From assembly GCF_964204645.1 (NCBI RefSeq), contig NC_134029.1:496001-560000 (forward strand): 64,000 nucleotides of DNA. Direction: 5' to 3'. Shown piece after piece: positions 1-64,000 of the stretch (positions are counted from its first letter, which is position 1; every line of letters begins with the position of its first letter). The notes beneath the pieces were generated by a model. The model was not told where the DNA came from and ran no database searches. It saw only the letters and a program-made list of their open reading frames with translations. Made by a program: the position numbers and the translations under genes. This stretch comes from Tubulanus polymorphus. Lineage: Eukaryota > Animalia > Nemertea.

Positions 1-47
1 TCTAACGAGTGTTTTCCTACAAATTAATGCAGCTCATTCTCGAGAGT

Positions 48-383
48 ATTTCGAGGGGTCGGGCTGTAAGGCCAAGTATACCTGAAGGGGGCGGCATTTC
101 GAGGGGTCGGGCTGTAAGGCCAAGTATACCTGAAGGGGGCGGCATCTCGAGGGGTCGGGCTGTAAGGCCAAGTATACCTGAAGGGGGCGGCATTTCGAGG
201 GGTCGGGCTGTAAGGCCAAGTATACCTGAAGGGGGCGGCATCTCGAGGGGTCGGACTGTAAGGCCAAGTATACCTGAAGGGGGCGGCATTTCGAGGGGTC
301 GGGCTGTAAGGCCAAGTATACCTGAAGGGGGCGGCATCTCGAGGGGTCGGGCTGTAAGGCCAAGTATACCTGAAGGGGGCCGG
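48..383. repeat. 48-bp minisatellite, about 7 copies
   Basis: Unit ATTTCGAGGGGTCGGGCTGTAAGGCCAAGTATACCTGAAGGGGGCGGC repeated head to tail. It explains the repetitive ORFs 9..446, 17..337 and 34..411. Confidence 0.95.
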
Positions 384-811
384 GTCGACAGGTTGATGGA
401 ATTGAAATCATCGCTTCTCCGCCCCTTGTCTAATCTACTGTCGTGATGTATCTTTATCTTTCTACATTTTTTTAAATCAATTATCTACTCACTCTCTTAG
501 TTATTAATTATTATGTCACTCATAATTTATTTGTAATTACCCTCTCACTCAGTTCTCCGTAATTAGTGTCAGTCTACCTACAAATTCTGTTGTTTTTCTA
601 TTGACTACACTCATTCACTTGATGAAGCTGCGAGATTCATTAGAAGCGAAAACTTGTTCGACAAATAAATAGTTAACCTATACAAGACTACTCGTCTTGT
701 TACTTATTTTAAACCTGGTTACAACACGGCTACTCTACGAATACATTTTGTGCGTATGAATCGATAAACAAATACAGGTAAAAATGACAATCGTGTTTAT
801 TTACACAGTGG

Positions 812-6066
<5,255 letters not shown>

Positions 6067-6799
6067 AAAAATCCTCTGAAATTAAGAGAACAAATTCTTA
6101 AAATTAATTGTAAGAAATTTCTGAAAGAAGTTTCTTCGTCGTAAACTTCGTTTATTTGTTGGACTTCGTCTTCTCGATACAATTAAAAAACTTGAATCTT
6201 TTTCTAGCCTCGGTTGAATATATCGAAACAGCTCATAGTTTTGACCCATGAAACTGTTTTATCCCTCTCCTTAATCACAATTAAATAAAATAAGAAAAAA
6301 AGACCTAATTTACTATTACTGCATCTGTTAACTGTAGCGTCTATGAGTTACACTTCTTGAATCAATGTCATTGCATTACCTTAAATTATTCACATTGTAC
6401 ATACCTTCTTTCAATGAATACGAATTCTTTTTTTTGTATTTTCTTAAGAATCTTAAGAATAACTTAAACGTGTAAAATTTTCGACGATTTCAAATATCTA
6501 AACTTTGCCGTTGTATGTCGTAAACACTAACGAATACTATATCATTATCTATCAACTTTACCTGAAACATATTTCGTCGATCGGTTCAAAATCAATCTGT
6601 ATATGAACAAAGCATTTATTACGAACAAGAAACTTCTGTTGGAGAAATGAATTAAATAAACTTCTATGTTTTTATAAAATATGATTTATTTTTTCTAAGG
6701 TTTTCAATGTATTGATGGCTTCAATTTATAATAGAATTTTCTGTACGCGTTTTACCCACGCGATTGACTGCGAAACCTCCGTCTTACAACATCTTACAC

Positions 6800-6922
6800 A
6801 ATTTAGCTGACGTTTAACACAATAACAGCTGACGTCATACACAATTCAGTTGACGTGTGACACAATATAGCTGACGTCACTATCTGACGTCATACACAGT
6901 TTAGCTGACGTGTGACACAATA
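6800..6922. repeat. Degenerate ~21-bp tandem repeat containing TGACGT(CA)
   Basis: About 6 units resembling AGCTGACGTCATACACAATTT, between the convergent 3' ends of the esterase and ENaC genes. Confidence 0.7.
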
Positions 6923-7091
6923 CGGAACAAACTTTCTTTTACATATACAATAAAGGAAATAACATTGCTGGAAAATCTTATTTATAATGAATTCTTTATT
7001 TATATCCAATTTAGACACATTACATCAATAGATTGAGAGTCGAATTGTTAAGAATCGTAAAAACATCAAATTCAGAACAGAAAACCATTCT

Positions 7092-10000
7092 TTATTTCAC
7101 CGATATTTTAACGAATGGTCGCAACTTTTGCAGCAGGACTAAAAATATCTGAAAAATCAACTCGATTAGTTCAAAAACCGCCAGTAAAGAAAGTCCGAGC
7201 CACAGTCCTATTGTACCGCCGATATCAGCCATCAGTCTGTTACCCTGGAAACAGAAATAGCGACATCTATGAGTGGAGGTAGGAATCAATAATTTAGAGG
7301 ATAATCAATAAGAGATACCGTACATCATAGGATGGAAGCTGCTGAATCTTTTGAAAGTTGATTTCCTGATAATAAACATCCAAACGTACTGTGTTTTTCC
7401 TATAAATATATACCGGATATATAGTGTTCGACGGTGTCACCACCTAGTGGAAGTAAATAATCGATTATGCAAATCAGACTCACTTGCTTTCTAACGAAGA
7501 ACCAAATTTGCGCTGTAAAAAATGGAAAAAGTTCATACGTCAACGAATTGATCTCGAGTTTACAGATTGATATTTCTGAGATTACCTTGTACATGTCGTT
7601 TGGCCATTGAGCTGACGAAATAGTCGCAGAAAAATCCACATTTCTACATTTAGAAAAAACAAATTTCCACCATGAATAGAATTTTCATAGCTTGACCATA
7701 GAAGTTGATATTCGCCATTGAACTTACAGACAGTCCATTTGACAGTCACATGGTAAAAGCCCCAGGGACCAGTCATACAACAGTTCGTCCAAACACGCAT
7801 CTTGTCTGGAACACGGTCTCGATTGATTCTGACTGGTTTCATTATCACCATTACTGACCAGATCAGAAAAGGCAGTCAAATTCAGCCCGAATGGAATCTC
7901 TTTCGAAAAACATTCACAGATACTAAACACATGCCTCTGGAAACACGTCTTATGACAACTCTGAAATAAGATTTGAAAAGAACCGAGGTTTAATATCGAT
8001 TGATGTTTGACTCGGCGGTGAGACGACTATTAACTTACAGAAACAGTGTAATCAACCCCATAAACCTCGGAATAAACAGACTTCTTGTGTTGATTTATCA
8101 GACCGTTTGGTTGAACGCATTTATCGGGATGTGGATCCGGTAACCGAATTACTTCAACCTGAAATAGACAATTATCTATCAGCAGCAGAATGGGCCCTGC
8201 AATATAGGCTAAGATATATTTGCTCTGTTCAAAGGCTTATCATTCTTTAGAATTCTAGAGCTACGCATATTACCGAATTCCAAATAAAATTTTCATAGGC
8301 CTATATCCAAAACAGAACGAACCCGTTTAACGCTGATAGAAGTGAGTGCTCCAGGAGCTGCGTAATATCCATAATCCTCAGGAAAAGGCATATAACCTGG
8401 CTCGTTTATTGAAACGCGAACTCCTGCGATATCTGTGATATCCGGAATATATTCAAACGGTTCTATATCTAACTGTAACTGTAAACCTAAAACAGACGGA
8501 TGTAAAATAATCATACATTTGTCATCAGTCATTATCTACTTCACACTGCGCCACGGGTGACTGAGTTTTGAAGGCAGAGTAATCTCCACGACCCGTGATC
8601 GAACGGGTCAGTCAATCGCCTTTGAGACCGGAGATCCGAGATCGAGCATCGCGAATTTTTCAGTATCATGTTCGGACGATGGTAATGGTCACTCACCGAA
8701 ATCAGGACCAGTCCTGAATGATTTCCAAGCTTTGGCATTGTTCCAACCTGAGTTAAAAACGTAGCAATTTCCGAAACGATTGGTGTTAAATTCTGTAAAA
8801 TTACTAAAAGAGGGAAATAAGAGATTAGATAAAACGAATGACTGTAGAACTGGGTACAGTATGACCCACTGGGCCCGGGTTAAAGATAATACCAGTCTAT
8901 GAAACCGGGCCCTGCTGTAGAACTGGGTACAGTATGACCCACTGGGCCCGGGTTAAAGATAATACCAGTCTATGAAACCGGGCCCTGCTGTAGAACTGGG
9001 TACAGCATGACCCACTGGGCCCGGGTTAAAGATAATACCAGTCTATGAAACCGGGCCCTGCTGGAACTGGTATCTAATACATACGCAGTCGTACACTTTT
9101 CCCCTGCATAAAAACAACTCTTCAACATATTCTTCAATTGATGTCCACTTTCTTTTCTCTTCCACATCGGAATCTTCGCCAAACCGTCAGTGAATGATCC
9201 AACATTTTCCCCTAGATCTGACGGCTGAAATGATAACAATTCACACACTTTGTTCGGGGTCTCGTAAATGCAAAAATAAGCTCGGTATTAAAGCAGTGTA
9301 TGGAACATACTGGAAGTTTCGTTTTAGAAGTTGTAGTTTGATTTAGACTAGTTGATGGTGACACTGGTGGTAGTGATGGTGATGCCGGTGGTACTGATGG
9401 TGGTACAGCATTCCTTTTACGTCTGAATAAATCACCCTGTAAATACATTACACGGGCACGATACAAAATAAAAAAACGTTTGATCTTGTAGACCAGATAT
9501 CAGAATGATCTACTATGATCATCAATTACAGTTACCAGATCATCAATTCCGGGTATATCTGGCTCCTCATAATCAGTTACATTCGGAGCTGCAGTTTGTG
9601 GATCGCTCCATGATTCAGTATTGATCGCAGCTGTAGTTTGGGGGTGGCTCCCAGATACAGTACTGATCGGAGCTGTAGTTTGAGGGTGGCTCCCAGATTC
9701 AGTATTGATCGGAGCTGTAGTTTGAGGGTGGCTCCAAGATGCAGTTGTTGCTGTGGTTTGTTCATCATCCTCTTCATCATCATCGTCGTATTCATCTTTG
9801 ATTTTGTTCCAGATTTTTGAAGCAACGTCTTGAAGATTAGTTGAACCTGTTTCGTCTTCTTCCAAAATCTCCGTGAGTTCAGTATCAAAATAGTTTTCTT
9901 TCGACAGCGATTTGATCTTTGATAATCTGTTCATTAAAATCAAAATTAAACTCCTATCAATTATCGGTTATTAGGTTTTGCAAGACTCTGGGTTCAGTTG

Positions 10001-10807
10001 CAAGTCATGGCGTAGATTTAAGATCAACCCAAGAACATTTTAGTTCTATAGTCAATCTAAAAGCTTAACACCACATTTAAGATTTAAGACCACTTAAGGA
10101 TGTACGACAGAAGGCTACTGTCGTGCTGCTGAGGATTGTATTTACCTGATAGGATTTACGTTACATATAGTCACAGCTGGAAATCTCAATTCGGTTTGAT
10201 ACTCGTAAGATACATCAGTTTTGACTGGGTGCGTTTTGTAGGTTTTCACGAATGACGCTAAAGTTATCACCAAATAACCTTAAATCAAACTCAAACAAAT
10301 CAAATTCGTTGCCTTATCGTTATAGACGCCTTCTATTAAATAAAACGTGATATAATCTATGGTTACTTTATGACGAAATCACTATGATAATATCATAGCA
10401 TGTCAAGCTGCGATGGCCGAGAGGTTAAGGCGTTGGACTCGAAATCCAATGGGATCTTCCCGCGTAGGTTCGAACCCTACTCGCAGCGAGTTTCCTTTTA
10501 CAACTTTTCGTTAATCGATTTTACGATATAAAGATCTCGTTATATTTTTACGGAAATGAAATTAATGGGTACACAATACTGACTCCTCTAGAGTAGTTAC
10601 TTTACTAATAGAGGGAACATATTTCACGGAAGTAAAATTAACGGGAATATGCTTACTGACTGCTGCTAGTGTTAAAGCTAACCAGATAATTTTTCTGAAC
10701 CAAGACGTTGTTCTTTCGATATTTCCAACACCGTGACAGTTAGTATTACTGGCCCAGTCTCTTATCACTCCACTAACAGTCTTACCACCTTCAGCTTTAT
10801 CGATCAT
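7092..10807 (-). CDS. DEG/ENaC family channel, FaNaC-like (multi-exon)
   Basis: N-terminal NCHG motif plus TM1 (exon 10657-10807), FPAVTICNVN (10146-10278), GHQLKNML..C, FGNCYVFN, GLQLQLDIE, Cys-rich thumb, TM2 MADIGGTIGLWLGLSLL (7092-7245). GT-AG boundaries phase-consistent where checked. Confidence 0.92.
8842..9073. repeat. 73-bp tandem repeat x3, in ENaC intron
   Basis: Units start at 8842, 8915 and 8988 (CTGTAGAACTGGGTACAG...AAACCGGGCCCTG). Confidence 0.93.
10407..10488 (+). tRNA. tRNA-Ser(CGA), antisense in ENaC intron 1
   Basis: Identical to 5567-5648. Confidence 0.95.
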
Positions 10808-12881
10808 AGCGTCTTTATTGAGGATTTCAACCTTGAAGTGTTAATTAGAAAGACTCGTATAAGGGAGGCTCGAATCTTAGTGGGAAAGTGCCCTTCAAAA
10901 AGTAACTGCCAAAAAATTCGTAGCAAAAAGTGCCATTTTCATGGTGAAAAAGTGCTCTTTTGTTGAAACAGAACTGTGACTCAACAAAGCTTGACACGGG
11001 CCTGATATAAGGACTGGGACTACACTCGTGGGTGGGCTAGAGCTGCCGATAATTCTCGGTATAACACTTTGATTAAGATTAATAGGTTACTCCAGGGATA
11101 CATCAGACACATCCCAGTGAGAATTGCAACCGCGTTCCCCAGTATTAAAATATTGACTTTACGAATTGAATAATAGCATTAAATGAATCGAGATGGAATT
11201 AATTGAATTCAGAATTATTGTTCACTTTATGATCTACACGTGGAATATAAATATTTATAGTGATCAACAATAACTGGGTAAATTACAGGAACTAAAACAA
11301 TTATACATTTTCTAATTCAACATCAAACATGATTTGCTGGAAATGTGGTTTAAAAGCTCTGATGCAAATAGGTGTTACTCATTATAATAAGGAAAGCGTT
11401 ATTCTATACAGCAAGGTAAAATTAAGTTTTTGGTTCTTTTTTAAAATTGGGATTGAAATGTCGGTATTTTAAGGTTCGAATCTCCATGATAACTCTTTCG
11501 AGATTCTTCATTCCTCAAGCTCTCAACCGACAGATTCGAGGTTCGAATCCACGTCTTCGCTTTGAGTAACGGCGACATTTAAACGACGCGTACTTTATTC
11601 GCAAATATAGACAATACAGAAAATTAGTTTTGAAAAATAAAAACAGTTGAAGCAATTTCAACATTCATCCGGAGAAACCTAGCGTTTATTAGAAAATGAG
11701 TAAATTAGAAAACAAATAACCATTGATGAAACACAGTGAGTCCGTGTTGTGATGATAATGCATAAATCCCGCAAATAGAATGGAAAATGGTCTGAAAAGA
11801 GAATTCCTGAAAACGACAGGAAATAGTAGAAACTTTGAATAAACTCTTAACCCAAGGAAAAATTTCCGACTTTATTTCCATAATCATAGATTGTGGAATT
11901 TTTGGCTATACATTAACAAACCAATTTTTAAAAGGCGGATCATTTAAATGAACTGATTATGCCAGAATGAAGGTATACGACGAGAGAACCATTCAGAACT
12001 TACCGGAGTCGTGTTGCTATTTCCCATTGACTAAAGTCCAACTGATTCTGATAGAAAAAATAAACTATTCAACTGATTTTTTCTCGCAATTTCGATTATG
12101 TTTTAGCACTAGCCGCACTGGGAGAGAATGCGCAGGCAACAGTCATTATACAGATTTATACAGTAAATAAAATCACACAGCCTCCATTCAACAGCAAACA
12201 ATTCATGAATTGTTGCATTCGAAAAGTGTCCGACTAACTTCATCAATTACAGTTTCTATGACTACAGGAACAACGCCACCTATAATCAATTAAAGAGACG
12301 ACTGAAGTGCCTCATTGTTCTAAATTGCTAGTTTGTATTTTGTTTTGTTTCGCTAGAAATTGTATCTTTTTCATAGAAATGGAATTTGTTTTATTGCCGC
12401 GGCGTCGGTTATAACTAATAATCCAAATGTGTTTATATAACAGAGAAACCACAAAAAAACACCGGTCGCAATTTTCTAGTGGTTTTAATCAATTTATTAC
12501 GATTACAAAAACCTGATCGTCATCAAGTGGTGACAGCCGAATGTCAACAATAATTCACTAGATTGTCCTCGCATTAAAGATAACACACGCTAGAATCATC
12601 CATTGATGCTTCAAGTAGATAACGCAACATAGGTTCATGAACTTTTTAGATCAATATTAATTCATCGCCAGTCATTTTGTAATTAAGTAATTATCATTAG
12701 TTTCGTGTTGGAATGTACGTTTTAGTTTATATACAAATATTACGAAGAGTTTTTAGATCACGATGATTACAAGAAGAAACGCATGATGGACATCGACTAA
12801 CGAGGAACAAAGTTGTTTAAAAAAAAATCTAGAATATCAATGACGCGATCGGTTGAAAATGATTTTCCTAAAAATATGTGA

Positions 12882-12955
12882 TGGCCAGTATGGGGCTCGA
12901 ACCCATGACATTCGCGTTATTAGCACGACGCTCTAACCAGCTGAGCTAACCGGCC
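12882..12955 (-). tRNA. tRNA-Ile(AAT)
   Basis: 74 nt GGCCGGTTAGCTCAGCTGG...CGTG-CTAATAA-CGCG...GGTTCGAGCCC...CTGGCCA. Confidence 0.95.
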
Positions 12956-14555
12956 GATGTGGAAGAATTCTTAACGAATTGTTTCCGTTGAATTGAATCA
13001 TACGTTATCAATGTAATCTTTTTTCCATACAATTTTGCAAATTAAAGTTCAAATGGTATAGTCTTGTGTTTCAAGACTGGCCTTAAGAAGTTAGATTGAC
13101 TAAAGACCAAAATGACCTTAGACTTGTCTTATATCCGACCCTTGACTGTGCAAGAGCTGTTGTGGACAATTCAAGGACAGTCGGTTCGTAAAAGTGAATA
13201 TCTCTTATTACTCCAATCTCTTATCATCTCTTCAAATTGTGCCTTATCTTCGGTTAATAGAACTCTATATTGTAATTAATATCGCGTGATAAGAAGGAGT
13301 TTTATTCCCTGTGAAGCGATGCATTGAATTTATTTCTTGGAATGTATCTCCTCATTCTCGCCGCACACCAGTCAGTGAGTGGTGTTGAGATGGATCAGCT
13401 GCCAGTATGATGGTGGTGATCATGGCCGTTTGGATAGAATTCACTGATATCACATTCATGCTATTGTTCCATATAAGGAGTTAAAACTTTGTTCACACAA
13501 AATTTTCAGAAGTAAGTAAATATTATTCTCTTTTTTTAATTATTTTTACGATGTTTAATGTATTTCACAAGATGACACATTCAGGATCCAGTTCCATATA
13601 TTTCCTAGTTACAGTTAACTCTAAGCTAAAATCTGTTTATTTCCGATGTTTTTATTCAAATTTGACTCAGAACTATGAAACTGGATTCCGGAGAGTATCA
13701 TGTATTAGAACATAAAAGAAACCTTTGTTTTGTGGAATTTCGGTTGACATTTTTACGGAATTCACTAAATTGATTTCTGCTTGTCACATATAAGGAAATG
13801 GCCTTGAAAATATTTATTGTTTTTCTCATTTTTCTATGTTTTGAAATGGGGAAAAACTGAAGGTTCTAAAAGGTGATAAATATAAATAAGGTGGTTGTGC
13901 ACTATCCTCCTCAGAAAAGTCAATGCGTATTGATAATTTTTTGTAGTTTAATACATGGTCTTCTGAAAATGGTTTTGAGAATCCTCTCACAATAATCATC
14001 CCCCAACCCCTAAACAGATTATATTATTGATAAGTGTGTTTAATTACGTCTGACAGAAGGCGTGATTTCGACGTTGATAGATTTGTTGTTTCAACTGTAC
14101 GCAAATAACCTGAAAGTTGTAAATTCAGAAATAGTCTTTTTTTTGTAACGTTGACGTTTAATCAAATTGATTGCACGCAGTTCGAATTAGAAAAAAAAAC
14201 CTTTTCAATTTGAAGATTGAGGCGTCACGCGATTATTTATTATAGTGAAGAGAGATTAGGAAGGAGAGGCCTGCTGAGGGAACCTGCTGAGAGACTAAGT
14301 GATCTTTAATCAAACTCTCCGCGATCACATGATGAGGTATGCTGCTCATACACTGGTTTGTGATGTTGATTATCAAGGAACGGGTTGTTGGCCACTGGCA
14401 AGACAATCTCATGAACCACTACATGTTTTACCATCAGTCAGTTTCCCCACCACCTGACGCCACCAACTTTTCTAGTTCAAATTCGATTCACTTGACTTAT
14501 GACATTTCAAAACTTTCAAATTTGTATTTAAATATGAAAAGAAATCCCGCCTTCA

Positions 14556-14756
14556 CACTAGCACCACCTAGCGGATCCGCGTTAACCTCAGTAGCATTTT
14601 CCCGCTTAATCTCAAAACACTGAATTTGCACTAGTGCCACCTAGCGGATGGCCGATTGAAAATGAGAAATTGGAAATAGAAATTTGAAGAACACTGAGTT
14701 CACAGTAGCACCACCTAGCGGATCGATCTCGCGTTCACACTAGCGCCACCTAGCGG
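14556..14756 (-). promoter_or_regulatory. Cluster of four co-oriented CTCF-like motifs
   Basis: CA(C/G)TAG(C/T)(A/G)CCACCTAGCGG at 14556, 14629, 14703 and 14738. The reverse complement CCGCTAGGTGGCGCTAG matches the bilaterian CTCF core. Confidence 0.6.
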
Positions 14757-16736
14757 GTCTTCGATTGTTAGGTTCTCGGATGCCGATTTCCTCATCCGGT
14801 CCGCGATTCGTATAAATGTTTGGTTTCATGATGTATTCCGTGAATCGAAAGAAAAAAGATAATAAATTCACAACACGTAAAAATAGAACCGACGGTCTCT
14901 AAACACGACACGACCATGAAACAGCAATTCTGAGAATTATTTCCATAATCTAATGACGAGGAATGATACATCGAAACTAAGTTTATTATTGTGTGTGAGA
15001 GATGTGTAACATATCTAACTCGGTATGAATTGTTCAGAATCATAACCTGAGATAAGTTCTCTACGGGGACCAGTTTCATTATGCAGTTATACTGCGTTCT
15101 AACGCCATCGATTAGACCTGACAGAACATGGCGACCGGCGTTATTACCAGTGATGAAACAACACTCTGAGTCCGTGCTGCTGTTAAAACGATATAAAATC
15201 CTACACTTGAAATGAAAAGAGTCCGAAACATCATTTCCTTAAGCTAATGATTTATTCAACGTTTTGACTTCATCCTAATAGTCATCTTAAACTAGCAGTT
15301 AATTCAACATTCCTATTATATCCCTATTGTCATCTTCAGCAATGTAATTAGTGTAATAATTGAATTGAGAATGACAGAATTTTCATTGAATTTTTGTTAG
15401 ATTTGTTCTTTCAAAATGTTGGCATTAACTCGTGACTCCTGACATTCAAAGTTTATTGATAACAGAATTTGTTGCTTTCCCGTGAAACCATTGTTACATT
15501 AAGTAGCTATGAATAACTTTGATAATGCATAGATTTAAGATTGATAAATTTAACCCATCAGGTAAAACAGAACGGGGTAGGTCTAGAGCCGAGTAGACCA
15601 GAAATGGAAAATGCATGTAAAAGATGACGTGTCAAGCTAGTGATGGATATGAGGTAACCTTGCTGCCGGCGACTCCACGCGATTCACTATTAGTCTGACA
15701 ACCAAGAGATGGATTTGACAATAAAACTGCGTTTATATTCGAAAAGTGTCGACAGAGGAATTTGACATTATCAAAACTTGTTGAAAGCTAAATTCTCACT
15801 ATCATTAGCCTTGAGATTCAAGGAACAATCTGGAAATCTGCCAAGCTCAGTCGATTCTTAAAAGATAGTTTAGCGACCAAGGTTTTTGACAAGTTTCTCC
15901 CAGTAAATTTATTGTGTTTTCTATTTTTATGCGTGATATTGTTATAGCGATCAAGTTACAGTTTATGGTGTTATTTGAGTCACCACTTAGAGGTGGCGGG
16001 TTCGAACTTTAATGTACCCGAACTATTCCGGGTTTGAGTCACGACTGAGACGATGATGGGTTCGAACCCCACAAACCCGTGCTATTTGATACAGACATAT
16101 TGTCAGTGTTTCCTCAGCTGGTTTACTGATATAAGTCCTGGATGTGACGGTTCCTCTCTTGTGAAGTTCAACACGCTGTTGACAATAAATATTGTTTATG
16201 CACAAACCGAATCCATCAATCACGTGTTTATAAATTAATCGATGACGTCATATCCGTCAGCGTGAGAAAACAACGATCCATCATCTGGCGGTCGGTTTTT
16301 ATAAAGACTATTTACACGAATTGACCTTCGATATAATGTAGCAGTAACACTCAATATGGTTATAGACTCTCTCTCTCTCTTTCTCTCCGTGGACACATCT
16401 GGGGTTATAGTCGTTAACACAGTGAAATATTACCATTTATTCTGATCATTGCGTTCATGGGTCCTGGGGACTTCTTTAAACGTGTCGTAGTTATCACCGT
16501 AGTTTCTCCGTGGTGGCTGTGATAGTTATTTCCATACCACACAACCGCGACTTTATCCTTAGGGTTAACTTTGACATCCGGTCTATAAAAAACTGGGTCA
16601 TTGCTGATATTTTTTGTGGATTGTGAATTGTCTGATTGTAACCGTCGTTTGTTTGAATTTCTGGATGTAGAAAAAACATACCGCATATTCAGTTACACAA
16701 TAAACACGGCCCGGGGCTGTGTGTGGTTTCCGTTCA

Positions 16737-16920
16737 GCTCATCTCGGGAACAGCTCCTCAGATTCCTCTGATGTCCACTCGTCTCGGGAACAGCTCCTCA
16801 GATTCCTCTGATGTCCACTCGTCTCGGGAACAGCTCCTCAGATTCCTCTGATGTCCACTCGTCTCGGGAACAGCTCCTCAGATTCCTCTGATGTCCACTC
16901 GTCTCGGGAACAGCTCTTCT
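16737..16920. repeat. 40-bp minisatellite, about 4.5 copies
   Basis: Unit CTCGTCTCGGGAACAGCTCCTCAGATTCCTCTGATGTCCA. Confidence 0.95.
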
Positions 16921-19900
16921 GACTCAGATTTTGCCCATTCTGAAGGCGCCTGTTTAAATCAAACATTAAAATTAATCAATCGTCCATTGATTACGCCTAA
17001 TTTCAGATCAGTTTGATTGATCATTGATTGGTTTTGTGTCTGGTTTAAACCAGACATTTACACAATACAATATAATGTGTTATTGTTAAAGACTGTGTCT
17101 ATGTCTGAATTATGCATAGGGTGACATCTCTGTGTATGTTTCATAGGAGATTTTGCACAATCCTGACTAAAGATTTGTTTCTTTTCTTAAATCCCAATAG
17201 ATGCATTACATTGTTAGATTAGTTATAGAACCAAAATGAGCTTACACTGGGCTTAAGCTGTTGGATTGGTTATATAACCAAAATTAACTTAAACCGGTCT
17301 GATTAAAGAGCTGAGGCCGAAAATTGTTGAACTGGATCCTGTAAATCTAGGAGAGTAAAGAGAATGAACTATTTAAATTGTCTTACGTTCAAGTCTAATC
17401 AACGTATAGATGAGATTCAGCGGGTTTCGAAGAAGTGCAGATGGCGGTCGTAAGGTATAAAGTCCTAGTGGTTATAAATAGATTCTCACATCACATCTCA
17501 CTGCTATCACTGTTTAAGCACCTGAATATTAAGTTGCTAATCTATCAACTATTCGTATAAGCTGATTTTCAGTTCATGACTCTTACCAGATAAGCGTATC
17601 TAAGAAAGGACTTGCGGCATTTGCTTTTTTTCGGCTCACGACACAATGAACTATTCACATGGTAGAACATGGACGTTTGTAAATACTCGGCACCAAGTTC
17701 TCTACAGTTCTCAGTTAAAGTTAACTCTCTCTGAGTTCAATGAGTTGATTCTGAACTCAACTGCAGGGCATGGGGCTATCTTTTGGTGGCAAGTCTGTAG
17801 TACTGGTTGACAGACAAAACAATGACGTCACACGCAAGACCGCAATAAATTCCCTCAAAGCCCAAAAAATTGATTCCCCTCGAAGCTCTTATTTGTAATT
17901 TGTACGAATATTTAAACTCTTTTAAGTTTGGATATTATTGACTTCCTGTTCTGCTGTGTAGTAATGGAATCTCGTTTTTATTTAATGAAATGTACCGCGG
18001 TGGTTTAAGCCACGATGAGGAGTAGCCTCGAGGTCCGGCGCGACGCCGCCGTCGCCGCGCTGATCAATAACACCATACACCAGTAATATCTTACAGGAAG
18101 TAATGAATTACACGGATAGTCGTTCTCAGGGACGCGACGACGACAATTCCATCTTATTGTAATCAAAGAATCCTGACAGCTAAAGATTACGCTAATGTTT
18201 CATAAAGAAAGATTGAGATTAGTCGCTGCCAATAACTACAATCTAATCGCGTATGCCTCATAACAATATAACCTAATCATGAATACCTTTATAGAACTAT
18301 TCACTTCATAATTCTTAAAAAGTGGACGCGATGGCGATGAAGTTTTTTTATGCACTTAAAGAATTGTTAGAATTTGTTATCAGTGGTTAATCATTTCAGT
18401 TCTAGGGCCCCGGTTCCACAGTTGTGTGAGGTGAGTTAAAAATCATTTAATACTTAATTTAATACTTGATGTTTCAACTAGAAAGTTGTAATCGCAATGG
18501 TTGTAAATATCATAATGTATTGAAATGGACCTCACATTGGTTCGCTGTAGAAAATGCTAGATTCGACAACGCTGAATGTGAATTTGTATATCTTACAAAT
18601 CATGACGTTAAAAAAGAAGTGCTTGGAAATGATTGGTTGGAGGGCACAGGAGAGCAAACAGTTTTATGATTGTTGTATTTTATTTCGTCGAACCATCATT
18701 AGATTCATGGTGCATTTTATAGAATCTAACACTTCAGAAATCAATGATCATCACGTATCACTTCGTTTATCGAGATGTTCTCACATTTACGTCATTTATC
18801 TCTCGCGCCTTCTCGAATTACCTGTATAAACTTTACCGACCATCTCTCGGTCTACGTATAGTCGCATGGATTTGAATTTCAAATCACGACCGTTAATTAA
18901 CCGTTACTGTAAGTGATTAACGAGTATCGGACATTGTAAGCTATTAATCTTTTTACGAGAAGAATTTCATCTCCTGCGGAAAAACTCGTTTTATCAAAGT
19001 GCAATTTTTATCATCGGTTAAAGATTCACTCAACCACGACTAAACATTGAAACCAGCGCCATCAAACGAGATTAATCAGAACTACAGTCGATGCATGTGT
19101 ATCGTAGAAGACGCCGCCATGTTTGTTTGATGTCTCCGGCCCTCAGTCTAAAAGACATTTATCTAAAACCTCCATTTATTTGTCGTGTCAATACAAGTGT
19201 CTCTTACCATACATCGTCACCACCCTTCTCACACTCTCACTACTCTCACTGTTCTCACCCTTCTCACTACTCTCACTGTTATCACACTGACTGACGGTAA
19301 ACGTATTGATAAGAAGACAAAACGTTTATTTCGATGCCACCAACCGATGGATATTGCAAGATTTGCTAATGTCACCTTAAAAATTCAATCAATATTCTAT
19401 AACTGATTACTTGTGTTATTCCATGATTAAGATAGAAAAACAGTAAAGTTTTTTTATGCCACGACATTTTGTCTGTTGACGATTGCTGTTTAATAGGAAT
19501 CTCGAAAGATTTGTTACTTTCGTTCATAACGATAGAATATCTATTTTGCTAACTTCATTGTGATGTGATTTATTTTCCGTGTTACACTTTTATAAAATCA
19601 ATGAACCCATAGAATAAACATTAAAGATGTAATGATATCAAAAGGACTGCTTTGAAAAAACAAAGTTACGTAGCTTGTACAAGAAAAACAGCCATAAAGA
19701 AACGTAACACAGATAACTCATTATTCGTACGTTTTTACCTTCAAACCTACAAGCTTCACCTATAAAAAAGAAATGATCTTAAGGAAGACATTGAAGCCAT
19801 GTATTTACTGCTGTCGAGGTCCTCCGTGTATTGTTTGTTTGAGAAGTCGGATGCTTCGTGTTATTCTGTGAAACTAATAAAACTAATAGAACTACTCCCA

Positions 19901-20385
19901 TCGGAGACCGATCTATAATTGAAGCATCCACAAAATATTCTCCGATGCAAATACAACATCATAAAAAAACTACACGTCAACTAAGTGTCGAGTAACATGA
20001 ATTACCAGACGGTGTGAAGCGAGTGCTTGGGTAAAAAAAAAAACGAACCGCGTCATTGAGGCGAAAATCTGTCGCATGACGACAGCGCTGTGACAAGATA
20101 AAGTTTTACAGCCCGTTTAAATAGCAGCAGCGTCTGATGATCTGAGAGTCATTGCTAACTGATTGAACCGTGTCACTGTGCGCTACACGTTTACTGTTGA
20201 ATATACCACTTCGGATACTGGGACGCTGAAGAGCTGATATCTATGATCGGGATTACAAGTGAGATCCGTACGAGCTTCTTTCAAGTTTTCGGACTCTCAA
20301 AATTATGCTTTATCCAGCCGCTATATCGCAAGCTGTCGCCATGTCAATCCGTTCTAAATCGATGACTTAGGCTAATGGTCAACAA

Positions 20386-20467
20386 GCTGCGATGGCCGAG
20401 AGGTTAAGGCGTTGGACTCGAAATCCAATGGGATCTTCCCGCGTAGGTTCGAACCCTACTCGCAGCG
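20386..20467 (+). tRNA. tRNA-Ser(CGA)
   Basis: Identical to 5567-5648. Confidence 0.95.
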
Positions 20468-20716
20468 TGTCGCGTTTTGCAACTTTTGATTATTATATTT
20501 TATAATTAAATTGTGCGAATATTTGAAATTGTTCAACTTGATATTTTCATTTCCTTTAAAATCGTAGATCATCCTAGTTCGTTATAACGAGGTTCTGTAG
20601 CGAGTTCTGCATTTGAGTTTGACGTGGGTCAGAATTTTAAATATTTGTGATTTATATTTTCAGATTGAAAGAACCTCGTGATCAAAGAACATTTTAACGT
20701 CAGCAAGAAAGAAAAG

Positions 20717-21868
20717 ATGACCGAAAAAAACTCAACCGTTCAGATGTTAGTAACAACGTTAACGCTTGGCGGCAACAACGTCACGTCCAATCAATCAAAC
20801 GACGTAAACGTAACGCTAATAACCCGAAGCTTTGATTGTAAGTCTCACGTCCAGGATCCGACGTTAGAAAACGCTTGGGTTTTATACATGACGGATATTA
20901 TACTGATGTTAGTATCAATGATCGGTTGTTTGCTATTGTTGTGTTTAGTAGCACGAAACTCGTGGCAAGTGAGGACGCCAACAAACGTGCTTATAACGTC
21001 GTATCTAATCAGCGATATTCTTATGTCGTGTTTGGTGATTCCGTTACACATGGTATTAATAACGTCAGCTAACGCTTGTTTGAACGTACACGCCTGTAAG
21101 TTCTATCAATACGGAACCAGCACGTTATCGATGGCCGCCATCTACACCGTATTTTTAATCATGTTCGATTCGTTTTACGGATTGAGTTTCAGCGTTAAAC
21201 AAACGTTTAAAGAGAATTTCTGCACTTTTTCGTTAAGTTTCGTTTGGTTTTTCGCGTTAGCTTACAGCATCTGGACTCTAGTGTTATACTCGCCGGTTCG
21301 TCCGACCGCTGCTGTTAACGGAACCCTTGTCTCTCAATGCGGATTCTCGGTAACTTTCTTCTCGTACGGTTTAGTCTACTCGATAATCGATATAATGGTT
21401 ATGCTAATTATTCCCGATACGATGATAGTTTTATTGTTCATATTCATTTTTACGATGATTCGGGGAACGAAAAGTTCACCGGAACTTTACGAGACCGTAC
21501 GAATCGGAGCCATCCTTACTTTGATCTATACGATCACGTACCTACCACGTGCTGTTATACAATTCGGTGACGCCTTGAATTTGACCTTGAACGTGTTCGG
21601 AGACCGGACGACGATTTACGTACTGGAAATGTGGCAGTTTTTGAGGGCGCCTTTAAACTTTCTGGCGTTCGTTATTACGCGTAAAGATATAAGAGATAGT
21701 TTACTGACACGTGATACGTATCGTAACAGTTCCAGACAGAGTTGGTTGACTTGTTTAGAGGAGGAAGAAGAGGAGAATGATGAGAATAACGATGATACGC
21801 AGGGATATTCTCGTGTAGCATCAGTTGAAGTTCACTTGTTAGATAACAGTCTAGACACAACCCTTTAA
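20717..21868 (+). CDS. Orphan rhodopsin-like (class A) GPCR, single coding exon
   Basis: 7 hydrophobic segments, N-terminal N-glycosylation sites, RTPTN..I.S..ISD in ICL1/TM2, Cys at the top of TM3 and in ECL2, YLP in TM6. A splice acceptor at 20663 implies an upstream UTR exon. Confidence 0.85.
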   Translation: MTEKNSTVQMLVTTLTLGGNNVTSNQSNDVNVTLITRSFDCKSHVQDPTLENAWVLYMTDIILMLVSMIGCLLLLCLVARNSWQVRTPTNVLITSYLISDILMSCLVIPLHMVLITSANACLNVHACKFYQYGTSTLSMAAIYTVFLIMFDSFYGLSFSVKQTFKENFCTFSLSFVWFFALAYSIWTLVLYSPVRPTAAVNGTLVSQCGFSVTFFSYGLVYSIIDIMVMLIIPDTMIVLLFIFIFTMIRGTKSSPELYETVRIGAILTLIYTITYLPRAVIQFGDALNLTLNVFGDRTTIYVLEMWQFLRAPLNFLAFVITRKDIRDSLLTRDTYRNSSRQSWLTCLEEEEEENDENNDDTQGYSRVASVEVHLLDNSLDTTL

Positions 21869-22050
21869 ATATATCAAACATCAAACTCTGGTCTCACAAA
21901 TCTAATTACTATTTGTCTGCGATCATTTGAAGCTGTCGCTGTAATGATAATAATAATAGTATTTGACGTATGTGCTGAAAATGTGAAGGCTGTCATTAGT
22001 GACCAATCATTATGACCAGTCGTGAAAACTGAATCTCTCTGGACTGGGTT

Positions 22051-22462
22051 GTCTCGAATCTCCCCACACTGGTGGTCTCGAATCTCCCCACACTGGTGGT
22101 CTCAAATCTCCCCACACTGGTGGTCTCGAATCTCCCCATACTGGTGGTCTCGAATTTCTGCCTGGACTGATGGTATTGTATCTGCCTGGACTGGTGGTTT
22201 TGTATCTGCCTGGACTGGTGGTCTTGTATCTGCCTGGACTGGTGGTTTTGTATCTGCCTGGACTGGTGGTCTTGTATCTGCCTGGACTGGTGGTCTTGTA
22301 TCTGCCTGGACTGGTGGTCTTGATTCTGCCTGGACCGGTGGTCTTGTATCTGCCTGGACTGGTGGTCTTGATTCTGCCTGGACCGGTGGTCTTGTATCTG
22401 CCTGGACTGGTGGTCTTGATTCTGCCTGGACTGGTGGTCTTGTATCTGCCTGGACTGGTGGT
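22051..22462. repeat. 24-bp minisatellite with two variant blocks
   Basis: About 4 x GTCTCGAATCTCCCCACACTGGTG followed by about 13 x GTCTTGTATCTGCCTGGACTGGTG. Confidence 0.93.
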
Positions 22463-24490
22463 CGTCTTCAGTTGGTATCACGATTAAATATACATGTATT
22501 ATTTGTTTTATTGTATTTTTCGATGAATTTACAATAAAAGAATGACATAAACTACATGATAATTGTTAAATGAAACGCTTGAAGATACGACAGTGACAAG
22601 GATGCTGTTATTTCTATAGGGCAAAGTATCCTGCAGATATAAGCTGTTCAATCTCATATTGACCCGTAGAATCTATCAACATCATATAGTTGACTCCAAG
22701 AATTCAACTTTAGAAACTAATTCATATGAAGTACAACATCCATCTGTCATTGTTTCGTTTAGGTAGACACACGCCATTTTCTCTGATAACACGTTAGCTG
22801 AAGATCACATATCATCTCCCCACACTCAGCGGAAATTGTCTCGAATTTATCCCGACAATATCCTTCATGTGTGACAGTCTCATATAGTCCTAACTAATAC
22901 GAAATGGATGGTCGTTTTAGATATGAAAGTAAGGATCAAATATTGTCAGTGATTGATACTGTTTCAATGTCAGTGAACCTGTAGACACGTGCAGTACCTG
23001 ACATTAAAAAGCTATGTGAATGTCATTGATACAGTTTTCAAGAGATTTCTTCAGTAATTGATCTCCCATAAACTAACATATACATATATTACTGTCAGAT
23101 CTGAACAGTGAGGTAAATATAATATCCAACGTTTATACAACAATTTCGTCTGATAGGATTAACTCGAATTGACCAAGTGTAAAACTGATTGGGGATGTAC
23201 TCTAGGTGCTTTACCGGCGATATCGAATTAGCCTAGTTTCAATATAACCTTGAGGAGTGCTTCTCCCTCTCTCTCTCTGGTGACCTGAGGCTTTTCGGAG
23301 TACTCCCTGTTGATGCACGTGGACCCTGATTAACTAATCAAATCACAATTTTCTCAGAAGACAGTTTTGAATGTACGCCTATACGCTCAACACGGTGTAC
23401 CAGTAATCGTGACAGCAAATAGAGATCTATTGAATAAAATACAACACCCAAATATGTGTACAAATTACAAATCAGAGATTGAGGTATTTTCTGCATATTG
23501 AGTATCCACGAACCAGTTTCAGCCGTTGTTAAGATTTGATTCATCCCCCAATTGAAATTAACGAAATATAGAGTCTTAAAAATATCAGATCCAGAATTTA
23601 AACAAACAAACAAACTTAAACATCTTTAAAAACATCATATCAGAATTTTATACAGACATTATAAACAACAGGTACACGGCTAAAAACTGTAGGATGCATA
23701 TTTTCTATTCACGACAGATACGTGAGAGACAAACTGTGATACATTCAGTATGGAGTCTTATTGCGTCTGTGACGCGGTCTAACAAAGATTTATATGTCAT
23801 ATATCAGAGAATCACTCATAAATATGATATAAATCACCCGCAGTTGGAAAAACTAATCTCACTGTGCCCGAGACTGAGGAGAGTGGACTGAGGGGTGAGA
23901 GGAGAGAAAGGAGAGATGGGGAGTGAGGGGGAGAGGGGTGAGAAGGGGATAGGAGGAGCAGAGGTTTAAGGGGGGGGGGGATAAAATGAGGAGAGATAAG
24001 GTAGCTCGAGGCAGAACACAAAAATACTGACCAAATAAATCAAAATGTCAGATGATTCTGAAAAAAGACATTCGTTTCTCTTATATTTTTGTTGAATTGA
24101 TTTTCTTTTATCTGCAGCAAACACCAACCACAGATTTAATGATGCGACCAGTAATAAAATGGATGGATATCATACAATATTCATCTCTACAACTCTCAAT
24201 ATATTACATAATCCCGCAAATATATCCATAACTGAGACACCGCGTATCGAAAACCGTTGAAAATTGCTTTTATGATTTTTAGAAAGGGATAATATGTGAA
24301 TTCGAAGCTGATCGCAGATGCGTTAAAATGTGGTAGATGGCGGGCAGGTGAATGTACCATAACTGATCTGATCGCCGTCAGGTGGCAAATGAGTGTTCGT
24401 TTGAAACTCGTGATTAACTCGTGTGAATACGATCAGTTAGGTGGTGATACGGGTGACTGGACAGTGATAGACACCACCTCACTCCGGATT

Positions 24491-27400
24491 ATGGCTTTAT
24501 TCTATTGCACTTGTTTTATCTTCGTCTTCATATTTCTAGCAGCTGATTTCGTTGCCGTAGCTGCACTGGTTGGAGTACCGAAAATCAAAATAGGTTTGTA
24601 CGAAATATCTGTTCATCAATTCGAAATGCAAGAAGTTTATTAATCACTCTGGTTTTGCTAGATATTAGATAATGTTATCTAACAATGAATTGACTCATCA
24701 AAAACAGTGATGTATTAAATTGAATGTAGTAATGCTAATCATTAGAAAGTGCACTGAAACAAACCTAACCACGACTTGTTTTGAAGTGAATAACAAAAGG
24801 AGATTTGCGAACGAATGAATTTTATTTCTATATAAATATTTGAATAATAGTTACAATATAGAACGTTTACAGAATATGATTTATCATGAGGACACACCAC
24901 CAAGTACAGATACTGCACCACCGAAAGAAGGGGGTCTACCCCAAAAATTGTGATAATCGTAAACGATTTTAATCACACTTAACATAATGGTAATAATCAT
25001 CAAAATGGTGAAAATATATGGATATTCGGCTAATAAAGGGGATATTATTTTACAACACTGAAAACATGTTCGTTACGGAGGTTTGGTTAATGCGTTTTGT
25101 TTGCATGAACACATGAACGGACTGCTACTGCAGCTGGTGCTGTTGGGTCAATTGTGTTTGTTTCGCCCTGGAAATTGGTTACAAATTACGCATAATGCAA
25201 AATGACATAATTACATACGTACATCGCAGCTCCACAGTAGCCTAACACAGCTGTTGAAATCACTTAATTATAACCACCATTTACCCTACAATTAACACAA
25301 TGATTTCTCTAGTTATTTCGTAAAAACAAAATTCCAGTAGCGTTCGCAAAAATATGTTATAGTGGCCAGTGTGGGGGTCGAACCCACGACATTCGCGTTA
25401 TTAGCACGACGCTCTAACCGACTGAGCTAACCGGCCAATCTGTCAATATCGGTTTGCATTAAGCAATTGTACAATGACAAAAATATGCAAAATATATGCA
25501 AATACTGCTTTTAAAATGAGACATTATTTATTCGATACTTGTTTACTGAAATACTGAGCCTCGTTAATCGGTAGTACATGTCATTGACTAATTAGATAGA
25601 TTGAGACATCGGTCAGAGAATTAATTATTCACGGGTTCAATTCTGGTAGAGATCTTTTCCCAATAGAAACTTTCATTATTTATGAAGCCTAAATGTACTG
25701 ATAATAATCTTGTATTTGATGAAGTTTGTGAGGGTTAGTATTGGGTTAATCGTTCTCTACTGAATTGTGGGGTCAATCACGAGCGCGTGGTACATCACTT
25801 CAATTAACGTTACAGGCATAGTGACGCCACCGGACTCCCCCTGGCGGCGGACTATTCTCGACGCTTACAGAAGACTGACGTCCAGTTACGAAATCAACGA
25901 ACATTTGATAACGATTCAATCTTTCGAGTTCATCGATAAAAATGGTATCAAAAATGCGAATTCTCGTAAGTTATATTTCGTTCTATTCAATGCGTTTGTT
26001 TGTTTATACATCTTTATTTATAAGTTCAGTTGATATTCCACCTATATTCAGCTAATGAACTAACAGTGTGTTTTTTACTCCCACCCCGACTAAACCCACG
26101 CGTATATCAATGATTTTCTTGTTAAGCCAACTATAGGTTTATTAATAAATTAATTATAAACATTTTGCTGTTAGCTGTAGCCCTTAAGCTGTATGTAAAT
26201 GAATTGATGCAAAATTTCTCCCGATAAAGATTGTTTTACCTGTTTAGAAAAGAAAAAAAAATGAATGGAAACTCGATCGTGTAAAATGTTTTGTTGTAAA
26301 AACACATCATTTCCAAGGGAAAGATAGTTTTGACAATCAGCAGTCTGTCGATATTTACAGCAATTTGTGTTTTTATACTCGCTCTGTTTTCAAAATTGCG
26401 ACAATCAATGAATACATCCTAAGTACATCGTAAATACACGTTTCTCTTGTTTAATACCCAGCGTATGATAGAACACAGGCATACATTAATCATATGGCTA
26501 ATTAACAGGTTATTGGATGTTTGCAATGAATTAGAATTCAGTGACAGTTGTCAACATCATAAACTCAAGATAAATTTACGTTTAGAATACAAATTAATGG
26601 TTTAAAAGTGTTTGATATTTTGTTGATTTAACGCATTGTATATTTGTGAAATAGAAAGGAAAGTAAATATTTAACGAAATTCCCTTCAATTCTCACTTTT
26701 TATATATAGCAACATTGAGCATGTTTATGTGTTTTGAATACAATATCAATTATCTGAATGTCATTTGATATGCATATTTTATTGCAAAATTTTCAACTTT
26801 TAAAAGTTATCCACCACTAATAATTCAAAGATTTTACTATATCTTTTTATGCTGAACAAATAAGTCAGGTAACAAAAGTTTTGCCGGACATTTTTCAGCA
26901 TTCCAATATTGAGTGCTCCTATTGATGGACACCTCAACATTCAACCTGAAATCTTTCTCATCTGATGTTCCTTTTTTCGTATGCTTTCACCGTTTTTACT
27001 CACCAGATATGATCGTTTGAAAATTTGGTTAACAAAACTTTTGTTATCTGACTTTTTTTCTGGTTCAGCATAAAGCTCCATTCTGACTGCTTCGTGAGAT
27101 TCGACTTTTTTTAGTTTGCCTTATATTCTATCGCTTTTCAGTTGATCGAGTTTGTTCGGCTCAATGTAACTTATTATCTAAAGGTAAGTTTGATATAAGT
27201 TCAATTAATAACTCTGATATAGGTCTTTATTGTGCTTATTGATTATTCAATCTATTTATCATTGCAATATTTCTATCGATGTTTATGATGTTAATGTTTA
27301 CCTGTGGATGAACCCGCGAATAACTATTTATTGTAACCATTCATGGTATTTATCCAACTATTCAGCAACTGTACCGTGAATCTAAATGCAGAACTGGCGT

Positions 27401-30400
27401 TAGTGAACGTATTGTAAAAAGAGAAGATAATTCATAATTCATGAAATAATTTTCTATAAGTCTAAAACATCAATCGAAATAGATTTGAATAGAAACGAAA
27501 CATCAATCATTGCCTCATTCTATCAACAGAGGCCACTTTTTCATGAACCGCTATTACAGAATCGTGTTTCCCAATTTGGCTCACGCATTTTGTTATGTTA
27601 TTTACATTATGAATCAATCCGCTGTGGAATGTGTGATAATGGATTCGACCAATTTCGTGTGTGTAAAAATGACTGTAGAGTTTGATGTGTGTTTATTTCA
27701 GTGGCGAGAAGTTTACGGGATCAGAATGTATCGATAGTAATTGGTCCGTACAGTGAACTGATTAAAGATGTAGTAGAAACTGTACATATTCCATACCTGG
27801 TCGTAGATGAACAACCTACAGAAACTAAACATAGCAGTGATTCATACGTTTACAAATTAATGCCGTCACAATTTGATGTTCTGAAAGCCACAGTTGAAGA
27901 CGTCATCAAGAAACACAACTGGAAAGAAGTGTCTGTTATATATGATGGTTTAGATGGTAAGGATTAGCAGTTTGCTTGATCCTGGTGGAATGACGTCCAA
28001 TATGACGTATTTTAGATGATGGCTATACCTCCATCTCTATCTCTCCCTCCCTCTTCCTCTCCACGTCTTCCTCTGTGGAGTCAATTAATGGAAATTAAAC
28101 AGTTTGACGCTTGATCTAAAAGTACTTATATTTACGTTAGGTCCATTGAACAGTGCGCTCAGATTTTCCTGATTGCCAGCATGTATCTAGGCCGGTTAGC
28201 TCAGCTGGTTAGAGCGTCGTGCTAATAACGCGAATGTCATGGGTTCGAGCCCCATACTGGCCACAATATATTTTTAGGAAAATCATTTTCAACCGATCGC
28301 ATCATTGATGTTCTAGATTTTTTCTAAACAACTTTGTTCCTCGTTAGTCGATGTCCATCATGCTTTTGTCCAAATTTCATTTTTGTGATAGCCAATCATT
28401 TCCTTTGTAACATTTATTTTCTTCAGGTCTAGCATTAATAGGGTATCTACTAACCCATATTCCTGATCAGAAAACTCGGCTAACGCAATTCACAAATGAT
28501 CTGTCGTCTGACGAATTGAGAAAGCGATTAATTTATGTGAGACAACAGAAAACTAAGAACATAGTGGTAGCATGTCAGTATGAGAGGATACCAGCTATAC
28601 TGAATACAGTAAGTCTATCAAACTCATCATCATCATCTGAATGATTATCTTTTTTTTTGTCGGGAGTTAAAAAATTGTTGAAGGGTCTATGAAAATAAGA
28701 AGAACACCATAAACTTTTCAATTGTAATCTGTCTATGTGAACCTGACTCTAAGTATCAAGATAGTTTGAAGAAAATCTTTTTTAGTTGTGGTTGTAGAGC
28801 CCCGTGATGAACCTTTCAAATATATTGACAATGCCATCACCACAGCATCCATTATAGATTCCAATCTCAAATTGTATTCTTTTAAAATTTCTTTCCTTCG
28901 CGTTTCCATCATTGTGTTATGTTTAATTACTCCGTGATTGAGTACCTAAGAGTACTCAATTGAACAGAGCTCTCACCGCAGTTTTATTGACAGTTACAGC
29001 ATTACTTCATTACAGGCAATGGAGTTAAGTATGTTGACGTATCATTATCAGTGGGTTTACGCAACAATGGTTTGTATCAGTATCATTATCATCAGGAATA
29101 TCTACTATTTACTTCATCTTAACGTTCTAACGCTTATCACGTGTTACAGGACCCAGAGAGAACCGATCTGACCCCATGGGCCGATACAGGGGTCAACATG
29201 ACGTCATTCAGGCTTAATCAATATCCCAGAACCCGACGACGGCCTACTACTAACGTAGCGAAGTCAAGGTTACAGCTAGACCACGCTATCACAGAAGATG
29301 CTCTTTGCGTAGTAAAGAATATGTACAATACAGCGAGGAAGTTATTCGGCTGCAAAACGTCTACGAATTGCTGGATTTCTGGTAGAAACTTAAATACTAT
29401 CAATGTTAAGGTGCGCCTAAACTTACTTCTTAACTGATATTTCACAGGCTGTTTCCAATTAAAGATCTAACACGTATTTTGTGTTTTTAGTTTAAGGGTA
29501 TTACTGGAAATGTTGAATTTGATGCTTCTTTGAAGAGAACGAACCTAACGCTAGACGTGATTGGCTTGAATTCAACCGGTCTTTCAAAGGTTAGATAATG
29601 AGATGCTTAAAAAGTGGTTTAGTTATAGTAATCCATTTGAATCCGCTTTCACACTTCTTGGTTGAGATTAGACTCCAGGGCGAATCCATTGGAAATGCAC
29701 TCCATTGACTCTGAAGTCAAATTCATCCAATAACTTTGGACTTGGTCCTGATAAATGCCGCAGTAATAATGTAATTATGTAAATTTTGATGACCAGCAAT
29801 CCAACGGTTTACATTAACCATCTGTTAAGCCTTGATGATAATTGTCTTCTTTTGTAGAAAGGAAAATGGATTCAATTCGGAGGAGGAAGTGTTGATGATC
29901 GTTTGAGATTAGTTCCCCGCAATCGACCGGTTTCTTTATCAACTCGAATGAATCCGTTGGGTCGAGGTACATTAGCTCGAGTCGTTACTATACTTGTAAG
30001 TAGTCAACACCATCTAGTCAGTTTCGTCAAAATATCAAAGATGGCCGCTTGTGGTAGAATAAGTTTAAATTCAAGTTTAAGTTTATTTGACCGAATGAAA
30101 AATATATGGAGAGATAAAGAAAAGAGAACACAAAACATACAATTAATGTATATTCACGTTTCCCAGTTCTGGGCCCAGTTTCAAGGATGACAAAATGAAC
30201 CTCTGGCTTTGTAAAACTGGGCCCACGGTCCTATTCAATTTGTGAATGATTCTACCGTAATATTGTGCTCATCAAAATGGTTATCTCGATCAATCTTGAT
30301 AATAGTGATGATAATTTTCTTTGTTTCGTGGAGAACCCTAAATGCCTTTATGAGTTGTCACTTTTACATTGATTTACATTTTCTATATTAGGAGAAACCA

Positions 30401-32572
30401 TTTGTGATGTTAAAGGAAAATCATCAGTACATGAAAGGCAATGATAGATACGAAGGATATCTGATAGACATGCTACAAGAGATTGCTGATATTATAGGAT
30501 TTCAATACGAGTTGTACGAAGTTCCTGATGGTAAATTTGGCAGCAAAGACGACAATGGAAACTGGAATGGAATCGTACAAGAGTTAATTACTGGAGTGAG
30601 TATGCAACATTTACATACACATAAATTTGGCTTTTGTTGGTAAAAATGGTATCAATTCAAGTTCATCTCTACCGCGGTGGCTGTAACCTTCGATCAATCA
30701 TCTCTTGGAATAATCATTCACCCCAAAGTTACTTACAGCAAAAATAAAGAGCTACAGGTCAAAATATATTCGCTGCGAGTAGGGTTCGAACCTACGCGGG
30801 AAGATCCCATTAGATTTCTAGTCTAACGCCTTAACCACTCGGCCATCGCAGCTTGTTGACCACTTGCCAAAGTTACCCATTTTGAACGTATTGACATGGC
30901 CACAGCTTGCGACATAGCGAATGGATTCGAAATTCGAGAGTGCGAATACTTGAAACAATCTCGTACGGCTCTCTCTTGTAATCCTGGCACAATTCATTGA
31001 ATAATATTTTCATATATTTCAGAACGCGACTATGTCTTTAGCTACGATGTCGATCTCAGTAGAGCGAGAACAGACGATCGACTTTACGAAACCGTTCGAG
31101 GATTTATACATTACGATCCTGTTACGTCGACCACAGAAAGAAAATTATCTTCTGCAGTTTCTAGATCCGTTACATTATCTAGTTTGGATACTGATTCTGG
31201 TGGCTTTGGTCGCAACGAGCGTTCTTATGCTTATCATTGATAAACTTGTGCCGAACAACGAGAACGACCCGGACGGACCCAGATACAATCTGAAGGAGAG
31301 CTTATGGTTCTTTTATGGTTCGTTGGTACAGGCCGGTGCGGAGACGACTCCTAAAACCTATTCCGGAAGGGTTCTAGGAAGTGCGTGGTGGTTCTTCTCG
31401 CTTATACTTATTTCATCGTACACGGCGAATCTTGCCGCATTTCTTACCGTCATCAAAATTTCGAGTCCGATCAAAGAAATTCCTGATCTTGGAAATCAAA
31501 ATAAAATCCGTTACGGCACGGTTAAGAACAGTCGCACGGCTGACTTCTTCAAGAAGTCAAACTCGGAGATTCTGCGAAAAATGTGGATCCAAATGTCGCA
31601 GGTTTATCCGGATAGTATGGTCGAGAATAGTAACGCTGGAATCGAGAAAGTACTCGATGAGAATTATGCATTTCTGTGGGATCTACCTGTGAATATGTAC
31701 ACGGCTACTAAACTATGTGATACTATGGTGGTCGGTGGTCCATTCGATAGGAAGCATTACGGTATAGGGGTACCTCGTGGCGCCGCCTATCGGGATGACC
31801 TTACTATGGCCATCTTGAAGCTGAATGAACGCGGCAAACTCAGCACTTTGAAGAAAAAGTAAGATTTTATCAATTGAGAGTTCGAATGTTTGGTTTTCGT
31901 CGGCATGTGTCATGTCTATCAGGCCAACAATTATGAAGAAAAACTAAGAGAGAGGTGACGTTTCGACTCAATTTAATGAGCCAATTCTTAAAAACATTTT
32001 TAAAACAGTTCTGAAAATAGCTCATCGAATTGACTCGAAGCTTCACTACTCCTCTTTAGGTTTTTCTTCATAATCACCGGTTTCTTCATCAACTCTATTA
32101 TAGACAATTACTAACGTGTCAACATTTACGATGTTTGTCTAAATTCTTGGAATTTTGATGTTATTTTTCACAGATGGTGGAGTACAAGTAAATGCGGCGA
32201 CCCGCGAGCAATAGAGTCAAGTAGTACAACTACAGAACTAGAAATAGGAAACGTTGCCGGTGTTTTTATCGTGTTGGCTTGTGGCGTTACGTTAGCGTTA
32301 CTTATATCATTGTTAGAACGAGCATTCTTACGTCTACGTCGCCAACGTAAACGCGGCAAAGATGGCGGAAAGATTAGTCCAACGAAATCAGTAAGTTTCA
32401 GTCCTGGTACATCAGACACCACTAAGGTTCTCGGTGATTTCTAGAGATGATCACTGATGTTCTTTATTCTAAATTTCAGAGTAAACTAATGAAAAGAACA
32501 ACTTCGTCTGATAGCGAGAATTACGTTACTGATATCTACGGAAATCTAATACCGCATGAAACTACTCTGTAA
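24491..32572 (+). CDS. Ionotropic glutamate receptor paralog 1 (delta/AKDF-like, with ATD)
   Basis: Signal exon 24491-24592; ATD exons about 25815-29995; S1 30392-30596; large exon 31023-31858 (YGSLVQAG, SYTANLAAF, YGTVKNSRT, FLWD); M4 exon 32174-32391; last exon 32480-32572 ending ETTL. Confidence 0.9.
25363..25436 (-). tRNA. tRNA-Ile(AAT) variant, in iGluR1 intron 1
   Basis: 74 nt, AAT anticodon. D-loop TC and T-stem GTGGG/CCCAC variant. Confidence 0.93.
28190..28263 (+). tRNA. tRNA-Ile(AAT), in iGluR1 intron
   Basis: Identical to 12882-12955. Confidence 0.95.
30771..30852 (-). tRNA. tRNA-Ser(AGA), in iGluR1 intron
   Basis: Same body as the CGA/TGA genes; anticodon arm TTAGA-CTAGAAA-TCTAA. 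Confidence 0.93.
31930..32074. mobile_element. Inverted pair of Penelope-type hammerhead-like ends (second family)
   Basis: Minus-strand left arm ...GGCTCA-TTAAAT-TGAGTC-GAAACGTC...TTTTTCTTCATAAT mirrors plus-strand right arm CTGAAAATAGCTCA-TCGAAT-TGACTC-GAAGC...TTTTTCTTCATAAT. Confidence 0.55.
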
Positions 32573-35275
32573 AGAATACCATCGACCATAACAACAACAT
32601 TAAGGACCAATACATAGTACATATCTACGGAGAAATTGATATTTGTGATGTGAATGACATTCTGTCTGACCCAGTTTATCGAGTATTTTGTTTCTATGAC
32701 GTTGTATCTGCCTATATTGTGCTATATTGTTAATACCTCTTACGGAAATCTACTACCCAAATCAGATTGATTGATATTCGAAATGCGGACGTTCGATGTA
32801 CATTCTGTGAGATAAATCTGATTGATTGATATTCAAGGTACATTTTGTGAGATTAACCTTTTTGAGATACAAACTGAGATAATAGTGATCGGTTTTAAAA
32901 CTTCAAACCAACGTTTCCTAATCAACCAGGATCTAATTTCACAGTTGTCGGTAAGAATTCGATTCTACAACAGTTACAACATTGGAAATGAGCAATTCTT
33001 TACTTAAACTTTACTAACGTCAAACTCAACCGACATCTGTGGAAACTAAGTCCGCAGTATTTGGTCAGGGGAGGTGACCTATATACATCTTTATTGCGTG
33101 TGTATTTAATTATTTTATAATAAATGTGAATAAATTATGTTCTTGTATCTTTGTGAATGTGTTTTGTAGTAAATTGAATGTTGAAATTTCTAAATAAATT
33201 AACATAAATCAAATCTTTCATGTTACTAGTTTAATTTCAATCTCTGAACAAACTCTACTATGGCCCTTTCCACAGCGGATAACCAAAATAAAGGCTTCTT
33301 TTGCAAACTACATTTGGTCCAAGAAAAGCCTGTTGGTCTCATGATAGTCCTAAAATCAATGGATAACAATTAGTTCCTTCCACGAGTCTGAACTGAAGAA
33401 CTCAAACTTTGGAGTAATATTTATAACATGTAGTAATGTGGAGACGAAGCTTCCGACAGCGTCAGGTGAACTCTTACATGTTATTTCCGGCGATTCCTGA
33501 TGTTGTGTACCCACTGTCAATCCGCGTTCACTGACAATAATCACAATGCAATCACTCCCGGTCATCAAAACTTACCAGTAATTACAACAATTAACAACAC
33601 AAACCTATTACTGGCGATTAGTGGAGTACGTTGTCACAGTCACCAGTGCTTTTAGCTAGATTATGTTAACTCAGCCCGATTCCATCGGGACACTCAGATT
33701 TAGCCAAACTACGACCTAGTAAAACAGTTGCATGACATACAGATAAACAAAGACCTCTATAGATCCAGAAATCCATCAGTTACAATACAATACAATACAA
33801 TCTTTATTAGCATAGGATGATTTAGAAAAAAACTATGAATGATAAGTTTTTAGGTTTTAGCGAATTGCGTTGTCGTAAGTAAGGATCAGTCGATGCTTGT
33901 GCTTGTGCCAGAAAATAATCTTGCAACACTAAACCACGGACTGTCCATGTCTCAACTAAGGAACTGCACCAACAAAGTTTAATGAAGTCCTACAAAGAGG
34001 TCAATTAGTAAAGGTCATTAAGATATCAGGACACTAACGTTGGGAATATTTGTCAATCACAAAGTGTTGTGCACATCTTCATCAACAACACATTAGTGCA
34101 AATCTATAACTGTTTATAAACACTTAAATTATTACGAGAGATTCTACATTCGCAGTGGGACTATCATTGGGTGTCGGGTACTACTAGTAGTCCATTACGC
34201 CTACCTGGGTACGGCTGTTACTACTGAACTGGTTGGATAAATACGTTAATTACTATTTGACAGATGAAAAACCTGTTGACGCAGTAAACAAGTTGACTGT
34301 GGTATAGCAGATGTATTGGTTCTAATGACCCTGAACTTGTCTCTTTTATCCACCATCGATCCAGAAGGATATCTAAACCTTCTGGGATTTGTAGCTGTAA
34401 CTCGACTCTATACGGTTGCTGATGATATGCGACGAACTGATGTTACTCGTATCATCGCGATGACCGATGACGACACGTAACTTCAGGGAATGATTTCCGC
34501 GTTTTGGGATCATCGAGTACCATGTAATCTTATTGCCACAAGGATATCCGTGTTAAAGAAATACTGATCAACGTCACAGGTCGACTTTTTTCTAATTGTG
34601 GGATTTCATATCATCCTCATGAACTATGAATATGTATGACAAATGATCAGGGAAGTAATAGATCACTTATAGTTCACGTATAAAGTTCAACATGAATAAA
34701 ACCCATTTACGACTATTTAATACTAATTTATCACTTAGTCCTATATTAAAAGCCCCCCGAGGGTCGTCATGTTTTCAATTATATCGTCTAATATTTGATG
34801 TTTAACAATAAACGGTCACACAAAATACGGCGCTGTTTTATATGTTTTATAGAGGCGCCGCTAACCCGGTAAATAATGATTAATAGCAGATCATCGACCG
34901 ACTGATACAGTCCGGAATTAGGCCCAGTTCATCGGATAATCATATTAATCCTGGTTTTACTCTAATTGTCGTGGAGTCAGGTAGTCTTGGTAATAGTTAT
35001 TCGACCTCCATTAGTGAATAACTTTTCGAAACTCGATTTACCTAATGTTAGTTCAGGCACTTTTTGCTATTATGTCTACAGTTAGTATTGAATTATTGTT
35101 ACTACTGCTTTTAAGCGAATTCATCCTTTGGGGGTCGAACAAAAATGGTGTCCATTAACAGCAGCCATCTCTAGTGAATCAGTGATATAGAAAAAACAAA
35201 CATCATACTAAATCACAAACTACATACAATGACATGAGGGTGTATTCATTTCTGAGGGCTGAATAATCTTTCAAA

Positions 35276-38200
35276 ATGGCGCCGGCTTCTGTGATATGTT
35301 TAATCGTTATGTTATTTCTTTGTTTTACTGGCAGTTTATCGGCTAATGACGCCATCGATGTGGGTAAGTTTTTTTCCCAGCAATGTTTTCAGGTTTCTTG
35401 ATGTGGCGATGAAGGGTTTGGAAAAACTATACGGGAACTCTTAAAACTTCATTCAGTTAATCTAACCACCAGTAAAGAGATACGCCTACTATTGCCTACT
35501 GGTCATCGATTTTTCATATAATTCAAGGAGAAACAAACTTAGCATATAAGGTTTATATCATCTCTACTGGTGAAGTCATAATACTTTGATAAACTTTGTG
35601 ACTGGTAAGAAATCTAACCCTATAAGTCGTCGACTTTTATGTGGATTTATAAGGCACCATTATTGATTGTAATTTGATTAGGTTTGGTTCAGAGAAGCGG
35701 AAGTGATGTCAAGTTCAGCGGTGATCTGATTGGTCAATTCCGATCATTAGTCGAAGAGGGACAAATTGAAAGTGAAAAGATACGTTTAACTCGCGTGGTA
35801 GTTCACATAGACTGGGGCCTCGAGCGACTCTTACAAGGTAAATAGGGCTTAACAAATTTTCTTCAAACCAAGAAAAGCTTGACGTGTCCAAAACATGATC
35901 ATGAACAATCCCATAATTGATGATATCTGAGTTGTTTATCTATCAAAAAATTTCGAGAAAATCTCGTTGAGAAAAACAGCAATGATTGCACCTTATGGTC
36001 TGTAGACTTAGAAAGACTCGCTATATTTAGCCAAAAAAGAACTATGGTGATCTCTACCTGCAAAACACACCTGATGAGATATCTATTATGGATGGAAAAG
36101 GTTTAGGTTTCCACACGATGAGTGTACGTATGTTTTGTAAGGTTTAGTTGTGACGATGATATCCTCTATTCACATGTAACGGGAGAAGGAAATATTGATT
36201 CTATACGTTTCATCACCGATGTAAACATCATCTCTCATAAATATAAAAGCTGAATTTATCAACCTGATTCAGACTCGATGCTGGCAGATATATCAATGAC
36301 CATTGTAACGAAACAGGGACCTCAAAAAACCCGTCATGATGATACATGATTCCCATCCACAGTAAACACACACACAGGACCAAACACAGTCATCAGTCTG
36401 TGTGCAATATTTATACAGAATGCTGTTAGATTTATCTGAAAGGTCCAATCATTATCAGACAAATACAAGTCCTGAAACACCTTCAGTCACTTGCAATATA
36501 AAATCACACCACAAAAAATGAAAAACGAGACCGAAATGTTTCCTATAGTTAACATTAGTTCAGTGAACATTTCGATTAGTACATCGTAACAGTGATATCT
36601 TTGAGGAAACATGTCACACTTTATTCTACAGGATCTTATATATTTTTACAAAACGGACTCAGATTGTTTCATCAATGTTTTAGGCTCCATCACCCTTTCC
36701 ATTACTTATTCATTATCACTAATATTTTCACGTTCCGACCATGTCCTGATAGTCATCTCCAGTCATACCATAAATATAAGCTCAACGAAACATCATGGAT
36801 TCTGTTTTCATTCTTAGTGCTCAGTAATATCGTTACAACACAGACTATCAGTGTTTCTATCAATGGTTTCTATCACGTTCTGGTTAAATATTATGTAGAT
36901 TTCATTTTCAGTTGTGGACGAAATGTTTGAACAAAACATTAGTTTAATCATAAGCGCAGAATCTGAGAAAAACTATCGCTACATCGCGCAAGAGTTACAG
37001 ATACCGTATTTAGTGTTAAGGGAACCAGTTACTGATGACGTCACTCCGTACATGTACACTATGTCTACTGTACATGCACATGTATTAGGAGAAGCCGCTG
37101 TTGATTTTATCCGCATGAGTAAATGGACAGAAATGACTGTTATCTATTCTGGAATAAAAGGTGATTTTACCAACGTTCCCTTTGACTAACTGGGAACTGT
37201 ATTTTAGACTCAGAGATGGTGATTTCTTCTTTAAAGGTCTGCAGATATTCGGTATATTGAGGACACATCTATTCGACTTGGACACCGAATACACGGAATA
37301 TGAATGGTTGATGAATTGGTCTTTGTTTAGAGATCGGTTACTGAAATTTCGGCGACAAAACCGTAGATTATTTGTCGTTATTTGCGAAAACGACAACTTA
37401 GAAATAATTCTAAAACAGGTAATAAATAACAGAACTCATCTGAGCAGAAGTGAAAGAAAATCCATGACTATAGGCTGCAGGAACGGCCCTGGGGCCAGGT
37501 GTTTAAAAGACTCAGACACGTGGCTATAAAAATTGAATTATAACCATTGTATTTAGCCGATTGATAACTTGAAACAATTTTGGAGCAAATGCCTCCTGAA
37601 CCAAAATATGTTGTACACGAAAAAACGTAAAATGATTTAAAACCGAATAAACGATTCTTATGATGATTAAGAAAAATTACCGGTTCAAACATTTGACATG
37701 ATATAGAATATTCGAGAATCTGCTATAGTAAAACTTTTGTAATTACTATCAAAACTTTATTTTTTTAGGCGTTAGAAGTGAGTCTTCTCGGGCATGGTTA
37801 TATTTGGCTTTTCATTTCCGAGGTAAGCGTATATGATAACATCGTCAGTAGAAATAACTCCAGTCTGTTGTTTTGACAAAGCTTCGGAATCCATAAAAAT
37901 GTCAGCGTTTTAAACTAATATTGTTCTTTCGATATCGAAGTAGCAATTCGTATTGCCGTCTAAAAGAACTATTAAAATGTCGTGAAGTGTTTGAGTGATA
38001 TTACGAAAGAACGGATTTCCATTAATCTCTGAGAGTCACTTGACGTGCGTAATGTTACTATTTCACTGAGCGTGAAGTAGTTCTTATGTTGAATGGTAAA
38101 AAAACTGAAAGCACTGTAAAAAGTACTGTTGACCTTGCTTGTGTGCGATTATGAAATCTAGAAAATACCAACGCAGAGAATTCCTTGAAATTCCTATACA

Positions 38201-41200
38201 TATACAGACCCCTCAACATATATAGATGTAATTCCTTCCAGACTGGTTTTCATTATTCTGATTGATTATAGCAACACGATATGCTTAGCTCTTATCCTGA
38301 ATTATAACCCAGGCATAAATCTAAGTTCCCTCCAGACCGAACAGATTTTTCGGATGGATCGTAAAAAATAACAAGAAGCTAAGGTTTTATCGTAGGTCTG
38401 AAACCAGTCTGTATTTTAAGCTAATAATTCGAGGCAGGTTTTAATGATAGAAATTCAAATCGTCCAAGTTCATCATATTGTTAAAATATACCGAACCAGA
38501 TGTTTTCAAGCTCTAACTGTCGACCTATTAGACTTCTAATTTTATATGAAGTAATTAATGCAGGTCTCAATTCGTTGACAACGGCCGGTTGACTCAGTAT
38601 ATAAGAATATATAAGTTGTTTTTGAACACGACTATCATATAACACTAAGAGAAGTTATCGGTTAACAATATCACGAAGGACACAGATTGTTTGCACCCAA
38701 TGAGTTGCAACACTTAATCAACCCTTTAGAAAATATCAATTTCAGGGACCAGGCTGTGGGTTTGTTTAATTTCAGGACCAGGCTGTGGGTATGTCTAATT
38801 TCAGGACCAGGCTGTGGGTATGTTAAATTTCAGGACCAGGCTGTGGGTATGTCTAATTACAGGACCAGGCTGTGGGTATGTTTAATTTCAGGATCAGGCT
38901 GTGGGTATGTCTAATTTCAGGACCAGGCTGTAGGTATGTTTAATTACAGGATCCGGCCGTTAGTAGGTTCGACTTCTCCGAATGGTTAGACACCGAAACA
39001 GAGTTTCTACTATTGACAACTAGTTCTTCCACTGACGATCGGATACCGCCTGATACCGAGAATCAAATCTATCGAGATACTCTGATACTTATCAATGATA
39101 CGATCAGTAATGCGCCGACCGACAGGTGTCGCCACAAGAAATGTAACCAACTGGGCAAGAGAATTCTACATTACATGAAGGCAAGGTTTCGCGCGTCTTA
39201 GAGTTGATCAGAATGAAAAAAAAACATAGTGAAACTGAAAACCGAAAACTGATATAGAAAATTCTCTTTTTGCAGACGTTGAAAAATTCTCCGTCGAAAT
39301 CTGCATCATCTACAAAATTGGTGACGTTCGACACTAGACACAGGCGTGATGACGTCACTCTTCACTTTATTGTTCTAACTAAAGAAGCATACAAAAAGGT
39401 AAACGAAATTGAAATCAAAAGTAAAATCAAAAGGAATATTTTAAATGGGGTTAACAGAGAGGGGATATGTTTAGGGGATAGAGTTTATTTATCATGAATG
39501 AATTAATTTAGGCTAGTTGCACAAAGTATGGTTTAGAAGACAAATTTAAGACCATCTTTGTTCTATATATATTTGTTCTAAAAGAACATTCTCAAAATGT
39601 TAGACCACGTTTAGACTATAATTCACGACTGTACAACTAGGGCCTGCAGGATTAAAGAATTCAGCCCCCAAAAAATTGAACCCGGTTTCGATTCCAATAA
39701 AGTAGTTGATCATTTTTCAGATAGGAATCTGGCGTCAGAACGGAGGGAAGTCAATGAATGAAAGACTCGAGTTACACTCGACATCGCTATTCGGTAAAAG
39801 TCATTTACTTGGAAGTAAGAAAAATCCTCTACGCGGACGAAAACTGAAAATTGTTACTTTACTGGTAAGAGTTACTTCAACATCTTTGACCATGATTGCA
39901 TTCATGAAAACATTTAATCATAATTTACTTAATGCATCTGATTGTAGGAATTCATGTAAACATGTATGAAATAAAACATAGAATCTTTTTAATTGTTTGT
40001 CTAATCGTTTTTGCTTTTTATTAGGAATCACCTTTTGTGATGTTAAAGAAAGGACATGAATTTATGTCTGGTAATGATAAATATGAAGGATATCTGATCG
40101 ATTTGATTCATCGTATCTCCGAGAATGTCGGATTTAAATACGAACTTTACGAAGTGGAGGACGGAAATTTCGGTTCTGTCGATAAAAACGGTACCTGGAA
40201 CGGATTAATGGCGGATGTTATCAAGAAGGTAAGCGAAATACCCGGAAAATGGGGATGTAATTTTGGGAATTATGTAGAGAAAATATTGTGAGAGAACGAT
40301 GGAATACTGTTGATCAACAAGCTGTCCTGGTCACCGCAGCTAAGTGGTCACCACAATGATCAGACAAACTTGCGAACTCGACAGGTCACTACTATGGTCT
40401 AGTGGTGAGCACGCTCAGCTGACATGCTGGAGGTAGCTGGTTCGAGTCCTGCTAGGGCGAACTCTTTTATCAGATCGGAGAATCCGTTTGCCTCCAATCG
40501 TACCCTTTTTTTGTTCACGTGACTTTTTGGAGTCTTCGAAACCTCCTTTCTGTCGAGGTGGTGTGATTCGGATTTTGTGTGGAGCCAACCGGAGATTTCG
40601 GACGGAGACTTCGGAGGTCATAATAGAGTACGCCCCTAGGGTTTCCGGCGATGTAGGTTTAGGTTTAGGAATAGAGATTACTGAGGGTCAGGGTTATGCA
40701 CAGAGGCTTAGGTGAATGTATTACCCAATTAGAGAATGCTTTCACTATCGAAATTTTAGTTTTTGAACAACAATTTTTCTTTTCATTATATTTGCAGAAA
40801 GCTCACATGGCATTAGCCTCTATAACCATCACTCGAGCTCGCGAACAAGCAGTAGACTTCACTAAACCGTTCAAAAGTGTCGACATCAATGTATTAATTC
40901 GTCGTCCCAGACACGAGAGTTCATTCCTACAGTTCCTCGAACCGTTTACTCCGGCAGTTTGGATCCTATTTCTGTGCGCCCTCTCCGGGGCTGCGCTCGT
41001 TCAATTCGCTATCGAGAAATTCACTGTCGATGCCGCACGGCAGGGGGAGCCACCAGTTAGTTTAAAGGATAGTCTATGGATGTATTATGCTAGTATCGTA
41101 AGTCAAGATTCGGGTAAATACCCGCAGGCAAACTCATCACGATCGATGACTTGTACCTGGTGGTTTTTTGGTTTGATGATTATTTCCGCTTACACGGCTA

Positions 41201-44200
41201 ACCTCGTATCGTTCCTAACCGTATCCAAGGCTAAACTAGCCATCGATGACGTCATAGATTTAGCTTCCCAAACCGATATCAAATACGGAAGTGTCCAGAA
41301 CAGTCGCACGGCGGATTTCTTTAGGTTGTCTCCGGATCCTGTATTCCGGGAAATGTGGAAAAGCATGAAAGATAACATGGTTAAAGGTACAAAGGCTGGT
41401 GTAGCGAAAGTGAAGTCACCTAAAGAGAAATACGCCTTTATTTGGGATTCCCAGGTAAAACAAAGCAATCTCTCCTTTCAATGATTTCTAAATAAATCCC
41501 CGTTTCTTCTATGAAAATAAACAAAAGTTCCCAATCGATAACAAAGAAGCTACAATGTAACTCATAACACGTGATGTTTTATTACGAGAAAATGACTAGG
41601 GAGATAACAGTTGAGCAACAGAAGACTCGTGAGGAAACATTCATTGTGAATATTATTGAAAACATAATCTGAATGTACATGTACATGTAATTTACTCGCA
41701 TTTTACAGATTAGACATTTCTAAAACTGAGTAAATTATGTTAGGTTTCTGAGAATTGATTTTCACTTCGCAGTCAACGATGATTTCATCCCTAACAAATG
41801 AAATGTTGAATATATCTCACTTACGAGAGATTTATCAATATCAAAACATACAGGCATCAGTTGCATACTATTCAACACGAATACCTTATTATGAAACAGT
41901 GGTGGATTTAGGGAAGGGGGGTCAGTAGCACCGGGGCACGTGCTGTCCCCTTCTGGATTCGTTATTGATTATTGCCCCAAGATTCCGGTCATATACAGGA
42001 AACTGTGTTCATCTTATTCTACAGGTAAATCTGTATTCAGCGACTCAGAATTGTGAAATGATGGTTGTTGGTCATCCTCTAGACGAGAAAAGATACGGGA
42101 TTCCTGTACCAATTGATGCTGAATACAGGGATGTTTTAACTTTAGCGATACTCGACTTACAATATAAGGGTTTCATCATGGAAACTGAACGCAAGTAAGT
42201 TATACTAAATTCTTTACCGAGTTTGTAGAGTTTGTTCACTGGATCTGTGGAAGATAGGATCACCCTAATTACATACAACAAAACAAACGCTTACACAATA
42301 TACATATTAAACTACAAGTAAACATTGTATTTCATTTGGTAAATATAAATTTAGTAACTTAGTATAAAGTAACCACATTAAACCACTCACTAACAGTAAA
42401 CATACAACAATTCGTGAGGATCAATCTTTACAATAAATGTACTACACACAAAATGTCTATAGTTGCCATGGTTTATTTGTAACTGATACAATTGAAGTTT
42501 ATTTCACTGAATTTCTACAGCGGATTTTCATACAGAAAAATTCACGAATTTCTCGTCCCAGTAAAAGATATATGTAGAAATTAACCGTATAATTAGAAAC
42601 TTGAAACTGATAGAATATTTCAAAGAGAAATTCCCTCAGCTCAATTGAGACTGGTAAAAATACAGTAATTGCGGAAGGAAGTGTAAATGTCGCAAATGCG
42701 AGTGAAACTGTTACGAGCATTATTGTCGTACGTTTTGTTTTTGTAGTTTTCTGATCGGACGAAACTATTTTTGAACCTCTGAATAATTGAATTATTATTA
42801 TAGAATTTGATGTAATAACCAACGATAATGGTAGAAAATATACGTGTACAACATATGTCATGAAAAATATGAATTGTTGAAATATCTCATAGTAACATCC
42901 GATACTATTAGAAAACTTCATAATCACTGCTGCATAAACACCAATTACAAATGCATTTATTACAAAAATAATCCCGATTGTGCAGCGGGCGAATTTCGGT
43001 GTACATATCAAACGAGATGTGAACGGGAAGAGCACAACTGCCGCACGTTCTAGAGATATCGCCACGATTAACCAAGCACTACTAGCACCCATAAAACCCA
43101 TCACAAATTCATAGATTTGACAATTGATCAGTGAATTCATGATGAATATAGGACCAGCGTTTAAATGCAAGAGAATAAACTGTAAAACAGGCATCAGTGT
43201 ATGACTGATACAGAACGCAAAGTCACTGAGAGATAAAACGATCAGATAGTTAGCGTAAGATAAACTGCGGAATCTACGACTTATCATTATCAGGAAAGTA
43301 GCTGAATTGCCAAATGCTCCTAACACGAACAAGATAAGCAGAATGACCATAGATACAGAACGGTAGATTCCAGACCTGTTCTCCACAGACATGAGTAATG
43401 AGTGACTGTTGTACGCGGGACCGATCTGCATCTGAGTAGAATTCATGATCATATGAAAAAATCTGTCTCCTGTTTGGAATTAAATGTGAAAAGAAATCCA
43501 AACATATAATAATCAAGTCATATTCATGGCAGCAGCTAATCGACATTTACTGGAGACGAAATTATTTACAACTTACAACAAGATTTACTCAGATTTGTTA
43601 GATGTTTATTGTGTAAAAATAAATATGTGTCTGAATCATATCTGCAAAGAAATAACTTTGAATTGTAAAATATCGACTGAGTTTGCTGTAAAATCGCGTT
43701 CGTGCAAAGCCGGTATTATCAGAATGTTACAGGTGTTACAGACGCGACAATTTAATCACATAATGATCGCATTTACTCGAAAACTGTCTAATGAATGGTA
43801 TGATTTATTAACAAGTAATTAATTTCCTGGGCCCAGTCTCTCTTACAGAAATCCAATATCTATCTATCTAGATTTTTGGGCCTTGGTTTCCTGAAGTTTC
43901 ATAAGTATTTTATCATATCTCGACAAACTCTCTTAAACACAGCTCCTAAACCTCTCGTTAAACATTACAAATAGCCATCCGATATTCTTTATTTTCTGTA
44001 TTTTCTGTATTTCGGTTTCGACTCATCATTAGTCACTGATACTCGATGATTATTTCATTGAATTTCTACAACAGATTTTCATGCAGAAATATTCACGTAT
44101 TTCTCGTCCCAGTAAAAGATAAATGTAAAAATTAATCACATAATTACTTATTTGCAATTGATAGAATATTTTATAGAGAAATTCCCTCAGCTCAATTGAC

Positions 44201-47200
44201 ATTGGAAGGAATACAGCTAGAGATGAAGGAAGCGTAAATGTCGCAAATGCGAGTGAAACTGTAACAAGCATTATCGTTGTACGTTTTGCTTTTGTAGTTT
44301 TCTTATCGGACGAAACTATTTTTGAACCTCTGAATAACTGAATTATTATTACAGAATTTGACGTTAGAATAAAAGATAAAGGTAGAAAATAACCGTAGAC
44401 AACAACAAAGTTGAAAAACTTAATTTGTTGAAATATTTCATAATAACAGCCAAAATACTGGTCAGAAAAATGAATCATAACAAACGAGGGAACACCTAAA
44501 ATCGAAGCGTGAGTTACGAATATAAACATAATTGTAAATCGGGCGAATCTCGGTGTACATATCAAACGAGATTTGAGAGGGAAGAGAACAACTGCCGCTC
44601 GTTCTAGAGATATCGCTACTAAAAACCAGACGCTGCTCGCGCCCATAGAATTCATAAGAGCTTCATAAATTCGACAAGTGATCAGTGAATTCATCAGGTA
44701 TATTGGATTGATGTTTGCGTACAAGAGAACAAACTGTAAAACAGGCATCAGTGTAAAAGTGATACAAACTAGAAAATCACTGACTGACAAAGCGATCAGA
44801 TAGTTAGCGTAAGATAAACTGCGGAATCTACGACTTATCATTATCAGGAAAGTAGCTGAATTTCCGAAGGCTCCTAACAGGAACAAAATGATCAGAATGA
44901 CCATAGATACAGAACGGTAGATTCCAGACTTGTTCTCCACCGACATGAGAATGATATACACGTACGATCGACCAACAGCCAGCGTCTCGGTTGTAGAATT
45001 CATGATTGAATCAATATTCTGTGTGTTTGTACTGACTCACAACACGCATATTGGAAAGTTATTCTGTAGTTCATGAAATCCGCACATATATTGATGAAGT
45101 CTCATTTGTGAAAGCTGGTTTTTAACCATTGTTAGAAATGACATCTTTTGTTGACCACGAATGGAAAAATCGATTCTCAGATTCAACACAATAAACTCAG
45201 ATTTGTGAATGCAGCTGCTGACGAAATTAAATCATCTTTTTTCAGATAACGTCCTTTTAATAAACATGATCCAATAGAAATAAGTGCTTTAACTGTAGCC
45301 ATTGGTCACCCAGAAATTCTTTGTTCGCACCAGTTTCACAAAAATGCGTTGAAATTTTGTCAGCATTGATTATATAGACGAATTCGGTCACGGTTCCATG
45401 AAATTTCATTACTATTATTCAACATTCCAATTTAGATTATAGTTGACGTTTGTTTCACGGAATTTCTACAACAGATTTTCGTACAGAAATATTCACGAAT
45501 TTCTCGTCCCAGTAAAAGGTATATGTAGAAATTGACGATATGATTACTTAATTCAAATTGAGTGAAAATTTCTATGAGAAATTCTTTCTGCCATGAGGAG
45601 CTTGGTAATAATACAGTTATAGTAGTTGGAAGTGTAAACATTGCAAATGCGAGTGAAACTGTTACGAGCATTATTGTCGTACGTTTTGATTTCGTAGTTT
45701 TCTGATCGGACGAAACTATTTTTGAACCTCTGAATAACTGAATTACTATAACAGAATTTGATAGAATTATGAAAGTTAAAGGTAGAATAAAAACGTATAT
45801 GACATACGTCATAAATAGTATGAACTGATCAAAAATATTGTAGTAACATCCGAAATCATCAGAAAATATCATTATTACTATATGGATGATACCGATAACA
45901 AGAAAATTAATTGTAGAAATTATCACAATAACACATCGAGCGAATGTCGGTGTACATATCAAACGTGATTTGAACGGGAAGAGAACAACTGCCGCACGTT
46001 CTAGAGATATCGCTACTATTAACCACGAACTATTGGCACCAGCAAATGATGTCAGAGATTCGTAAATTCGACAACTGATCAGTGAATTAATCATCAAAAT
46101 ACGACCGGTGTTTAGATGCAAGAGAACAAACTGTAAAACAGGCATTAAACTAAAACTTGTGCAAAACGTCAAATCACTGACTGACAAAACGATCAGATAG
46201 TTAGCGTAAGATAAACTGCGGAATCTACGACTTATCATTATCAGGAAAGATGCCGTATTTCCGAAGGCTCCTAAAAGAAATAAGATAATCAGAATGACCA
46301 TGGATACAGTACGGTAGATTCCAGACTTGCTTTCCAATGACATGAGAACGATGTAACTTTTGTAAGGTCGACCAACAATCGGCATCTGAGTGGAATTCAT
46401 GATTGATTCAGAGTCTAGTGTTCTCACTGACTCTCTCCTCACATATTGGAAAATAATTTGATGCGAAACTAATTCACATCGAATATTCATAAAGTCATAT
46501 TCAGCATTTGTTAGAGATAAAATAAGTTTATTCACCATGAAATTGAAAATCAATTCTCAGTAACTCAACATAATTTCTTCCGATTTGTAAAATGCTTACC
46601 TTGAAAAAACAATTCTAAAGTAAGGGAAATCCGCATTGATATCTATGAATTATTTTTTTTCTTTAAACAGCTCGTTCGTGATGAAATCTATCGCAAACCA
46701 AGAAATGAAAATCAATTCTCAGAAAAACGTACACAATGAATGCAGCTTGTAAATTAAATCATTATCTTCAGATAACGACATCATGAATATTTCATAAACA
46801 GAATCCTATGGTAATCAGTGCTTGAACAGAAGCCACAGGTCACCCAGAAATCTTTGTTAGCGACCTGTGCACGTAAACAGTGATGCATTTAATGTTCAGG
46901 ACAATTGTATCAAACAAATGATGGATGACTATCAAGAATTAGATTTCGTTATAGTATCTGTTAATTCACCAAAAATGTGAGAAAAAAGTCAGTGCAGAAA
47001 ATATGACACGATCATCCTGTACAAATCGATATTGAATACAGGGAAGTTAACTTAAGCGATAGATAGTTCAATCACTGGATCACCTCGTAATCATGACTAC
47101 AAACTTGTCGCACCATCGAGTATCATCAACATTTGCTAATTGAGCTCGTTATGGCCACTGGTCACTCATGACCTTAAGTAACTTAGTGTAGTTACTACAT

Positions 47201-50200
47201 TAAACCACCCACTAACAGTAAACATACAACAATTCGTAAAGATCAATCTTTACGATAAATGTATTACACACAAAATGTCTATCGTTTTCATCGTTTATTT
47301 GTAACCGATACAATTGAAGTTTATTTCACTGAATTTCTACAGATTTTCATGTAAAAAAATTCACGAATTTCTCGTCCTAGTAAAAGATATATATAGAAAT
47401 TAACCACATAATTAGAGGCTTGGAATTGATAGAATATTTCATACAGAATTTCGCTCAGCTCAATTGAGATTGGAAGGAATACAACTAGAGATGAAGGAAG
47501 CGTAAATGTCGCAAATGCGAGTGAAACTGTTACAAGCATTATTGTTGTACGTTTTGCTTTCGTAGTTTTCTGATCGGACGAAACTATTTTTGAACTTCTG
47601 AATAACTGAATTATTATTACAGAATTTGACGTTAGAATAAAAGATAAAGGTAGAAAATAAACGTAGATTACATATATCATAAAATATATGAATTGTTGAA
47701 ATATTTCATAGTAACATCCAAAACTATCAGAAAACATCATAATAATTACTGCATAAATACCAATTACCAATGCATTCATTACAAAAATAATCGCAATGAC
47801 ACTTCGGGCGAATTTCGGTGTACATATCAAACGAGATGTGAACGGGAAGAGAACAACTGCCGCACGTTCTAGAGATATCGCTACTATTAACCACGAACTA
47901 TTTGCACCCATAGAATTTATCACAAATTCGTAGATTTGACAATTGATCAGTGAATTCATCATGAATGTTGGACCGATGTTTAGATGCAAGAGAACAAACT
48001 GTAAAACAGGCATCAGTGTAAAACTGATGGAGAACATAAAATCACTGATAGACAAAGCGATCAGATAGTTAGCGTAAGATAAACTGCGGAATCTGCGACT
48101 TATCATTATCAGGAAAGTAGCTGAATTTCCGAAGGCTCCTAACAGGAACAAAATGATCATAATGGCCAAAGACACATTACGGTGGATGCCAGATTTGTTC
48201 TCAACAGACATAAGTAACAAATAACTGTTGTACGCAGGACCAATCTGCATCTGAGTAGAATTCATGATCACGTGAAAATACAAGTCTCCTGTTTGATATT
48301 AAATGTGAAAAGAACTCCAAACAGTTATTCACAAAGTCGTATTTATGGCAGCAGCTTAAACAACAATAGTTTGAGATGAATTAATGTATCTGAACTGTGC
48401 ACAAAGTGAAAATCTATTCTTAGAAACATGACACAAATTACTCAGTTTGTAGAATTTATTTCGTAAAATATGGATCTACCCAAACACCCAGCTAACGATG
48501 ATTGTACAGCACAGTTGACAGTAGACATTCTTCTGACAGTAGACACCCGTCGGAATTCGTGCTATCTTCACTGACAAATAGGGTCTTGCTATTTGTGGAG
48601 GATATGGCATATACAAGCATGAATATGTAGTCTCGCTATATTTTCTGTTGCAAAAAATATTTTGCAACATGTGAAACATATGCATCAAACCCTGGACTCT
48701 CTTAGAGTCCATAATCAAAGTATTCTTACATGTGAAATCCAAATCAAGAACAAATCGGTTTGGAAAATAAACGAATGCAACTTCATCAGTGTATCTTATC
48801 AGCCCGCTCTAAACAAATGCGCCTCTTGTCATTGATCGGGATTTTCCGTGAGGACATCGCATAATCGAAAAGTTTATAAACTATATTTATTAAATTCTAT
48901 ACTTCTTTATTCTATAGTTATTAAATTCAAGTATAAATATAACAATTAATACTAAACTGCAAAATTAACTTACCTGATTATAACACAAAATGTCCATGAT
49001 TATCTCTTTTCATTTGTATGTTATACTCATATTCAATTAGTATATTTACTCAACAGTTATTTCACTGAATTTCTACAACAGATTTTCGTGTAGAAATATT
49101 CACGAATTTCTCGTCAAAGTAAAATATACATATAAAAGTTGACAACATAGACTGACCGCAGTCCGGTCTAATATAACATCCTAATTCTTTTTGAAGGTGG
49201 TGGGCAGTTGGTGAATGTGGAGACCCTACTAAAGTACAGGCTGATACAGAAATGCGCCCCCTGACGGCGGATACATTAGCAGGGTTGTTTGTTATGTTGG
49301 GAGGAGGAATTATTCTAGCTTTGATCATTTCCGTGATCGAGTACAAAAAAGCACGTGACATCAGAGGAAATGTCGAGGTGGCTTCAGAGAAGGTAAGACA
49401 ACTCCCGATATTCCACCGTCCCATTTACCGCCACCCCCGCCTACCGCCAGGTTTTCTCAATGTACATCTCTATACAAATACATAGTAAAACATCACCGAC
49501 ATACCGCCATACTCTCTATACCGCCAAAATCATTCTGCACCGATGTGGGCCTGCGGTCGGGGGTTGACTGTTTATGTATGAAGGAACTTGGGATTTCTTA
49601 CACGCCATAATTACCAGACATTCGTGACGTCAGTTACGTAATTCAAATCTCCGTAATTGTCTTAAAACTTTTACTGATACAAGTCATAACATCAGTCTCT
49701 GTATTGAATGTGCAAAAATCTATTTCTTTCGAAATCAGAAAAATGGAAACCACAGAACCTAAAGTAACCTCAGTACCCATAGAACCCTCAGTGCCCATAG
49801 AACTCACAGAACCCATATAACCTAATGCATATACAGCCAATGATGAATATATTCACAATCGAATCCTACAAATGTTCATTAGATTCACTTTATTTTTTGT
49901 TTGGGTCTCTGCTAGGATATAAGCATATAGATTTATTTTCCATACGTATATCGGGTTTTCTTTATACACGTAATGGAGTTAGTTGATAGTGTTATCGAAG
50001 TTCTGTAAGATGATACTATCACGACTAAACATCACGATTACCCCCGTTTAATAGTGTTACCAGAAATAACCGAAGAAAATAGTTCCTATAGTTTTAGAAC
50101 CGTATCGTTTTACACACTCTAGTCCCATCTCAAATACAAAACCACTCTAGAAATCAATCATACGTTTATCCTGCTAATGCATTTCTGTTAATAATAAGAG

Positions 50201-50583
50201 TTGTAATGAGTATAAATAAAAGAGGAGTTATGAGTGCTCGCGTTGTTGCTAGAAATTCGATTAGTTCATCAGCTCAATAGTGTCTGAATTCAATAATAGC
50301 GAAAACCTAACGTAAAGGTCATAGATGACGGTCTATATGACGCATGCACCCATGGATTTTAGTCTTCCTGATGTCAAATCCTTAATATCAGGTTTAAAAT
50401 CTTACAATTTAAAAGTTGTAGAAATTATGCATCTTCATATTCTCAGCGATGGTTAAACCTGCTGTATGTATCAGCGATCGTTACAACTATATAAATCCTA
50501 TATATTTACAGAATACAAAGCCACCAGTAACAACTGAAGACCATGAACTCGAGGAAAAATGCAAATTAAAATTTCATGAGTAA
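35276..50583 (+). CDS. Ionotropic glutamate receptor paralog 2 (divergent pore/gate)
   Basis: Signal exon 35276-35363; ATD exons 35682-39864; S1 40025-40228; 40798-41454; 42025-42194; M4 exon 49197-49391; probable last exon 50512-50583 (less certain). Exon phases match paralogs 1 and 3 where checked. Confidence 0.85.
38738..38970 (+). repeat. 29-bp tandem repeat derived from an intron-exon junction (7 copies plus the true junction)
   Basis: Unit AATTTCAG-GACCAGGCTGTGG-GTATGTCT. The last copy is the real acceptor TTACAG|GATCCGGCCGTT at 38950. Confidence 0.9.
40388..40460 (+). pseudogene. tRNA-like pseudogene / SINE head in iGluR2 intron
   Basis: A box TGGTCTAGTGG and B box GGTTCGAGTCC at tRNA spacing; acceptor stem broken; GAC-containing loop. 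Confidence 0.55.
42499..43452 (-). CDS. Intronless chemoreceptor-like class A GPCR, copy 1 (nested in iGluR2 intron)
   Basis: 317 aa, 7 TM, GN in TM1, LSLSD, SLERA, NFYIY. Confidence 0.92.
   Translation of the reverse strand: MIMNSTQMQIGPAYNSHSLLMSVENRSGIYRSVSMVILLILFVLGAFGNSATFLIMISRRFRSLSYANYLIVLSLSDFAFCISHTLMPVLQFILLHLNAGPIFIMNSLINCQIYEFVMGFMGASSAWLIVAISLERAAVVLFPFTSRLICTPKFARCTIGIIFVINAFVIGVYAAVIMKFSNSIGCYYEIFQQFIFFMTYVVHVYFLPLSLVITSNSIIIIQLFRGSKIVSSDQKTTKTKRTTIMLVTVSLAFATFTLPSAITVFLPVSIELREFLFEIFYQFQVSNYTVNFYIYLLLGREIREFFCMKIRCRNSVK
44050..45003 (-). CDS. Intronless GPCR, copy 2 (nested)
   Basis: 317 aa paralog with the same motifs. Confidence 0.92.
   Translation of the reverse strand: MNSTTETLAVGRSYVYIILMSVENKSGIYRSVSMVILIILFLLGAFGNSATFLIMISRRFRSLSYANYLIALSVSDFLVCITFTLMPVLQFVLLYANINPIYLMNSLITCRIYEALMNSMGASSVWFLVAISLERAAVVLFPLKSRLICTPRFARFTIMFIFVTHASILGVPSFVMIHFSDQYFGCYYEIFQQIKFFNFVVVYGYFLPLSFILTSNSVIIIQLFRGSKIVSSDKKTTKAKRTTIMLVTVSLAFATFTLPSSLAVFLPMSIELREFLYKIFYQLQISNYVINFYIYLLLGREIREYFCMKICCRNSMK
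45432..46400 (-). CDS. Intronless GPCR, copy 3 (nested)
   Basis: Start set at the conserved MNST; the ORF track extends further upstream. Confidence 0.9.
   Translation of the reverse strand: MNSTQMPIVGRPYKSYIVLMSLESKSGIYRTVSMVILIILFLLGAFGNTASFLIMISRRFRSLSYANYLIVLSVSDLTFCTSFSLMPVLQFVLLHLNTGRILMINSLISCRIYESLTSFAGANSSWLIVAISLERAAVVLFPFKSRLICTPTFARCVIVIISTINFLVIGIIHIVIMIFSDDFGCYYNIFDQFILFMTYVIYVFILPLTFIILSNSVIVIQLFRGSKIVSSDQKTTKSKRTTIMLVTVSLAFAMFTLPTTITVLLPSSSWQKEFLIEIFTQFELSNHIVNFYIYLLLGREIREYFCTKICCRNSVKQTSTII
47321..48265 (-). CDS. Intronless GPCR, copy 4 (nested)
   Basis: Start at MNSTQMQ; flanks shared with copy 1. Confidence 0.92.
   Translation of the reverse strand: MNSTQMQIGPAYNSYLLLMSVENKSGIHRNVSLAIMIILFLLGAFGNSATFLIMISRRFRSLSYANYLIALSISDFMFSISFTLMPVLQFVLLHLNIGPTFMMNSLINCQIYEFVINSMGANSSWLIVAISLERAAVVLFPFTSRLICTPKFARSVIAIIFVMNALVIGIYAVIIMMFSDSFGCYYEIFQQFIYFMIYVIYVYFLPLSFILTSNSVIIIQLFRSSKIVSSDQKTTKAKRTTIMLVTVSLAFATFTLPSSLVVFLPISIELSEILYEIFYQFQASNYVVNFYIYLLLGREIREFFYMKICRNSVK
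49057..49152 (-). pseudogene. 3'-end remnant of a fifth nested GPCR
   Basis: Translates VYVVNFYMYILL*REIREYFYTKICCRNSVK*, with an in-frame stop replacing the conserved G. Confidence 0.85.
49395..49570. mobile_element. Degenerate MITE with repeated TACCGCC motifs
   Basis: Four TACCGCC copies; the right end CGGGGGTTGACTG is inversely related to the left end CAACTCCCG. Confidence 0.45.
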
Positions 50584-52461
50584 ATGTGCATAGATTATGA
50601 AGCTTAATAATGATGCAGTTTGTTTTTTGTATTACAGTACATTTATGACATAATTAATGATTTTGTCACGATGAAGAATAATGAATTATCTTATATGACA
50701 ACATAGGCCCGTATATAATGTATTGATTTTAATGTTAATGTACTTATTGATGATACATAACTTGCAATGTATTTCAGGTTATTTGAATAAACTTCATCAT
50801 TCACCTAAGTTTTATTTCAATTATATTCGTTAGAATTATTTCTGTTTTGATGATTCGGAGGATTATATCAAATGAAGTTGATAGGAACAAGAAACAAGAT
50901 TTCAGATTCACAAAACAATGGTATTATAGTTTCATTAGTCGCGCTCTCTCACCTGCCTTGTCATAACAACATTGGTGACACTTTGTGTGTGAAATAGACC
51001 CCCAGAAACAGAGAAGCATGAACTCCGTGGACAGAGAGGGCGGCAAATCCAGACCACAGACTATTTGTACCATACAAATGCTGTAAAAATTCCATCCACT
51101 GCAAACTGCCGATCATAAAATGGACTTTTACAAACGTGTATTGACACAGAGTGGTGTTTACCCAGACTATGCGGGACATCAATAATATCCATTCTCACAT
51201 TATAATATGATGTAATGGATTAAATGTTTATTTTCGATACTGCTGCTGCTGCTGCTGGTGGTGATGCTGTAACCACATCGGTCTTTGAATTATGCCGGAT
51301 GTTCATCAGATTTCTGAATGAATAAGATAATCGAACATTTTATCCAATCATTTATCGTTTAATGTACACAAACTGGCAGGAACTATCGACAAGTGTTTGA
51401 TCTAATCAAACTCCTCCGGTTATAGGTATCTACAGTTTCTACAGAGTTCATCTTCATATTGGCGATTGGTTGTCGGCGAGACCAATTGTATATCCGACCC
51501 CTCGTTTTATCCATTAGCCAGTTTTACAATACGCCCCTGGTAGTTATTTCGAAGCTTCCAGACTTTGCTGGGACGAAACTAAACAAAGCTGTCCCTCTCC
51601 CTTTCCCTTCTTGCATCAGCAATTCAGCCCCAACAAATACCTCGAGTTCTAAAAGATGTTTATGATCAGGCGCTCATTCAAAGGATATTTCCGCTTGAGT
51701 ACAGCAAGATGATGTCGCCATCACCGAGGTTAGATGGCAGCACTGTACGGTAGATGCCGAGCTGTGCCGCCGCGGAGGAGACGGAGCGAGAACTGTCGCC
51801 GCTATCAGAGCAGATTCGAGTCGGTCGCATGATGAATACTGTGTTTACCACGGAGTGTTTCAGAATCTATTGGATATTTATATCTGATTGAAGTAAATAT
51901 CAACCGTGAGGTAAGTGGAATCTTTATTACATTTCTATTCACATAAACACACAATGGAATCATCAAAATAAACTTTTCCTAATATTTTCTGGGCTATATA
52001 CCCGGCCTCTACTTGACCAATACCTGCCCATCTGAAGTTTAACCGAAATTTCCGATAATGCACTTCAAACAACGAAGAACTCTGTAAAATTCGACCGATC
52101 ATCCAAGTACTTCGATTGTTGAATTCTTTCAAAAGTAAACCCCTGTTTCGTTCCTGACAGGTTGAGTCACTGAATCAATCAAATAAAAATCAATCAATCA
52201 TTTACGAATAAATGGGAGAGAAAATCATTCAAAAAAATTCTACGAAAATACAGTTGCTAAACTGGAATATAATAATTCAGTTGTATTGCTTTTTCAGAAG
52301 TGATGCCGTTAATCATATTGACCTAAACATAGATTAATAACGTGTATATATAACTCAGTTGCTAATTAGACAGCTATTTACAGTAATTGTGTCGTTGATG
52401 TTGTTGGGTCAACGGTTCGAATGTGTTTGTCTGCGGCGACGCGTAACGGATTCGAATCATC

Positions 52462-52629
52462 CAGGGGTCAGTTGCTCAATAGTTGGTTGAAGCAGGGAAG
52501 TGTGATGATCACACTTCCCTGGTTGAAGATAACCAGTGGATAGATGCCATATTAACAATGAACTTATAATTGTCACTATGTCAACTATCCACTGGTTAAC
52601 TCTAATCAACCTTTGAGCAACTGGCCCCT
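52462..52629. mobile_element. MITE with terminal inverted repeats
   Basis: AGGGGTCAGTTGCTCAA ... TTGAGCAACTGGCCCCT, plus an internal inverted AACCAGTGGATAG/CTATCCACTGGTT. Related partial copy at about 52970-53072. Confidence 0.7.
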
Positions 52630-52801
52630 CCGACTATTGTCTCCTGATCGACACCCGGAGCTACATTGTTTCATAGTCGCCCGTGTGTTAGATGCTTCGT
52701 GCACAGCCACAGATGTTTTTGGTAACACCGTACGTCCATGGTAACACCAATGTTCCTTGTTGACCCACTCAATACAATTCAGCCTATCACTCATTTCAGT
52801 A

Positions 52802-55800
52802 ATGGCCTTTTGTGTTCGAGTCATCGTGTTAGTAGGGGTTATCCTACTATGCTGCCACCTTGTGACAGCATGTACAGTTGTTGTCGGTGAGTAACTGTGA
52901 AAATATATAATTCTTATTTTGTTGCTGCATTGATATCTGATATCTTCAAATTGCCATCAAAAGACCAATAGCCCAAAGGTTGGTTAGTAGATATATCCAT
53001 CGTTAAGAATGGTCTTTTGATTATCAACTATCCACTGATTACCTCTATCGAACCTGTTAAGCAATTGATCCCGTTATCCTGGTACTAAATTCTTCTTAGG
53101 AAAAATTCTACGTTTTTTGTTCATAGGAATTTATCAGTTAGACCATTATGATAATCTGTTGATAAGCACGCGGGAAGCGTTCCACGCGAAAGCGCAACAG
53201 ACGCGAATCGGTTTCGATATGTCGTTTAAATCTTTTCAAGTGAATTCAACGGCAAATTCGTATGAGGAAATGTTCAGACGTAAGTAACGATAAATTTTCA
53301 AACTAAACGGAAACAAAACAAGTTTGTTACGGATTGTTTAAAGGGGAAAGTAAAATGTGTTGCGTAATTTTTCACAGCCCTTTAGATGTTTTTCAGAAAT
53401 AACGGGCCGAAATAACTTATCCATGAGTGAACCTTCAATTCATGCGACATGTCATTCATCGCTTTGAATATTTCACTGTAGTATTGGTATTTTGTTTCTC
53501 AGTTCGTGGTGAGTTCATAGTCAGCGGTGTTACAGTCGTTATTGGACCCTACAACTCGTATCTAGATGGTGCCGCCAGTCATCTCAATATTCCATATATA
53601 GTCACAGATAGCGTGCCTATACAGGCGGAGGGATACGACAATACTATAGTGGCGCTACTTCCATCTCAGAAGCATATGGTACATATGGCTTATGACGTAT
53701 CACACAAATATCACTGGAGTAATATAGCTATTCTTTACGAGCATCCGATTGGTAAGAGCCTTTTCTGTACATTGAATACTGCACAGGCCCATCTTTACAT
53801 CTTTACGTTACGCTAATTAGACAAATCTAATTTGCATAAAAGTCTCTAGTGCAAAGAAGTTGTCGGTTAGATTTAAAATTAGATCGTCTGCTCAATTCTG
53901 TTCAGGGATTCATGAAATCATGAGCATTTCATTATTTATTGTTTTAGGCGTTCCGTTTATTGAGAAATTCGTACAATATACAACAATGCGCGTTTACACG
54001 TGGAAGATGCGTGGCTCCATCTCACGACAAGAATTGAAACGAGATCTGATGGAGCTGCGCACGGAGACGGTCCGTCATATTCTCGTGGCCTGTAGCGTTA
54101 ACCTTACTGAACGCATCTTCCAAGAGGTGATTCAAACTTCATTACGATTAATTAGAGGGCTTATACTGTAAATCTGTTTGATCATATACTGATGAATTGG
54201 ACTGACGTCGCTGGGTCACAGTTGACGGTCATTTGACGTCCAAGATGACGTAGGTCACCTACTGGCGAATAGTGCATCCAATCTAATGAAAACAGAACAC
54301 TTTGCATACCAAATATTTTGAAAAAAATGAATGAAAAATCTAAAATCTTTACATATGTCAATTACAACGCGGGAGGGCGTCCTGGGTGTTGTATCAATGT
54401 GGCTGTTACGTTTTGCTCTTCGGAGAAAAACCGTTTATTCAAAGTGTGAAAATAATGATAATGTTTGGTATTTTAATTCAGGCTCTGAAATTGAGTATGT
54501 TATCCGAGAATTTCCAGTGGTTAATTCCATCAGTAGTGAGTAAATATACGAAATTCCCGCACACTAAAAATAAAATCCGAAATGTTTCCTCGAATAAGCT
54601 GTAATTTATCAGAGTTTCGAATATCTCTTAATACATCATCAGGATTATAGTGTGAAGTATTCCTGAAAATGGCCATTAGGATGTAGGTCAAATATTGAAT
54701 GAATTATTTGCTCGAGGAAACATTTCGTTCTTTTTATTCTTATTGTGCAGGGATTTTCTTTAACCGTCTCAACGCAGTCTCAGAGTGTTTCATTAATGGT
54801 TAAAAAGCTCTTTCAATTTTCAGGACCCACACCACATCGATACGCGGCCATTTGAATACACGGGTGTGAACTTCACAATCGGGCAAATCACCGATGAGAA
54901 GGATTACCAGGCTAAATACAACGCCACCTATATGTTGAAAGCGGCTGCGCAAGATGCAGTTACCATAGTAACCCATGCGACATCTAACTCATTGATACGT
55001 AGTGATACATGCCCGCGGCGTGGCAAGGCATTTTATCGCGAACTCATCGCCGTAAGAAATAGTTCCCAAGTCGATCTTGTCATAAAGTAATGAATAAAGT
55101 AAGATTGTATTGGATTTTGTTTTACAGTTTAGAGGAGTCGGGTCATTGGGACGGTATGAATTCGATAAGGATGGATTACGAACAGACTATACCGTTACAT
55201 TGGATGGACTCACTGATAAGGGACTAAAAAAGGTTTGAATTCTATTTGTAGTGGGTTTAGTGGATTTTTTTAAGGGAAAAGCCAAGAAATATTAAAATGG
55301 TATTTGTTTTTGTAGATAGGTTCGTGGAAACGTGTGAAACAGAATTCGATAGATTTACACCGAGCTATGCTTCAATCTGGACCCAACATTCCATCGAATT
55401 CATATCCACTCGGTAAAGAGACGGTCAGAGCTGTGACGATCATCGTAAGTGCCCCTCGAACCGATCAGATTCACACTCCATTCCTAACAGACTCGTAACA
55501 TAGATATTTCAATTTCACTTCAGGAGCCGCCATTTGTCGATTTCGTTCCCGGATATGAAAATCTGACCGGAAATGCCCGTTTCCAGGGTTATTCTATCGA
55601 TTTATTGAACGAAATTGCGAAACTGTTAAATTTCAAGTATGAGTTGTACTTAGTCGAAGATGGTCAATTCGGCATTAAAACAGCGAGCGGTGAATGGAAC
55701 GGAATCGTTGGCGAATTATTGAAAGGGGTAACAAATAGTATTATATATTTCAATAATCTGCGCGTTCGGTCGAGTATCAGTTGAAATGTTTTCATTTAAA

Positions 55801-57674
55801 GCAAGAGTCAAGAATTGTGAACCTAATATTGATAAATTTGCCAATATTTATCAAAGACTTGCCTTCGATTGAATTAACACAAGCAAACTGTCAGACTAAA
55901 ACTAAGACTAATTAACGATGTTTACATTTTTTAGGTTTAACTGAACAACTGTTTAATTCAGCACATTTTTCTATTTTTGTTTGAACGGCTGAGATGTCAA
56001 TTTCTAGTTCAGAAAATTTTATCAAAGTATCAATTTTTTTCTTCATAGCTTCACAGCTGTTTAATTCGGCATATTTCCCCTCGAATCGTTTCTACATTTT
56101 TGTTTGAATTGCTTAGACGTAAATGTTAAAAAGAAAAGTTGAACATCTTTCCAATGTTTATTTGTTTCTATTTTCAGAACGCGTCTCTGGCCGGGGCTCC
56201 GTTAACTATCAACGTACAGCGAGAAGAAGTTATCGATTTTTCCAAACCATTTAAAACAATCGGAATCAGCATCCTTATCAAACGACCGCAAGACAACGTA
56301 TCATACTTTCAATTCATGCTTCCGTTATCCGTCAACGTTTGGATGTTGATAATCATAGCGTTAGCGTTCGTCAGCGTTATAATGGTTGTCATAGATACGA
56401 TTTATCCGGCTACTGATGGCTCCGTCAGGTTCAATATTAAAGAAAGTTTATGGTTCAATTACGGCGCTTTGGTTCAAGCCGGAACTGAGAATCTACCGCG
56501 AACTATTTCAGGGCGGATGCTGGCGAGCACGTGGTGGTTTTTCTCGCTGATCATTATATCGTCTTATACGGCGAATCTTGCGGCTTTCTTAACCGTGAGT
56601 AAATTCAACACTCCGATCAGTTCTGTAGCCGACCTAGCCGCGCAGACCGAAGTTAAATACGGCACCGTTTGGAACAGTCAAGTTATGTCGTTTTTTGAGA
56701 ACAGTAAAATTGAACATTTCAAACGCATGTGGGCCTACATGTCGACAACGAACCCTCAATCGATGGCGATGACGTCACAGGAAGCGTTCGAGAAAGTGGC
56801 GAACTCTAGCGGCGATTACGCGTTTCTCTGGGATTCCCCAGTCGTGAAATATAAAACCACCCAAGACTGTAGAATGATAGAAGTAGGTCACGCGTTCGAT
56901 TCGAAAGGCTACGGTATAGGGGTACCTCCTGGTGCCCCCTATCGGGATTCGTTAACGATGGCTATACTGCATCTCAACGAGAAGGGAGTTCTTCAAAGAC
57001 TCGATGAGAAGTAAGCACAATGCCTTAGAATTTCGTAGACTTCCGTTATGCAAATTAGCTAATTTGAATATTTGATTGACAGGTGGTGGCGTGATACGAA
57101 ATGTGCAGATGAGAATAACAAGTCGGCGACAACTCAACACACAGCTTTATCGTTGAATATGGTGGCTGGAGTTTTCTTCTTTTTACTCGGAGGAACTGCT
57201 TTATCCGTAGCCGTAGGAGTTATGGAATGGCTAATGAACCGTAGGCGAAAGGTATGAATCGCTCTTCTCCTCTTCCTTCCATCTCCCTATTAGACGGGAG
57301 TGGATTATAGTATATCTCATACGATAATGCTTGATGTACTTTGCACAGAGTGATGGTCGTTTCTTGTAACGAATACGAATATTTATTACACTCCAACCAT
57401 TCCCATGGTATATGGAGGAAAAACAGTATTTACAATTATTTACATAAACAGTAGATAACGTTATCAATGCATAAGCGCCTTCTGGCGGTCAAAGTCTGAA
57501 TCAGAATACTCGTTGAACCCGATTGTTGTATATTTTCAGCGCAATGATCCGAAAAATGAGATGAAGAGAATGAGTAGCACAACAAACCACGAAGAACCAG
57601 TTCTTCTTCGCGACCCGTTTACTGCCATTAAAAACCACGCAACGCTGAACGATAATAAAAATGTTCATATCTAA
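52802..57674 (+). CDS. Ionotropic glutamate receptor paralog 3 (delta/AKDF-like)
   Basis: Signal exon 52802-52886; ATD 53127-55444; S1 55524-55728; 56178-57010 (YGALVQAG, SYTANLAAF, YGTVWNSQV, FLWDS); M4 57083-57251; last exon 57540-57674. Probable 5' UTR exon ends at 51910. Confidence 0.9.
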
Positions 57675-58609
57675 AAACACCGAACTCTTCGGCATCACCG
57701 TGTTACACTGTGTCGCCATCTCTCGGTAGAATTTAACATTTTATGCATATTAATTCGTCATTGATTTTGTTTTTTCTTTTTATATTTTGTGCTATTTTAA
57801 TAGTCGATGAATAAATTCTTGTTTGTTTTAAAGAAAAAGAAGCAAATTGTTTAGTCGCCGTAATCGATCTTTAGATTCACTACAGTTTGGAAGACACTTG
57901 AAAATAGAATAAGAAAAATATAGAAAAAAATAATAATAAAACAAATAAGAAATTTATAGAATAAACGAATATTGAAATATTTCACTGATCTCGACCGATA
58001 TTTGTATTCACTGATTTTATCTCATTATTAAAATGATTAGGCACGAATTGCTGTTATATTGATTGACAGATAGCGGTTATTAAAGTCAAGTGGCAATAGA
58101 CACAAATATTAAGATATATATCAGTTCTATATCTAACTCATTCGTAAACGTATAATTTTGTTCTCGCTAGGAATATATCATCGATTTCACAAACAGTAAG
58201 ATAAGATTTAGAACCAATTTCTACTTAAGAGAATTGTAAGTATCTAATTCCGATGAAAATAATTTCCAAATAAAATAAATCGATTGATAGGTGTTTTATT
58301 TGAATTTGAATTGATATGCCGATCGTAGATAATTTCCCGATCATGGACGATTACATCATTGTGTCAGATCACACACAATCCAGCATGAGGCAAAATGCTC
58401 GCAACATTTTTTGCCAAAAAGTAATTCCTTGATCGATTTAAAATAAACTGAATTAATGAAGTGAGAATGAAAATAGATTTTGCTAGAGTTTGTATGAAAT
58501 CTTGTTCGTTTTACCATGGACTGCTAAAACGTTTTAGAGTCCATGGTTCTTCAGCCATTCTGATAACTAACCGCCAGTCTCAAACATTTCAAGACAACTC
58601 GTTGAATCA

Positions 58610-59342
58610 ATGTCACGACTGTTAAACATGATGCAGGTTGGTTTCAAACAGTGACTAATGACGTGTGCGTTATTTTTAGATGCAGTCATCCAGGTCAAAC
58701 GATCCTTATTCGTCGGTATCGAAAGTCAATCAACGAATACAACGAAACTTCGAACGAACGCAGCAATTACTCGAAACAAAACGACTCGAACGTGAACATA
58801 AACTAGCCAGACAACGAGAGATGTTCATTACTAAATACACGTGTCCTTTTCCTAATAGCGATCTGTGTAAATGTCCTATACACAACATTCCGAAAAGAAG
58901 AACGTATTCAAATCGATCCGTCGATGAACTCTCATCTGCCCGGAAGTTGGCGTATAAACTTCCGGTTGTGAATGGTATCAAAATGGCCGATGTTGACAGA
59001 AAATTTGAAAGCGGTCAAAACCGCAGCAGCAGCAGCATCAGCAGCAGCGAGAGGCTGAAAACACTGGACTTGCACGAGTCAAATTCATCCCTGCGTGATC
59101 TCAATGAGGGTTCTCAGAAACCGTCTACTGGTACCTCGACTGTCGTTAATATTCTGGGTCCATGTAGGCGGCGCTCTAGTAGCATGTACGTTCCTCATAT
59201 GTTTATCATGGAAGAAGAAAATGAAGATTTCTCCGATATTAAGAATGAAAAGATGGACATAGAAATTTATAACAAAACGAAGCCACGAAGAAGAAGATAT
59301 TCATTCGACGTAACGACAAGGCCTTTCAACAGTGAAATATAA
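58610..59342 (+). CDS. Uncharacterised ~220-229 aa basic/Ser-rich protein
   Basis: 220-codon ORF in AT-rich DNA, preceded by a TTTTTAG acceptor. Possible micro first exon 58610-58636. Coiled-coil-like segment and CP..C.CP.H cluster. Confidence 0.6.
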
Positions 59343-59886
59343 CAATTCAAGAAAAAACATAGAATTTATTGGAATTATCGGATTGATTTGAGAATCTGGT
59401 ATTCTGTAGTTAAAAAGATGATACAAATATATCTAAACCAATATCATGACCCACTAGGTTTTTTGGAAAACGAACTTTGTGTTATATTTTCAGTTTTTAT
59501 GTTTGATTCAGTAGATTTTATAATATATATTTCATCATGGGTTGAATACTTTGTATTCACAATTCTGAACTTCAATTCAGTTATATTCTATACAATATGC
59601 GTTTCAGAAAATCTGAATAAATTGTGTAATATGAGAAAATGTATCTTTGCTTTGTTCAAACAATGAATTTCGAGTAAAATTCGACTTCATTTAATGTATC
59701 CGTGAGTGCAATAGTTTTACCAACTAAAAGCAGTCAGTGCAAACAACATTGGTCGATTCTATATGTTGATTAGTTTAACAAACTCTCTGATGAATGCTGA
59801 ATAGCTGTCGCTATTAAGATGTCATTCATTACTAACCGTGTAGATATCGTTTGCCAGAATGTGACGAAACACTGATTGAATCAAAC

Positions 59887-60840
59887 ATGAATTCTACCAC
59901 TGAGAAACCCGCTCTCTACTTTAACTCTTCTGGTCTGATGTCACTGAATGAGAGATCTGTTGTCCACCGTACTGTGTTACTGGTCATTTTGACGACCCTG
60001 TTCTTGTTAGGAGCCTTCGGAAATTCAGCTACTTTCCTGATAATGATAAGTCGTAGATTCCGCAGTTTATCTTACGCTAACTATCTGATCGCTTTGTCAG
60101 TCAGTGATTTTGTGCTTTGTCTCAATTATTCATTTATACCTTTTTTACAGTTTGTTTTCTTGCATCTAAAAACCGGTCGTATTGTGATAAATTCACTTTT
60201 AAGTTGTCAAATCTACGAATTTGTCGTCGTTTCGATGAGTGGTTGTAGTTCGTGGTTAATAGTAGCGATAACTCTAGAACGTGTGGCAGTTGTTCTCTTC
60301 CCGTTCACATCTCGTTTGATATGTACACCGAGATTCACCCGGTTGGTCATTATGTTTATCTTCATAATCAACGCACTAGCATTAGGTGTTTACCAAGGAC
60401 AAGCAGTTAAATTTTCAGAAAAGTTTTCCGGATGTTACTACGAGATATTTGACCAATCGATATACTGGACAGTCTACGCTGTCTTTGCTTTACTTCTTCC
60501 TTTGACTTTTATTCTAACATCAAATTCTGTTATAGTTTTTCAGTTATCTAGAAGTTCGAAAATAGTTTCGTCCGATCAGAAAACTACAAAATCAAAACGT
60601 ACAACAAAAATGCTTGTAACAGTTTCACTCGCGTTTGCGATATTCTCAATTCCAAACTGTATGTTTGTATTCGTACCAATTCCCGCGCATCAAAAAGAGG
60701 TTGTATTAGACATTTTGAGTCAAATCGTAATGTGTAACAACTCAATTAATTTTTACATATATCTTTTACTGGGACGAGAAATTCGTGAATATTTTTGCAT
60801 GAAAATCTGCTGTAGAAATTCTCTTCCAGGACATGGCTGA
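59887..60840 (+). CDS. Intronless chemoreceptor-like GPCR, copy 5
   Basis: Paralog of the nested copies (MNST start, IMISRRFRSLSYANYLI, NFYIYLLLGREIRE). Confidence 0.92.
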   Translation: MNSTTEKPALYFNSSGLMSLNERSVVHRTVLLVILTTLFLLGAFGNSATFLIMISRRFRSLSYANYLIALSVSDFVLCLNYSFIPFLQFVFLHLKTGRIVINSLLSCQIYEFVVVSMSGCSSWLIVAITLERVAVVLFPFTSRLICTPRFTRLVIMFIFIINALALGVYQGQAVKFSEKFSGCYYEIFDQSIYWTVYAVFALLLPLTFILTSNSVIVFQLSRSSKIVSSDQKTTKSKRTTKMLVTVSLAFAIFSIPNCMFVFVPIPAHQKEVVLDILSQIVMCNNSINFYIYLLLGREIREYFCMKICCRNSLPGHG

Positions 60841-60909
60841 TGGAAGCGTTACATTTTTACACGTGATGGTGTAGCTGTTATACTAATTCTTTAACTCATA
60901 AGACTTCAT

Positions 60910-61663
60910 AACTATCTGATCGCTTTATCAGTGCATTGCAAATTATCAGACCTGGCTGCACAAGTTTTAGTTTAATGCCTGTTTTACAGTTTATTTCGTT
61001 ATAGATGATCCAATATACCTGATGGATTCACTCATAAGTTGCCAAATCTATGAATTTACATTGGGATGCGTATCGTCAAATGGTTCGTGGTTAATAGTAG
61101 CGATATCTCTAGAACGTGCGGCAGTTGTTCTCTTCCCGTTCACATCTCGTTTGATATGTACGCCGAAATTCGCTCGATTCACCATTGTAATCATTTTTGT
61201 AATGAATGCACTTGTAATAGGCATTCACCAAGCCGATATAATGGAGTTTTCTGATAGTTTTGGATGTTACTATGAAATGTTTAGTCAATTCGTACTTTTT
61301 GCCAAATATGTTGGCCATGTTTTTCTCATGCCTTTAACTGTAATTTTTACAACAAATTCTATGATAACTATTCAGATATTCAAAGGTTCAGAAATAGTTT
61401 CGTCCGATCAGAAAAGTACAAAAGCAAAACGTACAACAATAATGCTTGTAACAGTTTCACTCGCATTTGCAATGTTTACACTACCATCCACTATTTCTTC
61501 ATTTCGACCAGTGACCGCGAAACAGAGGGAATATCTTTTCGATATATTGAGTCAAATTTTATTGTGTAATTATGTTGTCAATTTTTACATTTATCTTTTA
61601 CTGGGACGAGAAATTCGTGAATATTTCTGCATGAAAATCTGTTTTAGAAATTCAATTATCTGA
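60910..61663 (+). pseudogene. 5'-truncated GPCR, copy 6
   Basis: TM3-TM7 intact (ORF 61022-61663). The upstream TM2 remnant is disrupted by indels and TM1 is absent. Confidence 0.8.
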
Positions 61664-61928
61664 CAATTGATTTCAATTTTGATTCTACAGTGAATTAGAC
61701 GAAACTTCAAAGAATATACATTTAACTAAGTTCACTTAATGAACACGGACAATGTCCAACTCCCTTTACTTGATGACCACCAGCGACCATTACAAGCCGA
61801 ATCAGAAAATAACAATAACTCCAGACGAAATATAGAATTTCAGACGGCATCTGTATGTAATATGGGCATTACGAGAGGTCCATATGATAATTAGTTTACA
61901 GGTGTCGGATCCGTCTGTCAATTGACTT

Positions 61929-62400
61929 GATGCTGGATAGAGGATGTACAATGGGGGTCCCGGGTTCGAACCCAGTAATTACTGATACTGATTCAGAGTG
62001 GTCCTGATGCTGAATAGAGGATGTACAGGGGTGTCCCGGGTTCGAGAACCAGTAATTACTGATGCTGATTCAGAGTGGTACTGATGCTGGATAGAGGATG
62101 TACAGGGGTGTCGCGGGTTCGAACCCAGTAATTACTGACACTGATTCAGAGCAGTCCTGATGCTGAATAGAGGATGTACAGGGGTGTCCCGGGTTCGAAC
62201 CCAGTTATTACTGATACTATTCAGAGCAGTCCTGATGCTGAATAGAGGATGTACATGGGGTGTCCCGGGTTCGAACTCAGTAATTACTGATACTGATTCA
62301 GAGTGGTACTGATGCTGAATGGAGGATAAACAAGGGTGTCCCGGGTTCGAACTCAATAATTACTGATACTGATTCTGAATGGTCATGATGCTGAATAGAA
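61929..62400. repeat. ~76-bp tandem repeat x6 containing a B-box-like GGTTCGAACCC
   Basis: Units start at 61929, 62006, 62083, 62159, 62234, 62311 and 62387. Confidence 0.92.
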
Positions 62401-62808
62401 GATATACAGAGTTATCGATTTATTGATTAAATTGTCGCATCTGTGCACCAGTTATAACAATGCAATTTTACAACCAGATTATTCAAAGTTATTTGTGTGC
62501 AGAATATGTCAATGTATATGTAACGCAGTTGAATTTCACTTTGCGTTCAACAATGAATAATTTCATATCTTACAAATGATGAACATATGTCATATATAAG
62601 ACTTCATTAGTATCTGTGAGGTTTTCTTTCACGTGTTTAAATTTACCAACCATATGAGCAAAAGATATAGTCAACGCAAACTGTCAGAAACCTGGATCAC
62701 TGGTCAATTATGTTGTTGAATAGATACAAACTCTATGATGTGAGACTTCATTACTTACCGTGTATATATCATTTGCCAGTATGCGACAAAACATTGATTG
62801 AACTAAAC

Positions 62809-62940
62809 ATGAATTCTACTCAGATGCAGATTACCACTCTCTACTTTAACTATACCGGTCTGATGTCATTGAATGAAAGATCTGTTGTCTACCGCACTGC
62901 GTTACTGGTCATTCTGTCTATCTTTTTCCTGTTAGGAAGG
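62809..62940 (+). pseudogene. 5' fragment of GPCR copy 7
   Basis: MNSTQMQITTLYFNYTGLMSLNERSVVYRTALLVILSIFFLLG, then abrupt loss of homology. The 5' flank resembles that of copy 5. Confidence 0.85.
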
Positions 62941-63545
62941 TCAAGACTATGAACGGAACTACGCTTCCTCCTCAGCTGATCTCGTTTCACACCCAAGTCA
63001 TAGAAGATATTCAATAGACCCGAATCGACTACACCACAGGAATTGAGAGAGTTAGCCCTGACAAATAATGACTAAAAACTAGAAAAATCACCACAATTTA
63101 TTTTGATCAATATGATTAATTTTATTGATCACGTGATCTTCACAATTTAGAACATTGGATGGTCTGTTCCCGTAACACAAGCACCTGTAAAATAGAAACA
63201 AATGAATCTGTAATCGAAAATACAATAGAAATTTATTAGACACCGAATATTGTTTAGTTACTGGCTGTACCTTCAGCTGTGCCCGTAAATCCACTAATAG
63301 CAGCCATTTTTAATTTTATAATTCGTTTATTCGTATCGAATATTACACGGAAATGTCCCATTCTGCTCATTATACCGTATTGACCAGTACTTAATCCATC
63401 TATCATCATTACTGGTGAATAAGGGCGTTCCCTGAATATTTCTCTCGGTTCAGCTGTTTCTATTAAATCAGACAGTGATATCCTCGATAAATGTCTCTGA
63501 TTCTAAAAATAAATACATATGCAATACTTAACCGAACGTGAATAA

Positions 63546-64000
63546 AGAGGGGCGGAGGAGAGGGGAGGGATGGAGGAGATGGGTGGCGCGGAGGAGAGGG
63601 ATGGAGGAGAGGGATGGATGAGAGGGGAGGAGGAGAGGGGAGGGATGGAGGAGATGGGCGGCGCGGAGGAGAGGGATGGAGGAGAGGGATGGATGAGAGG
63701 GGAGGAGGAGAGGGGAGGGGAAGGGCGGAGGAGAGGGGAGAGAGAGGGGCGGAGGAGAGGGGAGGGATGGAGGAGATGGGTGGCGCGGAGGAGAGGGATG
63801 GAGGAGAGGGATGGATGAGAGGGGAGGAGGAGAGGGGAGGGATGGAGGAGATGGGCGGCGCGGAGGAGAGGGATGGAGGAGAGGGATGGATGAGAGGGGA
63901 GGAGGAGAGGGGAGGGGAAGCGCGGAGGAGAGGGATGGAGGAGAGGGGAGAGAGAGGGATGGATGAGAGGGGAGGAGGAGAGGGGAGGGATGGAGGAGAT
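63546..64000. repeat. Purine-rich (GGA/GAGG) low-complexity compound repeat
   Basis: Almost pure G/A strand running off the window end. Confidence 0.95.

Follow-up and report, generated by a model that had tools for sequence, protein, structure and literature searches.

Antisense class-A GPCR genes nested in an intron of an ionotropic glutamate receptor gene of the ribbon worm Tubulanus polymorphus: a probable by-product of gene-family spread

Nested intronic genes make up about 6% of the genes of D. melanogaster (PMC3786989), and clusters of a single gene family within one host intron are also known: the insect TipE/Teh genes lie in the last intron of CG18675 and a group of GMC oxidoreductases lies in an intron of flotillin-2, and the expression of host and guests is generally poorly correlated in such nested clusters (PMC3240667). 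Lineage-specific expansions of class-A GPCRs have been published for nemerteans, with approximately 2,352 class-A genes in Notospermus, 1,904 of them lineage-specific, and a chemosensory role has been proposed, but not shown, for these lophotrochozoan expansions (PMC11886862); that work covers Notospermus and Lineus but not Tubulanus, and introns or nesting are not mentioned in it. At the locus reported here, from Tubulanus polymorphus, intronless GPCR genes lie in an intron of an ionotropic glutamate receptor (iGluR) gene. As is the case for nested intronic genes in general (PMC3786989, PMC3192792), the guests are found wholly within the host intron and on the opposite strand, and as in the TipE/Teh and GMC oxidoreductase nests, several paralogs occupy a single intron of an unrelated host and have been duplicated locally inside it. 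Whereas the nests in insects are ancient and have been kept across that group, the T. polymorphus nest is young, judging from dS values of 0.3-0.6, and is probably specific to the species or genus; it also differs in that a host exon was co-duplicated and gave rise to a pseudo-exon. We consider that the array is probably a by-product of the spread of the GPCR family, the pairing of host and guests being most likely an accident of copy density without functional coupling.

The window analysed is a 64-kb stretch of the T. polymorphus genome (contig C5:496001-560000) that contains no N letters, and positions are counted from its first letter. Three tandem iGluR paralogs are present, all of which share a phase-2 GT-AG intron just 5' of a KWW..C motif, with the Lys codon split after its second base immediately before WW..C. 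This intron, which separates the S2 and M4 exons, measures 315 bp in paralog 1 (31859-32173, plus strand), 7,002 bp in paralog 2 (42195-49196, plus strand) and 72 bp in paralog 3 (57011-57082, plus strand), matching to the base the coordinates and lengths (315 bp, 7.0 kb and 72 bp) given in a sequence-only reading of this DNA; in paralog 2 it is about six times as long as the next largest intron of the same gene. Paralog 2, the host (37061-50583, plus strand), has 11 coding exons and is represented by RefSeq XP_074650203.1 ('glutamate receptor 4-like', 696 aa), the record name of which carries no 'low quality' flag. Mapped to the window block by block, this protein shows 100% identity and canonical splice sites with all 11 exons open, and the model splices 42194 to 49197 exactly, a junction the basis of which is the computed RefSeq model together with homology. 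The S2 exon (42022-42194, plus strand) ends in ..ETER and the AA of the split Lys codon, with a GTAAGT donor at 42195, and the M4 exon (49197-49392, plus strand) contains the WW..ECGD motif with the conserved cysteine of the ligand-binding domain (LBD), the M4 helix and a GTAAGA donor. The M4 exon can be aligned with those of paralogs 1 and 3 and with GluK3, four unrelated full-length iGluRs align across the 42194/49197 junction, and the Pfam Lig_chan match reaches the full profile (3-146 of 146) only when the M4 exon is included. A search of the plus strand of the 7-kb intron for a further WW..C (M4-like) exon found none, and an Rfam scan of the same intron gave no matches.

The minus strand of this intron carries four intact, intronless GPCR genes and the remnant of a fifth, as had been read from the sequence. 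The genes G1 (42499-43452, 317 aa), G2 (44050-45003, 317 aa), G3 (45432-46400, 322 aa when read from the ATG that is usual in the family, with an MNST start) and G4 (47321-48265, 314 aa) match Pfam 7tm_1 (PF00001) over positions 8-260 of 260, with E-values of 1e-15 to 3e-19 (1.5e-15 for G1 and 3.1e-19 for G2) and scores of 57.9-69.9 bits against a cut-off of 30.5. The remnant (49057-49155, minus strand) retains only the last 33 codons and the stop and ends 41 bp before the host acceptor; it matches at 76% over 33 aa in tblastn, and in blastn the other copies all match it with their 3' ends at 83-89%. With their conserved flanks the intact genes occupy approximately 42317-48480, neither they nor the remnant overlap a host exon, and GPCR coding sequence accounts for about 55% of the intron. 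Four open frames of about 317 codons and an M4 exon of 62 open codons, in DNA of 34-37% GC, are far beyond chance. In all copies the DRY and NPxxY motifs are present as the variants L-E-R-A and N-F-Y-I-Y, in which the Arg of DRY is kept and the Tyr of DRY and the Pro of NPxxY are lost; a crude hydropathy scan gave six strong clusters and a weaker TM7 motif region, and N-x-S/T sequons lie at residues 2-4 and around 23-25. Purifying selection on the coding sequences is moderate, with dN/dS of 0.26-0.52 at dS of 0.27-0.57. About 250 bp of 5' flank are conserved at each nested gene, and of the seven local copies five have AATAAA about 22 nt past the stop; with these signals, each GPCR would apparently form its own small transcription unit. 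The conserved 5' motif was also considered as a family-wide promoter element and was rejected, as nine family members from other parts of the genome lack it; it belongs to the local duplication unit only.

A copy of the host's S2 exon that has since decayed (46996-47061, plus strand) and reads ..PVQIDIEYREVNL.. followed by a stop lies between G3 and G4, just past the 3' end of G4. It matches the S2 exon at 42086-42150 with 79% identity over 68 bp (blastn, E 5e-8), and the adjoining spacer (47102-47173) and 3' flank (47174-47322) likewise match the S2-GPCR units; the position of the pseudo-exon beside G4 therefore argues for in-place duplication of a unit made up of S2 exon and GPCR. A block consisting of an S2' exon and three GPCRs (U1-U3) is found in inverted orientation 64 kb upstream (window positions -27204 to -21915, within C5:468.7-474.2 kb). 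Its S2' exon is near-identical to that of the host, at up to 100% identity, possibly through recent gene conversion, and the S2-exon/GPCR junction is seen in three copies of the unit, the host's own and two more. An apparent 79-residue match of S2', reaching into the preceding exon, had suggested an uninterrupted ancestral exon, which was rejected: in the DNA alignment only the 173-bp exon and short flanks are homologous. DNA divergence between the copies is 12-20%. The local copies form a clade in the tree, the support of which is 89/91 for six copies and 81/25 once G3 is included; the tree does not resolve the branching inside it, and the order of duplication within this clade is one that we infer.

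The earlier proposal of an expansion of the receptor family within the channel gene thus holds for the duplication within the intron but not for the family at large, which counts about 1,850-1,970 candidates genome-wide. As an account of the origin of the whole family it fails: only a clade of seven members is local, three of the seven lie in the upstream block, and copies also occur downstream of paralog 3. There, an intact copy (59887-60840, plus strand) belongs to another subclade, with about 60% identity to G1-G4, and further pieces of the family lie at 61007-61651 and 62773-62937, such that the iGluR cluster has GPCR copies on both flanks. Two genome searches gave 1,848 and 1,966 first-look candidates, and the family is distributed across all large contigs; the scored matches, 125-126 per search, lie on contigs C1-C12 and C40, all have E < 1e-118 and are nearly all open. 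The family is similar to the lophotrochozoan class-A expansions, in which rhodopsin-class genes occur in tandem arrays, in hundreds to thousands per genome, and are without close relatives outside the lineage (PMC11886862). Close matches to the nested GPCRs in protein collections come from T. polymorphus only, two close family members are present in RefSeq, and none of the four G1-G4 products is found in a public collection of 15 billion proteins. Nearly the whole family is missing from the T. polymorphus RefSeq proteins, and a receptor census based on these would miss an intronless GPCR family of nearly two thousand candidate copies. Taking about 1,900 copies in about 500 clusters and about 25 iGluR genes that make up about 0.14% of the genome, a rough estimate puts the number of clusters that should fall within an iGluR gene at around 0.7; at such a copy density, a single nested cluster among about 25 iGluR genes is close to the chance expectation. 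A by-eye comparison of coordinates, in lists that hold only about 10% of the family, gave no GPCR within 20 kb of any iGluR locus.

These relationships suggest the following course of events. One intronless class-A GPCR copy of a very large, lineage-specific family would have come to sit antisense in the short S2-M4 intron of a glutamate receptor gene of AMPA/kainate type, one of three in tandem. This GPCR copy would then have multiplied in place by unequal or segmental duplication, at least one event taking along the host S2 exon, the copy of which has since decayed, and with these duplications the intron would have grown to 7.0 kb, having measured a few hundred bases before. A further duplicate, of the S2 exon with three GPCRs, also came to lie 64 kb upstream in inverted orientation. 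Expression of the host, which is still intact, would require transcription across the whole array and splicing of 42194 to 49197, both of which presumably take place. The locus provides a clean, well-dated case of a proliferating gene family inflating a host intron by more than 20-fold and dragging a host exon along.

It is conceivable, but unlikely, that the array broke paralog 2 and left the host dead or truncated, with the M4 exon as an unspliced relic and the RefSeq model as a homology-driven artefact. Amino-acid identity among the three iGluR paralogs is 40-52%, and paralog 2 is the most divergent of them (40-45%), with an altered pore loop and gate (Ser at the Q/R position and AYTANLVSF) and a short region of about 250 aa before S1, which has no obvious signal peptide in the model and is weakly ANF-like (ANF_receptor E 0.0036, 16.8 bits against a cut-off of 25.4, residues 53-107), all of which would suit a decaying gene. 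However, all of the exons are open with canonical splice sites, and the KWW motif, the conserved cysteine and the hydrophobic helix are kept in the M4 exon. Both PF00060 and PF10613 are found in the protein (Lig_chan-Glu_bd E 1e-37, Lig_chan E 2.5e-28), with profile scores of 129 and 99.2 bits, where the cut-offs are 30 and 30.8. The best match among solved structures is GluK3 (PDB 7vm2, E 2.4e-90), the alignment to which covers residues 157-654. The host resembles AMPA/kainate-type iGluRs in its S1-M1-M3-S2-M4 order, in the ligand-binding Arg, Thr and acidic residue, in the LBD cysteine pair, the two members of which sit one on either side of the nest and are both kept, and in its SYTANLAAF-like gate, whereas it differs from them in the Ser at the Q/R site, in the Asp that replaces Glu in S2, in the short, weakly ANF-like N-terminal region and in having the M3-S2 exon split by an additional intron. 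The Thr and Arg are retained in ..SITITRARE.., and the Asp at the GluK3 Glu position lies in ..FIWDSQ.., a motif (FIWDS) that we take to be NMDA-like. Moreover, in the time that it took the duplicate within the intron to decay into a remnant with a stop, the real S2 exon has stayed intact, which argues for selection on the host since the nest formed.

Functional coupling of host and guests, which the sequence-only reading had raised as a possibility, would mean either co-regulation through a shared chromatin domain or mutual exclusion through sense/antisense transcriptional interference, with a choice between ionotropic and metabotropic receptors in the same sensory cells. The guests, all five of them, are antisense to the host, either gene class could plausibly serve as sensory receptors, nested genes are able to cause transcriptional interference (PMC3192792), and the presence of GPCR copies on both flanks of the iGluR cluster could hint at more than chance. 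Against this, about 1,900 candidate copies of the family are distributed over all large contigs, the nest is young next to an iGluR triplication that is old to judge from the divergence of the paralogs, the sister paralogs retain introns of 72 and 315 bp, and in published nested clusters the expression of host and guest is, as a rule, poorly correlated or not correlated at all (PMC3240667). Coupling is accordingly considered very unlikely, and the more specific speculation that activation of a nested receptor would shut off or co-activate the iGluR channel, via interference or one chromatin switch, has a slightly smaller chance still. If coupling were true, metabotropic and ionotropic chemosensing would be hard-wired together in the genome at this locus, and if host and guests were linked in expression it would offer a natural setting in which transcriptional interference between sensory receptors of two classes could be tested. 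Insertion and local multiplication of a spreading family, most likely with no functional link between host and guests, remains the reading that we prefer.

An assembly artefact, in which a GPCR array from elsewhere was misjoined between the S2 and M4 exons, could be imagined for a highly repetitive family that is hard to assemble and with an inverted, near-identical copy of the S2 exon 64 kb away, but it is extremely improbable given a gap-free window on a 24.9-Mb contig, a divergence between copies that is ample for unique assembly, an S2/GPCR junction found three times independently, its two further copies speaking against a chimera at the S2 end, and a GPCR remnant that runs up to the host acceptor without a break.

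The name 'chemoreceptor-like' may be applied to the nested GPCRs by analogy only, namely with the large lineage-specific expansions (PMC11886862). With the nematode Srw, Srx and Srsx profiles, G1-G4 all score below the curated cut-offs (17.7-21.9 bits against 22.2-24.1). The closest solved receptors to the nested GPCRs are peptide and amine receptors (E ~1e-8), and the copy downstream of paralog 3 (59851-60840) is the only one that passes the Srw and Srx profiles.

The window corresponds to C5:496001–560000 of a 268-Mb assembly. It belongs to the palaeonemertean Tubulanus polymorphus: the RefSeq iGluR proteins that map exactly here come from this species, and one of its database GPCRs matches a locus of the assembly at 100% identity. 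The host of the nested genes, an ionotropic glutamate receptor (iGluR) gene, is the second of three tandem paralogs, onto which the RefSeq proteins were mapped exactly: XP_074650307.1 (paralog 1, about 29948–32569, plus strand), XP_074650203.1 (paralog 2, the host, 696 aa in 11 coding exons, 37061–50583, plus strand) and XP_074650207.1 (paralog 3, 54932–59339, plus strand). One intron position is common to all three: it lies between the S2 lobe and M4 and splits the Lys codon before WW..C between its second and third bases. The sequence-only reading had given the lengths of this intron as 315 bp, 7.0 kb and 72 bp, and the coordinates match exactly: 31859–32173 in paralog 1 (315 bp), 42195–49196 in the host (7,002 bp) and 57011–57082 in paralog 3 (72 bp), all on the plus strand and with GT..AG ends. 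The RefSeq model of the host joins S2 to M4 at this point (..ETERK to WWAVGECGD..), and four unrelated full-length iGluRs span the junction in alignment. No second WW..C exon was found on the plus strand of the 7,002-bp intron, the host needs its M4 exon to complete the match to the Pfam Lig_chan profile, and the host cysteines aligned to a GluK3 pair flank the nest, one on each side.

The host is an AMPA/kainate-type receptor, its best solved match being GluK3 (E 2.4e-90). The ligand-binding Arg and Thr are retained and the acidic position is Asp; the Q/R site is Ser, the gate reads AYTANLVSF and the N-terminal region is short and weakly ANF-like. As judged from its sequence, the gene appears intact and may be expressed. 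The RefSeq starts of paralogs 1 and 3 are preceded by ATD-like exons (27704–27958, 29491–29586 and 53523–54601); the public models of these two (465 and 781 aa) are probably 5′-truncated.

Inside the host intron, on the opposite strand, four intact intronless class-A GPCR genes (G1, 42499–43452; G2, 44050–45003; G3, 45432–46400; G4, 47321–48265) were confirmed by their reading frames and 7tm_1 profile matches, and a fifth remnant (49057–49155) by its similarity to the other copies. The four ORFs comprise 314–322 codons and each spans the whole Pfam profile, whereas the fifth piece retains the last 33 codons only and ends 41 bp short of the host acceptor. The nested GPCRs share 68–82% protein identity, carry L-E-R-A at the DRY position and N-F-Y-I-Y at the NPxxY position, and match solved peptide and amine receptors weakly (E about 1e-8); nematode chemoreceptor profiles scored under their cut-offs. 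Among the local copies dN/dS is 0.26–0.52 at a dS of 0.27–0.57, which means moderate purifying selection. About 250 bp of 5′ flank is conserved throughout the local clade, and five of the seven local copies (G1, G4 and three related upstream GPCRs, U1–U3) have a 3′ flank in common that is about 130 bp long and has AATAAA some 22 nt past the stop; with such flanks the GPCR units look like self-contained genes clear of the host exons.

In the tree, G1–G4 cluster with U1–U3, which lie on the plus strand 22–27 kb before the window start; support for this clade is 89/91 with six of the seven copies and 81/25 after adding G3, and the intact downstream copy at 59887–60840 is its sister branch. At C5:468797–474162 (window −27204 to −21915) the intact U1–U3 are followed by an orphan copy of the host S2 exon on the minus strand, which adjoins U3 in inverted orientation, so that this block mirrors the arrangement of S2 exon and GPCRs in the host. 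The orphan exon has both splice sites and matches the host at 98% over 248 bp and 100% over the exon, whereas the GPCRs adjoining the two S2 copies differ by 12–18%, a disparity from which we infer recent gene conversion of the 248-bp tract. A decayed fragment of the S2 exon (46996–47061, 79% identity, E 5e-8) sits between G3 and G4, reading ..PVQIDIEYREVNL.. and then a stop, and is followed by the same spacer and 3′ flank as between S2 and G1. This relic shows that a unit of S2 exon plus antisense GPCR was duplicated in place, from which it follows that a GPCR already adjoined the S2 exon at the time of the duplications. The true host S2 exon is intact and the intronic duplicate decayed. Protein identity among the three iGluR paralogs is 40–52%, and their triplication is far older than the nest. 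A separate 564-bp phase-0 intron (41458–42021) interrupts the M3–S2 exon of the host, which paralogs 1 and 3 have in one piece. This intron opens with GTAAAA, almost the same six bases as those that begin the following exon (GTAAAT), and at 41700–41800 it includes, in plus orientation, a piece of the 5′ flank of the local GPCR clade; it may have been gained in connection with the GPCR units.

Searches of the worm's own 268-Mb assembly with two different family members gave 1,848 and 1,966 candidates, figures that are first-look counts, with 125–126 scored matches per query (all with E below 1e-118, 62–76% identity and nearly all open) on contigs C1–C12 and C40, mostly in tandem clusters. A homology search of public proteins with G2 returned two close family members only, both from T. 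polymorphus, and none of G1–G4 and the downstream copy at 59887–60840 was present in a 15-billion-protein collection; the T. polymorphus RefSeq annotation seems to lack almost all of the family. A nemertean survey in which Tubulanus was not included reports about 2,352 class-A genes in Notospermus, 1,904 of them lineage-specific (PMC11886862), and the present family is the same kind of lineage-specific class-A expansion. On contig C12 (6519527–6566610), three LOC141914234 GPCR copies are 99–100% identical at a spacing of about 23 kb and thus point to a segmental triplication of very recent date.

The proposal that the receptor family expanded inside the channel gene thus holds for a local expansion, but one confined to a seven-member subclade, three members of which now lie elsewhere, while the expansion of the family is genome-wide. 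If some 1,900 copies form roughly 500 clusters, and if the 25 or so iGluR loci occupy about 0.14% of the genome, chance alone would place of the order of 0.7 GPCR clusters inside an iGluR gene; this figure is a rough estimate and not a test. The suggested co-regulation or mutual exclusion of host and guests is unsupported; published nested clusters (TipE/Teh, GMC oxidoreductases) show arrangements of this type to be common and mostly without host–guest expression correlation (PMC3240667). The nested array is real and tidy, and nested gene arrays are already known.

Eight tRNA genes, for Ser and Ile only, are dispersed over the first half of the window, for example at 30771–30852 (minus strand) and 28190–28264 (plus strand). 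A tRNA-Ser(AGA) sits in the intron that separates the S1 exon of paralog 1 from its M1–S2 exon, making paralog 1 another nested-gene host. Downstream of paralog 3, a 76-bp tandem repeat (61928–62409; 6.3 copies, 89% identity) with GPCR pieces on either side includes a tRNA-like GGGTTCGAACCC box. A purine-rich tandem array at 63546–64000 (GGAGG/GAGGG; periods 75 and 197 bp) continues past the window end and accounts for the GC skew of 0.32 there.
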